Source: Candidatus Latescibacterota bacterium (GTDB taxonomy: Bacteria; Latescibacterota; UBA2968; GCA-2709665). Taken from it: 64,000 nt of DNA. The first letter of the stretch is position 1. Each line of letters starts with the position of its first letter. Position numbers and translations under genes: made by a program. The stretch covers positions 4,992,001 through 5,056,000 of the forward strand of contig OZ250150.1 in the NCBI GenBank assembly GCA_965237675.1. The letters are read 5' to 3'. The notes beneath the pieces are model-generated. The model ran no database searches. It saw nothing but the letters and a program-made list of their open reading frames with translations, and was not told the origin of the DNA. Below, one piece after another: positions 1-64,000 of the stretch.

Positions 1-8
1 ACTCCAGG

Positions 9-815
9 ATGTCCGAACTCGATCGCCTCGTCAATCTCATGGCCCGGCTTCGCGGCCCGGACGGATGCCCCTGGGACCGCGAGCAGACGCACCAGAGCCT
101 CAAACCCTATCTAATCGAAGAGACTTACGAAGCCCTGGACGCCATCGACAGGGATGACTCGGATGGCCTCCGGGACGAACTGGGCGACGTACTCCTTCAA
201 GTCGTATTCCACGCGCAACTCGCCAGGGAGGACGCCCGGTTCACCCTCGATGACGTGGCAGCGACCACGTCCGAAAAACTCATTCGCAGGCATCCTCACG
301 TATTCGGGAAGGCCACCGCCGACACCCCGGGGCAGGTTGTTGACAACTGGGAAGCGATCAAATCGCGTGAGAGGCGTGAGAAGGGCCTGAATCCATCCAT
401 CCTCGACGGCATTCCCCGCCAGCTTCCCGCACTACTCAGAGCGCGTCGCATCCAGGAGCGGGCGGCCAGGTCAGGCTTCGACTGGCAAAATACCGATGAG
501 GTTGTCGACAAAGTACGGGAGGAAGTGGGCGAGTTTCTGGAAGCATGGCGGGAAGCGGACCAAACGGGTGTGGAAGAAGAGCTGGGCGACCTCCTTTTCT
601 CACTGGTCAACCTCGCCCGGTTCCTGAAAATCTGTCCGGAAAACGCGCTTCGGAAGACCGTCCGGAAATTCGAAACCCGATTTCGTTATATCGAACACGA
701 ACTCGCAAAACAGGGCAGGAACCCGCAGGACGCCAGTCTGGAAGAAATGGACCGGCTGTGGGAAGCATCCAAGAACGAGCCGTCGGACGAAACCCCGACG
801 GATCCCAATCCGTAG
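9..815 (+). CDS. mazG: Nucleoside triphosphate pyrophosphohydrolase MazG
   Basis: GCPWDREQT, IEETYE, ELGDVLLQVVFHAQ, KLIRRHPHVF, GFDW and a second EELGDLLF motif; two-domain MazG length. Confidence 0.95.
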   Translation: MSELDRLVNLMARLRGPDGCPWDREQTHQSLKPYLIEETYEALDAIDRDDSDGLRDELGDVLLQVVFHAQLAREDARFTLDDVAATTSEKLIRRHPHVFGKATADTPGQVVDNWEAIKSRERREKGLNPSILDGIPRQLPALLRARRIQERAARSGFDWQNTDEVVDKVREEVGEFLEAWREADQTGVEEELGDLLFSLVNLARFLKICPENALRKTVRKFETRFRYIEHELAKQGRNPQDASLEEMDRLWEASKNEPSDETPTDPNP

Positions 816-983
816 CCCCGGCTCACGCAGATCGCGGGATCCGGGTTCCGACGACGGCGTCACGGGCGCCAGGCGGAAAGACCGCAACCTACCGATGTCG
901 TCAAAGCCGGGACGCGGCAGGTTTCGACTCGAAGATTTCGTCGTTGGTACGGTCAACCCGGACCGTGTCCAACTCCCCATCCT

Positions 984-1955
984 TCAATTCCGTACCACGC
1001 GTTCATACACCGCGACCGCCGCCATCAGATCCTGAATCGCCATGCCGGTAAAATAGGCGATCGCGCCCTCCCCGCGCCGATCTTCGAGAAGGCCCAGCGC
1101 CGCGTCTCCAATGGTCCGCACGCGTCCTTCACGGTCGGTCGCGAACCGGTCCCGACCCAGCCCGGCCGACAGGAAATCTCCCGACTTCAACGCCTGTTCA
1201 GGATGGTCGGCAACCACCTCCCGGCTGCGCAACAGTTCGGGGGTCAGTTGAGCGGTCCTCGGGTCGCCCGCGATCACGGACAGGTGTACGCCATCCGCAA
1301 TATCGGACCTCCCCAGTATCGGGCCGGGTGTGGGCACCGCCGTAAGCACGGCATCCGCGCCACCAAGACAGTCGCCAATAGAACTGTCGATCCGCAGCCG
1401 AGCGTTCACCCGGGGTTCGATAAAGGAGGCGAATGCCTCGCGGTTGGCCGCGCTTCTGCTGGTCGCCCGGATCTCGCGCGGCGCAAGGGCAGCGTCGGCG
1501 CAAAGGGCAAGCGCCCGGGAGATACGTCCTGTGCCCAGAATCGCCAGGACCTCCACGTGGTTGCCCAGGTATCGGACACCCAGCACGCCCGCCGCGCCGG
1601 TGCGCATATTGGTCAGATACTCCGCGTCCAGCACAGCCCTCTGTCCCGTTGCCAGATCATCCAGTTCGATCACCGCAGTGCGCCGTGCAAGGCGCCCCTC
1701 GGCGATGTCCGACCGCTCCACAATCACCTTCCTCGCGCGGTACCGTCCCGGCCACTCCGCCGGCATCTCCAGGCGAAACACGTCCGCGCCCTCTGTCCTG
1801 CGAACCTGCTCCCGCCGGGCCGGATTCAACACCTGTCCCATTCCATAGAGACGGAACGCCCTGTCGCAGCTTGCGACACACTCCCCGATCGAGAGTACCC
1901 GTTCGATTTCCGCATCTGAAATCTTCAATGTGCCTTCCAACGATGCGCCCTCCAT
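984..1955 (-). CDS. Ornithine cyclodeaminase / mu-crystallin family protein
   Basis: LTNMRTGAAG motif, Rossmann ILGTGRIS, C-terminal GMAIQDL. The 511-aa ORF overlaps the next gene, so the start was trimmed to ATG 1955 (alternative TTG 1928). Confidence 0.85.
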   Translation of the reverse strand: MEGASLEGTLKISDAEIERVLSIGECVASCDRAFRLYGMGQVLNPARREQVRRTEGADVFRLEMPAEWPGRYRARKVIVERSDIAEGRLARRTAVIELDDLATGQRAVLDAEYLTNMRTGAAGVLGVRYLGNHVEVLAILGTGRISRALALCADAALAPREIRATSRSAANREAFASFIEPRVNARLRIDSSIGDCLGGADAVLTAVPTPGPILGRSDIADGVHLSVIAGDPRTAQLTPELLRSREVVADHPEQALKSGDFLSAGLGRDRFATDREGRVRTIGDAALGLLEDRRGEGAIAYFTGMAIQDLMAAVAVYERVVRN

Positions 1956-2210
1956 TGAGTTTACCCGAAGGTCCCCGATGATGAGAGCCGCCGGGAAGGC
2001 GATTCCATCGGCCGGGACCACAGGGATTTCACATCGGTATGGATTACAAATCTCTACATCCGGTGCAGGCACGAAACGGCGGCGTCCAATTGCCGTTGCA
2101 TATCCAGGACCCGCTCCATCCGAACTTACACGACCGGCACCCGGTTGTGAAGAGAAAAGTCGGGAGGCGCCGCGAGAACCTGCGCCGCGCGCCCGGCACG
2201 GAAATTCGAC

Positions 2211-2238
2211 TTGACGGGCTGCGTGCCAGTCATAATAT
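2211..2238 (+). promoter_or_regulatory. Putative sigma70 promoter of the enolase/sulfatase operon
   Basis: TTGACG (2211-2216), 16-nt spacer, TAATAT (2233-2238), 55 nt before ATG 2293. Confidence 0.5.
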
Positions 2239-2292
2239 TGGGGTTCCGCTTCCATTTCATTCGAACCTCCGGTACCTGAAACGAGGCATCTC

Positions 2293-3459
2293 ATGAAAAT
2301 TACCGACGTCGAGACGTTCATCGCGGGCAACCCGTGGAAAAACTGGCTCTTTACCCGCGTGCATACGGACGAGGGCGTATACGGTGTCGGTGAAGGCACC
2401 GTCAACTTCATGGCCAGGACCGTTGAATCCGCAATCCACGAACTCAGACCGCTTTGGGAAGGACAGGATCCGTTCCAGCCGGAACGCATTCTCCAGCGGA
2501 TGTACCGAGACGTGTACACCGATGGCGGCCAGATTCACAAACATGCGGTTGCCGCCATCGAAGTCGCATGCTGGGACATCATCGGGAAATGCCTGAACAA
2601 ACCGATCTACCAGCTCATGGGCGGCCAGATGCGCGACAGAATCAGAGCCTACGCGAACGGCTGGTATCGCGGAGCGCGCACGCCGGAGAACTTCTATAAA
2701 AAGGCGAAGGAAGTGGTTCGGCGAGGGTACACCGCCCTGAAATTCGACCCCTTCGGATCCGCTTACCAGATTACGGATCTGGAAGACGAGGCGCTGGCCA
2801 TCGACATCATCGCGGCCGTTCGCGACGCCGTCGGGTCCGGCGTCGACGTTCTCGTGGAAGGACACTGCCGCTTCAGCACGTCCACCGCCCTCAAATTCGC
2901 CCGCAAGATGGAACCCTACAATCCCACCTGGTTCGAGGAGCCGACGCCTCACCACAAGATCGATGCCCTCACCCAGGTTGCGAGAGCGTCTCCGGTACCC
3001 ATTGCCACGGGGGAAAGCCTGCACACGAAATATCAGTTCGCCGAACTGCTCAAACACGACGTCGTACACATCCTGCAACCTGAACCCCTGGCATGCGGCG
3101 GGCTGTGGTCCACCCGCATGATATGCGATATGGTCGACGCGCACTATGGCGTGGTCGCGCCACACGATGCCCAGGGCCCCGTATGTACCGCCATCTGCCT
3201 GCAACTGGCGGCGTGTACGCCCAACCACTTCATTCAGGAAACCTTCGACGAATTCAACGTGGCGTGGGAGCGGGACCTGACTACGGGCGAGAGATATGAC
3301 GTCGCCGACGGGTACTTCCGCGTACCTTCGGCGCCAGGTCTGGGCATCGATCTCAACGTGGACGAGATTCGGAAACACCCCCATTCCGTGAACAACCACC
3401 TGCCGCTGTTCAGAGACGGCTGGGAACGCCGCGTTTCGCAGGAGGAAGTGACGTCATGA
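2293..3459 (+). CDS. Mandelate racemase/muconate lactonizing (enolase superfamily) enzyme, galactonate dehydratase-like
   Basis: MKITDVET start, IEVACWDIIGK, RAYANGW, ALKFDPFG, WFEEP, IATGE, PGLGIDL. Confidence 0.9.
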   Translation: MKITDVETFIAGNPWKNWLFTRVHTDEGVYGVGEGTVNFMARTVESAIHELRPLWEGQDPFQPERILQRMYRDVYTDGGQIHKHAVAAIEVACWDIIGKCLNKPIYQLMGGQMRDRIRAYANGWYRGARTPENFYKKAKEVVRRGYTALKFDPFGSAYQITDLEDEALAIDIIAAVRDAVGSGVDVLVEGHCRFSTSTALKFARKMEPYNPTWFEEPTPHHKIDALTQVARASPVPIATGESLHTKYQFAELLKHDVVHILQPEPLACGGLWSTRMICDMVDAHYGVVAPHDAQGPVCTAICLQLAACTPNHFIQETFDEFNVAWERDLTTGERYDVADGYFRVPSAPGLGIDLNVDEIRKHPHSVNNHLPLFRDGWERRVSQEEVTS

Positions 3460-4826
3460 ATGTTGTCTTCATTGTGCTCGATAGCTTCCGCCAGGATCAC
3501 GTGAGCCTGTACAACCGCGGCACCGCGCCCTTTCCCGGCATCGATGCGTGCATGACGCCGCATATCGACGCATTTGCGCGGGAGGCTGTCGTATTCGACA
3601 ATGCCTACCCGGAAGCCCTGCCCACCATTCCCATTCGCTGCCAGCTGATGACCGGACATCGCACGCTGCACAGCCGCGGCTGGCAACCCCTCACCCCGGA
3701 AGACGTCCACATCGCCCAGATACTTTCCGAGGAGGACTATGTCTGCGGCCTCGTTACGGATACGTACCACTACCGGGCTCCCGGGATGAATTACCACCGG
3801 AACTTCGCCTCGTACGACTGGATCCGCGGCCAGGAATACGATCCCTGGATCTCCGCGCCCGCCAGACGCCATATCGAGGACTACATCAACGGGAACTATC
3901 CCGACACCTGGCGCCGGCGCATCTCACAATTCCTGGCCAACACGGACGGCTTCGACTCCACTGAAGACGGATTTGCGTGGAAAGTGGTCGACGGCGCCAT
4001 CGACTGGTTGGAATCGAACCGCACGCACGAAAACATCATGCTCTGGGTGGATTCCTTCGACCCTCACGAACCGTGGGATCCAATTCCGGAATTCGACACC
4101 TACACCGATCCCGGCTACCGGGGCCCTCGCCTCATTATGCCGATGGGAGGACCGTCGGAAGACTGGGCCTCACCCGGCGAGATCTCCCATATCCAGGGTC
4201 TCTACGCGGGGGAGTGCGCCTATGTCGACCATTGCCTCGGGCGGCTCTTCGAAGCCCTGAGAAACCTGGGATATTACGACGACAGCGTCATTTTTCTGCT
4301 GGCCGACCACGGGCATCCCCTGAACGACCACGGAAAATTCCTCAAGGGCGCGGACCGGATGTACAACGAACTGCTCAAGGTTCCGTTCATCGTCCGACTG
4401 CCGGGCGGGAAACACGGGGGACGCCGGAGTTCCGCGATCGTACAGTTTCAGGACGTGCTGCCCACGCTCCTGGACGCGCTCGACCTCGGCGGCAACACCG
4501 ACGCAATGGCCGGTCGCAGCTTTATGCCTGTGCTCACCGGAGATGCGGATGAACACCGTCGGGTGATGATCACCGGTTACCACGGCGGAATCGACCGCTG
4601 CACCCGTGACGAGACCTGGAGTTATATCCAGCGCCCGGCGGGGGAGCCCGACGAGCTGTACCATCTTCCGGACGATCCCGGGGAACGGGTCAACCTCGTC
4701 GACGATCGCCCTGAAGAGGCCCTGCGCCTGGCCGCCGCATTCGGCAAGGTATTCAAGCGCCGATTTTCGAATACGGTCAAAGGGGTCCAGGGAGAATACG
4801 AAATGGCCTCATCGAGCATCGAGTAA
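3456..4826 (+). CDS. Sulfatase-family (alkaline phosphatase superfamily) hydrolase
   Basis: NVVFIVLDSFR, FDPHEPWD, ADHG, KVPFIVR, ELY...DPGE..N; start overlaps the upstream stop (ATGA); nucleophile motif reads TIPIR. Confidence 0.9.
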   Translation: MNVVFIVLDSFRQDHVSLYNRGTAPFPGIDACMTPHIDAFAREAVVFDNAYPEALPTIPIRCQLMTGHRTLHSRGWQPLTPEDVHIAQILSEEDYVCGLVTDTYHYRAPGMNYHRNFASYDWIRGQEYDPWISAPARRHIEDYINGNYPDTWRRRISQFLANTDGFDSTEDGFAWKVVDGAIDWLESNRTHENIMLWVDSFDPHEPWDPIPEFDTYTDPGYRGPRLIMPMGGPSEDWASPGEISHIQGLYAGECAYVDHCLGRLFEALRNLGYYDDSVIFLLADHGHPLNDHGKFLKGADRMYNELLKVPFIVRLPGGKHGGRRSSAIVQFQDVLPTLLDALDLGGNTDAMAGRSFMPVLTGDADEHRRVMITGYHGGIDRCTRDETWSYIQRPAGEPDELYHLPDDPGERVNLVDDRPEEALRLAAAFGKVFKRRFSNTVKGVQGEYEMASSSIE

Positions 4827-4860
4827 GCCAACATCATTGAGCCCCGGACCCTGAGCCGCT

Positions 4861-4879
4861 CCCTGAGCCTGTCGAAGGG
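4861..4879. repeat. REP-like short element
   Basis: CCCTGAGCCTGTCGAAGGG in an intergenic position, with a partial copy (CCCTGAGCC) just upstream; resembles a widespread intergenic repeat. Confidence 0.5.
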
Positions 4880-4963
4880 GCGGCGAAGATCCCAGAGCAG
4901 CGGCAATTAATGTCAACTATTCGCTGTCCATGGTAGTATGTTCACCCCTGAAAAGGAGACCCT

Positions 4964-5704
4964 GTGGAAAATCCCGTTAAAACGAAACTCTCGAGGGGCG
5001 AACTTTCGCTGGGAGGCTGGTTGAACCTGGGTTCCCCGCTGGCCGCCGAACTCATGGCCGCGGCCGGGTACGAGTGGCTGGCCATAGACGCGGAGCACTC
5101 GCCATTCGACATCCCGCTGATCGCCGACACGTTCCGGGCGATCGAAGCCCGGGGCGCCGTGCCCTTCGTCCGTGCGTGGGACCACGATCCCGTCTCGCTT
5201 GCCCGCATCCTGGACGCGGGCGCCTACGGCATCATCGTGCCGCACGTCAGCACGCCGCGGCAGGCCGAAGCACTGGTACAGGCCATGCGCTATCCTCCGG
5301 AAGGCGCCCGCTCCGCCGGCACGGGACGGGTCGCCGTCTACGGCGACGAATATCGCAAACGGGCTAACGATGCGGTGATGATCGTGCCTCAGATCGAAGA
5401 CATGGAAGGGATCGACAACACCGAAGCCATCATGTCCGTCGAGGGAATCGACGTCGGCTTCCTCGGACCCGGCGACCTGGCCCTCTCAATGGGTGTGGAC
5501 CGGGGCCACCCGGACCACGAGAATGCCATACAGACGTTCGTATCCGGCTGCAAAAACGCCGGCAAACCATACGGGATGCCCGAACGCGGCCTGGACATTG
5601 TCAAGAAACGCATCCGGGAGGGATTTACGTTCCTGGACATCGCCAGCGATCTGCGCACCCTCGAAGCCGGCGTGCAGAAGGCACTGGCCGACGTCAGAAC
5701 CTGA
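4964..5704 (+). CDS. HpcH/HpaI aldolase family protein
   Basis: IDAEHSP, LDAGAYGIIVPHV, RYPPEGARS, QIE, FLGPGDL; GTG start after AGGAG. Confidence 0.92.
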   Translation: MENPVKTKLSRGELSLGGWLNLGSPLAAELMAAAGYEWLAIDAEHSPFDIPLIADTFRAIEARGAVPFVRAWDHDPVSLARILDAGAYGIIVPHVSTPRQAEALVQAMRYPPEGARSAGTGRVAVYGDEYRKRANDAVMIVPQIEDMEGIDNTEAIMSVEGIDVGFLGPGDLALSMGVDRGHPDHENAIQTFVSGCKNAGKPYGMPERGLDIVKKRIREGFTFLDIASDLRTLEAGVQKALADVRT

Positions 5705-5830
5705 AAGCACCTCTCAGACGTCCAGGCGGAGAGCAGCGGCAACCTCAAAGATCCCGCCGGGCTCTATGGCGTCTCCTATCCGACGGTGCGCAACCGTCTC
5801 GACGCATTAATTGAAAGGATCGGCGAGCCC
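5705..5830 (+). pseudogene. Remnant of a DUF2089-like HTH protein
   Basis: Translates as SGNLKDPAGLYGVSYPTVRNRLDALIERIG, matching my recollection of the DUF2089 core (G.LK...YGVSYPTVR.RLD.LI..I); no start codon or N-terminus. Confidence 0.6.
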
Positions 5831-5898
5831 TCACGCCCGAACGGTTGTCAAATCCGGATGGTCGCGGTTCCGTCGACAGACCGCCGTTCTGCAAGTTC

Positions 5899-7107
5899 TC
5901 AGACCAGATTTCCCTCCGCGCGACTGTTAGGGCCCGCCACTGCAATGGGTTCCCGCATTCCCACGCACATATTGCCGCTCATCAGATTGTAATCGCTGGA
6001 TCCACTCTCCACGATGCCACCGGCCTGCGTGGGATTCGCCTGATCGTCTGCGCATCGGTTGCCCTGAACGATCGCCCGCTCGAGGTCGTGCAACCGTATG
6101 CCGGGCCAGCGACCCCGCGCCTCCTGCGAATTGCTCAACAGCAGGTTTCCGGTAATCACCTGCTCCTCGCCCCGGTTGGCGTCGATCCCGCAGCGTCCGT
6201 TATGCGCACAGACATTATCGCTAATGATATTGTGATGGTCGCCCGAGTTCGCCACCCCTCCGATCCCATGCTGCCCATTGTGTGAAAACACGCTGTCGCT
6301 GCACACCGTGTGGTGCACACGCGCGCAGAAGAAAAATCCGTCGCCACCGTTGCCTTCCGCGATATTCTGCGACCAGACGCTCCTGCACAACCCCGTGCCA
6401 GGATGGAACCCGTGCCCCCTGCAGCCGTGGGCCTGGCAATGCGCAACCTGTGCGTCGCTACCGCGTTGAATGCCGAAACCGTCGCTGGGCCAGCCCGAGA
6501 CCGTGCAATTCAAGACCCGAACGCGCCGGCATCCGACCAGATGAACCGCCGCATAGGTGAAATCCCACCAGGGTCCTCTGTATTGTTCAGGACCCCGTAT
6601 CGTGAGCCCATGAATCTCGATATCGAACGCATCCACCGCGTAAATCGCCGGAAACAGCCGAACGGCCCGTGCGTTTTCAGCCACCGCCAACGCCCGTTCC
6701 ATAGGCACGTCCAGCCGCACGCGGACCCCACTCCGCTCCCGCACGATCCCGTGCGTGCCGTGCCAACCGGACTGCCGGTCGTCGCACAGTCCGATGGCGT
6801 CGCCCTCCTCAAAAGGCGGAAGCATGCCGCATTCGAACTCGTTTTCCCCCGCACTCGCGTCTTTCTCGAGGGCAACGGATTCCGGCGGCCGTATCGCTAA
6901 AACGGTTGCCGGCCCATCGCCTGCCAGGCTCACGCATCGGGGCAGACAGACGGATTGCCGCAACAGGTATGTGCCCGCCGGCGCGCGGACCCGTCCTCCC
7001 GCTGACGGCAGAGAATCGATCGCCTCGGCAATCCCGCACGTGGGAGATGCCGGATCGTAGAAATCCGCTACATTGACTTCGGACTGCCGTCCCGGCGACC
7101 CCGCCAT
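5899..7107 (-). CDS. Right-handed parallel beta-helix (pectate lyase 3-like) protein
   Basis: VNVADF...IAEAIDSL...GGRV..PAGTYLL N-terminus, then NG..G repeats; ATG 7107 chosen. Confidence 0.8.
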   Translation of the reverse strand: MAGSPGRQSEVNVADFYDPASPTCGIAEAIDSLPSAGGRVRAPAGTYLLRQSVCLPRCVSLAGDGPATVLAIRPPESVALEKDASAGENEFECGMLPPFEEGDAIGLCDDRQSGWHGTHGIVRERSGVRVRLDVPMERALAVAENARAVRLFPAIYAVDAFDIEIHGLTIRGPEQYRGPWWDFTYAAVHLVGCRRVRVLNCTVSGWPSDGFGIQRGSDAQVAHCQAHGCRGHGFHPGTGLCRSVWSQNIAEGNGGDGFFFCARVHHTVCSDSVFSHNGQHGIGGVANSGDHHNIISDNVCAHNGRCGIDANRGEEQVITGNLLLSNSQEARGRWPGIRLHDLERAIVQGNRCADDQANPTQAGGIVESGSSDYNLMSGNMCVGMREPIAVAGPNSRAEGNLV

Positions 7108-7174
7108 CTTTGCTCTCCCGTTGCAATACAGGGGCACGCAGCACCGCATCCCAACCCACGCCGCGGTTACCCTC

Positions 7175-7903
7175 TCAAACCGCCGGCGGTTCAAGAAAGA
7201 CCGTCACGCCCATATCCGCGAATTTCGACCGTTGTTCCGCCGCGCCGATCCGGTGACACACGGCCACACCGGAACCCTGGAGGGACTTTGCCACGTATGC
7301 GACGGCGTCATCGACTGACTTCAAGGCGTGATTGGGGTGTGCCCTGAGGCTGATCGTCAGGTCGGTGGGACCGAATGACAGGCAGTCCACCCCGGGCCTG
7401 GCCAGAAGATGCGCCCGGGTCACGGCCTCTACGGACTCGATCTGCAGCCACAACACACCGTACGCCTTCCACCAGTCCGCGTAATCGAAGGGATCGGCGT
7501 AGTCCGAAGCCCCCCGCCGGGCGCGTCCGCCGAAACTGCGAACGCCCGCACGCGGAAAATAGAACGCGTTGACCGCCTCGACCGCCGTCTCATCCGTCTC
7601 CGTCTGGGGCACCTCCACTCCGCACGGCCCCAGGTCCAGGTAATTCCCGATCAGGTACGCGTTCCGGGTGTGTTTAATGCGAAACTGGACAAACACGTCC
7701 AATTCCTCAGCGATGCTGCAGAATTCCTCCAATCGTTCTTCATTCAACGCCGAATGCTGGCTGTCCGCCGATACGAAATCGTACGGACCGCTATCCATCA
7801 CCTGCCGGAAACGCTCCCGAGACGCGTCCAGGGGCAACATCGTACCCACAATCTGCTCTCCGTCGCGCATTCGCTTCTTCAGACCAACGGCATTCTCGAA
7901 CAT
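7175..7903 (-). CDS. HpcH/HpaI aldolase family protein
   Basis: DSQHS, LDLGPCGVEVP, GVRSFGG, LQIES, FGPTDL; ATG 7903 with GGAGG RBS. Confidence 0.85.
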   Translation of the reverse strand: MFENAVGLKKRMRDGEQIVGTMLPLDASRERFRQVMDSGPYDFVSADSQHSALNEERLEEFCSIAEELDVFVQFRIKHTRNAYLIGNYLDLGPCGVEVPQTETDETAVEAVNAFYFPRAGVRSFGGRARRGASDYADPFDYADWWKAYGVLWLQIESVEAVTRAHLLARPGVDCLSFGPTDLTISLRAHPNHALKSVDDAVAYVAKSLQGSGVAVCHRIGAAEQRSKFADMGVTVFLEPPAV

Positions 7904-8016
7904 ACACCCTCCAGTTATGTCAAGTGTCACCCGAGAAAATCGAAATACAAGGGACGGTTCGTAATTCTCCGGTGTCCACCGGTTTATCCCGCCTGCCTTA
8001 TTACAGCCGTCAGACG

Positions 8017-8096
8017 GTGAGACGTGAAACGCAAGAGAACCACAAGACGCCCCTCTGATTTCTCGCCGCTTCTTTCCTCTAACGTCTTACGTCTCG
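8017..8096. repeat. Inverted pair of heptamer tandem repeats (GACGTRA-type)
   Basis: gtgagacgtgaaacgcaagag ... ctctaacgtcttacgtctcg; related tracts at 10043-10069 and 27391-27430. Confidence 0.55.
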
Positions 8097-8100
8097 CCGC

Positions 8101-9342
8101 TCACCGTAACTCTTTCGCAAGCGTTCTCACCTTCTCAAACGCCTGGCAGATGCCTTTCATCCCTTTCTCGGACGCCAGCAACACCCGTTGAGACAGCCAG
8201 ATCCGGTCTGTACAGGCCTTCTCCGCGTTCGGCAGATGCAGAGCCCGATAATCCGGCGCGTCATCCATCATATTCCAGGCGAACGGCTTGTACGAACTGG
8301 CGTTCCAGTCGTTCTGAAATACGGGATTCCGATAAACCGGCTCGGTATACCCTGCGGCCGCCGGTACCCCTTCCGCTCCAAGCGCCCGAAGAACCCGCTC
8401 TCGCGTTACCCCTTCGAATTCATCACGAACATATCGGGCGCTGAAAATGTGCCAGCTTGCCCGGGTCGCTTCCGGCAGCCGTGTGACCGGTTCGATACCC
8501 TCGACCCTGGACAGCGTTCGACTCAGCATTGCCGCATTCTGTTCGCGGATTTCCGTCTGTTCGCGGACACGCTTCAACTGGCACAGCAGGATCGCCGCCG
8601 TTAAATCGGTCATTCGATGGTTGCCGCCCCAGCGAAGCCCGTCGGGCGTCCGGTCGAAACGGGAACGCCCCGAATTGATCACACAGCCCATGCGGTCGGC
8701 GACCTCTTCGTCGTTTGTCAGCGCAATACCACCCTCGCCGGATGTCATGTTCTTGCTCTGCTGAAAACTGAATCCCGATGCAAGGCCGCAGCTACCCAGT
8801 CCCCTTCCAAGGTATGACGCCCCCCAGCCATGACAAGCATCTTCGAGCACGACCAGACCTTGCCGGTCCGCAATTGACTGAATCCGCTTCATGTCACAGG
8901 CCAGCCCGCCGAAATGCACCACCATGATTGCCTTTGTGCGGGGGGTAATCGCCGCTTCAATCGCATCGGGATCGATATTGTCGGTATCCGGAGCGATGTC
9001 CGCGAACGTCACGGTCGCTCCCGCCGCCAGAATGCCCATACACGTGCCGTGAAACGTATATGGACTCGTAATGACCTCGTCCCCGACGCCGATTTCCGCA
9101 CCCCGGCAGGCGGCCTCGAGCGCATTCGTGCCCCCGCTGCATACCAGCCCGTACGTGGCATTCTGAAAGCGGGCGAACGTCTCCTCAAGCTCCTCGCACC
9201 TGGGGCCGTAATTCCAGTTCCCACTCCGCAACACTTCCAATAACGCCGCCTCCTCGGTCTGGTCGAACCGCGGCCACGGTTCTGCCATTCCGCGAGCCAG
9301 GACGGGCTCTCCGCCCAGCAATGCAAGTCGGTCGGACATCAC
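8101..9342 (-). CDS. DegT/DnrJ/EryC1/StrS family PLP aminotransferase
   Basis: LALLGGEP, GDEVI, ITPRTKAI, EDACHGWG, FSFQQSKNMTSGEGG (PLP lysine). Confidence 0.93.
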   Translation of the reverse strand: MMSDRLALLGGEPVLARGMAEPWPRFDQTEEAALLEVLRSGNWNYGPRCEELEETFARFQNATYGLVCSGGTNALEAACRGAEIGVGDEVITSPYTFHGTCMGILAAGATVTFADIAPDTDNIDPDAIEAAITPRTKAIMVVHFGGLACDMKRIQSIADRQGLVVLEDACHGWGASYLGRGLGSCGLASGFSFQQSKNMTSGEGGIALTNDEEVADRMGCVINSGRSRFDRTPDGLRWGGNHRMTDLTAAILLCQLKRVREQTEIREQNAAMLSRTLSRVEGIEPVTRLPEATRASWHIFSARYVRDEFEGVTRERVLRALGAEGVPAAAGYTEPVYRNPVFQNDWNASSYKPFAWNMMDDAPDYRALHLPNAEKACTDRIWLSQRVLLASEKGMKGICQAFEKVRTLAKELR

Positions 9343-9443
9343 AGGCGTCTCCCGTGTTGAATTTCAACGTTGCAAATCGAATGATGTAAGCGTAAATTCC
9401 GCAATCCCGCCCTCACGACCTTCATTGTAAACGGAGCCATTTC

Positions 9444-10067
9444 ATGAAAGTCAAAATCAGCAGCCAGTCCACACCGTATGAATTTCGATTGCCCGACGGG
9501 CGCGCGCTCTTCCGGATCGAGGAAACCGTGCTCTCACACGAACGCTTTGACGGCCGGATGAGCACCGCGGTCAGGCGGGTGAATTTCAACCGGGGAGACA
9601 GCGTTTCGGTACTCCTCTACGCGGGGCAGACCGACGAAATCGTACTTGTCGAACAGTTCCGATATCCGGTCTATGCGAGCCACCCTGAATCCGAACGGGA
9701 GGGCAACGGCTGGATCCTGGAAACCGTCGCGGGAATAAAGGATGCCCGGGGGCCCGATGTCGCCAGGCGCGAACTGTTTGAAGAAACAGGGTACGCGCTC
9801 CGCGGCGCGCTGGAGCATCTCACCACCGTCTACGTCAGCCCTGGCGGAACCTCGGAGCGCATCGAACTCTATCTTGCCCACGTAAGTAAAGTGGAAGGCA
9901 TCGTCAAACACGCGGGGCTGGATGCCGAGGCAGAAGACATCCGCCCGCACACCATCCCCTTCGCGGAGGCCCTTCAAATGGTCACAGACGGGCGCATCGT
10001 GGACTCGAAGACAATTATCGCGCTCTACATGCTCAAGGAGCGCTTAGACGCAAGACGTGAAACGTAA
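9444..10067 (+). CDS. NUDIX hydrolase (NudF/NudK, ADP-ribose or NDP-sugar pyrophosphatase-like)
   Basis: LVEQFRYP, AG...RRELFEETGY Nudix box, YVSPGG, EDI, IVDSKTII. Confidence 0.9.
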   Translation: MKVKISSQSTPYEFRLPDGRALFRIEETVLSHERFDGRMSTAVRRVNFNRGDSVSVLLYAGQTDEIVLVEQFRYPVYASHPESEREGNGWILETVAGIKDARGPDVARRELFEETGYALRGALEHLTTVYVSPGGTSERIELYLAHVSKVEGIVKHAGLDAEAEDIRPHTIPFAEALQMVTDGRIVDSKTIIALYMLKERLDARRET

Positions 10068-10079
10068 GAGGGCCGTCCA

Positions 10080-11549
10080 TCACAGCAGCCGCCCCTTTGT
10101 CACGTTCCCGGCTTCGGGGTAGCGCGCTGCCACTTCCTCCACCGCACCCACGAATCCCTCGGCCTGCGCCTCGGCCTGACCGACAAAGCGCCCGCTCTCG
10201 CCCAGAATGTCCTGAATCTCTTCGAAGGAAAGCGGTATCCGAGAGTCACGTCCCAACCGCTGTGCCAGGTCGTTTTTCTCACGTCCCTTTTCGCGCATTT
10301 CCAGCGCCACGGCAACCGCGTGCTCTTTCAGCGCGTCGTGGACCTGTTCTCGCCCGGCCCCCCGCCGGACGGAAGCCATCAACAACGAGGTTGTGGCCAG
10401 GAAAGGCATATACCTCGTCAGTTCGTTCCGGATGACCGCCTCGTACACGCCCATGTCGTCGAGCACGTGCAGCGTGGTCTCCAACATGCCGTCAAAGGCG
10501 AAGATGGCGTCGGGCAATGCCACCCGGCGCACGACCGAGCAGGACACATCGCCCTCGAACCACTGGTCGCCAACCAGCCCGCCGACCATATGTACATACC
10601 CGCCCAGAAGCACCTGAAACCCGTTGATACGCTCGGCACTCCGCGTATTCATCTTGTGCGGCATGGCGGACGACCCCACCTGCCCCTTCGCAAACCCCTC
10701 GGTCGCGATCTCGGCGCCCGCCATCAATCGCAACGTCCGCGCCAGGTTAGCGATTCCCCCGCCCAATTGGTAGAGACAGCTGATGACTTCAAAGTCCAGG
10801 CCCCGCGGATATATCTGCCCCACCGCCTTCATCTCGCGGCCAAACCCCAGGTAGACCCGAACCTCCTCCTGGAGCGCTTCCAGCTTGACATGGTCGCCCT
10901 GCACAAGGGTTAACTGGTCCAACGCCGTCCCCACAGCGCCCTTCAACCCCCGAAGCGGGTAATTTTCCATGAGATGTTCAAACCGGCGGAATGCGTGCAG
11001 CATTTCCTCGCCGAACATGGCGAATCGCTTCCCGACCGTTGTCGGTTGCGCCGCCGCATGGTGGGTGCGGCCCACAATGGGCATGGTCTTCCATTCATGC
11101 ACCCTCTGGCTCAGACGCAACAGCACCGCCACGTACTTGGCGGCCAGGTGCCGCATTGAGCGCAGCACCTGGAACTGCTCCACGTTATCCGTCAGGTCCC
11201 GGCTGGTCAACCCCTTGTGAATATGTTCGTGCCCGGCCAATTCACAGAATTCCTCGATGCGTGCTTTGACATCGTGCCGGGTCAGGGCTTCCCGCCGTTG
11301 TATCGAAGCCAGGTCCACCCGATCCACGACCGCCTCGTAAGCCTGAATCGCCTGCTCCGGCACATCCAGCCCGAGTTTTTGCTGGGCCCTCATCACGGCG
11401 ATCCAGAACGACCGCTCCAGCACAATTCGGCCCTCTTCGGACCAGACCGCCTTAATTTCCGAACTCGCGTACCGCCCGGCCAGAACATTCGGGATATTCT
11501 CCGGCATCTTGCGACACGCTTTCATTTCCTGGCAATTCCCTGTTGTCAC
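10080..11549 (-). CDS. purB: Adenylosuccinate lyase
   Basis: TRHDVKA, IHKGLTSRD, GRTH, SSAMPHKMN fumarate-lyase signature; true start may be ATG 11525 or further in. Confidence 0.93.
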   Translation of the reverse strand: MTTGNCQEMKACRKMPENIPNVLAGRYASSEIKAVWSEEGRIVLERSFWIAVMRAQQKLGLDVPEQAIQAYEAVVDRVDLASIQRREALTRHDVKARIEEFCELAGHEHIHKGLTSRDLTDNVEQFQVLRSMRHLAAKYVAVLLRLSQRVHEWKTMPIVGRTHHAAAQPTTVGKRFAMFGEEMLHAFRRFEHLMENYPLRGLKGAVGTALDQLTLVQGDHVKLEALQEEVRVYLGFGREMKAVGQIYPRGLDFEVISCLYQLGGGIANLARTLRLMAGAEIATEGFAKGQVGSSAMPHKMNTRSAERINGFQVLLGGYVHMVGGLVGDQWFEGDVSCSVVRRVALPDAIFAFDGMLETTLHVLDDMGVYEAVIRNELTRYMPFLATTSLLMASVRRGAGREQVHDALKEHAVAVALEMREKGREKNDLAQRLGRDSRIPLSFEEIQDILGESGRFVGQAEAQAEGFVGAVEEVAARYPEAGNVTKGRLL

Positions 11550-12598
11550 CTGTTAGCGTCCGTTTGATCCGGCGACGCCGACCTCAAATCCAGCATCTCA
11601 TCCGCATAGGCGAACAATGCGGGCGTGCCCCCGGTATGAACAAATACCACCGTCTGCCCCGGTTTCCATTGACCCTCGCGAATATGCCGGACCATCGCCC
11701 CGAACGTCTTGCCGGTGTAAACCGGATCCAGAATCAATGCTTCCGTGCGTGCGGCAAGCACAACCGCTTCCCGGCTTGCATCCGTCATCGTTCCATATGC
11801 CTCGCCCGCAAAGGCCCCGTAGCTCTCGAAATCGTCTCCCGAGAAGGAAAGGTCCAGCGCCAGCATCCCCGCCACCGTGTTCGCCACCCGGGCGAGGCCG
11901 GCTGCATCTTTTTCGTCATCCTGGGGGCTTGGGCTGATCCCCACGACACGGAGCGGAACGCCCAACGCCCGGGCGCCCACGACCAGTCCCACGTGTGTAT
12001 GCACCCCCGAGCAGACGTAGAGGCCATCCGGGTGGATTTCCCGTTTCTGTAGCTGTTCCCACAATTCAATAAAACCGTCGACGTAGGCTATGCTTCGCAG
12101 GTAATATCCGTCCGTGCTGGTATTATAGACCCTGTGACCCTCCGCCTTCAGGCGCGCAATGACCCGCTCTTTCTCTTCGGGACGGTCTACGAGGTGGACC
12201 TCCGCGCCAAACAGATAATCCAGCAGCAAGTTTCCGTTCACAGGATGGGAATGCATGTCCTTCCGTCCGACCATGACGGCCCTGAGCCCGAAACGAGCCG
12301 CCATCGCCGCGGTCAGGCGAGACTGATTCGACTGGGAGGCCGCGCCGTGCAAAAGGACGTCGTAGCCCTCCTGGATGGCTGGCGCAACCGAAAACTCAAA
12401 TTCCCGCACCTTGTTGCCGCCAAAGGCCATCCCGGTTTGATCCTCCCGCTTGACCAGAACACGGGGCCCCCCCAGCTTTTCCGAGAGCCTGGGACAATCC
12501 AGGAGCGGGGTTGGCAGGTCTGCCAGAGACAGACGCGAAAAACGCGCCAGGCGCTTCCTTAACGCTTCAGGTGTAACAAAAGATTTCAGGACAGCCAT
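11546..12598 (-). CDS. D-cysteine desulfhydrase / ACC deaminase family PLP enzyme
   Basis: PTPL, KREDQTG..GGNKVR, QSN, LDPVYTGK, FVHTGGTPALF. Confidence 0.9.
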   Translation of the reverse strand: MAVLKSFVTPEALRKRLARFSRLSLADLPTPLLDCPRLSEKLGGPRVLVKREDQTGMAFGGNKVREFEFSVAPAIQEGYDVLLHGAASQSNQSRLTAAMAARFGLRAVMVGRKDMHSHPVNGNLLLDYLFGAEVHLVDRPEEKERVIARLKAEGHRVYNTSTDGYYLRSIAYVDGFIELWEQLQKREIHPDGLYVCSGVHTHVGLVVGARALGVPLRVVGISPSPQDDEKDAAGLARVANTVAGMLALDLSFSGDDFESYGAFAGEAYGTMTDASREAVVLAARTEALILDPVYTGKTFGAMVRHIREGQWKPGQTVVFVHTGGTPALFAYADEMLDLRSASPDQTDANR

Positions 12599-12717
12599 TC
12601 GAGTACCTTTCCGTCATTCGGTCAATTCCATCGGTCCACGAGAGCCGGTTGTTCAGGACGAAATATAGTTTTCCGGAACATCAGATGCAATGACTATCCC
12701 GCAGCCAACATTCGAAA

Positions 12718-12743
12718 CCCCGCCGGCGAAAGGCCGACGGGGT
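12718..12743 (-). terminator. Putative intrinsic terminator after arsC
   Basis: ccccgccggc-gaaag-gccgacgggg hairpin, followed by TTT on the minus strand. Confidence 0.5.
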
Positions 12744-12782
12744 TGAATTCTGAATCCTGTCGCTTCGGGTGTCCGCCGCCTG

Positions 12783-13133
12783 TCAGAGAATCTCCAGGAC
12801 GTTCTCCGGCGGTCGGCCCAGCCTGGCCTGATTGCCTTTAATTACAATCGGCCGCTCGATCAGGATGGGATGGCGGGTCATTGCGCGGATCAGCGCCGTT
12901 CGATCGTCCGCCTTTTCCTTAAGGCGAAGTTCTCTGTATTCAACTTCCTTCGTTCGGATCGCATCCCCGGGCTGGACACCCAACATGTCCAGAATGCCGG
13001 CAAGGGTCTCCTCGTCAGGAGGCGTTTTCAAGTACTCAACAATTCTCGGCTCCAGACCGCGGTCCTTCAAGAGCTTCAACGTCTGCCGGCTCTTGCTGCA
13101 CGCCGGGTTGTGGTAGATCACGACATCGCTCAC
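12783..13133 (-). CDS. arsC: Arsenate reductase (glutaredoxin-type ArsC)
   Basis: IYHNPACSKSR, EYLKTPP, HPILIERPIV, GRPPENV. Confidence 0.92.
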   Translation of the reverse strand: MSDVVIYHNPACSKSRQTLKLLKDRGLEPRIVEYLKTPPDEETLAGILDMLGVQPGDAIRTKEVEYRELRLKEKADDRTALIRAMTRHPILIERPIVIKGNQARLGRPPENVLEIL

Positions 13134-13160
13134 GACAACCTCCTTCGTATCACTGCCGTT

Positions 13161-14882
13161 TCAGGGAACCACCGGCAGAATTACCCGAGACGGACGGCCA
13201 CCGTCGTGGAATATCCGCTGATGCGCCGTCTGCAGAACCGTGTCGCGGTAATCGTCACGACCCGTATTGTGATTCCGATCGAAATTCGGAAAATCGCTGC
13301 TGGCAATATCCAGCCGGATCCGGTGCCCCTTCCTGAACAGATTGCTGGTCGGATTCACCTGAATCGTGTATTCGTATACCCTGTCGGGTTCGATCAATGA
13401 CGGGTTATCAAAAGACTCACGATACCGCGCACGTACAATTCCGTAACACAACTCCTGGACGAATCCGTCTGGCCAGACATCCATCAACCTGGCGACAAAA
13501 TCCGTGTCCCGAGCCGATGATGACGCAAACAGACGCACTTCGACCGGACCCGTCACTTCGATCGGGGCGGTCAGCGGCGGCGTCAGGTACACCATCACGT
13601 CGCGCCGACCGTCCAGCGCCCGCTGGTCCATAGGGGCATGTTGCCCACCCGGGGTGTAAAGGGTCATCACCGGATCTCTCGGATCGTAAACGTACGCATC
13701 CGGCTCTTCCACGGCCGGCGCCTCCCGTGACAGGGATCCCGCACCCGAAAGCAGATCCGCGTGACCCGAACTGTGCAGGTAGAACGTCGTATAAACCGTT
13801 CGTTTCAGCGGCCACTCCCACTCTCCACGCCAGGTATTGGCGCCCATCACGAAGAGTTGCAGAGGGGGCCAATCCACGGCCTCGCTCCGCTCCCCTTTCA
13901 GCCAGCGCGAAAACCACGCATCCGCGATATCATAAAAGTCCCGCGTGGCTTCCGGCCCGAAGTCCACCTCACCCACCTGGCGGTCGAGGTCCAGGAGCGT
14001 GTGGGTCCACGGCCCGATGATCATGTGCTGATTCTGCCGGGCGCGCAGACTGCCGCCGTTTTCCCGCATCCCCGTAAAATGCTTGAATATGCCAATCTGC
14101 TGATCGTACCACCCCGCCGTACCGAGCACGGGAACGTCCACGTTCCGGTGTTTTTCCTGGAAGCCGAAGTGGTCCGTGGCATGGTCCGCGAGCCACGTCT
14201 TCCAGTGTCTGCCCATCCCCGGCATGGCATCCTCGGGGATATCCATCAGTGGAAGATACCAGAGCCACTTGCTGCGATCCCTCTCCTGCCATAGCCGCGA
14301 TGCGTCCTCCCGGGCCTTCTCCTTCCACGAAAAACCAGCCCGCCGCGCCGTATCCACGGACAGGTTGTTTATCGTCCAATCCATCACCCGCCCGAGGCGA
14401 AGCACTCCGCTCAACTCTCTGTCAAGCAGATTCGCCGCGATTCCCCCCGCCAGCATCGCCACCAGATTGGGCGGTCGGGTGTGCGCGAGTTCCCATTGCA
14501 CCCACCCATCGTACGAATTGCCGAACGTACCCACTCTGCTATTGGACCAGGGCAATCCTGCTGCCCACGCCACGGTATCGTGGCCGTCATCAGAGTCACG
14601 GTGATCCGCGCTGAAAAACCCCGGCTGGAACTCCCCGTCTGAAGCATAACGCCCGCGAACGTCCTGTATGACGACGATATAACCGCGTTCGGCCATCTTC
14701 GGACCTATCTCGAGCTGCTTCTCTCCTCCCTTGTCGTAGGGCGTCCGGCAAAGCAACACCGGAAATCGACCCGGCCTGTCGGGGCGATACACGTCTGCGC
14801 GCAGCAGCGTGCCATCCCGCATCGTCGCCTGGAGATCCTTATCCTTCACGGTCGGGTAAGACATTCGCGTATTCCCGTTCAC
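13161..14882 (-). CDS. CocE/NonD family serine hydrolase
   Basis: MRDGTLLRADVYRP, RTPYDK, QDVRGRYASDG, GNSYDG nucleophile, GPWTH, SSDFPNFDRN. Confidence 0.93.
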   Translation of the reverse strand: MNGNTRMSYPTVKDKDLQATMRDGTLLRADVYRPDRPGRFPVLLCRTPYDKGGEKQLEIGPKMAERGYIVVIQDVRGRYASDGEFQPGFFSADHRDSDDGHDTVAWAAGLPWSNSRVGTFGNSYDGWVQWELAHTRPPNLVAMLAGGIAANLLDRELSGVLRLGRVMDWTINNLSVDTARRAGFSWKEKAREDASRLWQERDRSKWLWYLPLMDIPEDAMPGMGRHWKTWLADHATDHFGFQEKHRNVDVPVLGTAGWYDQQIGIFKHFTGMRENGGSLRARQNQHMIIGPWTHTLLDLDRQVGEVDFGPEATRDFYDIADAWFSRWLKGERSEAVDWPPLQLFVMGANTWRGEWEWPLKRTVYTTFYLHSSGHADLLSGAGSLSREAPAVEEPDAYVYDPRDPVMTLYTPGGQHAPMDQRALDGRRDVMVYLTPPLTAPIEVTGPVEVRLFASSSARDTDFVARLMDVWPDGFVQELCYGIVRARYRESFDNPSLIEPDRVYEYTIQVNPTSNLFRKGHRIRLDIASSDFPNFDRNHNTGRDDYRDTVLQTAHQRIFHDGGRPSRVILPVVP

Positions 14883-14949
14883 GTTGTCCGCAACCCTCGA
14901 CGGGGGAAGCCTGGGGCGTCCGAGCGGGACGCCTTACATGCCGGGCGGA

Positions 14950-16752
14950 TCAGGCCAGCGCCCAGACCAGCATGGTGGTGTCGGCGGATCCGGACACCAT
15001 CCACCGCCCGTCGGGGTTTGCCGCCAGCGCGTGGACGGCCCCCTCGTGCCCTGTGAATTCGGCCACGGGGCTGGCGGATTCCCGGTTCCAGACAACCACT
15101 CTCCCGTCCTGCCCGGCCGAACACACCGACGCCCCGTCGGACAGACACAAGACATCTTCCACGCCACTTCCGTGGGCGTATGAGCGCAATTCCCGGCCTT
15201 CCCGCAGATCCCACTCAACCACCCATCCGTCCCGGCCCGCGGAGATCACGTGGCCATCCCGCGCGTAGGCCACGGCCTGGACCCAGCCCCGGTGTGCGGC
15301 CGCCGTCGCATTCAACTGTCCCGACGCCAGGTGCCACGCACGCACCGTGCCGTCCCTTCCACCACTCACAACGTTCCGGCCGTCCGGCGAGACAGCCAGC
15401 GCCAAAACGCCGCCCAGATGCCCTTCCATTGTCCGTAACGCCCTTCCCGTGCCGGGTTCCCACATACGGACCGATCCATCGTCGGCAGCACTCACGACGT
15501 CGCCGGCACCCGTGAAGGCCACTGCCCGAACATATCCGCGGTGCGCGTCGAATGCCCGTACGCACGTTCCCGTTGCACTCTCAAGAACACGAACGCCGCC
15601 ATCCTTACAACCCGCCGCAACCCGGGCGCCGTCGGGTGATACCGCCAGCGCGTGAACCTCACCACCCGGACACTCGACGGTTCGCGTTGTCGTCCATCCC
15701 TCCGTCTCCCACCATCGGATGGTCTTATCCGTGGATCCGGAAATTACCGCGGATCCGTCAGGTGTAACCACAACGGCCTGCACCCCGGCCATGTGCCGTT
15801 CCCACTGCAAACGCGGCCGCCCCGTCGCCATGCTCGTTTCCGCCAGCAGCGCATCGCTCCCGTGGGAAAGCACCCAGGCTCCATCGGGAGAAACGCGGAT
15901 GCGGTTCACATGGCTCTGATGGGGGTACCACCGCCGCACGACCGTCGCCGATTCGCGATCCCATAGCCGGATCGACCCGTCCCGCGACCCCGTAAATACG
16001 TGCCGGTTGTCACGGGCGTAGGCCACGGAAGGGACCGCGTGGCCCAGGTGCCCCGTAAAGGTCTCCAGGCATTCGTAATCGCGCAGGCGCCACTCGTTCG
16101 ACTTGTGGCGTGTGCCCACCAGCAGCCGCTCGTTGTCTGCGGACAGGCACATATCGTAGCAGACGTAATCCTCAACGAAGACCTTCAGCCGCGCGCCGGT
16201 CGTCAGGTCGTAGTGGTAGACATTGTGCCCGGGCTGGTGGCCTATCAGAACCGTCCGGCCCGACGGTCCGTACAGGCAGAGATTGAAGTGCTCGCCCGCA
16301 TCCGAAATCGCGATTCGTCGCCTGCCCGTTTCCCGATCCCACTCCTCCACCGTGGACGTCCCGCTGTCCAGCGTCAGCACCCGGTTCTCATCGGGCGAAT
16401 ATCGCACCGAGACGAGCGACGCCCGGCCCGTGTCGAAGCGACCGACTTCGCCCGGTTTCTCTATCAGGCTCCATTCTCTAAGCACCCCCGCCGCATCGGC
16501 AAACAGCGCCTTTGTCACACCGCGGTTCCAGGCCGCGGCACTGAGTCGATGCTCCGACACACGGCGTTTTGCAATGCGCCTGCCCCGTACCAGATCCCAG
16601 ACACACAGGTCTTTCCCCGAAAGTACAAACGCACGCACGCCGTCGGCGGAATAGACCATGTCGGTGACCGACCCCCGCATCCGACGGGTTCCCAGGCGCT
16701 GAACCGCACCATGGGGTAGTGGATCGCCGAGATGGTCCTTGCGTCCGGTCAT
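14950..16752 (-). CDS. WD40-repeat (double beta-propeller) protein
   Basis: Many GH...V..VA.SPDG...SG..DGTVRxW repeats; N-terminal DHLGDPLP.GAVQRLG leader; ATG 16752 overlaps the upstream stop, GGAGG RBS. Confidence 0.9.
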   Translation of the reverse strand: MTGRKDHLGDPLPHGAVQRLGTRRMRGSVTDMVYSADGVRAFVLSGKDLCVWDLVRGRRIAKRRVSEHRLSAAAWNRGVTKALFADAAGVLREWSLIEKPGEVGRFDTGRASLVSVRYSPDENRVLTLDSGTSTVEEWDRETGRRRIAISDAGEHFNLCLYGPSGRTVLIGHQPGHNVYHYDLTTGARLKVFVEDYVCYDMCLSADNERLLVGTRHKSNEWRLRDYECLETFTGHLGHAVPSVAYARDNRHVFTGSRDGSIRLWDRESATVVRRWYPHQSHVNRIRVSPDGAWVLSHGSDALLAETSMATGRPRLQWERHMAGVQAVVVTPDGSAVISGSTDKTIRWWETEGWTTTRTVECPGGEVHALAVSPDGARVAAGCKDGGVRVLESATGTCVRAFDAHRGYVRAVAFTGAGDVVSAADDGSVRMWEPGTGRALRTMEGHLGGVLALAVSPDGRNVVSGGRDGTVRAWHLASGQLNATAAAHRGWVQAVAYARDGHVISAGRDGWVVEWDLREGRELRSYAHGSGVEDVLCLSDGASVCSAGQDGRVVVWNRESASPVAEFTGHEGAVHALAANPDGRWMVSGSADTTMLVWALA

Positions 16753-17783
16753 GGCCGCACCTCCTGATCCGCGACCAGCAGGCCCTCGGGCCCGAGGAGG
16801 TTTCGGTACGCACGCGTATTTCCCCCGGCTCGCACCACGTTGTCGGGCAGCGCGCTCAGACACCGGTTGTGGTGAATGCGCGCATCCTGAGTGGGCACGC
16901 CACGGATCACCACGCTTCGTACGTCCTGCGCTTTGAACGTATTGTGGTGAATATCGATCCAGTCGCCTGAGATATCGGTTGCATCTCCCCGATCCTGCCC
17001 GCCATGCATGTCGAAGAGGTGGCCGTTGGCGTGTTCCAGGCAGATATTAAAACGGGCTTCGTATGCCGAACCGGGCGATCCAGTGGATGCAATATGGTGC
17101 CGGCACCAGTCAAACAGATTCGCCTCGATCAGCACGGTGGCGCCGTTGATGCTGACACCATATCCCAGGCCGCCCTTCTGATTGTGGTGGATGAAGTTGT
17201 GGTGCACGTAACCCCTGCTCGCACCCTCGTCAAACCGGGTCGCCGCCACGCTGAATCCGCTGATTTCGCAGTTGTCGATCTCCAGCGCGAAATGGGACGT
17301 GATGATGCCGTAGGAGGTATGCGCCGCTCGATCCCGGTGTGGGTAGGGCCCCCGAAATCGCAAGCCCGTTACCCGGACGCCGTCCCCCGCCGTCTTGAAA
17401 AGAAACGGCGTTTCCAGCACATTGGAAAAAACCAGACCACCCGCCGAACCGTCGGCGCCACGCTCTCCGGCCAGCGTAACCATTTCCGGAATCGATAGAC
17501 CCGGCCGGCCGCCCATATCGATCTCGGCATCACCCGGGACGAATACGACGTCGCCCGCCTCGGCTTCTTCCAGCGCCCGCGCCAGTTCCCCGTAATCGCG
17601 GACGGAGCGGTCGCCGCCCGTAAACCCGTCCGTGCAGCCTTCGCCTCCGCCGATCGGATTCCCCGTGGGATTATGTTCGGCGCCAAATGTCTCCGCCCCA
17701 TCCTCCAGCTCCGCCTCACGCGCCCACCTGGGCGTGCGCTCAGTGAGGATCCCGCCGCCCGACCTCCGTACGATCGAAACCAA
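16749..17783 (-). CDS. Right-handed parallel beta-helix repeat protein
   Basis: NPTGNPIGGG, VTGLRFRGP, IDNCEI, HHNFIHHN, IEANLFD repeats; TTG start with GGAGGT RBS. Confidence 0.75.
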   Translation of the reverse strand: MVSIVRRSGGGILTERTPRWAREAELEDGAETFGAEHNPTGNPIGGGEGCTDGFTGGDRSVRDYGELARALEEAEAGDVVFVPGDAEIDMGGRPGLSIPEMVTLAGERGADGSAGGLVFSNVLETPFLFKTAGDGVRVTGLRFRGPYPHRDRAAHTSYGIITSHFALEIDNCEISGFSVAATRFDEGASRGYVHHNFIHHNQKGGLGYGVSINGATVLIEANLFDWCRHHIASTGSPGSAYEARFNICLEHANGHLFDMHGGQDRGDATDISGDWIDIHHNTFKAQDVRSVVIRGVPTQDARIHHNRCLSALPDNVVRAGGNTRAYRNLLGPEGLLVADQEVRP

Positions 17784-17817
17784 AAAGCACCTCCGGTTTT
17801 CAACCCACGCTAACCAT

Positions 17818-18999
17818 CTATTCTACGACACCACAGTAGTTCATCGCCATGAGCGCATAGACTTTCGCGGCCGTCTCGATACGCTCCACCGACACCCACT
17901 CGTTGTCCGAATGGGCCGTTTCATTCGACGGCCCGTAATAAAAGGTAGGCACCCCCGTCTCGTTCATATAGATGTTGGCATCGCCGACCAGCCGTCTTCC
18001 GACATAGTTGACGTCCTCGCCAACCACTTCCCGGTGGGCGTCGGCGGTTGCCCGCACCGCCGGATCGTCCCGCGGCGTCTCGAACGGCTCCCGCTGGAGC
18101 GCCATATCGACCGAGAGTTCCAATCCCCCGGCCCTGGCGAAAGGCTCGGCCAGCGATTTCAGTTCAATCAGTACAGACGACGTCGTCCTGCCAGGCAACC
18201 ACCGCCGCGTCCCCGTAAGCACGCACCGGCCCGGCGTCCGGTTGAAGTAATCGCCGGCGTGTACAATACCCAGGTCGATCCGTTCCGTGCCGGCGAGCGG
18301 GTGCACGCCTCCCGCGTCCAGTTCCCGCTGACGTTCGGTTATTCTCCTGATGAGGTCACCGACATGACAGATGGGGTTCTCCCGGAACGGCACGTAGTTG
18401 GTGTGGGTGCCGCCCCGTTTGGAGGTTAACGTGATCGTAAACACCATCGACCCCATACTCATCACCCAGAGTTCGTCTCCACCCTCCACGATGAGAATGC
18501 GGTCGCATTTGATCCTTCCGCTATTTACATCCGCCACGAGCGCCAGAGGGCCGTCTTTCTCAGCTTCCGGTTCTTCGTGGCCGACCACGCCGCTGACCAG
18601 CAAATCGCCTTTCAGACGCACACCTGCCTCCCGCAACGCCTTTGCCGCGCCCAGCATGGCAGCTACGCCACCCTTCATATCCGTTGAACCCCGCCCATAG
18701 ATGCGGTCGCCCTCCCGCCGCACCGGGGTGCAGTCGCCGATGGGAATCGTATCCAGGTGTCCATTCAGCAGCAGCGCCGGTCCATCGTTTACGCCCCGGA
18801 TCCCGGCGTAAAGATTCCGCCGTCCCGGCGTCACCTCGCGTGCGTCCACGGCGAGCCCCAAATCGGCCAACTGCGCCTCGAAACAGGCGCAGACTTCCGC
18901 TTCCTCACCCGTCACGCTGGGAATTTCGACCAGTTTGAGGGCCTGCTCGGCCATCCACTGCCCGTCAATTGCATTCAGAACCGCCTCTCTGGCGCCCAT
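17818..18999 (-). CDS. M20 family metallohydrolase (ArgE/DapE-like)
   Basis: LNGHLDT, GRGSTDMKGG, GHEE, AHSDNE; ATG 18999 directly after the upstream stop. Confidence 0.92.
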   Translation of the reverse strand: MGAREAVLNAIDGQWMAEQALKLVEIPSVTGEEAEVCACFEAQLADLGLAVDAREVTPGRRNLYAGIRGVNDGPALLLNGHLDTIPIGDCTPVRREGDRIYGRGSTDMKGGVAAMLGAAKALREAGVRLKGDLLVSGVVGHEEPEAEKDGPLALVADVNSGRIKCDRILIVEGGDELWVMSMGSMVFTITLTSKRGGTHTNYVPFRENPICHVGDLIRRITERQRELDAGGVHPLAGTERIDLGIVHAGDYFNRTPGRCVLTGTRRWLPGRTTSSVLIELKSLAEPFARAGGLELSVDMALQREPFETPRDDPAVRATADAHREVVGEDVNYVGRRLVGDANIYMNETGVPTFYYGPSNETAHSDNEWVSVERIETAAKVYALMAMNYCGVVE

Positions 19000-19000
19000 C

Positions 19001-19732
19001 TCAGACCTCACCGCAGGCACGGACAAATGCGTCCGATGTGGATGTATAGCCGACATTCGCTTCAATGAATCGAATCCCGAAAAAATTCGACCAACCTTCC
19101 GCCTCGGTTTCCGGGTATTCCGTGGTACTGCAGCAATCCCGCAGCACGATAACGCGGTAATTCCGGTACATCGCCTCGGTCACCGTCGTCCCCAGGCAAA
19201 TCCGCGTGTCGAACCCGACCGTTACCAGGTTGTAAATCCCCAGGCTGCGCAGCAGCGAGTCCAGGTGCGTCTCAAAAAAAGCGCTGTACATCTGTTTCTT
19301 TACCAGGTAATCGTCGGCTTCCGGAGCGATCACGTCGGAAAACGCAAGGATATCGTTCGGATCCGGCCACGTCTCCAGTACGTCAACGCCGCAGGTTCGG
19401 ATCGACATATTGCGCCACTCGGTCCGTTCATTGGTTGACGGCGCCAGATAATTCGTTACGTATACGACGGGAAGCCCGAGGCGTTTTGCCGCGTCTTTGG
19501 CCGGACGGATACGATGTACCACAATCTCCCGGTTTTTTTCCACGGCAGCGCGATACAACTCCGGAACATCCCCCGGGTCGTGGTCGGGGTCAAACCCTTT
19601 TCCGTAGACATCCACCAGAAGGAATGCCGTATTGTCCATGTTCAATACAAGCGCTTCCTCCGCGTGGCCCAGGTGCCGGGCGGGCGGGTGTTGCCGGTAA
19701 TACCTGCCTCTCAAACGTATCTTTTTCGACAT
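19001..19732 (-). CDS. Isochorismatase-family cysteine hydrolase
   Basis: LLVDV, KQMYSAFFET.L, GFDTRIC catalytic Cys, LRDC. Confidence 0.88.
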   Translation of the reverse strand: MSKKIRLRGRYYRQHPPARHLGHAEEALVLNMDNTAFLLVDVYGKGFDPDHDPGDVPELYRAAVEKNREIVVHRIRPAKDAAKRLGLPVVYVTNYLAPSTNERTEWRNMSIRTCGVDVLETWPDPNDILAFSDVIAPEADDYLVKKQMYSAFFETHLDSLLRSLGIYNLVTVGFDTRICLGTTVTEAMYRNYRVIVLRDCCSTTEYPETEAEGWSNFFGIRFIEANVGYTSTSDAFVRACGEV

Positions 19733-19747
19733 CGACGCCTCCAGCGT

Positions 19748-20731
19748 TCAGCGTGTGCTCACCGTCACCGGCGTCTCTCGCGCCAGCGACCTGTAGGCGG
19801 CCTCGGAAAGCCGGGCAACCTGCAGGGCGAAATCGGGGGGCTCATATCCCGTTCCGCCATTCCGGATCCAATCGAAAAACGCCGCATCCGGAGATGTCTC
19901 AACAATCCGTTCGGGAATTTCCATTGGCCTGTCGTTCACCAGTACCGCCTTTACCTGCCACTTGTAGAGATGAAACACAATACATCCTTCGCCGCCGTGA
20001 ATGGCGATGCGCTCATCGTGCTCCCTGGCATTGCCGAACGTGCTGATCGTACCCACAGCCCCGCCTTCAAACCGGACATTCAGCACGGCGTTGATATCCA
20101 CGTCCATGCGACCGTAATCCATAAACGCAGAGACTTCCACCGGCGCCAGCCCGGTGATCCACAACGTGGATGCGACCAGGTGGCTGCCGGTATCCATAAA
20201 CATACCGCCGCCGGAAAGCTCGGGATCCAGGCGCCAGCCCTTCACTCCTCCCCAATTCTGCGTCACGTAGGACACCACACCGCGCAACTCTCCGATATAC
20301 CCTTCCCGCACCAGTTCCCTGGCGTACACGTGCGGCGCGAAGTAATTCCGCTGGTAGCTCACCTGCAAAAACCGCTTCTTCTGCGCCGCCAGGTCGATCA
20401 ACGCCCGGGTATGCCCTGGAGACACCGTCAGCGGCTTCTCCACCAGCACGTGCAGTCCCGCTTCGAGCCCGAGCTGCGCCTGCTCGTAGTGCATCGAATG
20501 CGGTGAACTGATAAAGATCGCGTCGAGCGCCTCCTGTTGAATCATGCGGCGACAATCCTCGTAATAGGCGACCTCTCCGCCGTATCGATCCATCAACAAA
20601 CGGGCCTGCTCCTTCACCGTATCAGCCACGCAAACCAGCTTCACGTCCTCCTCTGCCTGAATCCGCGGCACGTGCGCGCCGCGCATATTGCCGCCGCAAC
20701 CGATCAGACCCAGACGAATCTCTGCAGCCAT
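19748..20731 (-). CDS. Gfo/Idh/MocA family oxidoreductase
   Basis: GLIGCGG, HVLVEKP, WRLDPELSGGG, DTGSH. Confidence 0.93.
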   Translation of the reverse strand: MAAEIRLGLIGCGGNMRGAHVPRIQAEEDVKLVCVADTVKEQARLLMDRYGGEVAYYEDCRRMIQQEALDAIFISSPHSMHYEQAQLGLEAGLHVLVEKPLTVSPGHTRALIDLAAQKKRFLQVSYQRNYFAPHVYARELVREGYIGELRGVVSYVTQNWGGVKGWRLDPELSGGGMFMDTGSHLVASTLWITGLAPVEVSAFMDYGRMDVDINAVLNVRFEGGAVGTISTFGNAREHDERIAIHGGEGCIVFHLYKWQVKAVLVNDRPMEIPERIVETSPDAAFFDWIRNGGTGYEPPDFALQVARLSEAAYRSLARETPVTVSTR

Positions 20732-20750
20732 TCCTCCCTCCTTGGTGTCG

Positions 20751-21593
20751 TCATTTTTCGCTGCCGGACACGCCTAAACACGATCTGACGTACTCCAGGT
20801 TCCTCAGACTGTTTGCCGCCAACCCGGTGAACGCCGGGTCGGCCACCTCGAACGCATCCGGACTGATGTCCAGATGTGTCTCTACCACCACGAAGCCCCT
20901 GTACCCGTCGGCACAAAGGGCGTCCAACTGCCCCGGCCAGTCCACGAGCCCTTCCTCCGCCAACGACCAGGCGCCAGTGTGCGGATCGAAATTCTTCACG
21001 TGCACGTGGGTTACCAGATCTTTCAGATCCTCGTATTCCCCCGGAAAGGGGGATGGCGTACCCGCCCGGGCGGAATTGCCGGGATCCCAGCAAAGCGATA
21101 TACGGTCCACACCCACCTGGCGGACAAGCAGAGCCGCCTCGGCGCCGGTTGCCCCCCAGCAAACCGCCTCGTTTTCCAGCGCCAGACGACACCCCTCCCG
21201 CGCCGCAACGTCCGCCATCTGTCCGAGCCGGTCCACAACCGCTGCCGGAGGATGTGGCGCTTCCGTCCGCTGAAAGGCGAAACAGGACACCCGATCGGTA
21301 CCCAATTTTCGCGCCCATGCGCACGCCCGCGGAAGCGACTGCCGCAGGCGTTCGTCGACCCGGGGATCATCCAGCGGTCCCTTGAAAAAGCCCGGAGAAA
21401 CCCCTGAGATCTCCATACCGGCATCGCGGACCCGCGCATGAAAGTCGGCCAGCTCATTGTCGCTTACCGCTGGAAACCGGCCACCCGCAAGCTGGCGCAC
21501 CTCCACGTGCGACACGCCCCATTCCGCGGCAAGGGATATCGCGCGAGCCGGATTGTACCGGTCGATTTCATCCGCAAAAACCGAAATTTTCAC
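20751..21593 (-). CDS. Sugar phosphate isomerase/epimerase (xylose isomerase-like TIM barrel)
   Basis: FADEI, LALENE, WDPGN, HVHVK, GYRG..VVETH. Confidence 0.88.
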   Translation of the reverse strand: MKISVFADEIDRYNPARAISLAAEWGVSHVEVRQLAGGRFPAVSDNELADFHARVRDAGMEISGVSPGFFKGPLDDPRVDERLRQSLPRACAWARKLGTDRVSCFAFQRTEAPHPPAAVVDRLGQMADVAAREGCRLALENEAVCWGATGAEAALLVRQVGVDRISLCWDPGNSARAGTPSPFPGEYEDLKDLVTHVHVKNFDPHTGAWSLAEEGLVDWPGQLDALCADGYRGFVVVETHLDISPDAFEVADPAFTGLAANSLRNLEYVRSCLGVSGSEK

Positions 21594-21611
21594 GTTCCGC
21601 TCCTTTCTAAC

Positions 21612-21778
21612 TTAACAGCCCGTTGAAAAAGTCCATCCGGGCTGCATCCGGCCCTTGTGGCCGAATTACTGCGTTGCACTCCCTCTCCGAATCCCCGATT
21701 CGACGCGGTCGCGCGCCTTGTCTTCGGCCACAATGACTCGGCCTCGCCTGCAGAGCGACTTTTTCAACGGACTGTTAA
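21612..21778. mobile_element. MITE-like non-autonomous element (167 bp)
   Basis: 22-bp terminal inverted repeats TTAACAGCCCGTTGAAAAAGTC / GACTTTTTCAACGGACTGTTAA (1 mismatch) including TTAA at both ends; internal IR TGTGGCCGAA/TTCGGCCACA; no transposase. Confidence 0.8.
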
Positions 21779-21819
21779 CGCACCGATTCTATCAGATATC
21801 TGTGTTGACTTCCGGAATC

Positions 21820-22608
21820 TTACGATTTCTCGGAACCCAGCCCGGCGATCATCTCCGCGGATGTGATCGAGTACTTGCCGAACATCTCCAGAAACAGAAT
21901 CGCGCCGCGGGTCTGCCACAACCCGTCCTGTGTTTCGAACGACTCCATGCCCGTCCCGCAATCCCGCACAACGATGACCTCGTATCCACGTTTGCTCATT
22001 TCGACCGTGCCATAATCACGCAGCAGAATACACGCGTTGGTGTTGAACCCCAGGAAGAACAGAAAAAGAATGCCTTCACGTTTGCAATACCGGTGCAACT
22101 CCTCGCCGTTGTAGATGACACCCTCCCCCTTTTCCACCTGCACCAGCGGATGCAGCCTTCGTCCGGATCGCATTTCGATCAGTTCCGGCTCTCTCGGCTC
22201 CTCCGGTCTTGCATACGCGGCATACGCGCCCTTCTTGGACCTGAACTCGCGCGGCGGCCACGTATCCCCCGTTCCACTCGGCCGCGGCGGGTCGTCGATC
22301 AATCGCACCCACGCCGGATGGTGTTCGGCCAGACCCGGCGCGGGCGCGTGAATCAGCCGCAGTCCGGCCTTGCGGCAGGCCGCAAGCAGCGGAACGATAC
22401 GCGCTTCGACGATCGCGTCTGTCCGCTCGATCGTCTCCTTCAGATAGTGCCCATCCCACACGTCCACCAGCACCAGCGCAGCCCGCGACAGTGGAACGTG
22501 CCAATCCAGATGGGCATAATCCGTGTTCCTTTCCTCCCAGGACACGCCAGGATCCACGTGCCACCGGTAATACCTGGGCCTGATATGCAGTTTCTTATCC
22601 ATAATCAC
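21820..22608 (-). CDS. Isochorismatase-family cysteine hydrolase
   Basis: ALVLVDVWD, GFNTNAC, GYEVIVVRDC. Confidence 0.8.
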   Translation of the reverse strand: MIMDKKLHIRPRYYRWHVDPGVSWEERNTDYAHLDWHVPLSRAALVLVDVWDGHYLKETIERTDAIVEARIVPLLAACRKAGLRLIHAPAPGLAEHHPAWVRLIDDPPRPSGTGDTWPPREFRSKKGAYAAYARPEEPREPELIEMRSGRRLHPLVQVEKGEGVIYNGEELHRYCKREGILFLFFLGFNTNACILLRDYGTVEMSKRGYEVIVVRDCGTGMESFETQDGLWQTRGAILFLEMFGKYSITSAEMIAGLGSEKS

Positions 22609-22682
22609 TCCCCGGCTTAGAGATTAAGGACGATAGAACCCCTTTGGCAGAATGACGAAGCACCTGGGGCCATCGCAGCCAG

Positions 22683-23486
22683 TTACGAATTCGCAGTCAG
22701 CGTCAACGCGTCTCTTCCGCCCAGACCTGCCACCACCGGAAACGTCATTTCATGAGGCCCTTTTTCGCCCGGCACATACCGTACCGATGGCGGGAAATAG
22801 GCATAAAGCGCGGTGTGGCGCGGGCGCGGAGAAGGATTCGGGCCGGACCCGTGAACCGTCAATGAGTGAAACAATACGGCATCGCCCGCGGCCAGGGGTA
22901 CGTCAACTTTCTCGGACAGATCCACGTCGTCCCGGTCCGCTATCGCCTCATCCTGGCGACGGGCAATATGGCCCCAGGATTGCAACCCCCATTTGTGGCT
23001 TCGGGGCAAAACCTGTATACAACCGTTTTCCGGGCTGGAACCGGTCAAAGCGATGCTCACCGTTACCAGCGCCGGCGGTTGCATTGGCCAGTACGCCGAA
23101 TCCTGGTGCAATCCGTGCGACGACCCGTGGTAGGCCGGCTTCAACATCAGCGTGCTGCGAAACAGAAGCAAATCCGGGCCAAGGAGAGATCCGACGATCC
23201 GAATGAGCCGCGGATGCGCGGCGAGATTCTTGAAAACCGGCGAAAAGCATCGCGTTTGCTCAATCTTGCGCAAGACGGGCAGGCCTCCCCGGGTTGCGGT
23301 TTTCGCGTAGGGCTCGAGTTGAAACCGGCTTGCCGAGGGATCGCCACGCCCTTCCAACTCGACCGCCAGCCGGTGCAACCGCTCGATTTCCGTCTCGCAC
23401 GCCTCCACCTCCTTGGCGGAAAGCAACGCCTTCACCACGAGATAACCATCTTCCTCGAATCGAGCCTTTTGCGCATTCTGGTTCAT
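22683..23486 (-). CDS. Phytanoyl-CoA dioxygenase (PhyH) family Fe/2OG oxygenase
   Basis: FEEDGYLVV, HQDSAYW (HxD), ENGCIQVLPRSH, AGDAVLFHSLTVHGS. Confidence 0.93.
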   Translation of the reverse strand: MNQNAQKARFEEDGYLVVKALLSAKEVEACETEIERLHRLAVELEGRGDPSASRFQLEPYAKTATRGGLPVLRKIEQTRCFSPVFKNLAAHPRLIRIVGSLLGPDLLLFRSTLMLKPAYHGSSHGLHQDSAYWPMQPPALVTVSIALTGSSPENGCIQVLPRSHKWGLQSWGHIARRQDEAIADRDDVDLSEKVDVPLAAGDAVLFHSLTVHGSGPNPSPRPRHTALYAYFPPSVRYVPGEKGPHEMTFPVVAGLGGRDALTLTANS

Positions 23487-23671
23487 CTCTACCTTTCTGA
23501 ATTACAGATGTTGCGCCTTCCAGCAAAACCGTACAAAACTAAGCCGCATCTGTCAAATACAAAACCGAGAGGCGGACATAGAATCTGAAATGCGGTAATT
23601 TCATTCATCCCTCCGCTACGAATACGCCAACGAGTTCCCGCGCAATCCCAGTGGCCGATTGAGCGTGACAA

Positions 23672-23830
23672 TAGCCACAAAAAGCACAGAAGGCACAGAA
23701 GGGATAGAAGCCAGCCGGCGTGTAAAGAAACGCCTGCAGTCCGTATGGAATATTGGCGATATTCGTAGCTATTCAGCAGTTCACGGAATAGGCGAATTTA
23801 CCTTTTGTGTTTTTGTGCCTTTTGTGGCAA
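23672..23830. repeat. Imperfect inverted repeat element (GCCACAAAARGCACA type)
   Basis: tagccacaaaaagcacagaaggcacagaagg ... ccttttgtgtttttgtgccttttgtggcaa enclosing about 100 bp of lower-GC DNA. Confidence 0.6.
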
Positions 23831-23844
23831 TACGAACACCGCTG

Positions 23845-23910
23845 ATGCGACTTCCAGTTGCGATTCGCATGGACGCCGGCACTGGATATGGCGTTACGGT
23901 ACCTGACCCG
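23845..23910 (+). pseudogene. HicB antitoxin N-terminal remnant
   Basis: MRLPVAIRMDAGTGYGVTVPDP resembles the HicB N-terminus (M.YP.AI..D....YGVTVPDLPGC); similarity ends after VPD. Confidence 0.55.
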
Positions 23911-23922
23911 TCGCAGGAGCCC

Positions 23923-26109
23923 TCATCCCGGATTCAGGGCCAACCAGGATCTCAATGCCGGCGCCTGTGGATGGTCAGGCGCCAGCACGAGCACTTTCTT
24001 GAAGTACGTGCGGACTTTCTCCGCTTCCCCCAACGCATGGTAGACAACACCGAGGTTGTAATAGGCCTCGGCATAACCCGGATCCAGAGCCACGGCTTTC
24101 TCGTAGGCTGCTACGGCCTGTTTATAGTTCGCCATGCCGTGGTACGCGTTGCCCAGATTGGAATACGCCCTGGCATAACCGGGTTTCAGCGCAATGGCTT
24201 TCCGATAGGCTCTGACGGCCGCGTCGAACCGTCCCGTTCTATAGTACAGATCGCCGAGATTGTAATAGGCCGCTACGAACTGCGGCTTCAATTTGATGGC
24301 GGTTTCGAAATGCGCCGCCGCCCGATCGTACTCTCCCAGGCCGTAGCGTGCGTTGCCCGCCTGGTAGTGGGCTTCCGCGAAATCCGGTTTCAGCGCAATC
24401 ACCTTTTCGAAATTCGCAATTGCACGTTCAAACTTCCCGGTATCGTAATATAAATTGCCAAGATTGAAATAGGCTTCCGCAAAATCCGGCTTCAGCGCAA
24501 TGACCTTCCGGAAGTAGATCGCCGCTCGATCGTACCGTTTCATGTCATAGTACATATTGCCCAGATTGTAGTGACCGCCCGCAAACTCCGGATCGACTTC
24601 AACGGCCTTCTCGTACGCCAGGATCGCCTGGACGCTCCTGCCGTGATCCTTGTGGTAGACGCCAAGGGTCTCCCATCCGTGCGACCGCGCATGCGCAGAC
24701 AGATATCCGCCTTTCAGGTGGCTCGCAAAGTGCGCTTCGGCGGATGAGACGTCCACATTGATGCCGATCCAGAACAACGTGTGCAGCGCTGCGGCCGCGC
24801 AGATCAAACCGGCGGTATTCCCCGAAATAAGCCGGTCGCGAAGCTCGCGGATAACCGTAAGCGCCGCCCAGAGCGTAAGAGGCAACGCGCCAAAGGCAAA
24901 CACATCCCAATCCCGGAACGCGCCAAGTTCAGGGTTGGCGACAACGGTAAACAGAATCGGAAACAGCGCGGCAACCAGAACGAACTGTCGATCGGATCCG
25001 CTCAGCCAGCGTCTCCTCCGGCATAGAAACAGAACCATAAACGAAGACGGCGCAACGAGGAAATATTGATTCAAGAAATCGACCAACTTGCCAATTGAAA
25101 ACAACCTATAGTGCTGTTTGGGGCCCGGTTCCGCAAAAAGGTGCAGGATATAGAATCCCTGGCGTTTCTGCAAATACGCGACCAGGTCAAATTGGATCAG
25201 AAGAAGCGCGCCCAGAAATACGATCCCACATACCAGTACGGCGAGCGCCGCTCGAGCGGACGAACGGCCGGGCGTTGCCGCCCCAGGGACACGATCCGCC
25301 CGGTATCTGAATATCGCCAGCGCCACGAGGGAAGGCACAAGTGTCAGCATCGTAATATGGAGCGCCATCAGAACGCCAAGCAACGCCGCGGGCGCCCATA
25401 GAGGAACCCTGCCGTCGAGCGTCTGTATGCCAAGGAGCAGGTAAAGCAGCATAATCGGGAACAGGAACGCGTAATTTTCGACATACCCGAAAAAAAGCTG
25501 CACGAACCCGGCCCCCAGCAGGAGAGCCAGAATCAGAAATCGCTCGAGAGCGTCATTTCCCAGGATCCGAGCGGCATACCTCACAACCACCAGATACAGG
25601 ATTCCGGACACACAGCTGAATATCCGATACGTGATCTCCGCGGAATCCCAGACCGACGCCCCCGCCCGATGGAGCCCGCGAATGATCCAGAACGTCAGCG
25701 GCGCACGATCCGTTCTGGGGATTTCAGACCAGAAATCATCCAGTTCGCGAATCAGCATGATCCCGTCGCCGAGCAGATGAACGGCGGAACGCATGCCCCA
25801 GAAAGCAACAAGGCCGCCGAGCAGAAGCAAGACCCATGAAAGAACGGATCGCGAGGAGCCGATTCCGAGGTCGCACAACCCGGCCAACCCCGACGTCCAC
25901 CGTCCCAGGCGGTGCCGGACGGCAAGAATCAGCAACAACACGCTCAATAGCACGAATATCACCCGCAGCCCGGAGTTATGGAACCTCAAAAAATCCACAC
26001 CCCAGACAGACACGGGCTGCCAGTAAGCGAACAGAACATGCAGGCCGAGGAACAACCCCACCCCGATTATCGGCTTACTGGAATCCGTTCGATCTCTTTT
26101 GCCTCGCAT
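23923..26109 (-). CDS. Multi-pass membrane protein (GT-C-like) with C-terminal TPR array
   Basis: Many TM segments with LLGDG, FFGYVENY and RDWD motifs, then about 7 TPRs (YNLGN.Y...A...Y.KA..L.P). Confidence 0.8.
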   Translation of the reverse strand: MRGKRDRTDSSKPIIGVGLFLGLHVLFAYWQPVSVWGVDFLRFHNSGLRVIFVLLSVLLLILAVRHRLGRWTSGLAGLCDLGIGSSRSVLSWVLLLLGGLVAFWGMRSAVHLLGDGIMLIRELDDFWSEIPRTDRAPLTFWIIRGLHRAGASVWDSAEITYRIFSCVSGILYLVVVRYAARILGNDALERFLILALLLGAGFVQLFFGYVENYAFLFPIMLLYLLLGIQTLDGRVPLWAPAALLGVLMALHITMLTLVPSLVALAIFRYRADRVPGAATPGRSSARAALAVLVCGIVFLGALLLIQFDLVAYLQKRQGFYILHLFAEPGPKQHYRLFSIGKLVDFLNQYFLVAPSSFMVLFLCRRRRWLSGSDRQFVLVAALFPILFTVVANPELGAFRDWDVFAFGALPLTLWAALTVIRELRDRLISGNTAGLICAAAALHTLFWIGINVDVSSAEAHFASHLKGGYLSAHARSHGWETLGVYHKDHGRSVQAILAYEKAVEVDPEFAGGHYNLGNMYYDMKRYDRAAIYFRKVIALKPDFAEAYFNLGNLYYDTGKFERAIANFEKVIALKPDFAEAHYQAGNARYGLGEYDRAAAHFETAIKLKPQFVAAYYNLGDLYYRTGRFDAAVRAYRKAIALKPGYARAYSNLGNAYHGMANYKQAVAAYEKAVALDPGYAEAYYNLGVVYHALGEAEKVRTYFKKVLVLAPDHPQAPALRSWLALNPG

Positions 26110-26121
26110 AACCGTCCGTTC

Positions 26122-26492
26122 TCAATCCAGGATGCCACCGACCGCCTCAGCCGTCATCAGATTCGCTGCGGGCGCTTCAGGTGGTTCCGTGCGGACGGTC
26201 CGTACGGGTCTCCACACCGCGATCGCGACCAGACTCAACCCCAGATATCCGCCGTACCAGTGGTCCTGGGATTGGAAAAGCCGGAACCGGTGGTTGGACC
26301 AGAACAGCAAATGCCGCCAGGTCGGCACCGGAAAATCAGACAAATAGAACCCGGCGTGAAGCCCGGGCGAAGAATTCCGAACTTGTCCAGCGTCACATAC
26401 TGGAATAAAATCAGCAGCCCCGCCAGCAACGCCAGCAGGGCCGACACGTCCGCGGGCCATCCGGTCTTTTTCGGTCCCTCCGACCGTTTCAA
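26122..26492 (-). pseudogene. Deleted/frameshifted membrane-protein remnant
   Basis: RBS + TTG, LKRSEG...ALLALLAGLLILFQY TM segment, then a different frame reading LLFWSN...WYGGYLGLSLVAIA. Confidence 0.4.
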
Positions 26493-26579
26493 GTCGTACT
26501 CCACCTTTCCATTCCGGAAGGCCGACGAGGCGGGTTCGGGTCGAGTTCCATGAACCCTGACTCCCCTCCCCAAAAAACC

Positions 26580-27218
26580 TTACTCGAAAGAAATCCCGAC
26601 TCGAACGGGGAAAAGCTGCGTGCTTCCCCGCTCTCCGGACGTGAATCCGACCTCAAGCCGTGCTTCCACAAAGAGATGCGTCCGGTCTGTCAGCCGGATG
26701 TCCATCCCAGCGCCCGCGTTTACCGCAAACCCGTTACCGGATTGCCCGGTAACATGAAATGTATCGTTGCCGATCTCAACCCCCTCAATATCGGCTTCCG
26801 AGTAGGACAAAATTCCCACGCCGGCAACCGCATACGGCACCGTCCGTACATCCAGATCGTCCGAGTCGATCGTTTTCGTGTACTTCAGGCTGGCGAATGC
26901 GCTGAACAGGTTCTTGCCCCCGCCATTCGTACCGGTAACCACCCCGAGTGCGTCGTTTTCCGCCTTGAATTTTCCCTCATTGAATCCGAAACGGGCGTAA
27001 CTGAACCGGCCCTGAACAGCCAGACTCGGATGAATGAAATACTCCGCCCCTCCGCCCACGCCGATACCGGGATACCAGAAGTCAGACAGTGAACTGGATG
27101 CGGGCGCGGCGACCCCGGCGGTAACGAAAAAAACCGGCTTCTGCTGTGCTTGCGCGTCACCCGCCCACCCCGCGGTCAATAACGAACCAAGAAAAAGAAC
27201 ATACAACGCTCTCATCAT
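26580..27218 (-). CDS. Outer-membrane beta-barrel (8-stranded OMP-like) protein
   Basis: Signal peptide (MMRALYVLF...AQAQQ), alternating beta-strands, PYAVAGVG, C-terminal VRVGISFE; AGGAGA RBS. Confidence 0.8.
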   Translation of the reverse strand: MMRALYVLFLGSLLTAGWAGDAQAQQKPVFFVTAGVAAPASSSLSDFWYPGIGVGGGAEYFIHPSLAVQGRFSYARFGFNEGKFKAENDALGVVTGTNGGGKNLFSAFASLKYTKTIDSDDLDVRTVPYAVAGVGILSYSEADIEGVEIGNDTFHVTGQSGNGFAVNAGAGMDIRLTDRTHLFVEARLEVGFTSGERGSTQLFPVRVGISFE

Positions 27219-27426
27219 ATCAGATCTCCTCTTTCCACGGCGTGTATTAAACACACTATTGCATGTTCTGTAGAATTGGCTGGAAGCGAGAAGGAAGAGG
27301 TCAAGGCATATAGTACTCAGCGACCAACCCCGTCCAGTCCCTACGCGCAAAAAGGACAAGAAAGAATCACAAAAGGGGCCATCATATCCTTCTTACGTCT
27401 TGCTTCTCACGTCTCCCGTCTTCCGT

Positions 27427-28761
27427 CTAGCCGCTCTCCTGTAACCGCGCCCATCCCTGAAGAATGGATGGGATCATCTGTACGGGTTCTCCGGCTTTGC
27501 AGAATACGGCCCACAGCACATCCCAAACCCGCGGATGCCACTGGCACAAATCGATCCAGTCCGCGCACGGCGTACTATCCCCTTCCTGACGGTCCACGCG
27601 GCCGCCGATCACCGGATCGTCCACCGACCCGTTCCACATCTGATCCAGCAGGGTATTCGCGAACCGCTTCATATCGGCATTGTTGAATACCACGCCGCTC
27701 CGGCAGGCATCGATTGCAAATCCGATATCGATCCGCCCGTGACTGGTATCTTCAATGGCGCTGTGCCCGTGTTCGCCGGCCTCGATCCAGTCCCAATAGT
27801 ACCAGGTATACGCCCGACCCGTTTTCCATAGATGCCTTTTGAAATTTCTCGCCATACGTTGCGCACGATCAGCGTACAGCGGCTTCCGAGACACGTTTTG
27901 CAGCGCCAGATATGCCCGCCCCAGCGACAGGTACTGATTGTGCGGCATGATCCGGTTCGGAAACCGCTCCGTCATCCAGGGAGAAAATCGATATCCACCG
28001 GACGTGGGGGATGCGTCCACCCAGTCACGCTCGTGCTTATCGGCGATCTGCCTGCCAATAAACCTCAGGTATGTTCCGGCTTTCGTCCTGAATACACCTT
28101 TCAACTCTGCGTTCTTGAATGCGTGTTCGATAAACCGGCTTAACGGATGCAGGAACATTCCCTGGTGGACGATATACTCCAACGGCTCCCCGGCGAAAAC
28201 CTGCACCCAGAACCGATCGCCTGCGCGCGCCCTGCCCTCGACACGTATTTTGAACGGCGCGAAACCCTTCAGGGTCGCGCCGGGTCGAAACCGGCCTCCC
28301 GCCAATTCCTTCCGCGTGCCGTACTCCTGGACGACGTACCGCCGTCCAGGGAGAATTTCCACAATGCGAACGGTATCCAGAGCCATATCACCGCCCCGGA
28401 TCACCCAAACCCGTTCCTCCTCAGGCGCGATGCGCGCCGTACCCCGGTTGTGCATCGACCCCGTTCTCACCAGCGCCACCGAATAGACCGGCGTGACCCA
28501 GGTGGCACAACCATCGGCAAAGTGGTCTCGCCGGGTACCCATCATCCGATCGAAATGGTCCACAATCTTGTCCAACCACGCCGGATCAGCGGTTGCTTCG
28601 TAAAGCTTCACGTATGCGTCGAGAAACCCGCTTTCGCCCCACCCCAGACCCCCGGAATCCGGGCTGTGGGACTGTCCCTTGCCCTGGTTCTGTGACCGGT
28701 CATAACCGGCGAACCTTTCGACAAGCTCTTCCCGATCAAAAGGAGCGACGCGCGCGTCCAT
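27427..28761 (-). CDS. Hypothetical protein, probable alpha/alpha-toroid (glycoside hydrolase/epimerase-like) fold
   Basis: LGWGES...YVKLYEATADPAWLD, WYYW, EDTSHG motifs; ATG 28761 with GAGGAAGG RBS. Confidence 0.6.
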   Translation of the reverse strand: MDARVAPFDREELVERFAGYDRSQNQGKGQSHSPDSGGLGWGESGFLDAYVKLYEATADPAWLDKIVDHFDRMMGTRRDHFADGCATWVTPVYSVALVRTGSMHNRGTARIAPEEERVWVIRGGDMALDTVRIVEILPGRRYVVQEYGTRKELAGGRFRPGATLKGFAPFKIRVEGRARAGDRFWVQVFAGEPLEYIVHQGMFLHPLSRFIEHAFKNAELKGVFRTKAGTYLRFIGRQIADKHERDWVDASPTSGGYRFSPWMTERFPNRIMPHNQYLSLGRAYLALQNVSRKPLYADRAQRMARNFKRHLWKTGRAYTWYYWDWIEAGEHGHSAIEDTSHGRIDIGFAIDACRSGVVFNNADMKRFANTLLDQMWNGSVDDPVIGGRVDRQEGDSTPCADWIDLCQWHPRVWDVLWAVFCKAGEPVQMIPSILQGWARLQESG

Positions 28762-28921
28762 ACCTTCCTCAAGCTCACTCGTTCTCAAGCGACTCGTCCG
28801 TGCAAGACTCCCCGATCGCTTCATCGGGAAAGGGATTGTACAGGTTGGAGAAGCCTTACGATGCCCCGAGAAGCTGTTTTAAGACCCCGTTGGTACGTCT
28901 CAAGGGTGTCTAGCGTTTTTC

Positions 28922-28946
28922 GAGGGCTGGAAAAGCCCACGCTCCC
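28922..28946. repeat. REP-like palindrome
   Basis: gagggctggaaaagcccacgctccc (GGGCT/AGCCC stem) in an intergenic region. Confidence 0.35.
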
Positions 28947-29055
28947 AGGGCTTTGGCAAACGCGCCGGGGATTGGCGGACCGTACAATTGTTCGGGCAGA
29001 AAAAAGGCCCACCAACCGCCTCCGGCCGCCGGGCCTGCCAAAGGTACACACAGGT

Positions 29056-32000
29056 TTATTGAACGTAGAATCCCGTCTGTCGGTTCGATGTCAGACCGCT
29101 GTTCAGGTCGGTCACCTCAATTTCCAAAATATACTGTCCGGGCCTGGTGGACTTCAAATCCAGTTCCATGTACACCTCTTCCGACTCCGAGTTTCCAAGC
29201 TGCTCGTATCCCACGGCAAGTTCCTGTTTTCTGCCCGTCAGTACGCGCACCAACTGCGAGACCACCCCGCTTGCCGTGCGTCCCTGTACCCCCTTGGGCC
29301 GAATCGTATATTCCACCTTGTAACGGGTCTGTCCGAATTCGTCCTGCCTGAGGCGATAAATTTCATAATAGAGGAATACGCCCTGGTTCCTTCCAAACGT
29401 GCGTGTAGGGATGGGAATGACCCGAAGACCGCCCTTCTTAAACTTATCCAAGTCGTTCGATTCTGCAATCGAATACGCCATTTGCAACTCGCTCAACTGC
29501 AGAAAAGCCCTCTCGTAATTGTCAATCACAACCTCCTGCCGGTACCGACCCTGCCTTCCGGACAACCTGTCCTTGATTTGCACCTCCATCCGGTAGGTGC
29601 CAGGGGGCACGTCCAGCCGGACCAGGTCGGGTACAAAGCCACCACGCGCCCCGGTTAAATCGCCGGCGCCGCGGAATTCGAGATTGCCCTGCCGGCGATA
29701 AACCGACCCGTTGCGCGGATTGTTCAATGCCACCGAACGCTCCAGAAACATTTCGGTTTCGTCCCGATTCTCCAGGTATTTGCCGAGATTGTAGGGCGCA
29801 CCGAAGTAGACTTCCACGAACGACCGCCGGCCCCCCTCGTCCTGGCGGAAGTTGGCCAGATCGTAATAGAACTCCAGCGGCGACTTATTCTCCGGCGGCT
29901 TGTAATAGTCCGGCGTAACCAGGGCCGCCTGTTCGGCCACGGACCGAGGATTGAACTGGTTGAACCGGGTCAGTTGCTGCATGGGAATGCGTACGTCCAT
30001 CGGCGGCGGCGCGTAGTCGAACTCGCCGCGCAAATGCTCGTCCGTGAACGTGATTTCGATTCCCCCATTAACGTCGGTGTAAACCCAGACCTCCCAGGGA
30101 ACCATAGAAGCGTCGTCCTGAGAGGTTACGGCCTTGAATGCAAAGTCGTTGGCGGCGTTCCCCAGGCCCATAGCGCCCCCCTGCATCTGTACACCTTCGA
30201 ACCGGAGCAGCTCCAGGGACTCGCCCGTCAGTTGGTTATTGGCCGTAATGCCCGAACTGTAGGTGATGCCCTGCCGCTGCGTCTCGCCCTCGGTTGTTGC
30301 CCGCTCGGCCCTGCTGTCGCCGGCGGCGGCCGAGTTTGGATCCTCCACCTGGCGGTCCCCGGCGAACCCGTCGCCCAGGTTCGCGCCACCGCTGAGATTC
30401 GACTTCAGGCTGCGCACCGCGTACACCGGCCCGCCCATGAAACTCATCTGCAACGCCGCCGTCCCGTACATCTGCCGGGCAATGCGCTCCCGCACACGCT
30501 GCACCTTCAGACTCTGGTTGTAGTTCTTCATATCGGATTGAGACCGGTAATCGGGCTCGCCAAACCGGATGTACACCTCGCCCCGCCGGTCCCACGGCTG
30601 TCTGCCCTTCGAAAAAGCCCCCAGCGCGTACCAGACCCGTCTGTAGTGTTCCAACTGGCGCTCGTTAATCGACGTGGTCAGGTCCGGGTCGTGCGCCGTC
30701 CAGAACCGGTTGACCCGTTCGACGCGAGCCGAGCGATCGGCCTGCTCATACAGTTTGCGTTCCTCCGGGGACATCAGAAGGACCGGATCGTAATACAGCG
30801 CCCGCTCCGCCTCTGTCGCCGCCTGCAGGTACTCACTGAAATATCTGTCCGCCCACTCCAGCCGTCCCAACTGGACGCATGCCTGGGCCAGCACGGCAAG
30901 GACCCCGGTGTCATCGGGATGCTCCCGAACATAATCCGTAAGCAAGGTCACAATCCGCTCATAATTTCGCGACTTCAGGTACACACCGGCCAGCCGCTTC
31001 CTCCCCTCAGAATCTTCCGGCTTCAACGTCATGTATCGCGCGTAAAGCAGGGCCGCGCGTTCGAAATCCTCCTCCTGGACCTCGTACCACTCCCCCAGGA
31101 GCAGATAGGCGGGCGCAAAGGTCGGATCGATATCAATGACCTTCTCCACGTCGTATTTCGCGTCGTGCTCTTCCAGGCTGTGTCGAAGCCTGGCTTTATT
31201 ATAACGCGCTTCCAGGTAGTCCCGGTTGTACTGGAGCGCCTTCGTATAATAACGGATCGCGTCATACCGCGCTTTCGGACGCCTTTCGAATACCTGCCCG
31301 AGCCCGTTGTATGCTTCAGCCATCCTGTGGTCCAGCCGAACCGCGCGTTCGAACGAACGCAGCGCGGCGTCCGGATCTTTGGACTTCAGATAGGCATAGC
31401 CCAACTGACAATGCCCGCGCGCGGACTTGGGCGCCATCAGCGTGACCACCTGCAGTACGGGCACCGAGGCCGGCGCGTCCTTCTCCAGCACCCGTCGGCC
31501 CACGTCCAGCAACGAATCGACCTGCGCCCTTCCCGCCGCCCTGTCCACTACCTCGAACCCGTCACCGCGCCGAATCAGTTCCAGCAGCCGCCCACGATGA
31601 TAGGGGCTGATTACCATCGCCTCTCCGTCTGCAGCGCCGTGCCGATAGAAATAACTGATTGCGCGTTTCTTCCGATCTTCGGGCGACCTGAAGAGCCGCT
31701 CAAGAATCCGTTCTTCCGCATCGCCCAGCCCGCCGGCCCTTACCGAAGCCTTCAACACCTCCAGGTTGACGGGGGATCTGCCGTCATTGAGTCGCCGGTA
31801 ATCATGAATCATCTTCCCGATCGCGGACAGGTTCTCCCTGCAAACCCACCGGGCGCCCACCCCACCGGCCATCCGCGACCTGCTCGCCAATACCTTTGCG
31901 TAAGCCATCGCCGGCTTGGAATACAGGACGCTGTCTCGCGCCAGCGCCTCGAAATGCTGTGCCGCGCTTCGATAGAGCCGCTGTGCGTGGCGGAATTCCC

Positions 32001-32517
32001 ATTGATGCAGCGCGCCATAGGCCAATTTCACCGTCATCAATGCCTTTTCAACGCCCGCGAGCGAAAAATTGGGACCGTTTCGCGGCCCCCCGTTTCGTGA
32101 TGAAACCCACGCCACGTCGAGGTTTCCGAGTTCAACATCCCCCGGACGCCGCACAACCGTGCCGTTTACCATCACCTCCCACACCTGGCTCTCCACGATC
32201 GGCACCGCTGTCTGCCCCAACCCGGAAAGCCGATAGTTCCGCAACGGTTGATCCCTATAGAACACCCTCCGCCCGTCCGGGGACCTGCCCAGTTGTCCCG
32301 GTCGGCCCGGAAAGGCGCCCAGCCGGTGTTCCGCTCCCTGTGCGTCCACGGACCAGACTTCGGTCAGGGCTGCCTGCCCGTTTTCGTAGGAAGCGGTCCA
32401 GATACGCTGGCCATTGGCCTCCGCCGGAACCGAAAGCCCCATCCCCGCCATGAAGCAACAGGCGAAAATCGCGCGGCGGGCGAGCGAAACGAAACGCATG
32501 CATCCTGAACCCTTCAC
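29056..32517 (-). CDS. Secreted TPR + GWxTD-like domain protein
   Basis: Signal peptide, TPRs, RFW..HDPD...NER..EHYRRV...WDRRGEVYIRFGEPD, WEVWVY, C-terminal Ig-like domains; GTG 32517 with GGAGGAG RBS (ORF open to 32556). Confidence 0.85.
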   Translation of the reverse strand: MKGSGCMRFVSLARRAIFACCFMAGMGLSVPAEANGQRIWTASYENGQAALTEVWSVDAQGAEHRLGAFPGRPGQLGRSPDGRRVFYRDQPLRNYRLSGLGQTAVPIVESQVWEVMVNGTVVRRPGDVELGNLDVAWVSSRNGGPRNGPNFSLAGVEKALMTVKLAYGALHQWEFRHAQRLYRSAAQHFEALARDSVLYSKPAMAYAKVLASRSRMAGGVGARWVCRENLSAIGKMIHDYRRLNDGRSPVNLEVLKASVRAGGLGDAEERILERLFRSPEDRKKRAISYFYRHGAADGEAMVISPYHRGRLLELIRRGDGFEVVDRAAGRAQVDSLLDVGRRVLEKDAPASVPVLQVVTLMAPKSARGHCQLGYAYLKSKDPDAALRSFERAVRLDHRMAEAYNGLGQVFERRPKARYDAIRYYTKALQYNRDYLEARYNKARLRHSLEEHDAKYDVEKVIDIDPTFAPAYLLLGEWYEVQEEDFERAALLYARYMTLKPEDSEGRKRLAGVYLKSRNYERIVTLLTDYVREHPDDTGVLAVLAQACVQLGRLEWADRYFSEYLQAATEAERALYYDPVLLMSPEERKLYEQADRSARVERVNRFWTAHDPDLTTSINERQLEHYRRVWYALGAFSKGRQPWDRRGEVYIRFGEPDYRSQSDMKNYNQSLKVQRVRERIARQMYGTAALQMSFMGGPVYAVRSLKSNLSGGANLGDGFAGDRQVEDPNSAAAGDSRAERATTEGETQRQGITYSSGITANNQLTGESLELLRFEGVQMQGGAMGLGNAANDFAFKAVTSQDDASMVPWEVWVYTDVNGGIEITFTDEHLRGEFDYAPPPMDVRIPMQQLTRFNQFNPRSVAEQAALVTPDYYKPPENKSPLEFYYDLANFRQDEGGRRSFVEVYFGAPYNLGKYLENRDETEMFLERSVALNNPRNGSVYRRQGNLEFRGAGDLTGARGGFVPDLVRLDVPPGTYRMEVQIKDRLSGRQGRYRQEVVIDNYERAFLQLSELQMAYSIAESNDLDKFKKGGLRVIPIPTRTFGRNQGVFLYYEIYRLRQDEFGQTRYKVEYTIRPKGVQGRTASGVVSQLVRVLTGRKQELAVGYEQLGNSESEEVYMELDLKSTRPGQYILEIEVTDLNSGLTSNRQTGFYVQ

Positions 32518-32594
32518 GTACGACTCCTCCCCGAAGTTTCGGAGATTTGTGGGCATTAGAATCTCCCCCTCCCCTTAACGTCCCCTATTCCCGT

Positions 32595-32768
32595 GCCCTT
32601 TTTCTTTCTCGCCAAAGAAAAAGGGCCAAAAAGAACGGCGCCGCTCAAACGCCGCGGGGCTGCTCTTCCGCGAATCGCCTCAGAGGCATAAAACCAGGGT
32701 TGGTGGCCTGCGTAGATCGCTGGCGTTCCAAAACCACGTTGCTGAACGGATTGGCGCGGAAGAGCCCC
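32595..32768. repeat. Structured intergenic repeat element
   Basis: Perfect 13-bp hairpin GCCCTTTTTCTTT/AAAGAAAAAGGGC (32595-32626), then a long hairpin closed by GCTCTTCCGCG/CGCGGAAGAGC (32662-32765). Confidence 0.5.
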
Positions 32769-33063
32769 ATCCACCCGGACCGGACGCGTGACGGGTCAAG
32801 TCCGTGAATGGGCGGACGTAGGCGAAAAGACGTGGCGCGGATATCGCAGATTCACATCGCCGGTCCGCATCGTTATCCGGTGTAAGCTGACGGCTGAAAG
32901 CTGAAAGCTGCTTCTCGTGTTTTATAGAATAAGGAATATGGAAGAAAAATCAAAGCTGATTTTGGTCCTGAAGTGCTGAGCCCATGTCCTTCTGTATGCG
33001 TCGATGAATTCGACTTCATTGTTGTTCAACGGATTGGATCAGGTTCTGTCTTCGGCTGTGACA

Positions 33064-35040
33064 CTAGTTCCCCGACAACGCGCGAATCCGGCGCCGGGCT
33101 TCCGTTGAAATTTCCGGATCACCCCGCCATTGCTTCAGAAACGCCCCGTAGGCCGCCACCGCATCCCCGTGCCTGCCCTGGCTCTCGAACACCCGGCCCA
33201 GGTTTAAATGCGCCCTCGCATCGCCCTGCGCCGCGGATCGACGGTATGCCTGCGCCGCCTCTTCCGGCCGGCCCGTTTTCTCCAGGGCCACGCCGAGATT
33301 GAAGTGAACCTCCTTATCCTCCGGTAGCAGAACCGCCGCCTGTCTGAATCCTTCGGCGGCCGTCCTCGCGTCGCCGGCCCGCATGGCCGTGACGCCCAAA
33401 TTCATCCAGGCCTCCGCGTATTGCGGATCCAGTTCCACGGCTTTTCGATATGCCGCGGACGCCTGCTCAAAAACCCCCTTCACACCGTACGCATTGCCCA
33501 GGTTGTTATAGGTCATGGCTTCTTCCCGGATAGACAGGGCCCGTCGAAAAGCAAGAATCGCCCGGTCCATCAGGCCCTGCTCCGCCAGCACCTGTCCCAC
33601 GGCCTGATGCATCTTCGCGCTTTTCGGATACGCACGCGCAGCGCTGGAAAACAGGCTGAAGTCATCCTTCCAATCTCTATTTCGCGCCACCGTGCGGGCG
33701 GCATAACCGACCAGCACAAGACCCGCCAGGACAACGACGCTGAACCCATACCTCCTGAACAACCATTCCGCCCCGATCCCTGTCAACGCGAACACACCCA
33801 GCGCCGGAATATACAGGAACCGTTCCTGGACCATCGAATTCAGCAGCACCACGGTCTGCGACACCCCCATGTAGGGCACCCAAAAAAGCGCCCCACAAAA
33901 AAACAACCGCGGCCATTTCCCCAGGGATCGCAGCCACAACCACAGCCCGCCGAGACCCAGCGCCACACCCGCGATCACTCCCGGTTCCAGAAGCGAATTC
34001 GAAACCTGAATTGCATTGTACGAATAATCCACGGAGAGCCGCCACGGAACCACCAGGAGCGTCAGGTAGTGCCAGAATATTCTCCCGGCTGTAAGGGCCC
34101 GCGTTTCAAGCGGTGCTCCGAAAAGCGGATTCACCAACTCCGTCATCCCACCGGGGGAGAAGCCCAGCCCCGCAGCGGCGTTGCGCACCGCCAGACAGAG
34201 CCCGAAAACGCCCGCGAAGCCCATCCACCACGGCCATTTCGCCCGCGCGACGAACAGAATCTTGTGCCACATCCCCGCTTCCATGGGCGCGGCGGCCGAA
34301 CAGCCCAAACGCGCAACCACCCGTCCCCTGCGGCCTTCTTTTTGTCCCTCTTTATCCAAAAACGGCCTCCCCTCTGCATCCCCTATCTCCGCGGCGAGGT
34401 CATATATCACAACCAGGCCAAACAGCGCGAGCGAGCTCTCCTTGCTCATCAGTCCGCAGAAAAAAGCAACAAGTGCGAGCCCGTAGGCCGTTCGCGAACG
34501 CGAGGCATGCGTATAACACAGCATGCCCCCAAGCAGGAACACACAGGCCAGCAGGTCGGACCGTCCGAACGTCACACCGGCCGCCACCTCCGAATGGATC
34601 GGATGCACCGCAAACAACAGACCCGCCGCCCCTGCGGAGAAACGGCCCAGACCTGCGCGCCTGCACAACCCCCATGCCAGCAGGCTGCAACATACGTGCA
34701 ACAACACATTGGTCAGATGATACCGGAACGGGCGAATCCCTCCCAACGCGTCCAGCAGAAAGGAGAGTACGGGTAACGGCCGGTAATGCCCGGTTTCATT
34801 TCCGGGGTACCCCGCCCAGTAATGGGTCGTGAATACACTCTTGAAATCCAATCGTTCCACAAGCCAGCTTCGTTCGATCAGAAAATGGTCGTCGTACACC
34901 AGTCCGTTGCCAAGGGCGTTGACATAAACCAGAAACGCAGCCATGCCCACCAGAACCGGCCACGCGTATCGGCGATTCAGACCCCTATCTCCGGGAGACT
35001 CCACTCGCCCCTTCCGCCTCCGGGAGGCACGCCTCGTCAT
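33064..35040 (-). CDS. TMTC-like (DUF1736) membrane glycosyltransferase with TPRs
   Basis: YDD, YRPL, YHLTNVLLH, FAVHPIHSE, GRSDLL, SKE, LSVDY, ERFLYIP, RNRDW, then TPRs. Confidence 0.85.
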   Translation of the reverse strand: MTRRASRRRKGRVESPGDRGLNRRYAWPVLVGMAAFLVYVNALGNGLVYDDHFLIERSWLVERLDFKSVFTTHYWAGYPGNETGHYRPLPVLSFLLDALGGIRPFRYHLTNVLLHVCCSLLAWGLCRRAGLGRFSAGAAGLLFAVHPIHSEVAAGVTFGRSDLLACVFLLGGMLCYTHASRSRTAYGLALVAFFCGLMSKESSLALFGLVVIYDLAAEIGDAEGRPFLDKEGQKEGRRGRVVARLGCSAAAPMEAGMWHKILFVARAKWPWWMGFAGVFGLCLAVRNAAAGLGFSPGGMTELVNPLFGAPLETRALTAGRIFWHYLTLLVVPWRLSVDYSYNAIQVSNSLLEPGVIAGVALGLGGLWLWLRSLGKWPRLFFCGALFWVPYMGVSQTVVLLNSMVQERFLYIPALGVFALTGIGAEWLFRRYGFSVVVLAGLVLVGYAARTVARNRDWKDDFSLFSSAARAYPKSAKMHQAVGQVLAEQGLMDRAILAFRRALSIREEAMTYNNLGNAYGVKGVFEQASAAYRKAVELDPQYAEAWMNLGVTAMRAGDARTAAEGFRQAAVLLPEDKEVHFNLGVALEKTGRPEEAAQAYRRSAAQGDARAHLNLGRVFESQGRHGDAVAAYGAFLKQWRGDPEISTEARRRIRALSGN

Positions 35041-35156
35041 TTCAGATCGCCATTCTCAAATTACGCGGGAGAAAGAACCCACGAGAGGCAGCCGGTAGAC
35101 TTTTCGCCCGGCCGGCTCCGGGATTCTTTCTGGTTGCCTTGTTTGGAAATAAATAA

Positions 35157-35196
35157 ACGGGCGGCGCCCGGGCTCAGAGTCCCGGCCGCCGCCCGT
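35157..35196 (-). terminator. Intrinsic terminator of the OMP-TonB-CTD-PorV operon
   Basis: ACGGGCGGCG...CGCCGCCCGT stem with an inner CCGGG/CCCGG pair, followed by TTATTTATTT on the minus strand. Confidence 0.7.
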
Positions 35197-35266
35197 CGGT
35201 TCCTACGCCGACAAAGCGCCGGACTACGTCAATATTAATTCGACGCCGCCGCTCTGTACATGCGGG

Positions 35267-36259
35267 TTAGAACGTGCCACCGATGGAAACGCGGATTGGC
35301 GGATCAAACATGACGATGCCATCGTTTTTCTGCAAGAGCGACACCGCCACGTCCGCCGTTATGGTACGTCCGCCAAACGTCTGCTTCAGACCGGCGCCCA
35401 CGGCGATGCCCTCGAGGTCATAGTTCCACTTCCAGCCGGCGCGCAACGCAAGCGCGTTCTGCAGCCACAACTCGGCGCCGAAATGCCAGCGTTGCTCGAA
35501 ATCCACGAAAAACGCGCTCTCCACGGACGCGGTGAGGTAGGACGGATCGCCCTTCTCGCCGTAGATTTCGGCGGCGATACCGATATTGTAGACCAGCGGC
35601 AACAGGTACGCGCGGTCTCCCGACTTGCGGTCCGGGCCGAAATTCCTGAACGCCATTGCGATACGAAAGCTTCTGAACCCCGTGTAGAAGAAGCTGCCCA
35701 CGTCGACCGTAAAACCAGTCGTTTTTATCGTGTAGAGTTGCTCAGAAACATAATTCGCCTTGGCGCTGAACGAAAATTTGTCGGTGAACTTGATCGCATA
35801 GAGCAGACCGACAGAAAGATCGTTTGCGACCACGTCCTGGCCCGTTCCGCTGGGCTGATGGATCGTGGTCTCGAGGGAAGGCTTCGGGTTATGTGACACG
35901 ACCGTAATGCCCAACACCTCGCCCCGGGCCGACCGCGTATTCCACACCGCGGCAGCCGAGTACAGCTGGGTGTCGTAAATAAAGCGCGTCCAGTTCAACT
36001 GATAGGCCACGCGCTCCACGTGCACCAGGCCCGATCCGTTCCAGAAGACCGCGTTGATATCGTCCGCCACGGCCGTAAACGCATCACCCATCGCCACCGC
36101 ACGGGCGCCCTGGCCGATCTTAAGGAACTGCATTCCCGATATATTAACTTTCTTGACACCATACTCGCCGGTCACCCCGCCCCACTTCACGGCCAACGCC
36201 GGTGAAGCGGCAAGCAGCAGGGCCAAGACCGACGCAACGACCAACATACTCCTTTTCAC
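35267..36259 (-). CDS. PorV/PorQ family (UPF0164) outer-membrane barrel
   Basis: FLKIGQGARAVAMGDAF.AVADD..AVFWN signature, DVG, NFGP, LRAG, terminal F. Confidence 0.88.
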   Translation of the reverse strand: MKRSMLVVASVLALLLAASPALAVKWGGVTGEYGVKKVNISGMQFLKIGQGARAVAMGDAFTAVADDINAVFWNGSGLVHVERVAYQLNWTRFIYDTQLYSAAAVWNTRSARGEVLGITVVSHNPKPSLETTIHQPSGTGQDVVANDLSVGLLYAIKFTDKFSFSAKANYVSEQLYTIKTTGFTVDVGSFFYTGFRSFRIAMAFRNFGPDRKSGDRAYLLPLVYNIGIAAEIYGEKGDPSYLTASVESAFFVDFEQRWHFGAELWLQNALALRAGWKWNYDLEGIAVGAGLKQTFGGRTITADVAVSLLQKNDGIVMFDPPIRVSIGGTF

Positions 36260-36289
36260 GTCACTTCCTCCTAAAGGTTTTGAACCCGC

Positions 36290-38761
36290 TTACTTGATCA
36301 GCACGAAGCTGCCTCTTCGGGTCTCTCCGCCGTCCACAACCACGAAATAGTACAGACCGGTCTGCACCTCGCCGGCGATATTGAACGTGATCTGACGAAA
36401 TTCGGTCTCACCCTTGGTGAGCGGGGTCCGATCCGTCGTTTCCACGCGGTCGCCGGAGGCCGAGTAAATGTGAATTACCGCATTGGCAGTCAGGCCCACG
36501 ATGCGAAGGTTGCGGGAGTTGGGGTACTGGTGCTTTCCGTCCACGTAATACGGATTCGGCACGATCAGCACCTCTTCGGGAAGGCTGGACAACAGGGCCT
36601 GGAACGGCTTGCGATTGTCGCCGTCGAAGGTCCTGGCCGTAGATGGCCCCCAGCCGCTCTCATATCCCCTACGGATATTGGCCTTCACGCGGTCGCTGGG
36701 GATGTCGTCGATTGTCATCCCGCTGTCCCAGGTATAGGAATCCACCCCTCTGGCGTACGGGCGAGCCGAATAGAAATAGGAAAAGCCGGCTGCGGTCTCC
36801 AGGTCTTCATATTCATAGAGACCGTCGGCATTTACGCCCCAGACGCCGCGGTCCAGGCCCGTCGGACTAGTGGAAGACCCGCTGGAACCGTTTTCGATCA
36901 CGTCGTACAGCTCCCAGGGGCCCCAGGAGAACCAATTCGACTTGTACACCCGGTAGCCCAATATGTCCAGTTCGCCCGTATAGGGATTTACAGCTGATTC
37001 CGACTGCCGGCCCCACCGGATCAACTGCTTGGCATTGGTTGAGGACGTCAGATTATCGGCCGAAATATACGCCTCGCTGGGCGACGCGGGCACCTGGTAG
37101 TTGTTGTCGTAGACCCAATGGGCCAGCTTCAGATTCTCCAGGGCGGCCTTTTCGCCGTCGGTCTTGATCTTGCTGATCTTGTTCTCGGGGGAATCGCTGG
37201 AACGGTCCCACTTCAAAAGGCCGACATCCTGCTCGTTGGCCGGAATCGGCGCCAGCAGCGAGGGGTGCCCCGCTCCCCAGGCAAGCACAATCTTCACGGA
37301 CTCGCCCGCGCCCACGGTGTACGGTCCGTACACCGTCATATCGTGAAACACCTTGCGCGTGGAAATATCCTCCTCGTCCGCATTGCCCTGATAACCTGAC
37401 GTGGTTATGGTACTGGCCAGCTGCCCGGCGGTGTGCGTGGTGTACGTGGGGTCGTCGAAGTCGCCCGTCGACCTTGCCAGCCACCACTGGAACGAACGCG
37501 GCTGCAGGGCCTCGGCGGGTTGCGCGTACTTGCCCCGGTCGGCTTCGTTGAATGAGAACTTGTCCGCGTCGTCGGCATAGGCGATGGGCGCCATGAAATA
37601 GGTGCTGGGCGCTCTCGGCTGGCCTTCGGTCTGCAGGATATCGTAGTTTGATGGCACAATCGCCTTGAAGAACGGGTCGCCCGTATCGTCGTGCGAGGAA
37701 AACGGGTTGTCGGAGTCCCTGCGGATGACCGCGCGCATATCCTCACCTACGAACGCGCCGTTCTGCGAGTAGGCATTCGGATAGCCGTCGGCCTCCGTAT
37801 ACCACATGGTGTCGTCCATACCCCGTGCGTTGGACGCGTAGAAGTTCCATCCGAACTCCTCGAGGATGCCCATCGCCGTCATTGCCGCTACATTCTTGAA
37901 CGCGATGTAAAGGTTGTTGATGGGGCCCGGCGCCTCGCCGACGCCATCGCCGTCGAAATCCCCGATGTTGCTAAAGGTGAGATCCACAATGTAGAAGTCA
38001 TCGAAATCCGGGTTGGACCAGCTGTACACCCGCCGCTGGACAAGGATACCGTTCTGTTTGTCCACCCACTGGGCAATGATGGTCTCTTCGGGAAGGGTCA
38101 CGTCCACAAGGTTGTGCGCACCCAGCTTATAATTGGCGATATGGGCGGGCGGGGTTGTTACCGGATCCCCGTCATTCTCGTAAAGGCTTCCGTCATCCAG
38201 GTTGGTGACCCCGGGCCAGTAATTGGACAGGGAACCCGCGGCGCCCTGTTCGCCCGGAGAGATCGCGCTATTCACCGCTTCCGCGAGTTCCCTCAACGGA
38301 TTGGGCTGGCCCCAGCTTTCCTCCGGATTGCCCACCGGATCGTAGGGCAGCGCCTGGTTGTGTTCGACGATCTGCAGATTCTCCCTCGGCCCGGTTACCG
38401 TCACCGTGCCGGCGTCGGCGTTCAGGATCCAGATGCCCTCGCCGCCCGAGACCTTGTAGTCGTTGTACATCTGCGACTTCTGGTTGGACGTGAACTGTGA
38501 CAGCACCGCGCCGAACGAACCTGGGCCCTGGCCGTTCCAGGGATAGGCGTTGCGCCTGGAGCCGCGGCCCCATTCCTGGTTGCCGCCCATCCCGCCTATG
38601 TTGTTGTAACTGTTGGAAATCAATGATCGCAGGTTGTACCTGCTTGCTATGTTGTCGGGAGTGGCTTGGGCATCGGCCGGGGCCGCTTCAAATACAACCG
38701 CACCCAGTGCAAGGCAACCGATGGGGACCAACCCCTTAGCGATGAAATTCAATCGTTTCAT
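36290..38761 (-). CDS. Secreted protein with an FN3-like region and T9SS-type C-terminal domain
   Basis: Signal peptide ending ADAQ; GYRVYKS; C-terminal IVPNPY...IYSASGDRV...GLYYFVV...GSFVLIK. Confidence 0.75.
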   Translation of the reverse strand: MKRLNFIAKGLVPIGCLALGAVVFEAAPADAQATPDNIASRYNLRSLISNSYNNIGGMGGNQEWGRGSRRNAYPWNGQGPGSFGAVLSQFTSNQKSQMYNDYKVSGGEGIWILNADAGTVTVTGPRENLQIVEHNQALPYDPVGNPEESWGQPNPLRELAEAVNSAISPGEQGAAGSLSNYWPGVTNLDDGSLYENDGDPVTTPPAHIANYKLGAHNLVDVTLPEETIIAQWVDKQNGILVQRRVYSWSNPDFDDFYIVDLTFSNIGDFDGDGVGEAPGPINNLYIAFKNVAAMTAMGILEEFGWNFYASNARGMDDTMWYTEADGYPNAYSQNGAFVGEDMRAVIRRDSDNPFSSHDDTGDPFFKAIVPSNYDILQTEGQPRAPSTYFMAPIAYADDADKFSFNEADRGKYAQPAEALQPRSFQWWLARSTGDFDDPTYTTHTAGQLASTITTSGYQGNADEEDISTRKVFHDMTVYGPYTVGAGESVKIVLAWGAGHPSLLAPIPANEQDVGLLKWDRSSDSPENKISKIKTDGEKAALENLKLAHWVYDNNYQVPASPSEAYISADNLTSSTNAKQLIRWGRQSESAVNPYTGELDILGYRVYKSNWFSWGPWELYDVIENGSSGSSTSPTGLDRGVWGVNADGLYEYEDLETAAGFSYFYSARPYARGVDSYTWDSGMTIDDIPSDRVKANIRRGYESGWGPSTARTFDGDNRKPFQALLSSLPEEVLIVPNPYYVDGKHQYPNSRNLRIVGLTANAVIHIYSASGDRVETTDRTPLTKGETEFRQITFNIAGEVQTGLYYFVVVDGGETRRGSFVLIK

Positions 38762-38800
38762 ATCCTTCTCTGCCTCCATTCGAAAGCATCACGGAGCAAG

Positions 38801-38831
38801 CGCACCGGAAGGACATGCACCTTCCGGTGCG
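38801..38831. promoter_or_regulatory. Intercistronic stem-loop after the TonB receptor gene
   Basis: Perfect 12-bp stem CGCACCGGAAGG-acatgca-CCTTCCGGTGCG without a U-tract. Confidence 0.6.
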
Positions 38832-38838
38832 TCACTGT

Positions 38839-41800
38839 CTACCAATTCAGGCGCAGTCCGAACTGGGCCAGACGCGGCGTATGCGCGTACAACCGATCCC
38901 GGCTGTCACCGTAGTTCAGGTAATTCTTGTCGTCCGGTGCCGGTCCATCATTTCCGGTATACGCCCAGATGTTTCTTAGGCTCGAGTGGACGATCCGGTC
39001 CTTCTGGTTGAAAACGTTCCGGATGTCGGCGAACAGCGTGGGTTGCACCCGGCCGGCCACATTGAAGGTTTTCTCAATGGCGAGGTCGGTCCGCGAATCC
39101 AGCGCAAGGTCGCGATAGTACGCGTTTCCGCCTGCGGGCGAGGAGTAGCGGAAGATGCCGCCCGTCTGGATGCGCGACGTTACGTTCAGCCGCAGATTTT
39201 TGAGCACGTTCCCTACAACGGCGTGGCCGAACTCGAAATCATCCGGGAAAGAGGCCAATAGCGAAAAACTCCCGAAGTTCCTGCGGTCGCCGCTTTTGGG
39301 CCGGAAGAAAAGGGTTGTATAGCTGCCCGAGTTGATCTTGACCGTGCAGTTCGCACCGCAATCCGCCAGGGCCGGGCTGTCCACCGGACGCAGGCCGTCC
39401 CACACGCCCGTTCCCAACTGGCCGCCTTTCGCCCGCGAGCCATCGTGGAAACGCTGGCCCATTTGCGAGAATGTAACCAGGTCGTCGCCGGTCAACCTGC
39501 GCGGGGCCTCGCTGCCGTCCGGAAGGGGGTCGAAATAAACCCAGAAATTGGGGACGGTAACGCCTCTTTCGGTGAACGCGTTGGTTGTGGCCAGGTGCAC
39601 CACCGTGGCAGAGTCCATGTAGACGTTGCGGATGACGTTACCCAGTTTACCCGTGGTGATCTGCGACCACTGGTAGTTGTACGACACGTTGAACGCGAAG
39701 TTGTGCGAGAAGGACTTGCGAATGGACATTTCGACGCCGCGCGTGTCGCCGTAGGCGCCGTTGTCCAGGGTCCGCGAATACGGGATCCCGAAGTCCCTGG
39801 GGCCAACCCACGTCTCGTTCGGATAAGACGTGAAGTGGTCCACCTCGCTCTTGTAATACGCGGTTAACGTGGCCGTATAGTCACTCACGAAGTTCCAGTC
39901 GGCCCCCACCTCGAAGGCCGTGGTTTTGGCGGGTTGCAGCAGGTGCAGCCCGTTCTGGCCCGAATAGGTGGTGCGGAAGTTGTTCAGCCGCTCCGTGGCG
40001 TCGATCCGACCGTTTTCGTTCACGTCCCTGTCGCCGGCATCGCCGGACGTCCAGTAGTCTTCCCCGAAATAATACCAGAGGTCGGCCCATTGGAGGAACA
40101 CACCCGTGGAGAACCGCATCTGCGAACGCTCCGTGATCGGATGCGACACGCCGATCCGGGGGCTGAACTTCACGTGCCACGGCGCATCGGTGACCCAGAG
40201 CGAGCCCTCCTGGTACGCCCAGTCCCGAGCACGGGTGTAATAGCGGAACATCGAACTCCCCCGAAACGCTCCAAAGGTCAACTGGCGGGAGTTCGGATTG
40301 AACGTGTCGAGGCGGACGCCCAGGTTCACGATCATCCCCTGGAACTCCATTTTATCCTGGAGGTAGGCGTTAAGGAAGAAGGGTTTCACCTTCTCGCCGA
40401 TCTGGCCCTCGTCCACGATCAGCCGCAGATTCCGGGCGGCCGGGGTTGTATCGTACCGGAATATCATTGTGATGGCGCTGGTCTGGTACTCGACCCCCGC
40501 CTTCAGGAAGTTCCCCTTGGTGACCTGCGACGACAGATCGACCTTGGCCCCGATGCGCTGCCGGTCGGACTGGCCCCATCGGGCGGCCTGGCGGCCGATG
40601 CTGAACCACGCGGCCTGATCCCGGTGGATTTCCTTTGAAATGTCGTGCGTGCCGCTGACCGTATCCATTTTTGACCGGGAATGCGAAAGCCGCACTTCGT
40701 AGAACGTCCTCGGGGACAGCGTGTGCGTAAGCACCGCGTATTGCAGTTCTTCCTTGAGGTTGTGCAGTCCCGCGGCGGACCACTGCTCGGGCAGGAACAG
40801 GTCGCGGCCATCCCCACGCCTAAACGCGCCGCCGCCGCCGCCATGACGCCCGCCGAAGAGGTCCGGATTGCCGTTCGAATACCAGTCCCAACCCAGGTAC
40901 AGGCCGCCCAACTTCAACTTCAGGTTGGCCGTTGGCTTGATCGTGATGCTTCCCGAAACGTTGATGTTGCCCGGATCGTCCTGAAAGCTCCCGCGGTCAT
41001 TGTAGAACCCGATCCGCTCCGCGCGCGGCGTTGCGGCCGCATAACGGTCGTGCTTGGCCGTGACCACGAACGACGCCTTGTCTCCGATCGGGCCGGACAC
41101 GTTGCCCTCAACGCCGAAACCGACCCATTCCGTGTAGTTCGTCCGGACGTGGATGAGTTCGCCCGCCAGTTCCTCGAAAATGGGATCGTTGATCTGACCG
41201 GAGAGATCCGGCCACTTCTCATTGGCCCAAATCGGGTCGTCCCAATTCACCTTGTCCTGATGCTGCGGCGAATCGTACACGTTCTCGCCCCAGTGCTTCT
41301 TGCCTGCGGGTTCGTAACGGAATTCGCCCCAACCATTCAGCTCACCGCCGCCTTCTTTGGTTATGATTTGAACCACACCGCCCTGGGCATTGCCGTATTC
41401 GGCGGGGGTCACCCCCGTGAGCACGGACAATTCCTGGATGGCGCCGCGGTTCACGCTGCGGAACCGGCCGCCGCGACCACGACCGTCGTTGTGGTTCATT
41501 CGTACGCCGTCCACCACGTATGCCACGTCGCTTGCGTACCAGCCGGCATCGACGTAGGCGCCGCGAATCCGGTTGGATCCGTCAACGGCCACGCCCGGCT
41601 GCAACTGCAGCAACTCCGAGGTCCGGCGGGCCGACGCCAGGTTCCGCTCGGTTTCTTCGAGAGAAATCGTGTATTTACTGGTGGTCTTATCCGGCTCCAC
41701 CAGGGGACGGCCGGCCGTCACCACCAACTCGCCCAGTTCCAGGGCGGTCTCTTTCAGGTTGTAGTTAATGGTGGTGGTATGGTCCACGCTGATCTGAACG

Positions 41801-42075
41801 CCGGTCTGCGACACGGTCTCGTAACCGATCAGCGATGCCGAGAGGGTGTAGACACCCGGCGAAATATTGATGATGACATAATATCCGTCGGCATCCGCCG
41901 TGGAACCCAGATTCAGTTCCTTGATCACGACGTTGGCTCCGGGAAGGACTTCCCCTGCCTGGTCACGCACAACGCCGTTGAGCTTGCCGGTGACACCCGC
42001 GTGCAGATCGGCCGTGGCGAAACACCCCGCCGCTACGGCAACTGCAACACCAAAAAACAGAAGCTTACGCTTCAT
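38839..42075 (-). CDS. TonB-dependent receptor with carboxypeptidase regulatory-like N-terminal domain
   Basis: TGKLNGVVRD...LPGANV, AEYGNAQGGVV.IITKEG plug, YLQDKMEF, SPRIGVSHPIT, C-terminal PRL..FGLRLNW. Confidence 0.92.
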   Translation of the reverse strand: MKRKLLFFGVAVAVAAGCFATADLHAGVTGKLNGVVRDQAGEVLPGANVVIKELNLGSTADADGYYVIINISPGVYTLSASLIGYETVSQTGVQISVDHTTTINYNLKETALELGELVVTAGRPLVEPDKTTSKYTISLEETERNLASARRTSELLQLQPGVAVDGSNRIRGAYVDAGWYASDVAYVVDGVRMNHNDGRGRGGRFRSVNRGAIQELSVLTGVTPAEYGNAQGGVVQIITKEGGGELNGWGEFRYEPAGKKHWGENVYDSPQHQDKVNWDDPIWANEKWPDLSGQINDPIFEELAGELIHVRTNYTEWVGFGVEGNVSGPIGDKASFVVTAKHDRYAAATPRAERIGFYNDRGSFQDDPGNINVSGSITIKPTANLKLKLGGLYLGWDWYSNGNPDLFGGRHGGGGGAFRRGDGRDLFLPEQWSAAGLHNLKEELQYAVLTHTLSPRTFYEVRLSHSRSKMDTVSGTHDISKEIHRDQAAWFSIGRQAARWGQSDRQRIGAKVDLSSQVTKGNFLKAGVEYQTSAITMIFRYDTTPAARNLRLIVDEGQIGEKVKPFFLNAYLQDKMEFQGMIVNLGVRLDTFNPNSRQLTFGAFRGSSMFRYYTRARDWAYQEGSLWVTDAPWHVKFSPRIGVSHPITERSQMRFSTGVFLQWADLWYYFGEDYWTSGDAGDRDVNENGRIDATERLNNFRTTYSGQNGLHLLQPAKTTAFEVGADWNFVSDYTATLTAYYKSEVDHFTSYPNETWVGPRDFGIPYSRTLDNGAYGDTRGVEMSIRKSFSHNFAFNVSYNYQWSQITTGKLGNVIRNVYMDSATVVHLATTNAFTERGVTVPNFWVYFDPLPDGSEAPRRLTGDDLVTFSQMGQRFHDGSRAKGGQLGTGVWDGLRPVDSPALADCGANCTVKINSGSYTTLFFRPKSGDRRNFGSFSLLASFPDDFEFGHAVVGNVLKNLRLNVTSRIQTGGIFRYSSPAGGNAYYRDLALDSRTDLAIEKTFNVAGRVQPTLFADIRNVFNQKDRIVHSSLRNIWAYTGNDGPAPDDKNYLNYGDSRDRLYAHTPRLAQFGLRLNW

Positions 42076-42119
42076 TGTGATACCCCCTTCGTTGAGTTTT
42101 TACCCCGGCTGCCGGAAAA

Positions 42120-42839
42120 TTACCGCCAGAAGTAAATCTTAAACTGGGCGCCGACGTCGACCATGTGAATGGGCCGCACCTTCTCCAGTCCATAGAACAG
42201 CATATTGCGCAATTCGCCCACAACAAAGCTATAGCGCGCGCGCAGGTCGACGGCCAGGTTCTGCGTTACGAAGCCCTCGACACCGAAGCCGGCATTGGCG
42301 CCGATGGTGTATCGCTGATCGATCTGGTCTTCCATGACAAAGTCCAGGTCGATCGGATCGTTCGTCTGGCGGGAATACACCAGGTTGCTGTTGATGGCGT
42401 TGTAACGATACAGGCCGCCGCCAACGAGGAAATAATACCGATAATCCCTGGCCTTGAACCCGTGCATGGCATTCTCTTCGCCAACGAAAAGCAGGCCGTT
42501 CACGATCAGATTATTCCACGTGATTTCGGACTTGCCGTCCGGGTGCGGGTATTCCTGCTGGTCGATCGGGTAGATCCAGGGCTCGGACGCCGGTTTCCCG
42601 TTGGTGAACTTCGAGTAGTTGTACTCGATTTCAATAACGGTGCGCTGGCTGGCTACGTAGCTAATCGTTGCCCCGTATTTGCCCGTGGCGCCCCAGCGCT
42701 CGCCGAGCCGAAGCATCGGGATGTTGTAATCGGCGATCCCGCCGACTGCCCATCTACCTTCCTGAGCCAGTGCGCTGTCGGACAGACCCGCTGCCACCAG
42801 CACAAAAACAGCCAGAAAAGCAAAACGCACAACTTTCAT
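42120..42839 (-). CDS. Outer-membrane beta-barrel protein
   Basis: Signal peptide (ALAQE), YFLVGGG, GANAGFGVE, DLRARY, aromatic C-terminus; GGAGG RBS. Confidence 0.75.
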   Translation of the reverse strand: MKVVRFAFLAVFVLVAAGLSDSALAQEGRWAVGGIADYNIPMLRLGERWGATGKYGATISYVASQRTVIEIEYNYSKFTNGKPASEPWIYPIDQQEYPHPDGKSEITWNNLIVNGLLFVGEENAMHGFKARDYRYYFLVGGGLYRYNAINSNLVYSRQTNDPIDLDFVMEDQIDQRYTIGANAGFGVEGFVTQNLAVDLRARYSFVVGELRNMLFYGLEKVRPIHMVDVGAQFKIYFWR

Positions 42840-43488
42840 CTACTCACCTCCCTCTTGAGAGTGAATAATGCGGAAACTCCCCTCCGCCCTTCCCCTCGTC
42901 CCTCGAACGAAATTTGCGAAGCGGACTCCTTTTCTTTCGATAGACGACCTCCTCTCTTAAAAAAAAGCTGTTAGCCATCAGCATTCAGCGGTCAGCCTTC
43001 ACTGCCCTCCCCCTCCAAAGGCCAAGACCAGAGACGGAAGACAAAAGAAAGCGGTTAGCCCCCCAAACAGCCCACCCCCGTGATAGAAATTCGAAGACGC
43101 AAGCGATTCGGGATTAAAAAATTTAACATGGATATACAGAATAAACAAGATCAATTCGAAACCAGTCGGTCAATGCAACGCTTCGGAAAATCCAGCAGAA
43201 TTTGAAGCTCAACTTTCCAACAACCCTAATACACCTCAATCCCCCCGGCGCACCATAAAACAGTTCTTTAGCGAACGATCAGTTGGATCCCGCCCATCCA
43301 CGAAACCTGGGGTCTTGCATGCCTGGCAAAACAAAAAAGGGCATAATTGCACATGAAAGCATCATGCCGATTACGCCCCGGGCTTCACCAAACATTGGCC
43401 TATAATATAAACAATGCATATAAAAAAACCGTTTAAACCCCGAGGTTAACAGATGACACACTACGCCCTGTTTTCACTGAATCCATAA

Positions 43489-43517
43489 AATTTAATTGGC
43501 CCAATTGAATTTGTCAA
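43489..43517 (-). promoter_or_regulatory. Near-consensus sigma70 promoter with an overlapping palindrome
   Basis: TTGACA-17 nt-TAAATT on the minus strand, A-tract upstream; AATTGGCCCAATT palindrome at 43494-43506. Confidence 0.7.
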
Positions 43518-43757
43518 GTTTTTTTTCGGCCACAATTGATGATCTCGCCCGGTAATCCGAGATCGACTCACTTCCAGACCGGCTGTCCAGGTTGAATCAG
43601 GCTAGCCTGAGTATCTTGAGTATCTTAATGATTGCCCATATGTTGGCGTCGCGTCGTGCGGAGGAAAGGGCCAAGTTGCGTCCGAACGACCAGGCGCTTC
43701 CGAAATTATTGAGATACCCACATGCCAACTGCAAGGTGGTCAATGTTTTCTACAGGC

Positions 43758-44567
43758 CTATTTCAATAACAACATCCGCTGGATCGCCGAGTAACTGCCC
43801 GCCTGAATTCGATAGAGGTACACGCCGCTGGCAACCTGGCGACCACGTTCATCGGACCCATCCCAGGTAGCCTTGAAGAAACCGGCTTCCATTCTTTCAT
43901 TCACCAGAACCCGCACCTCCTGGCCAAGTATATTGTACACCACGAGGCGTACCCAACCAGCATCAGGAAGCCGGTACCCTATTACTGTGGACGGATTGAA
44001 CGGATTCGGCGCGTTCCGATCCAGACCGTAGGCATCGGGGAGTGGCTTCATGTCTCCGATTTCCACGTGGGTCAACGGTTCAATCGCTCCGTCCAGACCG
44101 ACCAGTACGCTTTCCGAGACGCGAAAATCCTCCGCCGACGGCGTCACGCTCGTCTTGAAGACGAGGTCCAGAAGATTACCCTCTCCTGAGGCGCCATTGC
44201 CGTCAAACTTCATCGCGCCGACTTCCAATTTACCCTGTGTCCGATTTGAGGCCATAAAAAGTGTCTCCTGATCGGAACCGGTCTTGAGCAGATTGCGGCC
44301 CAGTTCCGTCGCTTCGACGAATTCATACTTGCCCTCATCGTATTCCAGCAGAAACCCGTATCCCTTTATGTCGCGGACTTGGGATATGGCGACTCGCACA
44401 ATCAGAATTCCCGTATCGTGTGCGGAATCGTCGCGCCGCTCCAGCGTGAGTTTAGCCAACGCGTTTGGACCACCGGTAACGGTAAGGCCCCTGGTCATCT
44501 CTCCCGCCAATAGTGGGACGGTCAAGACGAACACAAAACAAAGGATTGCGACAACATGCTTCTTCAT
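43758..44567 (-). CDS. Signal peptide + cohesin-like domain + FlgD/T9SS type-A C-terminal domain
   Basis: IKGYGFLLEYD...EFV...ASGEGNLLDLVFK (cohesin-like); NAPNPFNPST...YNILGQEVRVLV...WDG...VASGVYLY...MLLLK (CTD); AAGGAGG RBS. Confidence 0.82.
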   Translation of the reverse strand: MKKHVVAILCFVFVLTVPLLAGEMTRGLTVTGGPNALAKLTLERRDDSAHDTGILIVRVAISQVRDIKGYGFLLEYDEGKYEFVEATELGRNLLKTGSDQETLFMASNRTQGKLEVGAMKFDGNGASGEGNLLDLVFKTSVTPSAEDFRVSESVLVGLDGAIEPLTHVEIGDMKPLPDAYGLDRNAPNPFNPSTVIGYRLPDAGWVRLVVYNILGQEVRVLVNERMEAGFFKATWDGSDERGRQVASGVYLYRIQAGSYSAIQRMLLLK

Positions 44568-44689
44568 AGCTACCTCCTTGAGAATCGTCACGTCTGGGGT
44601 GACGACCTGAGTTACGTGATCATTAAACGTCTCGGCCTTGTCGTTAAAGGACGGACCATTGGTAGGTTCACACGAAGTGAGGTGAATCG

Positions 44690-47600
44690 CTATTCTGAAC
44701 TATCACCAGATTCGCTGCTTCCGCTTCTCGAAGACGAGTCGCGTTCAATGTGGCGAGTGAGAATGACCATGTCAGCGAAATTAATGACCCCGTCGCGATT
44801 CAAATCCATCCTGGGGTCGAACCCTGAATCCGACGAACTCAGCCCGGATTTCTTATTGAACATGGCTGCGTCGTCTGCGTCGGTTCTACCGTCGCGATTG
44901 AAGTCACCCGACGAAATTGTTATCATAAATAGACGTGATGCCGTCCTGCCATCGTGATCTGTCACGTTCACGGTCACGTAGAAATTGCCGCTTTCCGTTG
45001 GCGTCCCAGAAATATCTCCTGACGAAGAAATACTCAATCCGGACGGCGCATCGGACAATGAATAGCTGTAGGATGTAACACCGCCGGATACATCGACGGA
45101 TATGACGTCAATCCCGGCGTTCAATTCCCCAAATGCATCGTTGATCGGAGCAATAAACAAGGGTTCCGCAACCCGCATTGTGAAAGATCTCGCTGCCGAG
45201 TAGTCGTCGTCGTCAGTGACGGTCACGTTCATGGTGAAATTACCAATCGACGAGGGTGTGCCCGAAATCAACCCACCTGAAGAAATGGCAAGACCCGAGC
45301 CGGACGTGCCCGAAAGCGAATAGGAATATGGCGTTGTGCCCCCGGAGGCGCTTACTTGTATAGATGAAATAGCCTCGCCTTTCGATGCCACCACGTTGGA
45401 AATCGCTGAAACGGACACCGGCGAAATCACCCTAACATTGAACGACTCATCGTCGGTCGCACCCTGCTTGTCCGTTGCGGTCACAGTCACCACATTTGAC
45501 GTGAGTGGACCCTGCGCTGTACCGCTGATAGCCCCTGTGGAACTATTAACCGATACCCAGGACGGCCCGCTCTTCTTGCTATATCTGATCGGCGTACAAC
45601 CTCCTGATGCCGACGCTGTTCTTGATGGCATCGTCTGACCGGCCTTAACCGTAACGTCTACGATATCGTTGACGGATAACGAAGTCGCACCTAAAACCTT
45701 TATGTCAAACGACTCATCGTCGATCTGACCCAAATTGCCCGTAGCCAGCACCGCCACCGTATAGTTCCCGCAAGCAGCAGAACTCGGCACCGTTCCCGTA
45801 ATGCTGCCGTTCGAGGCAACCCTGATCCAAGACGGGCCGCTCTTCTTCGTAAACGTGATCGGCGTACATCCTCCCGACGCGGTCGGCGTGACATTGATAG
45901 ATCCGTCCGGCGACTTCGTCATGTTCGAGATCGACCCGATGGCAAGCGTCGCACCCGGAACGGTGATGGTGAAGGATGTTTCGCAGGTCATCCCGTCTCT
46001 GTCGGTCGCCTTGACGACTACCGTGTAACTGTTGCATCTGGCCGAAGTCGGTACCGTGCCGGTGATCCTGCCACCGGAGGACACACTGATCCACGACGGG
46101 CCGCTCTTCTTCGTAAATGTGATCGGCGTGCACCCACCCGTCGTTGTGGCCGTGATGTCGATCGAACCACCCGCCGCCTTCGTCACGTCCGGGATTGACC
46201 CGCAGGTGAGCGTCGCACCCGGAACGGTGATGGTGAAGGATGTTTCGCAGGTCATCCCGTCTCTGTCGGTCGCCTTGACGACTACCGTGTAACTGTTGCA
46301 TCTGGCCGAAGTCGGTACCGTGCCGGTGATCCTGCCACCGGAGGACACACTGATCCACGACGGGCCGCTCTTCTTCGTAAATGTGATCGGCGTGCACCCA
46401 CCCGTCGTTGTGGCCGTGATGTCGATCGAACCACCCGCCGCCTTCGTCACGTCCGGGATTGACCCGCAGGTGAGCGTCGCACCCGGAACGGTGATGGTGA
46501 AGGATGTTTCGCAGGTCATCCCGTCTCTGTCGGTCGCCTTCACGACTACCGTGTAACTGTTGCATCTGGCCGAAGTCGGTACCGTGCCGGTGATCCTGCC
46601 GCCGGAGGACACACTGATCCACGACGGGCCGCTCTTCTTCGTAAATGTGATCGGCGTGCACCCACCCGTCGTTGTGGCCGTGATGTCGATCGAACCACCC
46701 GCCGCCTTCGTCACGTCCGGGATTGACCCGCAGGTGAGCGTCGCACCCGGAACGGTGATGGTGAAGGATGTTTCGCAGGTCATCCCGTCTCTGTCGGTCG
46801 CCTTCACGACTACCGTGTAACTGTTGCATCTGGCCGAAGTCGGTACCGTGCCGGTGATCCTGCCGCCGGAGGACACACTGATCCACGACGGGCCGCTCTT
46901 CTTCGTGAACGTCTTCGTCCCGCACCCACCGGATGTTGTGGCCGTGATGTCGATGGACGCGCCCGCCGCCTTCGTCATGTTCGAGATCGACCCGCAAGTA
47001 AGCGTCGCACCCGGAACGGTGATGGTGAAGGATGCTTCGCAGGTCATCCCGTCTCTGTCGGTCGCCTTGACGACTACCGTGTAACTGTTGCATCTGGCCG
47101 AAGTCGGTACCGTGCCGGTGATCCTGCCACCGGAGGACACACTGATCCACGACGGGCCGCTCTTCTTCGTAAATGTGATCGGCGTGCACCCACCCGTCGT
47201 TGTGGCCGTGATGTCGATCGAACCACCCGCCGCCTTCGTCACGTCCGGGATTGACCCGCAGGTGAGCGTCGCACCCGGAACGGTGATGGTGAAGGATGTT
47301 TCGCAGGTCATCCCGTCTCTGTCGGTCGCCTTCACGACTACCGTGTAACTGTTGCATCTGGCCGAAGTCGGTACCGTGCCGGTGATCCTGCCGCCGGAGG
47401 ACACACTGATCCACGACGGGCCGCTCTTCTTCGTAAATGTGATCGGCGTGCACCCACCCGTCGTTGTGGCCGTGATGTCGATCGAACCACCCGCCGCCTT
47501 CGTCACGTCCGGGATTGACCCGCAGGTGAGCGTCGCACCCGGAACGGTGATGGTGAAGGATGTTTCGCAGGTCATCCCGTCTCTGTCGGTCGCCTTCACG

Positions 47601-50600
47601 ACTACCGTGTAACTGTTGCATCTGGCCGAAGTCGGTACCGTGCCGGTGATCCTGCCGCCGGAGGACACACTGATCCACGACGGGCCGCTCTTCTTCGTGA
47701 ACGTCTTCGTCCCGCACCCACCGGATGTTGTGGCCGTGATGTCGATGGACGCGCCCGCCGCCTTCGTCATGTTCGAGATCGACCCGCAAGTAAGCGTCGC
47801 ACCCGGAACGGTGATGGTGAAGGATGCTTCGCAGGTCTTCCCGTCTCTGTCGGTCGCCTTCACGACTACCGTGTAATTGTTGCACCTGGCCGAAGTTGGT
47901 ACCGTCCCGGTGATGCTTCCGCCATCGGACACACTGACCCACGACGGACCGCTCTTCTTTGTAAACGTCTTCGTCCCGCACCCACCGGATGCGGTGGCCG
48001 TGACGTCGATGGACGCGCCCGCCGCCTTCGTCATGTTCGAGATCGACCCGCAGGTAAGCGTCGCACCCGGAACGGTGATGGTGAATGACTCTTCGTCGGT
48101 ATTCCCGTTCCCGTCGGTCACCTTCACCGTCACCGTGGGACTGCTGCACCTGGCCGAAGTTGGTACCGTCCCGGTGATCCTGCCGCCGGAGGACACACTG
48201 ACCCACGATGGACCGCTCTTCTTCGTGAACGTCTTCGTCCCGCACCCACCGGATGCGCTCGACGAGACATTGATCGAACCACCCGGCGACGCCGTCACGT
48301 CGTCGATATCCTCGACCGCAAGCGCCTCGCCAGAAACCGTGATCATAAACGATGCGTCCGCGGTCGCACCCTGCGCGTCCGTCGCCGTCACCGTCACCGT
48401 AAAGCTCTCGCAACCCGCTGTACCCGGCACCGTCCCCGTGATGCTGCCGTCCGACGCCACGCTGATCCACGAAGGCGTATCGCTGCCGGTCTTCTTCGTA
48501 AACGCGACCGGCGTGCATCCGCCCGTCGCGCTCGACGAGACATTGATCGAACCACCCGGCGACGCCGTCACGTCGTCAATATCCTCGACCGCAAGCGCCT
48601 CGCCAGAAACCGTGATCATAAACGATGCGTCCGCGGTCGCACCCTGCGCGTCCGTGGCCGTCAACGTCACCGTAAAGCTCTCGCAACCCGCTGTACCCGG
48701 CACCGTCCCCGTGATGCTGCCGTCCGACGCCACGCTGATCCACGAAGGCGTATCGCTGCCGGTCTTCTTCGTAAACGCGACCGGCGTGCATCCGCCCGTC
48801 GCACTCGACGTGATATTGATGGAGCCGCCAGGTGACGCCGTCACGTCGTCAATATCCTCGACCGCAAGCACTTCGCTCGAAACCGTGATCATAAACGACG
48901 CGTCGGCGGTCGCACCTTGCGCGTCCGTGGCCGTCAACGTCACCGTAAAACTCTCGCAACCCGCTGAACTCGGTACCGTTCCCGTGATGCTGCCGTCCGA
49001 CGCAACGCTGATCCACGACGGCGTATCACTTCCTGGCTTCTTCGCAAACGTGATCGGCGTGCACCCGCCCGTCGCACTCGACGTGATATTGATGGAGCCG
49101 CCAGGTGACGCCGTCACGTCGTCAAGGTCATCGATCGCAAGCGCCTCGCTCGAAACCGTGATCGCGAACGACGCGTCGGCGGTCGCACCCTGTGCGTCCG
49201 TGGCCGTCACCGTCACCGTAAAACTCTCGCAACCCGCTGAACTCGGTACCGTTCCCGTGATGCTGCCGTCCGACGCGACACTGATCCACGACGGCGTATC
49301 ACTGCCGGTCTTCTTCGAAAACGTGATCGGCGTGCATCCACCACTCGCGCTCGACGTGATATTGATCGAGCCGCCAGGAGACGCCGGCACGTCGTCGATA
49401 TTATCGACCGCAAGCGCCTCGCCCGTAACCGTGATCATAAACGACGCGTCGGCGGTTGCACCCTGCGCGTCCGTCGCCGTCACCGTCACCGTAAAACTCT
49501 CGCAACCAGTTGAACTCGGCACCGTTCCCGTGATGCTGCCGTCCGACGCGACACTGATCCACGACGGCGTATCACTGCCGGTCTTCTTCGAAAACGTGAT
49601 CGGCGTGCATCCACCACTCGCGCTCGACGTGATATTGATCGAGCCGCCAGGAGACGCCGGCACGTCGTCGATATTATCGACCGCAAGCGCCTCGCCCGTA
49701 ACCGTGATCGCGAACGACGCGTCGGCGGTCGCACCCTGCGCGTCCGTCGCCGTCACCGTCACCGTAAAACTCTCGCAACCAGTTGAACTCGGCACCGTTC
49801 CCGTGATGCTGCCGTCCGACGCGACACTGATCCACGACGGCGTATCACTGCCGGTCTTCTTCGAAAACGTGATCGGCGTGCATCCACCACTCGCGCTCGA
49901 CGTGATATTGATCGAGCCGCCAGGAGACGCCGGCACGTCGTCGATATTATCGACCGCAAGCGCCTCGCCCGTAACCGTGATCGCGAACGACGCGTCGGCG
50001 GTCGCACCCTGCGCGTCCGTCGCCGTCACCGTCACCGTAAAACTCTCGCAACCAGTTGAAGCCGGCACCGTTCCCGTGATGCTGCCGTCCGACGCGACAC
50101 TGATCCACGACGGCGTATCACTGCCGGTCTTCTTCGAAAACGTGATCGGCGTGCATCCACCACTCGCGCTCGACGTGATATTGATCGAGCCGCCAGGAGA
50201 CGCCGGCACGTCGTCGATATTATCGACCGCAAGCGCCTCGCCCGTAACCGTGATCATAAACGACGCGTCGGCGGTTGCACCCTGCGCGTCCGTCGCCGTC
50301 ACCGTCACCGTAAAACTCTCGCAACCAGTTGAAGCCGGCACCGTTCCCGTGATGCTGCCGTCCGACGCGACACTGATCCACGACGGCGTATCACTGCCGG
50401 TCTTCTTCGAAAACGTGATCGGCGTGCATCCACCACTCGCGCTCGACGTGATATTGATCGAGCCGCCAGGAGACGCCGGCACGTCGTCGATATTATCGAC
50501 CGCAAGCGCCTCGCCCGTAACCGTGATCATAAACGACGCGTCGGCGGTTGCACCCTGCGCGTCCGTCGCCGTCACCGTCACCGTAAAACTCTCGCAACCA

Positions 50601-51457
50601 GTTGAAGCCGGCACCGTTCCCGTGATGCTGCCGTCCGACGCGACACTGATCCACGACGGCGTATCACTGCCGGTCTTCTTCGAAAACGTGATCGGCGTGC
50701 ATCCACCACTCGCGCTCGACGTGATATTGATCGAGCCGCCAGGAGACGCCGGCACGTCGTCGATATCGTCGATCACGAGCGTCGGACAGTTTGGTTCCCC
50801 AGGCGTGGCGAAGGCCACATCCGAGGAAGGTCCAACCTTGCTTCCGGCTTGCGCCCTGACTTTGAACCGATACGTGGTGCCGTTCGTCAGATCGGTCACG
50901 ATATAGGTCGTCGTGTTCCTTTCGCTGCCTGGCACATCATTCCAAACATACGGTTGTCTGCCCTCCTTGACGCCGTATCGCCAGGATGAAACTCGATCCG
51001 TGGCGCTGGCCGCGCTCCAAGACAGCGTCACCTGCTCGTCGCCCGCTAACGCACTTAAGGTCGGAGTTGGGAAATCCTGCCCCTGACCGGGGGTGGCAGA
51101 CACCGCATCCGACGAAGGCCCTGTTTCGCTACCATCTCGCGCTTGAACCTTGAACCGATACGGGGTCCCATTCGTCAGGCCCGTCACCGTATACCTTGTT
51201 GTGTTCCTGTTGCTGCCTGGTACTTCCTTCCAAACATACGCGTTTCTGCCCTCCTTGACGCCGTATCTCCAGGATGAGGCTCGATCGGTGCTCTGAACCT
51301 CACTCCACGTCAGCGTCACCTGCCCGTCGCCCGCGACGGCAGTTACGGTCGGCGTTGGGAAACTCTGACCGTAAGATTGGGCGGGTAAACCTAAGAGCGA
51401 CACTAATGCAGAAAATAATGCGATACCGATTACGGCCTTTCGGTTAGCGTAATACAT
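44690..51457 (-). CDS. Giant surface protein: 2 FN3 + 22 Ig-like (He_PIG/cadherin-like) repeats + C-terminal dockerin
   Basis: Signal peptide; VTGLTNGT.YRFKV FN3 motifs; PSW.SV..G.ITGT.P...TVTATD repeats; GDFNRDG...DLNRDGVINFADM paired EF-hand dockerin. Confidence 0.9.
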   Translation of the reverse strand: MYYANRKAVIGIALFSALVSLLGLPAQSYGQSFPTPTVTAVAGDGQVTLTWSEVQSTDRASSWRYGVKEGRNAYVWKEVPGSNRNTTRYTVTGLTNGTPYRFKVQARDGSETGPSSDAVSATPGQGQDFPTPTLSALAGDEQVTLSWSAASATDRVSSWRYGVKEGRQPYVWNDVPGSERNTTTYIVTDLTNGTTYRFKVRAQAGSKVGPSSDVAFATPGEPNCPTLVIDDIDDVPASPGGSINITSSASGGCTPITFSKKTGSDTPSWISVASDGSITGTVPASTGCESFTVTVTATDAQGATADASFMITVTGEALAVDNIDDVPASPGGSINITSSASGGCTPITFSKKTGSDTPSWISVASDGSITGTVPASTGCESFTVTVTATDAQGATADASFMITVTGEALAVDNIDDVPASPGGSINITSSASGGCTPITFSKKTGSDTPSWISVASDGSITGTVPASTGCESFTVTVTATDAQGATADASFAITVTGEALAVDNIDDVPASPGGSINITSSASGGCTPITFSKKTGSDTPSWISVASDGSITGTVPSSTGCESFTVTVTATDAQGATADASFAITVTGEALAVDNIDDVPASPGGSINITSSASGGCTPITFSKKTGSDTPSWISVASDGSITGTVPSSTGCESFTVTVTATDAQGATADASFMITVTGEALAVDNIDDVPASPGGSINITSSASGGCTPITFSKKTGSDTPSWISVASDGSITGTVPSSAGCESFTVTVTATDAQGATADASFAITVSSEALAIDDLDDVTASPGGSINITSSATGGCTPITFAKKPGSDTPSWISVASDGSITGTVPSSAGCESFTVTLTATDAQGATADASFMITVSSEVLAVEDIDDVTASPGGSINITSSATGGCTPVAFTKKTGSDTPSWISVASDGSITGTVPGTAGCESFTVTLTATDAQGATADASFMITVSGEALAVEDIDDVTASPGGSINVSSSATGGCTPVAFTKKTGSDTPSWISVASDGSITGTVPGTAGCESFTVTVTATDAQGATADASFMITVSGEALAVEDIDDVTASPGGSINVSSSASGGCGTKTFTKKSGPSWVSVSSGGRITGTVPTSARCSSPTVTVKVTDGNGNTDEESFTITVPGATLTCGSISNMTKAAGASIDVTATASGGCGTKTFTKKSGPSWVSVSDGGSITGTVPTSARCNNYTVVVKATDRDGKTCEASFTITVPGATLTCGSISNMTKAAGASIDITATTSGGCGTKTFTKKSGPSWISVSSGGRITGTVPTSARCNSYTVVVKATDRDGMTCETSFTITVPGATLTCGSIPDVTKAAGGSIDITATTTGGCTPITFTKKSGPSWISVSSGGRITGTVPTSARCNSYTVVVKATDRDGMTCETSFTITVPGATLTCGSIPDVTKAAGGSIDITATTTGGCTPITFTKKSGPSWISVSSGGRITGTVPTSARCNSYTVVVKATDRDGMTCEASFTITVPGATLTCGSISNMTKAAGASIDITATTSGGCGTKTFTKKSGPSWISVSSGGRITGTVPTSARCNSYTVVVKATDRDGMTCETSFTITVPGATLTCGSIPDVTKAAGGSIDITATTTGGCTPITFTKKSGPSWISVSSGGRITGTVPTSARCNSYTVVVKATDRDGMTCETSFTITVPGATLTCGSIPDVTKAAGGSIDITATTTGGCTPITFTKKSGPSWISVSSGGRITGTVPTSARCNSYTVVVKATDRDGMTCETSFTITVPGATLTCGSIPDVTKAAGGSIDITATTTGGCTPITFTKKSGPSWISVSSGGRITGTVPTSARCNSYTVVVKATDRDGMTCETSFTITVPGATLAIGSISNMTKSPDGSINVTPTASGGCTPITFTKKSGPSWIRVASNGSITGTVPSSAACGNYTVAVLATGNLGQIDDESFDIKVLGATSLSVNDIVDVTVKAGQTMPSRTASASGGCTPIRYSKKSGPSWVSVNSSTGAISGTAQGPLTSNVVTVTATDKQGATDDESFNVRVISPVSVSAISNVVASKGEAISSIQVSASGGTTPYSYSLSGTSGSGLAISSGGLISGTPSSIGNFTMNVTVTDDDDYSAARSFTMRVAEPLFIAPINDAFGELNAGIDVISVDVSGGVTSYSYSLSDAPSGLSISSSGDISGTPTESGNFYVTVNVTDHDGRTASRLFMITISSGDFNRDGRTDADDAAMFNKKSGLSSSDSGFDPRMDLNRDGVINFADMVILTRHIERDSSSRSGSSESGDSSE
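45950..48061 (-). repeat. Eight tandem 264-bp (88-aa) coding repeats, type B
   Basis: Near-identical units at 264-bp spacing (mirrored by shadow ORFs at 46032, 46296, ...); a hybrid A/B unit lies at 48062-48325. Confidence 0.95.
48326..50782 (-). repeat. Nine tandem 273-bp (91-aa) coding repeats, type A
   Basis: Near-identical units at 273-bp spacing, all with KK(T/P)GSDTPSW. Confidence 0.95.
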
Positions 51458-51863
51458 TTCGTTCCTTTACTGTTTGTAATTTCAGCAAACTGGATCTATT
51501 GCGGTCCTTGTTCTAAACGGCTTGCTGACGCTAAAATCCTTCGTCGAAATCCCTGAAGTGGGAATGCTACACGGTTATGACAAATATACTCTAGCCAGAG
51601 TCTCCGACGCACCATCGTTTGGATCGTGGGGTTTTGGAATCGGCCGCTTCCTGAGGCATCCTGCCATGTACGCATGTCTGCACGAAATTTTGGAAGGAAT
51701 GCAGCAATGTCCCTTTGCGACTCAGCACAGGACGGTTGCATAGCCTTTCTATGGACCAATCGAGTTATCGCCAAAACCGTAGAAACATCGTTGCACGAAG
51801 ATCGCATTTCGCGCACGATCATTCGCACCTAACGCTCGCACTTGAGTAACAAAGGCACAATTG

Positions 51864-51891
51864 ATTATAATACATAAATTCGAAACCGCAA
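51864..51891 (-). promoter_or_regulatory. Putative sigma70 promoter of the giant surface-protein gene
   Basis: TTGCGG-16 nt-TATAAT on the minus strand, about 400 nt upstream of ATG 51457. Confidence 0.4.
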
Positions 51892-52020
51892 GTTCGACAA
51901 CCGCAATTTGACGTACTGACGGGTTCGATATAGGAGCCATTTTGAAGGAACCAACACACTAACGGAGGAAGCAGTTCTGCGGTTTACGCACGCGCGAGAT
52001 TCTGACGGAGCAGATAAAAC

Positions 52021-52057
52021 GAGGGACGAATCGCAAATCAACTGCGATTCGTCCCTC
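52021..52057 (-). terminator. Intrinsic terminator after the GWxTD-like gene
   Basis: Perfect 15-bp stem GAGGGACGAATCGCA/TGCGATTCGTCCCTC followed by GTTTTAT on the minus strand. Confidence 0.8.
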
Positions 52058-52091
52058 TATGCAAGGACATTGCGACCGGAAGCCTCCGACC

Positions 52092-54506
52092 TCAATTCTC
52101 CAGGATCTGAAACCGTCCCTCGCGAACCGTCTGCTGGCCGCCGATGAGATCCTTCACCGTCATTTTCACCCGGTAGCGTCCGGATTTGCCTTTTCGCAAG
52201 TCCAACTCCACGTAATCGGACTCGTGCGGCGAAACGCCCACCTGCGTGTAGCTTACCGACACCATCTCACCGGACCCCTTCCGGGCAACTGTTTTCAGCT
52301 TCTTTCGCCCCCGGCGCACCTCGTACCCCACCTCGTATCGGGTGTTACCGAACGCATCCCGCGTCAAGTTGTAAATCTCAAAATAGACAAAAACCGGATC
52401 GCCCGCCCGAAACGCCCGGGACGGCGCCGCGGAAATCCGCCATTTCCCCCGGACCGATTTCGGATCTGAATCCGGGACCGCCTCGCTGACGCGGTAGGCC
52501 ACCTGAAGATCGCTGAGGAGCAACTGCCCGTTATCGTAGTCGGGCACCTCGATCTCCTGGTGATATACCTGAAGCCGGTTGGTATTCGACCGCGACATCT
52601 GCAACGCCAGCCGATAGGCGCCGGGCGCCGCGGTCAGGTCGACCCGGTCGACGGCCAACAGCCCCGTACCTCTGTTCGCCTCCGATATCCGCACGTCCAG
52701 CCGATCCCGTGTCTTCCGCACCTCATCCGTCCGGTTTTCGATCAGGGCGATGCGCCGTTCCAACGTCACCGTTGTGTCGCCGTCTCCGGCCACCAGGACG
52801 TTGTCGAGGGGCAGTCCCAGATTCAATTGCAGGTCCGCCTCTCCGTTACGCCCCCTGAACGAAAGGACTTCGTAATAGAACTCCATGGGATCCAGATGCG
52901 ATATATCGTACCGTTCGGGCATATCCTTCGAGATTCGCGCAACCCGGGCGCCCGGCGCCAGGTTGGGCAATCGCGACATCAGGCTGCGCATGGGGCCCAT
53001 GCGTTGCATGGCGAGTTCGTTCAGATCGTACCCGTCGGGTGTCGGTTCCGGAGCGAAATCGTAGAACCCACTGTACAGTTCATCCGTAAACACCACCTCC
53101 AGGCCGTTTGCGATATCCGTATAGATCCAGACCTCCCAGCCCACCTTCGAGTAATCCATGCTTGTGGTGACCGGCTTGTAATACGTAAGCCCCACGTCGA
53201 TTTCCTCAGGGCCGGACAACGGCTTGTGACTGGTCCCCCAGATCGACTGGGAAAGCGCGCGTTCCGCCGAACGGTCTGACCGGATCGGGTATACCGGACC
53301 GATGAACGTCATGTCCAGCCCGCGCCTCCCGTAAAGTTGAAACGCCATTTTTTCCTGTACACGCTGCACTTTGAGGGGTACCCGAGCATTGATTTGCTTC
53401 CAGCTGGATTTCCAGTCGGGCTCTCCGTACCTGACGAACACCCGGCCGCGGGCATCGAAGGGCCATTGGATTTGACCATACAGGGTCATTGCCCGCCAGA
53501 CGCGCCGGTAGTGCTCCACCCGCCGCATCGCGCCGCCGGTTGTCTGGAACGGGTCGCGCTTCAGCCAGAAACGCCTCAGGAACGCCCCCCGCTCCTCCGG
53601 CGGCGTATTCCGATAGGCCTGAACATCCTCGGGGGCCCCCACAATGGAGATGTCGTCATAGACCGAGCGCACCTTTACAGGTTGGAGTGAAACATACCGC
53701 CCGAATGTCTCCAACGCCTCTTCGTGATCTCCCCAGGCGGCGAAAACCTGTGCCTGAAGGGGCAACCCTTGATGCGGTCCCATCAGCGCCGCCAGTTGCA
53801 GCACATCGTCGTACCGCTCGATCTCCAGCAGATGCCTCGCAAAATCGAACGCGGACTCGTCGTCGTCCGGGTTGCGCGACAGGAATTCCCGAAAATACCG
53901 GATGGCCTCCTGCGCATTTCCCCGCGCCAGATGATAATCGGCCAGCAGTATGTAAGACGGCGCATGGTCCGGATCGTGGCGGAGCGCCGCCCGGGCAGAG
54001 GCCAGGACCTCCTCTTTCTTGCCTAGTTTCAGGTATGCCCGTCCCATCAGTTGGTGGGCATCCGCATAGGTGGAATCGATGCGGATGGCGTGTTCAAGGT
54101 TCTTCAGCGCCCGTTTGGGATTATCCATCAATTCGAGATAAACCCGTCCCAGGCCGTAACGCGCCGCCACCAGCGTGGAATCCTCGATCAGCGCGTCTCT
54201 GAAACGGGATCTCGCCCGTTGCGCATCCCTCGCCATCAGATAGAGCATACCGATCCGCACGCGCAGCAGGGCCCGGGCCGGAAACGCATTCAGGGCCCCC
54301 TCCAGCTGTCCGATCGCCACCCTGAGAGATTCGGGATGATCCGACTTCATCGCGCGGATGTAGATCCCTTCGACCTCCCGCGGCGGAAGCGCGTCCGCCC
54401 ATGCCGATACCGCGCCCCATCCCATAAAGACACACATCGCGGAAATCGCCACGGACCAGAAACCCACGGATATTCGGCTTCCGCATCGCCTTCGCATGTA
54501 AAGCAT
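52092..54506 (-). CDS. Secreted TPR + GWxTD-like domain protein
   Basis: Signal peptide, TPRs, RRFW..RDP...EHYRRV...FDARGRVFVRYGEPD, WEVWIY, LSDLQ; start uncertain (54506, 54497 or 54557). Confidence 0.85.
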   Translation of the reverse strand: MLYMRRRCGSRISVGFWSVAISAMCVFMGWGAVSAWADALPPREVEGIYIRAMKSDHPESLRVAIGQLEGALNAFPARALLRVRIGMLYLMARDAQRARSRFRDALIEDSTLVAARYGLGRVYLELMDNPKRALKNLEHAIRIDSTYADAHQLMGRAYLKLGKKEEVLASARAALRHDPDHAPSYILLADYHLARGNAQEAIRYFREFLSRNPDDDESAFDFARHLLEIERYDDVLQLAALMGPHQGLPLQAQVFAAWGDHEEALETFGRYVSLQPVKVRSVYDDISIVGAPEDVQAYRNTPPEERGAFLRRFWLKRDPFQTTGGAMRRVEHYRRVWRAMTLYGQIQWPFDARGRVFVRYGEPDWKSSWKQINARVPLKVQRVQEKMAFQLYGRRGLDMTFIGPVYPIRSDRSAERALSQSIWGTSHKPLSGPEEIDVGLTYYKPVTTSMDYSKVGWEVWIYTDIANGLEVVFTDELYSGFYDFAPEPTPDGYDLNELAMQRMGPMRSLMSRLPNLAPGARVARISKDMPERYDISHLDPMEFYYEVLSFRGRNGEADLQLNLGLPLDNVLVAGDGDTTVTLERRIALIENRTDEVRKTRDRLDVRISEANRGTGLLAVDRVDLTAAPGAYRLALQMSRSNTNRLQVYHQEIEVPDYDNGQLLLSDLQVAYRVSEAVPDSDPKSVRGKWRISAAPSRAFRAGDPVFVYFEIYNLTRDAFGNTRYEVGYEVRRGRKKLKTVARKGSGEMVSVSYTQVGVSPHESDYVELDLRKGKSGRYRVKMTVKDLIGGQQTVREGRFQILEN

Positions 54507-55092
54507 TTCCTCAGTCCTCCTGGACACAGACATTGCGACGCGTAACACAGGACCCATACTCGGCGCTTTCGCGCGAATACTTTTCCGCGACCCTTATTTC
54601 CCCTGGTCTGGGCCGCCAACAACAGATATCCATCTTCGGATGTATTAAACGATCAAGCTTCAAAAAAGATCGCATGAATTTGCAGAATTGTGTGCAAAGG
54701 AAGACATAATGGCAATAGTCTGAATTCGCATCCTGTCGTCTGTTGGCTGTCCGATATCGATATTTTCCCTTGACAACAAGATTATTTAATTGATATTTGG
54801 TCGCGTTCTGTACTCATTTTCGTCTCCGAACGACTTAATTGCCGTTCACCCGTCCGGTTGTATCTGTTTATCTGTTGTTTAGCGCGAGCAATACTCCGAT
54901 CGCGCCTGGTGGATAATACACCTCTCGGCATCCTCGTTACCCACATCCCACCGTCATACGTCCCCATTTTGATTCTGGAATCTCATTCGTGATCCCGGGG
55001 CCTACTACTCCATTCGGCACGCCGATGAAATCGTAGTTTCTTGTAGACAAACCCAAGTGTGAGGATTTAATAGCGTAGAGAGTCATCCCAGG

Positions 55093-55392
55093 ATGGCGCG
55101 ACATACTTGGGAGGCCATGCTAAATCTCGACGCAGCGTTTGACGACTATATCAAAGCAATGTTTGAGTTCGGATCACAAATTCCGGTGCCTAACAAGTAT
55201 AGTAGGAGTTACGTAGTCCGTGACTTTACACGGGACCAGATTCCCTATGATTATTTCATCGAAGTCTTGGACGTGAGTGATGAAGAGGTAGCGGCAAGAC
55301 CGAAGCCAACTGCTTATATACAAAATTGGGTTGTTGATGATCGTGGGACCAACGTAACTACGATTCCCGAACACGAACTTGAGTTTGTATAG
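55093..55392 (+). CDS. Hypothetical 99-aa ORF in a low-GC patch (possibly the 3' part of a decayed gene)
   Basis: Open frame with a protein-like composition; the same frame continues upstream through two TGA stops. Confidence 0.35.
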   Translation: MARHTWEAMLNLDAAFDDYIKAMFEFGSQIPVPNKYSRSYVVRDFTRDQIPYDYFIEVLDVSDEEVAARPKPTAYIQNWVVDDRGTNVTTIPEHELEFV

Positions 55393-55612
55393 GTCGACAA
55401 CCACGAGTGAATCACTTCGTGGCCCTCCGTTCGAACACGTTCGGTTACAATCGTGGATATACCAACGAGCGAGTTTGGCTACTCCAACGACATAAGAAAC
55501 CTTAGTATGTAAATGTAATCGAGTCCAAACATAATCGTCCAAGACTCGCAAAATTCCAAGCAAGAGCGATTTGTTCCTCAATTATACATGGTCGCAAATG
55601 GTGCAGAACAAT

Positions 55613-55645
55613 GAGCCCCCGGAAGTCTCCGAGAGCTCTTTTTTT
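55613..55645. terminator. Likely bidirectional terminator
   Basis: GAGCCCCCGGA-agtc-TCCGAGAGCTC followed by a T-run on +; the stem pairs fully with GU on the minus strand, downstream of the DUF3179 gene. Confidence 0.6.
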
Positions 55646-55680
55646 GGTCTGGTGTCCATTGGGTCCGGTCGAATTCTCAC

Positions 55681-56892
55681 TCAGTGAATACCCAGGTTCT
55701 GCCAGAACGTGCCCCAGGCGAACCAGAACCCGTTATGAGACGGCAACTGAGTCAGCTTTTTGTCCTGGTGTGTACCGGCTACGCCCTCACCCTTCAGGTT
55801 CCAGGTTGTTCCGGTCTCCTGGTCTTTCAGCAGGAACGGATAGGCGCTCAGGGTCGAATTCACCTTCTCGAACGTCAGCGTGGTTGCCTGGCCATTCACG
55901 TTGATCTCACGCGAGAAGGGAATGGCCAACTGGGCTTGTTGGTAGTGGACCACCAGAATGGGATGCTCATTGGCACCGTCGACGATTACGTCGTTGATGA
56001 CGTCCTCGGCGTGCATGGCCTGGAAGGGATAGGCCTTCACCATCTCTCCGAAGCGGACGCCCATCGCCAGGTCCTTGGCGCCAAAAAGGTCAGACGCGGG
56101 TGTATTCATATTCGGAAATATGATATACGCGTTCGCCGTCCGATAATCCCGTGTACCGTCAAGATACGGATACTGGGTGTAATTGTCAATAGACCCGCCG
56201 GTTCCGTTTCCGTCGATCACCCTGGTATCGGGGTGGATCCGCTTCCAGTATTCCCAGGTGCACTCGGTCACCGGCATCAACTCCAGTTCCTCACCCTGCC
56301 GGGGCCCCACCACCGCTTTGTAAATCATCTGGGGATAAAGCGATTGCCGATCCCGCCTGTCGTACATAATCAGATTATTGTTGAATAACAGGCCGGACAC
56401 ACCCACGTGTATCCGTTCTCCATCGGTGGCCACGCCATTGAAAACCATCCCGGTTCCAGTCAGCGGACAGAGAGTAACGATCACGCTTTGGTTACCCGCC
56501 GTGTCGTTGATGATCTCGTGGTGCCAGCCGATATTGTGGGGATAGGCCCTGGGCTCTCCGTTAATTACAATCCCCATGACAATGTCGTTATCTCGCAGAT
56601 ACCCCCCTCCCGCGGCGCCGGCGATCACAAAGTCGGGATCGGTCAGCGCGGGAATACAATCGGCGCCGCCGCAGCCGGAAATAATCGCGTTCAAGGGGAA
56701 GGAAGCCACATCGAGGAAGTTACCGCCGGCCTGCGGGTCTCGCGCGTGTTGGCTGCTGTTGGATCTGCCCGTGGTCGTACCCGATCCACTGCCGCCGTTG
56801 CCGCCGGTCGGACCGCTAACGGTGTCCCCGCCGCCGCCGCAGGCCGCAAAAATCATGGAAAGAATCAAGGGTAACGAAAAGAGTCGCTTCAT
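55681..56892 (-). CDS. DUF3179-family lipoprotein
   Basis: Lipobox FAAC plus Gly/Ser linker; IPAL, RAYP, HEIIND, CPL, GVSGLL.NNNLIMYDR, FWFAW; ATG 56892 with GGAGG RBS. Confidence 0.85.
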   Translation of the reverse strand: MKRLFSLPLILSMIFAACGGGGDTVSGPTGGNGGSGSGTTTGRSNSSQHARDPQAGGNFLDVASFPLNAIISGCGGADCIPALTDPDFVIAGAAGGGYLRDNDIVMGIVINGEPRAYPHNIGWHHEIINDTAGNQSVIVTLCPLTGTGMVFNGVATDGERIHVGVSGLLFNNNLIMYDRRDRQSLYPQMIYKAVVGPRQGEELELMPVTECTWEYWKRIHPDTRVIDGNGTGGSIDNYTQYPYLDGTRDYRTANAYIIFPNMNTPASDLFGAKDLAMGVRFGEMVKAYPFQAMHAEDVINDVIVDGANEHPILVVHYQQAQLAIPFSREINVNGQATTLTFEKVNSTLSAYPFLLKDQETGTTWNLKGEGVAGTHQDKKLTQLPSHNGFWFAWGTFWQNLGIH

Positions 56893-57322
56893 ACCTGACC
56901 TCCGGTGGGCGGCGCCGCGGCGCCCTGGAGACGGGCGATTCGGATCGATTGAGAAGATTCGAATTTCGGGAAATAATATACCGGGTCCTGGATCAAATGT
57001 AAACCTTCCTGCGTCGGATTGATGGGAAATGTGGTCAAATGGATGGATTTTCGGTTGAATTATCACGCAGAGCACCTTAAAGTTGGCATCATACTCAACT
57101 ATGCTGCTTTGTTCGCGAATCAATCATCTCAACCCCTCACAATGGCTTGTCGAGCCGTTGAGGAAGTGTGTGTGAATGTGATCATAGGATTCGTCGAGCC
57201 AGAAAGTCCCGGTGACGCCCGTTAGTTAGTTGATTTCGCTGGCAGATGCGCTTTTAATGCCCTGCAGAATCCGCGAAAGATCCTGGCCTCCCAGCGGTTC
57301 CATAAGCCGGTTTGAAGTCTAT

Positions 57323-57347
57323 GAGCAGACAAGAATGTCTGCTCCAC
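57323..57347 (-). repeat. REP element
   Basis: GTG-GAGCAGACA-TTCT-TGTCTGCTC on the minus strand: GTGG foot with a perfect palindrome, as in RAYT-associated REPs. Confidence 0.7.
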
Positions 57348-57494
57348 CTTTTCAACCCTTTGTTCGAGGTGTCGCTTGAGCGCATCAACCATCCGATACA
57401 AAACGCCTGTACTTGCTTCCACTTCCCGAAGCAGCAAGGTGCCACTGTCACCTGTCTGCGTGCGGTTTGCACACGCTGAAGACCCGGCATGCGT

Positions 57495-59024
57495 TCACCA
57501 GACGCCTGCGGCTTTCGACAATTCCTGGTGGCCGAACGCTCGCGCAAATAGTATAAAATCGCCAAATCCGACAACCCCGTCCATATCCAGGTCGTAACTG
57601 GCATACGGCGATTCCAGCCGACCCGTGGTTCGCCCGAACGCCCCGGCGAACATCACGAAATCTCCGAAATCCACGCTTCCATTGTCGTCGAAATCCGCAC
57701 TGTCCGACGCCCGCGTCTGCAGGAACAGCTGCCATATCAACTGATATACCGGATCGTCAATCCGTTTAGTCAGGGCATAGGTGACCACCCCATCGGCGAA
57801 GCCGTTACGCATCTGCGAGATCGCCATTCGCACTTTGTCCTGGATCCGCGATGGCGTTGCCGGCGGCCCGTTTCGTTTCTCGAACTGCGGCCGATGCGCC
57901 GCAATCATTACCACCAGTGGAATACGGAATCGCCCGGCGCCCCGATAGGCCGGTAGCGTTGTCACCCGCCAGGGCGACCGCATTTCCGCCGACCAGGCGC
58001 CGTCTCCGCTCAGCCCTTGGAATTCGATCCCATGAAACTCCACGTCCACGCCGAAATTGGACACCGCCCTGCGATCGTACACCCTGAACGTCACATCCAC
58101 CCGGACCTTACCCTCGACGTAACGCGTAACGTTCAGCGTCACCTTTCGCCACTTCCTGTCCCCGCCGCCGACGTCTTCGTCCCACGCGACCCGCCCATCG
58201 ATCAGGAATTCCTTGAAATGATATCCCGTCGTCGGACCGATATAGTCGTCGCGCTGTGAAAACCGTATCTCGTGGCGTTCGCCGGGATTGACCCGCATCC
58301 GCCGACGGATGGATGCAGCCGATCCGATGGCGGATCGAGTATTCCATGGATACGAGATAAGGTGCCGCTCGGGCTCGACGATCCGGTCGTTCAGGAAACG
58401 CCAGGCCCGCTGTATTGCCGCGGCATCCGCGGGATAGGCCGCCACCGCGCCATCGATCAGAGGGCCGTAATCCGTCACGAACTGTCTGTCGATTTCGGGA
58501 TAATACATCAGTGGCAGGAATCGCATTCCGGGGTTGAATGTTCTCGCGCGCTCCACCATGTTCTTCACATACGCGGGGGTATAAAACGCTGAGTTAGCCA
58601 TAAAATCGTCGATTACGAACGCCGCCAGGTTCGGATGGATCAGCCCCAGCCTCGCAATCTCCTCCGCCCATCTCAGGTAGTCCAGGCGAAAAGGCTCCGA
58701 ATACCGCGTTCCGTAAATCGGCGGACTCTCCGACGGAGGCACCAGATAGGCCCAGACGTCAATGCCCGCGTCCCGCGCCGCCGGCAAAAACAGCTTCAGA
58801 TCGTCCCAGTCCGTCTCCCGGTGCCATATGAGATAAAAATAGGTATCCACACGGAGTTGCGTCAGGCGCGCGATCATGCTCTCGACGTCCAGACGCCCGT
58901 CACCGCCGCGAAGCTCCGCATTATAGTCCGCGAGGAGTCCGGGGTTTTCCAGGAAACCCTCGCGGGCGCTCACCCCGTCCGACCCGCAGCACGCGATCAG
59001 ACCAGACAGGACCCACCACTTCAT
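57495..59024 (-). CDS. Secreted glycoside-hydrolase-like protein with a C-terminal EF-hand dockerin-like domain
   Basis: N-terminal signal; YLVPPSE, IDDF TIM-barrel-like region; DFDDNGSVDFGDFVMFA...YDLDMDGVVGFGDFILFA. Confidence 0.7.
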   Translation of the reverse strand: MKWWVLSGLIACCGSDGVSAREGFLENPGLLADYNAELRGGDGRLDVESMIARLTQLRVDTYFYLIWHRETDWDDLKLFLPAARDAGIDVWAYLVPPSESPPIYGTRYSEPFRLDYLRWAEEIARLGLIHPNLAAFVIDDFMANSAFYTPAYVKNMVERARTFNPGMRFLPLMYYPEIDRQFVTDYGPLIDGAVAAYPADAAAIQRAWRFLNDRIVEPERHLISYPWNTRSAIGSAASIRRRMRVNPGERHEIRFSQRDDYIGPTTGYHFKEFLIDGRVAWDEDVGGGDRKWRKVTLNVTRYVEGKVRVDVTFRVYDRRAVSNFGVDVEFHGIEFQGLSGDGAWSAEMRSPWRVTTLPAYRGAGRFRIPLVVMIAAHRPQFEKRNGPPATPSRIQDKVRMAISQMRNGFADGVVTYALTKRIDDPVYQLIWQLFLQTRASDSADFDDNGSVDFGDFVMFAGAFGRTTGRLESPYASYDLDMDGVVGFGDFILFARAFGHQELSKAAGVW

Positions 59025-59035
59025 TGCCGCGCTCC

Positions 59036-59064
59036 TTGACTAAACACCCTGTTCCGTTTATTTT
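59036..59064 (+). promoter_or_regulatory. Putative sigma70 promoter
   Basis: TTGACT-17 nt-TATTTT, 64 nt upstream of ATG 59128. Confidence 0.5.
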
Positions 59065-59127
59065 ATGCCCCCATAGGCAAGCCCGTACTCGACCTGGCCT
59101 ACTTGAATTTAACAACAATCCCGCCAC

Positions 59128-61119
59128 ATGGCACTGCCAAAACCGCAAAAACCTTCCTTCGAATCGAAAGCCGACCTCCAGGATCGTGGAATCACGCTCC
59201 GTTCGGTGGGAATGGGCGTCATTGTATCGGCCCTCACCAGCGGCTGGATCGCCTATTCGCGCACCGCGGCGGATACGTCGGCGGTCAATATCACACACCT
59301 CCCCGTCTCCTTTCTCGCCATTTTCCTTGTCGTCCTTACGATCAACCTGATCCTTCGCAGGAGACCCGGATCGTCCGGCCTGGGTCCCTCGGAAATGCTC
59401 ACGATCATTGCAATGGGCCTTGTGGCCGCGATGATCCCCGCCCGTGGGCTCACCGGCATCTGGCTGGGCCTGATGGCCGTTCCATACTACCGAAGCACTC
59501 CCGAAAACGGCTGGATCGACTTCATTCAACCTCATCTTCCGGACTATCTTTTCCCTACCAACGACGGCCGGCAGACAACCCTGCTCTACGAAGGGCTGCC
59601 GCCGGGCGCGGACATCCCCTGGAATGTGTGGTACCTCCCGCTCTTCTGGTGGCTCACGCTCATTCTGGCGGGCTTCACCGTTTGCGCCTGCATCGCGGCG
59701 ATCCTTCGAAAACAGTGGGTTGAATACGAACGACTGGACTATCCCCTCCTTGCACCCATTCTGGAAACCATCGACGACATCCAAGACGGGTCGGGCAAGA
59801 ACAAGTGGCCGAACCTCTTTAAGGGCCGCCTCTTCTGGATTGGCTTCGGGATCGCCTTCGGCATTATCGGCTGGAACATGATCTCGTATTTCCAGCCCAC
59901 GTGGCCCCGCATCAGCGTGAGTCCCAACCGGGGCCTGTTCTACTTTGCCCGGATTTTCCCGCCCCTGCTCACCCACATCAATACGTACACGATCGGCTTC
60001 GGTTACTTCGTGAAGCTGGAAATCCTCTTTTCAATCTGGTTCTTCCATTTCCTGCTGATGTCCGAGATCGCCCTGATTCGAAAGACCGGCTTCCAATTCG
60101 GCCGCATGCACAAATCCGGCGGTGGATGGGGTGATCCGCTTGTCCAGTGGCAATGCCTGGGGGCTCTCTTCGTGTTTGTCGCCTGGGGATTCTGGGCGGG
60201 ACGACATCATTTAATGGACGTTTTTCGCAAGGCCTTCTTCAATGACCCACGGGTGGACGATTCCGATGAAATCCTCTCCTACCGGACCGCGGTCATCGGG
60301 TTCATTCTGGGCAACCTCTACATTGTTGCGTGGTTGCACCAGGCGGGGATCGAACTGGCACTGATGGCCATCACCGTTCCGGCGTCGATCATCATCTACA
60401 TCGCCCTGGCGCGGTTCGTCTGTGAGTCCGGCACCCTGTACCTGGGCCTTCCGAACAGCCCCCTGGACATGGGTTACCAGATACTGGGAACCGAGACCCT
60501 TTCCGCTCGGGTCCTTACCGCTTCGGCCACTTCACACGCGCTGCGATGGATGTATTTCATGCCCGCTCTCTCCCAGGGGGCGAAAGCCATCGACCGCGTC
60601 GGAGGAAAACGTCGCGTCCTGTTCTGGGCCGTCCTCGCCGGACTGCTTACCGCTCTGGCCGTAAACATCTGGATCGTGCTCTACCTCGGATATAAGTTCG
60701 GCGCATTCAACTTCACGGAGTACCCGTTCACCCGCTACGCGCCCAGCCTCTACGACGGCATTGTTTCGAATATCAAATCGCCCGAACCGGCCTCCTGGGA
60801 ACGCGTCGTGCTATTCGCCTTCGGCGGCATCCTCATGGCGGTCCTCACGCTTCTGCGCTACCGCCTGCCGTGGTGGCCGCTGCATCCCGTGGGCTTCATC
60901 GTCACCACTACCAGCCTCCTGCACGAAATCACCGCCATTCTCATCGTCTGGCTTTTCAAGGCCATGGTCATGCGCGTGGGCGGGGTACAGCTGTATCGCT
61001 ATTTCCGTCCTCTCTTCTTCGGAATCATTGTCGGCCGGGCCACCGGTGTTCTGGTCTCGTTTCTGGTTGATCTGATCTGGTTTCCCGGCGGCGGCCACGG
61101 CGTACACGGCTGGTCTTGA
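59128..61119 (+). CDS. DUF6785/DUF6784-type polytopic membrane protein (putative transporter)
   Basis: RKQWVEYERLDYPL, FWIGF, FSIWFF, ARFVCESG, WWPLHPVG motifs; many TM segments. Confidence 0.75.
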   Translation: MALPKPQKPSFESKADLQDRGITLRSVGMGVIVSALTSGWIAYSRTAADTSAVNITHLPVSFLAIFLVVLTINLILRRRPGSSGLGPSEMLTIIAMGLVAAMIPARGLTGIWLGLMAVPYYRSTPENGWIDFIQPHLPDYLFPTNDGRQTTLLYEGLPPGADIPWNVWYLPLFWWLTLILAGFTVCACIAAILRKQWVEYERLDYPLLAPILETIDDIQDGSGKNKWPNLFKGRLFWIGFGIAFGIIGWNMISYFQPTWPRISVSPNRGLFYFARIFPPLLTHINTYTIGFGYFVKLEILFSIWFFHFLLMSEIALIRKTGFQFGRMHKSGGGWGDPLVQWQCLGALFVFVAWGFWAGRHHLMDVFRKAFFNDPRVDDSDEILSYRTAVIGFILGNLYIVAWLHQAGIELALMAITVPASIIIYIALARFVCESGTLYLGLPNSPLDMGYQILGTETLSARVLTASATSHALRWMYFMPALSQGAKAIDRVGGKRRVLFWAVLAGLLTALAVNIWIVLYLGYKFGAFNFTEYPFTRYAPSLYDGIVSNIKSPEPASWERVVLFAFGGILMAVLTLLRYRLPWWPLHPVGFIVTTTSLLHEITAILIVWLFKAMVMRVGGVQLYRYFRPLFFGIIVGRATGVLVSFLVDLIWFPGGGHGVHGWS

Positions 61120-61220
61120 GCCTCAACGCTCAAAATCCATTCCTTCCTTGACAGAACCCCTCGTTTCTGCGTTATTTTTCCGCTAAACAATGCCGAGTAA
61201 TCTCTGTGGAGGTTCTGCCC

Positions 61221-62993
61221 ATGACAAAGTGCGGTTTGTTTTCACTTGTTGTTGCCTCGTTGTTATGTACTGCCGCCGCCGCGCAGGACGACCCGCTCCT
61301 TACGAGTTTCCCTCACGAAGTATTCCCAAATTGCCGAATGTGCGGACTGCCTGGCGCCGCAATGTTCGATTACGACAACGACGGCGACCTGGACGTCTAC
61401 GTTGCAAACGGTCATGGGTACCGCAACTACCTGCTCGAAAACGACGGGAACGGTAATTTCAGGGACGTCGCCAGGGAGGCGGGGGTGGCTGCTGTGAAGG
61501 TAGCAACCCACGGCGTGGCGAGCGCCGATATCGACAACGACGGCGACCCGGATCTGTTCGCGGCCACCGACGGACGGAATTATCTCTTCCTGAACAACGG
61601 CGACGGGACGTTTGACGACATCACGGAATCCGCGGGCATCGTCTCCCGTTACTTCTCATCCACCGTTGCGTTTGCCGACGTCGACAACGACGGGTACGTG
61701 GACATTTACGTGGGCGGCGCCGGCGGCGAGAGTGGCGTGGAGATAAACAGACGCGTGGGTACAGGTGAACTCTATCTCAACAATGGCGATCTCACTTTTA
61801 CAGACATTACCGATGAAACCGGCACCGCGGCGACGTACACGTGGTCCGTGCGCTTCTGCGACTATGACGACGACGGAGACCCGGACCTGTTCACCGCCAA
61901 CGACCAGGGTATTTCTCTGGACGTGGATTGGTCTCCCATCCTGCTCCACAGGAACGAGGGGAACCTGAGGTTCACGGACGTCACCAGGGAAGCCCGCCTC
62001 GGAATCACGGGAAGCTGGATGGGGCTTGCGTTCGGAGATTACGATCTGGACGGCGACTTCGACTTATTCGCCACCAACGTCGGCGGCTCCTTCGTGGACA
62101 AGAAGGGTCACCAGGAATACGATCTGCACGGATTCTTCCGCAACGACCAGGGTGTATTCACCAACATTGCCGAAGAATTAAAAGTTACCGGGGAACGCAG
62201 CCTGGCCAAATTGGAATTCGGCTGGGGAACGGTTTTCACGGATTTCGACAACGACGGCGACCTGGACCTGTACTACGTGGGCAACTTCAACATGCTCCTG
62301 GCATATTACAACCCGGGCCACCTGTTGATTAACGACGGGGCCGGGGCGTTCAAAGATTCCACGGCGCGCTACGGTCTGCAGACCGTTGACGGTTCCGGCA
62401 TTCCAACCATCGCGGTTGGCGTTGCGACCGGCGACGTCAACAACGACGGCCACGTCGATATTTTCGTTACAAATGCCGGAACGGATTTCCGAACCGGTTA
62501 TCCGATGCTGTTTACGGAAAAATTCGACGACAACAACTGGATCCGTCTCAAATTGGAAGGCACCGAAAGCAACCGGTCGGCCATCGGCGCCAGGATCCTG
62601 CTGACCGCGGGCGGCAAGACCCAGATTCGCGACGTTGCCAGCGGCGGAAGCAGTTTCTCACAGCACAGCCTCTGGCCGACGTTCGGCATCGGCACCAGCG
62701 CCGTGATTGACTCCATCAACATCCGCTGGCCCAGTGGCATTGTCCAGACGATCAGGGAGGTTGAGCCCAACCAGACCCTTCCAATCCTGGAGGAGCGTCC
62801 GCCCCCTGACGTCGTATACGCCAATCCCCACACCGATTTCAATGGCGACGGTAGCGTCGATTTCAGCGATTTCATCGCCTTTGCCAGGGCGTTCAACACG
62901 GATGATTCAACCTACGATCTGAACGGAAACAACCTGGTTGACTTCACCGATTTTATTGAATTCGCGAAGTCTTTCGGTCGACCGCTGCCGTAG
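61221..62993 (+). CDS. CRTAC1-family (FG-GAP/VCBS repeats + ASPIC/UnbV) protein with a C-terminal dockerin-like domain
   Basis: DYDNDGDLD repeats, N.GDGTF.DIT, SNRSAIGARI, FGIG, IRWPSG; tail DFNGDGSVDFSDF...DLNGNNLVDFTDF; ATG 61221 with GGAGG RBS. Confidence 0.9.
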   Translation: MTKCGLFSLVVASLLCTAAAAQDDPLLTSFPHEVFPNCRMCGLPGAAMFDYDNDGDLDVYVANGHGYRNYLLENDGNGNFRDVAREAGVAAVKVATHGVASADIDNDGDPDLFAATDGRNYLFLNNGDGTFDDITESAGIVSRYFSSTVAFADVDNDGYVDIYVGGAGGESGVEINRRVGTGELYLNNGDLTFTDITDETGTAATYTWSVRFCDYDDDGDPDLFTANDQGISLDVDWSPILLHRNEGNLRFTDVTREARLGITGSWMGLAFGDYDLDGDFDLFATNVGGSFVDKKGHQEYDLHGFFRNDQGVFTNIAEELKVTGERSLAKLEFGWGTVFTDFDNDGDLDLYYVGNFNMLLAYYNPGHLLINDGAGAFKDSTARYGLQTVDGSGIPTIAVGVATGDVNNDGHVDIFVTNAGTDFRTGYPMLFTEKFDDNNWIRLKLEGTESNRSAIGARILLTAGGKTQIRDVASGGSSFSQHSLWPTFGIGTSAVIDSINIRWPSGIVQTIREVEPNQTLPILEERPPPDVVYANPHTDFNGDGSVDFSDFIAFARAFNTDDSTYDLNGNNLVDFTDFIEFAKSFGRPLP

Positions 62994-63005
62994 TAAGAAT
63001 AAAAG

Positions 63006-63031
63006 AGCCCGGCGGGGGTGCCGCCGAGCCC
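63006..63031. terminator. Hairpin between convergent genes
   Basis: gcccggcgg-gggtg-ccgccgagc preceded by an A-run (U-run on the minus strand). Confidence 0.45.
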
Positions 63032-63059
63032 GGTCGATATCTGATTGCAGGACCGCCCT

Positions 63060-63998
63060 TCACGGTTCGTCGACCACCACGAACCCGAGGGAATCCACGG
63101 AAGCGGAACCAAACAGTCCGATTCCCCCCTCAACGTGGAAGAGGGGCCGTCTGAAATTATCGCCCGCGAGCCCCCCGAACCACCCCTCCTGCGCACCGGG
63201 TCCCGAGCGCACATAGTCGTACCAGTTCCTGTCCACCGCGTAAATCCGCATCAGGTGTCGCCCCGAAAAATAGATCGCGAACCAGGGCAGCCTGACTGTA
63301 CCGTCCGTCGACTCCAACGCCGGTGAGCTGCCCGTTCGGACCGGGGCGTCGTCGAACGGCCCGCGGTCCAGCGCGTCGGCATCCGGGTCCAGACTCACAA
63401 TACCGACCTGATAGCCCGGGACTTCGATAGGGTCGAACCTGGCTTCCAGAAACCCCGTCTTGTAAACGACCCTGTTCTCCGGCGCAAGAAAAACCCCATC
63501 CTCCACGTCCGCAAACGTCTTCAGTCTCCGCTGCACCTCTTCAGTCTTCTCATCCAGAACAACGCCCTCCCGCACTCGGAACGGACCGGGAGTGATCGTC
63601 GTCGCCCGCGCCATCCTGCCGTTCGCCGTAACGACCATTACATACTTCGTTTCAGGGGCTACAACCGGCGAATTGGCGGGAGGCGAAAACTGAAACGGAT
63701 TTGCATCAGGATCCCGCACGTACCGAAAGACACGGTCCGCCTGCCGTATTTCCACGGCGGCATCCGGCACCACGGCATTCTTCGGCCTGTCGCGGTCGAC
63801 TGAAGCCACCGTCTGTGTCACGAAAACCGGGGGAAGCGGTCGCCCCACGATCAGCAGCCCGTCAAGCACGAGTTCGCCCGACCCGTTCGGACCGAACAAT
63901 GATTCGGGCGTCCGATCGGCCTGACAGGCCGATGTCAGCAAGCAGCATGCGACAGCCGCGAGTTCACAGGCCGCGATCCGCAAATTCATTGCACGCAT
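63060..63998 (-). CDS. DUF4249-like lipoprotein
   Basis: Lipobox LTSAC, LVLDGLL, ARATT.TP, AVDRNWYDY, HVEGGIGLFGSA; the start lies at the window edge. Confidence 0.7.
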   Translation of the reverse strand: MRAMNLRIAACELAAVACCLLTSACQADRTPESLFGPNGSGELVLDGLLIVGRPLPPVFVTQTVASVDRDRPKNAVVPDAAVEIRQADRVFRYVRDPDANPFQFSPPANSPVVAPETKYVMVVTANGRMARATTITPGPFRVREGVVLDEKTEEVQRRLKTFADVEDGVFLAPENRVVYKTGFLEARFDPIEVPGYQVGIVSLDPDADALDRGPFDDAPVRTGSSPALESTDGTVRLPWFAIYFSGRHLMRIYAVDRNWYDYVRSGPGAQEGWFGGLAGDNFRRPLFHVEGGIGLFGSASVDSLGFVVVDEP

Positions 63999-64000
63999 CC

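Follow-up and report, generated by a model that had tools for sequence, protein, structure and literature searches.

A candidate cell-surface anchor of one cohesin and a type IX sorting domain encoded beside a giant dockerin protein in a Latescibacterota bacterium

Results

A giant dockerin gene followed by a small cohesin gene

We analysed a 64,000-nucleotide stretch of contig OZ250150.1 from a Candidatus Latescibacterota bacterium (assembly GCA_965237675.1), referred to here as the window, in which the gene for a giant dockerin-bearing repeat protein is followed on the same strand by the gene for a small protein with a cohesin domain and a type IX secretion system (T9SS) C-terminal sorting domain (CTD). 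The locus comprises the following features.

44690-51457, minus strand: giant secreted repeat protein, 2255 aa (ORF, translation, Pfam, NCBIfam)
48255-50772, minus strand: tandem array in the giant gene, 273-nt unit, 9.2 copies, 96% matches (Tandem Repeats Finder)
45780-48226, minus strand: second tandem array in the giant gene, 264-nt unit, 9.3 copies, 93% matches (Tandem Repeats Finder)
44747-44908, minus strand: dockerin module of the giant, two EF-hand-like calcium loops (Pfam, genome scan, alignment)
44568-44689, minus strand: intergenic gap of 122 bp after the giant's stop (sequence; promoter and terminator scan)
43758-44567, minus strand: cohesin-CTD protein (P0003), 269 aa (start from relatives; domains; AF2 model)
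44016-44501, minus strand: cohesin domain, residues 23-184 of the 269-aa protein (Foldseek, PDB profile matches, Pfam, complex model)
43761-44015, minus strand: T9SS type A C-terminal sorting domain with a FlgD_ig-like fold (TIGR04183; FlgD_ig)

The translated giant has a signal-like N-terminus, and Pfam identifies in it two fn3 stretches, 22 He_PIG Ig-like stretches and a C-terminal Dockerin_1 domain (PF00404, residues 2184-2237), which scores 30.2 bits there and 34.5 in the genome-wide scan, above the cut-off of 22.9. The 273-nt array encodes near-identical He_PIG repeats with two Cys apiece. The dockerin has a duplicated pair of EF-hand-like calcium loops, read directly as DFNRDGRTDADD and DLNRDGVINFAD, with a helix after each of them, and an alignment that separates dockerin subtypes A and B places it in subtype A, which our distribution survey found solely on giant proteins of the source genus. 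A preliminary description of this DNA had characterized the product as a giant dockerin repeat protein without a CTD or LPXTG, and this holds: neither Pfam nor NCBIfam detects a T9SS sorting domain, and the final residues, a Ser/Gly/acidic tail, contain no LPXTG. A giant without a sorting domain has no known route to the surface, an observation that we count against the explanation favoured below.

The small protein is composed of a signal peptide (about residues 1-22; the N-terminus, MKKHVVAILCFVFVLTVPLLAG, reads as signal-like), a single cohesin without a CBM (Pfam), and a sorting domain that fills the last 85 residues (185-269), scoring 27.5 bits with TIGR04183 in NCBIfam and 29.7 in the genome scan (cut-off 23), and 35.9 bits with FlgD_ig in Pfam (cut-off 27). 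This architecture agrees with the one originally proposed, as do the strand of both ORFs, the gap (given as about 120 bp) and the gene's own ribosome-binding site, an AGGAGG at 44573-44578 with a 5-nt spacer before the ATG. The listed ORF uses an upstream GTG and would give a protein of 277 aa; we rejected this length and placed the start at ATG 44567, because 103 of 120 relatives among the matches listed are exactly 269 aa long. Since the promoter and terminator scan detects no terminator-like site in the gap, the sequence suggests that the giant and the cohesin-CTD gene are likely co-transcribed.

The N-terminal domain of the small protein is a cohesin

The identity of the N-terminal domain as a cohesin is established by its fold, by profile matches to solved cohesins and by its paralogues. 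Among the HMM searches initially proposed for the locus, those for Dockerin_1, FlgD_ig and TIGR04183 gave scores above cut-off, while Pfam Cohesin (PF00963) did not, reaching 19.1 bits with the whole protein and 20.8 bits with the domain alone against a cut-off of 24.1; the genome-wide Cohesin scan did not list the window's copy. A paralogue at C1:4145698-4146015 scores 27.8 bits with Cohesin, which is also the only Pfam family matched at E<=0.01 by 19 of 22 N-domains from the family (best 2e-13), and a precomputed PF00963 hit is present on 16 of 120 relatives among the matches listed. The AF2 model of the 269-aa protein has a pLDDT of 83.3, with domain blocks mostly above 85, and Foldseek against the PDB returns a list dominated by solved cohesins (2y3n, 2b59, 5k39, 6kgc, 2xdh, 2vo8 and others), with E values of 1e-6 to 1e-5, a probability of 1.00 and target-normalised TM-scores of about 0.5-0.7. 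The top Foldseek hit is 2w1n, and solved cohesins of both type I and type II stand highest among the fold matches. Similarly, comparison of the family profile with PDB sequences yields five matches at E<=0.01, every one a cohesin-bearing chain. Two large proteins of the source genome contain cohesins that pass Pfam Cohesin at about 46-51 bits, and the N-domain matches both of these (E 6e-10 and 1.6e-8). The cohesin fold, which had been set as a test of the original reading, is therefore borne out by the AF2 model, the Foldseek list and the PDB profile matches.

T9SS-like machinery and a genome-wide set of cohesins and dockerins

The preliminary description had also called for a check of sprA, porU and porV. 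Judged by model scores, the source genome has T9SS-like machinery that includes SprA (TIGR04189, 615 bits summed over a 2121-aa frame; cut-off 200), a PorU-like protease and PorV-family proteins. The PorU-like protein, of 1919 aa, combines Peptidase_C25 (245.7 bits) with Propeptide_C25 and a sorting domain of its own, and scores 314 bits with the PorU equivalog model, below the cut-off of 420; one cohesin-CTD gene lies 3.5 kb from its gene. A 448-aa PorV-family protein scores 228 bits with NF033709 (PorV/PorQ family; cut-off 90), 56 with Pfam PorV (cut-off 27) and 152 with the PorV equivalog, below its cut-off of 250. For the PorK/L/M/N (GldK/L/M/N) motor and ring that span the envelope, matches to GldK are weak, at most 90.9 bits against a cut-off of 350. 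The GldL and GldM models have no match in the source genome, negatives that carry little weight because neither model matched any of 14 control genomes; the GldM model was also silent in two Bacteroidota MAGs. No secretin was found in the source genome, which is rated 99.93% complete, with one Pfam model that was positive in 6 of 14 control genomes.

The locus had been presented as a self-contained two-gene adaptor. This does not stand, since a genome-trained HMM identifies about 102 dockerin ORFs in the source genome, alongside six small cohesin-CTD proteins, and the window pair probably represents a non-cellulosomal cohesin-dockerin system that extends across the genome. Only 15 TIGR04183 sorting domains in the genome exceed the cut-off, and 8 of the 15 are on cohesin proteins. 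According to a crude heuristic, the start resembles a signal peptide in 70 of 93 dockerin ORFs, versus 662 of 3258 background ORFs. The dockerin is C-terminal in 63 of the 93, N-terminal in 23 and internal in 7. Among 22 dockerin proteins sampled from the total, we found 14 with WD40, three with Ldl_recept_b/SGL, two with LRR and one with LTD domains, and two with cohesin and CTD only; no glycoside hydrolase domain was detected in any of them at E<=1e-5, in agreement with the earlier label of 'non-cellulolytic'. Through this system, about a hundred binding proteins of non-enzymatic type are probably kept on the cell surface.

A survey of fused versus split architectures, likewise proposed at the outset, identified both: dockerin and cohesin-CTD are split between two products in the window, and fused dockerin-cohesin-sorting domain C-termini occur on two source-genome proteins (C1:1563328-1567734 and 1572289-1577394) and on two tandem genes of a Rhodothermaceae MAG (locus L001). 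The source genome also has cohesin and dockerin without a sorting domain on open frames of 815 and 1108 aa. The small cohesin-CTD family is present in 52 of 52 searched genomes of the source order, each genome having 2-10 or more copies. The two modules also occur together across families: among 60 relatives in four families (f1 to f4), cohesin is found in 21/21, 31/31, 1/5 and 2/3 genomes, and dockerin in 21/21, 31/31, 0/5 and 3/3.

Gene neighbourhood

For three of the six cohesin-CTD genes of the source genome, the direct neighbour is a full dockerin gene, and a dockerin gene lies within about 2 kb of the cohesin gene in 11 of 20 relatives' loci. The other nine, from genera g3 (one of two loci) to g5, g6, g8-g10 and g16, have no dockerin gene in about 13-19 kb. 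The three of six and the 11 of 20 compare with a background of about 102 dockerin genes in about 3350 crude genes, a rough comparison in which copies are non-independent. Among the relatives' loci, dockerin genes are enriched beside cohesin genes in three genera. The source genome has a second locus at which a giant is followed by a cohesin gene, as do three further genomes from the genus, and the five cohesins of all these loci, the window's included, form one clade (support 0.997). The pair is nevertheless not the closed two-gene device that had been envisaged: the cohesin gene is next downstream in only 5 of the 14 subtype-A giants with a readable downstream gene, and four genomes (G002, G008, G012 and G013) have subtype-A giants and no cohesin of the matching clade. 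In 8 of these 14, the next downstream gene encodes a 735-877-aa dockerin protein; two of these were scanned, and both are WD40 proteins.

Downstream of the pair lies a co-oriented cassette whose membership in the system is uncertain, and the window encodes two further dockerin proteins.

35267-42839, minus strand: co-oriented downstream cassette (Pfam, NCBIfam, blastp)
42120-42839, minus strand: cassette, 239-aa protein
38839-42075, minus strand: cassette, SusC/RagA-like TonB-linked barrel (Pfam)
36290-38779, minus strand: cassette, 829-aa protein matching no known family (Pfam)
35267-36259, minus strand: cassette, PorV/PorQ-family barrel (NCBIfam PorV_fam, 137.7 bits; cut-off 90)
57495-59024, minus strand: further dockerin protein, 509 aa, dockerin at residues 442-495 (genome-trained HMM)
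61206-62993, plus strand: FG-GAP/ASPIC protein with a C-terminal dockerin (Pfam; genome scan 23.9 bits, above cut-off; genome-trained HMM)

By blastp, the source genome contains at least six copies of the cassette, which also follows the giant and cohesin pair in three other genomes (loci L079, L081 and L132). The 509-aa dockerin protein matches no Pfam family at E<=0.001.

Predicted cohesin-dockerin binding

The proposed check of the cohesin against the giant's dockerin in a complex model gave a score of 0.79, with a best control of 0.24; 116 of 157 solved complexes attained the mark, compared with 2 of 215 mismatched pairs. Agreement of contacts between runs is at least 95% and the partner's pLDDT is at least 81, although this pass may stem from the model's memory of solved cohesin-dockerin structures or from likeness to them. 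The face predicted to bind the dockerin takes in residues 68, 71, 101-109, 115-123 and 156-162, and conservation is higher at the predicted interface (0.764) than elsewhere (0.674). The model supports binding of the giant's dockerin by the cohesin.

Discussion

We consider it rather probable that the 269-aa protein is a T9SS-exported, single-cohesin surface anchor that captures the giant's dockerin, as one instance of a genome-wide system. According to this explanation, Sec would bring the protein into the periplasm, and the type A sorting domain would lead it through the SprA translocon of the T9SS-like system. The PorU-like protease would then remove the sorting domain, leaving the cohesin probably fixed on the outer face of the outer membrane, where it would bind the giant's C-terminal dockerin non-covalently and with calcium. 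By this means the giant He_PIG protein, once across the outer membrane by some route, would stay attached to the cell surface as an adhesin-like fibre. The anchored cohesin probably binds further dockerins besides that of the giant. In the system as a whole, a few T9SS-tagged sockets would serve about a hundred dockerin-tagged repeat proteins.

Another reading, which overlaps this explanation and differs in the site of binding and in its purpose, is that the small protein acts as a sorting domain in trans: it would bind the dockerin in the periplasm and the complex would leave via SprA, with later tethering being optional. We regard this as unlikely for the window pair, and are equally doubtful of its general form, in which the cohesin-CTD proteins of a secretin-less lineage would be detachable T9SS export signals, onto which about 100 Sec-exported dockerin proteins with the tag at either end would dock in the periplasm before passing through SprA as a complex. 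In its favour, a type II route for these signal-peptide-bearing proteins is not evident because no secretin was found, the genome's few sorting domains are concentrated on cohesin proteins, and, because the dockerins sit terminally or internally, a position-independent docking tag fits better than a terminal signal. Although the portion of a T9SS article consulted here (PMC9251779) indicates that folded and very large proteins are moved by the system, the same portion describes no co-export and treats piggyback transport for peroxisomes and Tat; moreover, none of the papers listed by our literature search joins type IX secretion with piggyback in its title or abstract. A small carrier with 2255 aa of cargo attached at its side would also make a demanding substrate, and, apart from the T9SS itself, the survey of outer-membrane routes covered secretins, with a single Pfam model.

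It is improbable, in our judgement, that there is no partnership at all, the cohesin-like domain binding instead a glycan or another envelope protein, or serving as a structural Ig-like module of ordinary T9SS cargo, with adjacency to the giant arising merely from the clustering of surface-protein genes. The Cohesin score below cut-off, the relatives' loci lacking a dockerin neighbour and the majority of subtype-A giants without an adjacent cohesin all point in that direction, and non-cellulosomal cohesin and dockerin modules, as Peer and colleagues are said to have noted in 2009, are widespread and of mostly untested function. These observations are outweighed in our assessment by the conservation of the cohesin fold and of the predicted dockerin-binding face, the complex model, the existence of dockerin-cohesin-CTD fusions, the co-occurrence of the two modules across families and the enrichment of dockerin genes beside cohesin genes in three genera. 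Still less probable is a released connector, in which cleavage of the sorting domain would free the cohesin to cap or cross-link dockerin proteins outside the cell, for instance in a matrix or biofilm, together with proteins bearing both modules. The 815- and 1108-aa frames could form chains of this kind, but a one-socket protein alone cannot cross-link, and the genome encodes a PorU-like protease of the sortase type with a cohesin-CTD gene close by.

The surface-anchor reading has partial precedents. Cohesin-dockerin pairs are known chiefly for holding cellulosomes together in Gram-positive bacteria that degrade cellulose, where single-cohesin anchoring proteins of the OlpA, OlpC and SdbA type, found in clostridial cellulosomes, resemble the window protein in joining one cohesin to a surface-anchoring module that captures dockerin proteins. 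Those proteins are anchored by an SLH domain on a Gram-positive wall. In the diderm studied here that role would fall to a T9SS type A sorting domain, the cargo proteins sampled are non-enzymatic and the window cohesin falls under the Pfam cut-off. A cellulosome itself was considered and rejected, given the absence of glycoside hydrolases from the 22 sampled dockerin proteins and a cohesin protein with a single cohesin and no CBM. The solved sequences closest to the family profile are the Clostridium perfringens NagJ cohesin entries (2jh2, 2ozn, 2o4e and 2w1n; E 6.5e-4 to 1.8e-3). The glycoside hydrolase pairs of that species likewise use cohesin and dockerin outside cellulose degradation, but as modules of secreted Gram-positive enzymes, with no secretion-tag fusion and no dedicated small anchor. 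The fused tails in the source genome combine the same three modules, with homologous cohesin (E 6e-10) and sorting domains (E about 1e-21), on one polypeptide rather than on two adjacent products.

Gingipains are type A CTD cargo of the Bacteroidota T9SS that is handled by PorV and PorU. The 269-aa protein resembles such cargo, as presented in the consulted part of a published account (PMC11285876), in having a Sec signal peptide and a C-terminal Ig-like sorting domain, and the source genome resembles those of Bacteroidota in encoding SprA, a PorV-family protein and a C25 PorU-like protein. The organism differs in lying outside Bacteroidota and in scoring below the PorU and PorV equivalog cut-offs, and the exported passenger would be a mere socket. 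A closer parallel is Candidatus Stygibacter (Cloacimonadota), for which Williams et al. 2021 inferred a cellulosome-like system (PMC8542988). The consulted sections of that article describe one 3755-aa scaffoldin with tandem cohesins and CBMs, a C-terminal domain of the cohesin protein taken as T9SS cell attachment, and dockerins on signal-peptide proteins that include a chitinase, an amylase and peptidases. Both organisms belong to the FCB group, and both systems are deduced from sequence alone. As far as those sections go, the anchor in our genome differs in being a 269-aa single cohesin without a CBM, present in 2-10 or more copies per genome, and its cargo in consisting of WD40, YWTD, LRR and Ig repeat proteins. 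The combination of a cohesin with a T9SS tag as such had hence already been proposed for Cloacimonadota (PMC8542988), while a single socket with a type IX tag in a diderm was not found in the literature searched.

The candidate anchor described here is a strongly conserved 269-aa protein that consists of one socket and a type IX secretion tag and nothing else; over half of the few T9SS tags in its genome are on cohesin proteins, and the matching plug is borne by about a hundred repeat proteins of binding type rather than by enzymes. If binding is confirmed, these proteins would provide a simple two-part rule for what is displayed on the surface of this poorly known phylum, as well as a compact natural display module for diderm bacteria. 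Because no secretin was found, they would also offer a direct test of whether the T9SS exports proteins without their own signal. Should the small proteins turn out to act as carriers, the cohesin-dockerin pairing would be a secretion-targeting code and not surface glue alone, and this would be the first case of carrier-mediated, or hitchhiker, T9SS secretion.

Gene pair and domain identities

We find that the dockerin-bearing giant is the upstream member of a pair of co-oriented genes, the second of which encodes a small secreted-type protein of 269 aa.

44690-51457, - strand: giant gene, 2255 aa, the 5' partner of the co-oriented two-gene pair

The giant opens with a signal-like N-terminus and two fn3 domains, followed by two tandem arrays built of near-identical He_PIG Ig-like repeats, the first with a 273-nt unit in 9.2 copies (96% matches) and the second with a 264-nt unit in 9.3 copies (93% matches). 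Residues 2184-2237, near the C-terminus, are a dockerin (Pfam Dockerin_1, 30.2 bits against a cut-off of 22.9), and the protein ends with a Ser/Gly/acidic tail; neither Pfam nor NCBIfam models found a type IX secretion system (T9SS) sorting domain in it. A 122-bp gap, in which no terminator-like site was found, leads to the small gene, with AGGAGG lying 5 nt 5' of its ATG at 44567. Starting at an upstream GTG would give the small ORF 277 aa, which is unlikely: of 120 listed relatives, 103 have a length of exactly 269 aa.

The final 85 residues of the small protein form a type A T9SS sorting domain (CTD; TIGR04183, 27.5 against 23; FlgD_ig, 35.9 against 27). Residues 23-184 score 19.1 and 20.8 bits with Pfam Cohesin, under its cut-off of 24.1, and the window's own copy is absent from the matches of a whole-genome scan with that model, yet several other comparisons agree on a cohesin. 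With an AlphaFold2 model built from 38 relatives (pLDDT 83.3), Foldseek returned predominantly solved cohesins (probability 1.00; target-normalised TM-score about 0.5-0.7). A profile made from 22 domains of the family matched five PDB sequences at E<=0.01, every one of them cohesin-bearing (the ScaB adaptor 3l8q and C. perfringens NagJ entries), and for 19 of those 22 domains Cohesin is the sole Pfam family matched at E<=0.01. Moreover, two large proteins of this genome carry cohesins that the domain matches at E 6e-10 and 1.6e-8 and that themselves pass Pfam at about 46-51 bits. Collectively, the fold, the PDB profile, the family matches and the same-genome cohesins establish residues 23-184 as a cohesin and confirm the observation in the preliminary description that a dockerin giant lies beside a gene for a cohesin with a sorting domain.

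Predicted cohesin-dockerin complex

The complex of cohesin residues 23-184 (38-row alignment) and the dockerin (23-row alignment) was modelled with two calcium ions and gave a median score of 0.79, against 0.24 for the best control. At least 95% of contacts agree between runs, and partner pLDDT is at least 81. Of 157 solved complexes, 116 reach the score mark used, as do 2 of 215 mismatched pairs; these counts are only rough for custom alignments with a ligand included. Because of this, and because families with solved complexes may pass by memory of those complexes, we take the score as support for a likeness to cohesin-dockerin pairs, short of proof of binding. The predicted contacts involve cohesin residues 68, 71, 101-109, 115-123 and 156-162 and both dockerin helices; this is the usual binding face. 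The predicted interface positions of the cohesin show somewhat higher conservation than its other positions, with a mean majority frequency of 0.764 versus 0.674 across 25 sequences.

Genome-wide inventory

The window's own genome (G000; 5.6 Mb, rated 99.93% complete with 8.07% contamination) holds many more such parts. Six paralogues of the small protein are present; in one of them (C1:1166733-1167882, - strand) the sorting domain is split across two frames, probably by a frameshift, and a weak additional partial cohesin match lies at the N-terminus. Two large proteins end in dockerin, cohesin and sorting domain, and a 1638-aa protein combines a cohesin, He_PIG, four LTD stretches and a sorting domain. 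In the whole genome no more than 15 sorting domains exceed the TIGR04183 cut-off, and cohesin proteins carry eight of these.

Dockerins are far more numerous: Pfam gives 52 matches at E<=0.01, 30 of which exceed the cut-off, and an HMM trained on the same genome's dockerins gives 102 ORFs. Among the 93 ORFs of at least 200 aa, the dockerin is C-terminal in 63, near the N-terminus in 23 and internal in 7. A crude heuristic assigns a start resembling a signal peptide to 70 of the 93 and, for comparison, to 662 of 3258 background ORFs. Pfam searches of 22 dockerin proteins identified 14 WD40 propellers, three Ldl_recept_b/SGL propellers, two LRR proteins, one LTD protein and the two fused forms. 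None of the 22 carries a glycoside hydrolase domain and therefore the system is not a cellulosome, a reading we reject; the anchor also has no CBM.

Many of these genes are clustered. Immediately upstream of the window, an island of about 90 kb (C1:4882803-4973147) contains about 25 dockerin genes, many of them tandem and encoding proteins of about 680-730 aa that combine WD40 propellers with a dockerin at the C-terminus; it is unusual for WD40 proteins to be exported at such abundance. A second island (C1:5533574-5592637) has about 17 dockerin genes (YWTD/SGL propellers, LRR, CARDB) and, at its end, a cohesin-CTD gene, two AraC-type response regulators and the gene for a PorU-like C25 protease.

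The preliminary description had proposed a two-gene adaptor in which a minimal scaffoldin piggybacks or tethers CTD-less cargo for non-cellulolytic display. The predicted plug and socket have so far survived every computational test applied; the notion of a closed two-gene device gives way to a system that is genome-wide.

Relatives, neighbourhood and pairing

The 269-aa family has 1695 database matches at E<=0.001. Ten listed relatives bear a source name: seven are 'T9SS type A sorting domain-containing protein [Gemmatimonadota bacterium]', one has the same protein name from Latescibacteria and two are 'hypothetical protein'. These names are the sole ground for placing the lineage, probably in Gemmatimonadota. 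Across 60 related genomes, the cohesin domain occurs in 21/21 members of family f1, 31/31 of f2, 1/5 of f3 and 2/3 of f4, and dockerins like those of the window in 21/21, 31/31, 0/5 and 3/3, respectively. The genomes are kin, so this parallel distribution is suggestive and does not amount to a statistical test. A profile extended with fused-type cohesins matches 141 of 168 genomes of the phylum, whereas f1 and f2 hold most of the small free-standing form.

The protein database search returned no longer (fused) relatives of the cohesin domain, which is weak evidence, and fused forms were found within G000 and in a Rhodothermaceae MAG (L001, CAZCYQ010000066.1). This locus has two tandem genes, of 2061 aa and >1211 aa, each encoding a dockerin and then a cohesin close to the C-terminus. 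A sorting domain closes the complete protein, and the second gene runs off the contig. Modules that are split between two genes in the window are fused here, in a different FCB phylum. Searching for related loci with the whole small protein matched nearly only the sorting domain, across many FCB phyla, and because the patterns came from that domain, the search was informative on synteny only at L001, L018 and L036. At one further locus (G014 C1:2404746-2405228), a cohesin-CTD orthologue has a single in-frame TAG between cohesin and sorting domain.

A dockerin gene lies within about 2 kb of the cohesin gene at 11 of 20 small-cohesin loci, all from genera g1, g2 and g3 of the window's family; none was found at the other nine (roughly 13-19 kb each), from g3 (one of its two loci), g4, g5, g6, g8, g9, g10 and g16. 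The giant's dockerin is of a distinct subtype (A), GDFNGDGRRDAxDAxLFNKK...RMDLNGDGxINxADxVIL followed by the Ser-rich tail. At E<=1e-20 this subtype occurs only in 8 of 15 genomes of the genus, G000 included, mostly on giant proteins, with several matches in short or broken frames. The conserved tail (DASSQS..SES.., window 44693-44746, - strand, with homologues at L129-L139) is absent from the common subtype (B) and may be a modification site or a spacer.

A strictly specific pair, in which subtype A would bind only its own cohesin clade, was considered as a further reading. The five giant-adjacent cohesins form one clade (support 0.997) in a tree of 41 cohesin domains, from which one partial copy of G008 was left out, and interface positions 101, 103, 105 and 115 set this clade apart from the others. 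Against strict pairing, four genomes (G002, G008, G012 and G013) have subtype-A giants and no member of the clade, so we reject it as a necessity. Downstream of 14 readable subtype-A giants lie a cohesin-CTD gene in 5, a 735-877-aa dockerin protein in 8 and another ORF in 1; the 735-877-aa proteins have a C-terminal dockerin of the common subtype, and the two scanned are WD40 proteins. The clade always accompanies a giant and giants do not need the clade, a pattern that speaks for sockets pooled among dockerins, though perhaps with preferences.

Secretion machinery and other genes of the window

SprA is present in G000 (615 bits against 200). A protein of 1919 aa combines Propeptide_C25 and Peptidase_C25 (245.7 bits) with a sorting domain of its own; the PorU model gives it 314 bits, under the cut-off of 420. 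A 448-aa protein passes both the PorV/PorQ family model (228 against 90) and Pfam PorV, and the gene after it encodes a relative of a T9SS-dependent M6-like protein. GldK has only weak matches; GldM and GldL have none in G000, with models that matched none of the control genomes either (GldM also 0 of 2 Bacteroidota MAGs), so these negatives carry little weight. Secretin (PF00263) has no match in G000, and the same search is positive in 6 of 14 control genomes, so a type II or type IV-pilus secretin is apparently lacking. The literature allows for a T9SS in Gemmatimonadetes (PMC11285876).

A four-gene cassette in the window (35267-42839, - strand) encodes a 239-aa protein, a SusC/RagA-like TonB-linked barrel, a protein of about 800 aa (829 aa here) that belongs to no known family, and a PorV/PorQ-family barrel. 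We considered its SusC-like, 829-aa and PorV-family proteins as a possible part of the device. The cassette follows the giant and cohesin pair in four genomes (the window's, G003, G014 and G005); it has at least six copies in G000, only two of them near a cohesin gene, and besides the window's own these lie at C1:1699514-1707062, 5206981-5214368, 414214-421450, 2295447-2302100 and 64662-71299. The window also encodes large TPR proteins (23923-26109, 29056-32556, 33064-35040 and 52092-54557, all - strand), of which those of 1166 and 821 aa come from a family that numbers at least 15 paralogues in G000. A DUF3179 protein (55681-57123, - strand) and a DUF6785/DUF6784 protein (59128-61119, + strand) flank the window's other dockerin genes.

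Discussion

Our best-supported reading is that the giant is tethered at the cell surface by the small protein. Both proteins would reach the periplasm via Sec; the sorting domain would take the small protein out through SprA, after which, by analogy with Bacteroidota, cleavage by a PorU-like protease may fix it to the outer face, where its cohesin would bind the dockerin of the giant with calcium. This reading is weakest on the giant's passage across the outer membrane, since the giant has no sorting domain and the secretin search was negative. For this very reason a piggyback route stays alive, in which the cohesin-CTD protein would bind its partner in the periplasm and the complex would be exported together. 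In favor of this route, T9SS has been reported to move folded and very large proteins (PMC9251779); however, the titles and abstracts of the literature on type IX secretion and piggyback yielded no report of carrier-mediated export, and we regard the route as rather improbable beside surface tethering.

Functionally, we take the single-cohesin anchors of clostridial cellulosomes to be closest to the small protein. Within the FCB group its closest counterpart is the inferred scaffoldin of Candidatus Stygibacter (PMC8542988), which has cohesins in tandem, CBMs and a C-terminal domain of the T9SS type. Literature on cohesin, dockerin and type IX secretion, covered mostly by titles and the beginnings of abstracts, contained no single-cohesin T9SS anchor; within the literature collection searched, Gemmatimonadota and dockerin gave no paper, and Gemmatimonadetes, dockerin and cohesin gave nothing on such a system by title or abstract.

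The features that appear new are the apparent absence of a secretin, a dockerin repertoire that is non-enzymatic, the dominance of cohesins among this genome's T9SS-tagged proteins, and a minimal, strongly conserved and multi-copy anchor of 269 aa.

Follow-up and report, generated by a model that had tools for sequence, protein, structure and literature searches.

INTRODUCTION

Cadherin repeats (PF00028) are tandem seven-strand beta-sandwich domains joined by short linkers, and the passages of PMC5115871 on their Ca2+ sites place these in the DRE of the first repeat, the linker DXNDN, and the DXD/XDX of the second repeat. Gram-positive adhesins and pilins, e.g., the 51-domain adhesin of Mobiluncus mulieris, likewise form long rods of tandem Ig-like domains, nearly all of which are covalently cross-linked. 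As set out in the part of PMC10619420 that deals with these bonds, the cross-links (isopeptide, ester, thioester, and disulfide) are intradomain, mostly amide or ester, and form autonomously; the disulfide connects strands 2 and 5 of one domain, and links from the first to the last strand make domains inextensible. Ca2+-stiffened extenders of RTX adhesins (region II of MpIBP and its relatives, following the relevant portions of PMC4083281 and PMC7493085) also consist of many near-identical tandem Ig-like repeats that project a tip from the cell, with a rigidity that arises at the linkers, while non-cellulosomal cohesin-dockerin systems display their cargo by means of a C-terminal type I dockerin and cohesins encoded in the genome. 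Here, we describe a rod from an uncultured Latescibacterota bacterium that resembles each of these systems, and in which neighboring domains are probably tied to each other by disulfides.

RESULTS

Within the window (the whole stretch of DNA that was analyzed, 64,000 nucleotides), a gene at 44690..51457 on the minus strand, where all of the features below also lie, encodes a protein of 2255 residues with a signal peptide, 2 FN3 domains, 22 He_PIG domains, and a dockerin. The predicted Sec signal peptide (51368..51457; residues 1-30) is, judging by its sequence, probably cleaved after SYG and contains no Cys; the protein is therefore not a lipoprotein. Two Cys-free FN3 domains follow (51095..51349, residues 37-121, and 50810..51061, ~residues 133-216), for which Fibronectin type III PF00041 scored 59.9-65 bits in 2 stretches against a gathering score of 25 bits. 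The family He_PIG (PF05345), a putative Ig domain that is cadherin-like, scored 628.4 bits over 22 stretches (gathering score, 24 bits), and a type I dockerin (PF00404) was found at residues 2184-2237 (44747..44908) with 30.2 bits (gathering score, 22.9), where we take the segments DFNRDGRTDADD and DLNRDGVINFAD to be the two Ca2+-loop repeats. The genome contains 6 cohesin matches (PF00963) over the cut-off and 28 dockerin matches, and the dockerin presumably plugs into one of these cohesin proteins. The gene product is a secreted all-beta rod that has no catalytic domain and carries its two FN3 domains at the distal tip. Unlike in the known cohesin-dockerin display, the rod that serves as cargo has neither an enzyme nor a recognized binding module.

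The translation contains 56 Cys of five classes: C224, which lies in the linker "EPN[C]P" (50786..50788) directly before strand A of D1; 20 GGC Cys, one in each of D1-D20; 19 post-GTVP Cys, located five residues after GTVP in D1-D19 and reading STGC, SAGC/TAGC, SARC, or SAAC; and 8 LTC and 8 TCE Cys. Where GGC comes with a linker Cys in relatives, that Cys sits at the place of C224. From the N terminus, D1-D9 (48335..50791) are 91-residue units that each have a GGC and a post-GTVP Cys; D10 (48071..48334), the first 88-residue unit, has these two only; D11-D18 (45959..48070) are 88-residue units with all four Cys (GGC, post-GTVP, LTC, and TCE); D19 (45689..45958) again has GGC and post-GTVP (SAA[C]) and no A/G pair; D20 (45428..45688) retains GGC as its sole class (C1954); and D21-D22 (44912..45427) have no Cys, as is the case for the pair of this type ahead of the dockerin across the family. 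This layout had been noted in a sequence-only reading of 45400-50790 (~residues 223-2019, from D1 through the start of D21), which correctly listed EPNC, GGC, the post-GTVP Cys, its absence from D20, and the GGTT of D21; all 56 Cys could now be placed. We also found LTC and TCE to be present or absent together, both being confined to D11-D18, as it had stated. Its remark that each GGC domain is preceded by a domain with a post-GTVP Cys is true as a register, but does not amount to a visible n/n+1 layout, as each of D1-D19 contains both Cys.

According to the Pfam He_PIG borders and a repeat hidden Markov model (HMM), GGC corresponds to column 31 and the post-GTVP Cys to column 63, and LT[C] falls on column 7 in strand A and T[C]E on column 80, where strand G begins. 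The GGC and post-GTVP Cys of one domain are consecutive in sequence and only 32-35 residues apart, which would fit an ordinary intradomain disulfide, with C224 and C1954, 1730 residues apart, left over as free thiols. We give this reading almost no credence, in the first place because the two Cys flank opposite domain ends in the predicted structure. The AF2 model of residues 215-495 (D1-D3; pLDDT 93.3, pTM 0.71) has, by DSSP, D1 strands A at 14-15 and 21-23, B at 28-36, C at 43-46, C' at 56-58, E at 63-67, F at 76-84, and G at 90-99. On this map, GGC (model position 39) sits right past strand B in the BC loop, and the post-GTVP Cys (position 74) sits two residues ahead of F in the EF loop. 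Because FG-loop Cys co-occur with linker Cys in relatives, the far end of F should be the N-terminal pole, and position 74 would then lie about one F strand (9 residues, ~30 Å) from position 39. This argument, which combines the DSSP strand order of the AF2 model with general beta-sandwich knowledge, favors an assignment of GGC to the N-terminal pole and of the post-GTVP Cys to the C-terminal pole, such that the two would pair only across a junction. Strand order, together with the co-occurrence of linker-BC and linker-FG Cys in relatives, would thus have one Cys face the junction from the C-terminal pole of domain n and the other from the N-terminal pole of domain n+1. Same-domain pairing, which the sequence-only reading had itself named as the finding that would undo its inter-domain staples, appears to be geometrically excluded by this map. 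What counts against the staples is that AF2 defined the unstapled domains D20-D22 equally well (pLDDT 94.6, pTM 0.74, compared with 93.3 and 0.71 for the stapled D1-D3), suggesting that the staples are not needed for the prediction.

The top Foldseek and VIA matches of the model were cadherin tandems (PCDH15 EC8-10: Z 11.9, rmsd 11.1 Å over 265 residues), with the RTX tetra-repeat 6xi1 also among the Foldseek matches. At the level of sequence, the Cadherin profile PF00028 reached a summed 78.3 bits with 0 stretches passing alone, and its best local match covered profile positions 64-92 only. In the Pfam alignment, C1280 (post-GTVP, column 63) falls on Cadherin profile position 64, which we take to be just past DRE. 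The rod does not show the Ca2+ motifs DXNDN/DRE/DXD as listed in the pertinent part of PMC5115871, its linkers reading TGEALAV, SGEALAV, and PGATLT(C). By that same description, a cadherin junction takes in one repeat, the linker behind it, and the repeat that follows, a makeup that the proposed staple would share; however, a Ca2+ bridge serves in cadherins, whereas a covalent S-S would bridge the He_PIG domains instead.

The repeats arose by recent duplication, in units of 264 and 273 bp that match to 93-96%. With a DNA identity of 91-96% among the repeats, 19 of the 20 agreements are mutual copies, and the co-variation within the protein comes down to a handful of independent events, at the two edges of the array and at the limits of the LTC/TCE block. 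Such a picture would also arise if a two-Cys repeat unit had been amplified by chance and the edge Cys were coincidental, without any structural meaning, which we consider very unlikely. It is because of the relatives, and not because of the 20 copies, that the Cys pattern is more than chance. A set of 151 proteins and 11 genus open reading frames (ORFs) contained 106 GGC-type domains. Of these, 75 have their own N-terminal linker Cys while the domain before them lacks an EF Cys, 30 (19 own and 11 in relatives) are without a linker Cys and come after a domain with an EF Cys, and a single one (L013 D4) has neither. Linker Cys and preceding EF Cys never occur together (0 of 106), a mutual exclusion that speaks against chance amplification, as do the four He_PIG and two FN3 arrays in which edges of differing sequence type obey the rule. 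For the 75 domains with a linker Cys, the partner of GGC is located at the N-terminal pole, contrary to what intradomain GGC/post-GTVP pairing would predict. Viewed from the other side, this protein and its three close relatives have 30 EF-Cys domains, and behind all 30 comes a GGC domain that lacks a linker Cys.

No Cys is present in 742 of 859 near-complete homolog domains, and the two-Cys combinations include linker+FG (66 domains) and linker+BC (30), with 18 further proteins giving LB 40 and LF 50. A pair of GGC and post-GTVP Cys was found in 0 of these 859 domains outside the clade, again at odds with a same-domain bond. The A+G pair does occur on its own in relatives, which favors the intradomain LTC-TCE disulfide that the earlier reading had proposed. 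Upon inspecting array ends, we found that the edge parity, i.e., an extra linker Cys first and a GGC-only domain last, recurs in three same-genus proteins with differing end domains: the G003 array has a linker Cys, 7 two-Cys domains, and a final D21-type domain with GGC only, and two G013 proteins have a linker Cys, 2 two-Cys domains, and an end domain with columns 9, 31, and 82. GGC is present in 7 D21-type domains, of which 6 have a linker Cys and 1 (G003) comes after an EF Cys; D21-type domains without GGC, including our own D21, have no linker Cys among those listed, except P0151 D8 and P0032 D3. Odd triplets of a linker Cys and CxC in some relatives fit no pairing. The junction-crossing EF+BC pattern occurred only in the G000, G003, and G013 proteins among those searched, with no relative outside this genus in the collections searched; given that the supporting arrays are all related and from one genus, the number of truly independent events is small.

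FN3 rods show the same offset. A paralog from the same genome (L039:883-7659), an FN3 rod by Pfam with 40 Cys, has an EF-loop Cys only in its first Cys-bearing FN3, an EF Cys and an FG-loop Cys 12-13 residues downstream in 19 FN3, and the last partner in the GGC of a He_PIG domain without linker Cys. Its G014 ortholog has 21 EF Cys versus 21 N-pole Cys (18 FG, 2 in FN3 BC loops, and 1 He_PIG GGC), plus one extra Cys, and G008 carries a two-step version of the scheme. For intradomain pairing, the same two leftovers would have to come about by chance again in G003, in G013 (twice), and in the FN3 rods. Parity alone cannot separate intra- from intermolecular pairing of the pole Cys, and the offset Cys might bond staggered neighbor molecules, C-terminal pole to N-terminal pole, into bundles or sheets. 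We find this scarcely credible: in six arrays, both ends of the chain are exactly closed by Cys of the same polypeptide, while a staggered lattice needs no such closure, and the linker-Cys alternative in the relatives is clearly intramolecular.

Whether the thiols would be bonded depends on oxidation. The cross-junction Cys may adjoin but stay thiols or share a metal ion in vivo, an oxidative folding pathway being absent, which we judge unlikely, albeit with several observations in its favor. No DsbB, VKOR, or Thioredoxin_4-type DsbA was found in the 99.9% complete genome, nor any exported DsbA, the single DSBA-family match having no signal peptide. Within a crude set of 491 proteins predicted to be exported, no Cys was present in 117, one in 103, and two in 77, and the Cys number is even in only 151 of the 374 that contain Cys. 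Cys are thus excluded from the exported proteome, with no bias toward even numbers; by the criterion given in the relevant section of PMC2823432, such exclusion is typically seen where an organism does not depend on disulfides. The junction is, moreover, the place where cadherins bind metal. Against free thiols or a metal site stands the strict two-by-two pattern of the homologs, where 103 of the 117 Cys-bearing domains have exactly two, and a structural metal site would be poorly served by two thiolates alone. No other proteins among the 491 predicted to be exported are as rich in Cys as the present rod and its FN3 paralog, which is hard to square with useless reactive thiols. The genome encodes a heme-copper oxidase, which makes it plausible that the organism meets oxygen, and juxtaposed extracellular thiols readily oxidize.

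DISCUSSION

Overall, we consider it probable that the Cys form an offset chain in which C224 bonds the GGC of D1 and each post-GTVP Cys bonds the GGC of the next domain, with additional intradomain LTC-TCE bonds in D11-D18. These pairings, as advanced by the sequence-only reading, are favored by the strand map, the partner rule of the relatives, and the edge parity, and they would leave 0 of the 56 Cys unpaired (1 + 20 + 19 + 8 + 8). In the chain that we infer, along with thiol oxidation, its site, the exact contacts, and the mechanical consequences, C224 would open the series by pairing with C253 (GGC of D1), whereupon the EF-loop Cys of domain n would bond the BC-loop Cys of n+1, up to C1896 (D19) with C1954 (D20), giving 20 register-shifted disulfides in the folded rod. 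Each junction staple would close a 56-residue loop that takes in the last two strands (F and G) of a domain together with the first two (A and B) of its successor, and the second disulfide of D11-D18, which would join LTC in strand A to TCE where strand G begins, would close a 73-residue loop within the domain. In D1-D10, the part that load could extract should be limited to the 32-35 residues that separate the GGC and post-GTVP Cys. In D11-D18, the overlapping loops would leave a covalent path of 15 backbone residues and one S-S per domain, because of which this stretch may be essentially inextensible. Since the staples would sit at the junction region where cadherins bind Ca2+, the rod may act as a Ca2+-independent tether that resists protease and force.

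Same-genus FN3/He_PIG/dockerin proteins (e.g., L014, L015, L016, L017, P0124, and P0143) share the architecture, the Cys-free last two domains, the dockerin tail, and the GGC position. They have one putative disulfide per domain, from the N-terminal linker to the BC or FG loop, within one N-terminal pole, whereas in the present rod the partner has shifted one domain back, into the EF loop, such that the bond would cross the junction. The proposed A-G disulfide of D11-D18 is akin to the first-to-last-strand links of Gram-positive adhesins. However, compared with the cross-links covered in that portion of PMC10619420, the bonds would here be disulfides and most of them interdomain; the ester motif HxDxxDxxQ is absent (0 matches to H.D..D..Q in the whole 2255-residue protein, which has 2 His), and no pilin-type isopeptide or ester cross-link family is among its Pfam matches. 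RTX or type I secretion (T1SS) elements are likewise missing: no RTX family is among the Pfam matches of the protein, and its C terminus is a dockerin instead, so that, relative to the RTX adhesins as portrayed in the cited parts of the literature, the rod has a dockerin anchor and proposed disulfide junctions in place of Ca2+. The data support the notion that this protein adds an interdomain-disulfide version to the covalently cross-linked surface rods. If true, disulfide-tied neighboring domains would be an unusual route to a stiff, stretch-resistant surface tether.

Domain architecture and cysteine classes of the rod protein

The rod protein is encoded by one open frame of 2255 codons that spans window 44690..51457 on the minus strand and starts with a Sec-type signal peptide devoid of cysteine, whose cleavage site we infer. 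A Pfam scan returned two FN3 domains, 22 He_PIG (PF05345) stretches at 628 bits (hereafter D1 to D22), and a C-terminal type I dockerin, with weaker RibLong, Big_13, and Cadherin matches overlapping the same He_PIG repeats. At the DNA level, Tandem Repeats Finder resolved a 273-bp unit (9.2 copies, 96% matches) followed by a 264-bp unit (9.3 copies, 93% matches). Searching the PDB with the protein sequence gave weak matches only, one to an LPXTG protein and the others to phage decoration proteins. The neighboring genes encode a TPR protein, an FlgD_ig-tailed protein, a CarboxypepD_reg/Plug TonB-dependent receptor, and a DUF3179 protein, and they give no functional link to the rod protein. Two long open frames in other frames of the repeat region, at window 45714-48518 (minus strand, 934 aa) and 47877-50906 (plus strand, 1009 aa), most likely arise from the G+C richness of the repeats and are not genes. 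The window also holds a second dockerin protein (61206-62993, plus strand), which carries FG-GAP repeats, an ASPIC/UnbV domain, and, at its C-terminus, a dockerin match that is weak (23.9 bits, 62832-62954).

We cut the rod protein at its SGG anchor and assigned each cysteine to a class. The 56 cysteines comprise C224 in the linker (EPNC), 20 GGC (D1-D20), 19 post-GTVP (D1-D19), 8 LTC, and 8 TCE cysteines, the layout already described in a sequence-only reading. D20 does lack the post-GT cysteine, D21 does carry GGTT, and LTC and TCE occur jointly in D11-D18 and are both missing from all other domains. That reading had also placed the GGC cysteine one domain after the post-GTVP cysteine; this n/n+1 arrangement held as a cysteine pattern, but under the real domain borders each GGC and the following post-GTVP cysteine share one domain. 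The repeat units are recent duplicates, so agreement inside the rod protein is worth few independent events only.

Predicted strand topology and the poles of the domain

We obtained an AF2 model of residues 215-495 (the linker and D1-D3) from a 29-row alignment that combined sliding windows of the protein itself with 17 short homologs; it has a mean pLDDT of 93.3 and a pTM of 0.71. In D1, DSSP assigned seven strands in the order A/A' (fragment positions 14-15 and 21-23), B (28-36), C (43-46), C' (56-58), E (63-67), F (76-84), and G (90-99), with the GGC cysteine (position 39) directly past strand B and the post-GTVP cysteine (position 74) two residues ahead of F. Because strand A runs from the N-terminus and B comes back, the BC loop, which holds the GGC cysteine, marks the N-terminal pole; the EF loop, which holds the post-GTVP cysteine, marks the C-terminal pole, because F (9 residues) leads from the EF to the FG loop and G (10 residues) back to the C-terminus. 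In the model, the two cysteines of one domain would therefore lie at opposite poles, about one strand length apart. Ordinary beta-strand geometry makes this separation roughly 30 Å. On this topology-level reading, the EF cysteine of domain n and the BC cysteine of domain n+1 would both face the junction between them. The rival in which GGC and post-GTVP cysteines pair within the domain that they share is one to which we give low probability.

The same modeling said nothing in favor of the stiffening that the sequence-only reading had proposed: D20-D22, which lack the proposed disulfides (hereafter staples), were modeled as confidently as stapled D1-D3 (pLDDT 94.6; pTM 0.74 versus 0.71 on the same 29-row set), and we discarded pTM as a proxy for stapling since it had no discriminating power. 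We likewise set aside mean-field DCA on 2105 adjacent He_PIG pairs (Neff about 1650; the rod protein and three close relatives left out), which yielded no usable interdomain contact signal. The interdomain couplings that ranked highest either linked a column to itself in the other domain ("repeat echoes", 42-42, 1-1, 50-50) or were gap artefacts, and the intradomain couplings found (2-77, 2-31, 32-76) were largely the cysteine pairs themselves.

The second pair consists of LTC and TCE. In the map of DSSP strands onto a hidden Markov model (HMM) of the repeat, LTC falls at column 7 in strand A and TCE at column 80, the second residue of strand G. At the edges of the block, D10 has no TCE ahead of the LTC of D11, and D18 has a TCE ahead of the LAIG of D19, which excludes n/n+1 pairing for these cysteines. 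In relatives, an A+G pair can stand alone, as in D1 of the related locus L017, at columns 9 and 82, i.e., shifted by +2 on both strands. Such an equal shift fits the parallel A'-G pairing of Ig-like folds. We also observed that in D1-D10 (window 48335-50791) both strand A, with the motif V[DE][DN]IDDV, and the FG loop, which reads DAQGATADAS, are acidic, and that D11-D18 (window 45959-48070) carry TCGSISNM or TCGSIPDV, and DRDGMTCE, at those two places; that the disulfide in D11-D18 took the place of a former metal site is speculation.

Cysteine partners among homologs

For the wider family, we placed cysteines on the columns of the HMM, which was built from the 22 He_PIG repeats, in the 150 best representatives from a 1.84-billion-protein search (best identity 42%). 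Cysteine was rare across the 3023 homolog domains, occurring at column 31 (GGC) in 32, at column 63 (post-GTVP) in 1, and at column 78 (FG loop) in 208. Of the near-complete domains (859, from 128 proteins), 742 lacked cysteine, and 103 of the 117 that had any carried exactly two, most often a linker cysteine (one ahead of strand A, like C224) combined with an FG-loop cysteine (66 domains) or with GGC (30). Neither a GGC without a linker cysteine nor a pair of GGC with a post-GTP cysteine occurred in any of the 859. The closest relatives end in the same last two cysteine-free domains and dockerin as the rod protein, and every one of their GGC domains has x[C]P immediately ahead of strand A, the C224 site of D1. 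A further 18 proteins from a 5.8-billion-protein set, of near and longer lengths, held 40 linker-BC pairs, 50 linker-FG pairs, and one lone BC cysteine, the last in an apparently hybrid domain with a linker cysteine upstream. Since linker cysteines co-occur with BC or FG cysteines in the relatives, the BC and FG loops should adjoin the domain's own N-terminal linker, a placement suggested by sequence that agrees with the AF2 model and is independent of it. The He_PIG unit that comes first in one homolog (P0171, residues 452-540) resembles two fused domains, with an F strand running into the next B strand; either an in-frame deletion or a fault in the assembly of that record could account for this.

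Outside the genus, the collections that we covered, which included near and longer lengths in the 5.8-billion-protein set, gave no array that combines EF and BC cysteines: the 1.84-billion-protein search gave a column-63 cysteine in only 1 of 3023 homolog domains, scans of metagenome contigs gave nothing close, and a search of GTDB genome contigs returned only two already known members of the genus.

Array edges within the genus

From 41 related genomes we retrieved 11 regions, and three proteins, one in genome G003 and two in G013, contained the domain type with both column-31 and column-63 cysteines. The G003 protein (locus L011) consists of a linker cysteine, seven such domains, a D21-type domain in which only column 31 has a cysteine, a cysteine-free domain, and a dockerin; the two G013 proteins (L012, L013) have a linker cysteine, two such domains, and a domain with cysteines at columns 9, 31, and 82. 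Both edge features, the additional cysteine at the start and the GGC-only terminal domain, thus recur in G003 and G013. The end domain is of three sequence types in the alignment A2 (D20 of the rod protein, D21-type, and A-G-pair type). A pure artefact of duplication, for which the recent origin of the rod's own repeats could speak, is an explanation that we rate as improbable. In genomes G002, G014, G012, and G008, each cysteine-bearing domain has one linker cysteine and one cysteine at column 31, 78, or 82.

Pooling GGC domains from sets that partly overlap and are kin, so that the counts are descriptive and not a test, gave 106 domains: 75 had only a linker cysteine, 30 only an EF cysteine in the preceding domain, none had both, and one (D4 of L013) had neither. 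Conversely, the domain following an EF-cysteine domain in the clade was a GGC domain without linker cysteine in 30 of 30 cases, and nine stray cysteines in columns 58-65 of other proteins all lay in partial matches, with no GGC domain after them. Seven D21-like domains (at least 42% identity to D21) carry GGC, six with a linker cysteine and one, in G003, with a preceding EF cysteine. Pairing of the offset cysteines between molecules we consider unlikely.

Some cysteines fall outside these classes. L013 (G013:C2:630000-648000), whose D4 is the sole partnerless GGC domain, has an odd number of cysteines (17) in the mature protein. A column-18 cysteine, in the A'-B turn at the C-terminal pole, occurs in P0172, P0187, L018 (a paralog in the same genome, residues 1959-2134), and D4-D5 of L013, and the domain after it has three cysteines, one in the linker and two of the BC/FG set, which suggests a second type of junction-crossing staple. 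A linker cysteine with an FG-loop C-x-C (columns 76 and 78) and no visible fourth partner was seen in P0096 D5-D6, L012 D4-D5, and L014 D7.

The same offset in FN3 rods

When 491 predicted exported proteins were ranked by cysteine number, the rod protein came first (56) and a paralog second (40). This 2258-aa paralog (L039:883-7659, i.e., G000:C1:1688882-1695658, outside the window) shares with the rod protein the signal peptide, the first two FN3 domains, two terminal He_PIG domains, and the dockerin, and its rod is built of about 20 FN3 domains (16 stretches pass Pfam). Here, the first cysteine-bearing FN3 domain has C288 alone, in the EF loop (LTD[C]TEY); 19 FN3 domains then carry an EF cysteine and an FG-loop cysteine 12-13 residues on, with loop names taken from motif reading and textbook topology; and the last cysteine is a GG[C], C2043, in a D21-type He_PIG domain without linker cysteine. 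Because the two cysteines of such an FN3 domain sit at the two ends of its F strand, a bond between them is impossible, and the predicted EF(n)-FG(n+1) pairing accounts for all 40 cysteines.

An ortholog in G014 (L040, G014:C1:619000-632000, plus strand, open frame from base 1707, 2491 aa) has 21 EF cysteines and 21 N-pole cysteines, the latter made up of 18 in FG loops, 2 in FN3 BC loops, and 1 He_PIG GGC. The two BC-loop cysteines (SGS[C]GITGY) are in FN3 domains that lack the FG cysteine, and the preceding EF cysteine is retained. One extra cysteine, residue 1783, lies in mid F strand. In G008, an FN3 domain with linker, FG, and EF cysteines is followed by one with an FG cysteine only.

Oxidation machinery and the exported proteome

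In the organism's own genome (G000, 99.93% complete) we found no DsbB, VKOR, or Thioredoxin_4 protein, and its sole DSBA-family protein has no signal peptide. A DsbD-type protein is present, as are several thioredoxin-fold proteins, one of which (L036:1447-2025, minus strand), with a signal-like N-terminus and a WCGWC motif, is a candidate exported oxidoreductase. A heme-copper oxidase is also encoded, which makes oxygen exposure, and with it extracellular oxidation, plausible. In the exported set, a crude one drawn up with home-made heuristics for gene calling and signal peptides, 117 proteins had no cysteine, 103 had one, and 77 had two; an even number was found in 151 of 374 cysteine-containing exported proteins (40%) versus 1026 of 2164 cytoplasmic ones (47%). 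By the criteria of PMC2823432, this is a proteome of cysteine exclusion without an even-number bias. Together with the missing DsbB, VKOR, and exported DsbA, it weighs against the disulfides proposed here.

Discussion

Our data suggest the following scheme. After Sec export the domains would fold, setting an EF-loop thiol beside a BC-loop thiol at each junction, and oxidation by a catalyst or by O2 would then give 20 junction staples and 8 A-G staples. We consider it likely that disulfides form in the rod protein, and, given that they do, we are highly confident in the register of the junction pairing; that offset junction staples together with A-G staples explain the whole cysteine layout is probable, if somewhat less so than disulfide formation itself. 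The loops would span 29 residues (C224-C253), 56-58 residues (junction staples), and 73 residues (A-G), with 32-35 residues from GGC to the post-GTVP cysteine and 15 from TCE to the next LTC. From these sizes, D1-D10 would be extensible under force by at most about 35 residues per domain, and the overlapping loops of D11-D18 would leave no extensible segment. The dockerin would tie the C-terminus to a cohesin protein (the genome has 6 cohesin matches), so that the two FN3 domains would form the opposite end of the rod.

Among long surface rods, some have linkers stiffened by Ca2+, as in cadherins and RTX adhesins, and in the pili and adhesins of Gram-positive bacteria isopeptide or ester bonds lock each domain. 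Cadherin, titin, NCAM, and RTX-adhesin tandems are structurally similar to the rod model, with matches tied within about one Z unit (e.g., PCDH15 EC8-10, Z 11.9, rmsd 11.1 Å over 265 residues). According to PMC5115871, the cadherin Ca2+ motifs are XEX and DRE in the first repeat and DXNDN in the linker, as well as DXD and XDX in the second repeat. Pfam aligned C1280 to Cadherin profile position 64. On the Cadherin profile this position should lie just after DRE, and GGC should take the place of DXD. The four cysteine sites (linker, BC, FG, and the EF of the preceding domain) would then correspond to the four Ca2+-ligand sites. The rod protein does not qualify as a cadherin, since it lacks the Ca2+ motifs and none of its single repeats passes the Cadherin model. 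The closest functional analogue is found in the cross-linked adhesins of Gram-positive bacteria, whose bonds, according to PMC10619420, lie within domains and are mostly of the amide or ester type; the rod protein lacks the ester motif. Open-access papers and preprints yielded no natural example in which disulfides run as a chain across the junctions of tandem Ig, cadherin, or FN3 rods.

More tentatively, and with supporting He_PIG and FN3 arrays from one Latescibacterota genus only, we raise the possibility of a genus-wide "disulfide zipper" in dockerin-tethered rods, in which the EF loop is bonded to the next BC or FG loop in two unrelated folds, replacing cadherin-type Ca2+ sites and rendering 20-domain chains nearly inextensible, all made without DsbB or VKOR. 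Such a product would imply some exported oxidase, or self-oxidation outside the cell. If true, a junction-crossing disulfide chain would be a third way to stiffen rods, metal-independent and redox-switchable, with a single-molecule signature of unfolding steps that are short or missing until the protein is reduced, and the staple motif could serve the engineering of rigid protein linkers. An offset scheme in two folds of one genus, seen in an organism with neither DsbB nor VKOR, would, furthermore, raise the question of how uncultured bacteria of the FCB group oxidise their extracellular proteins.
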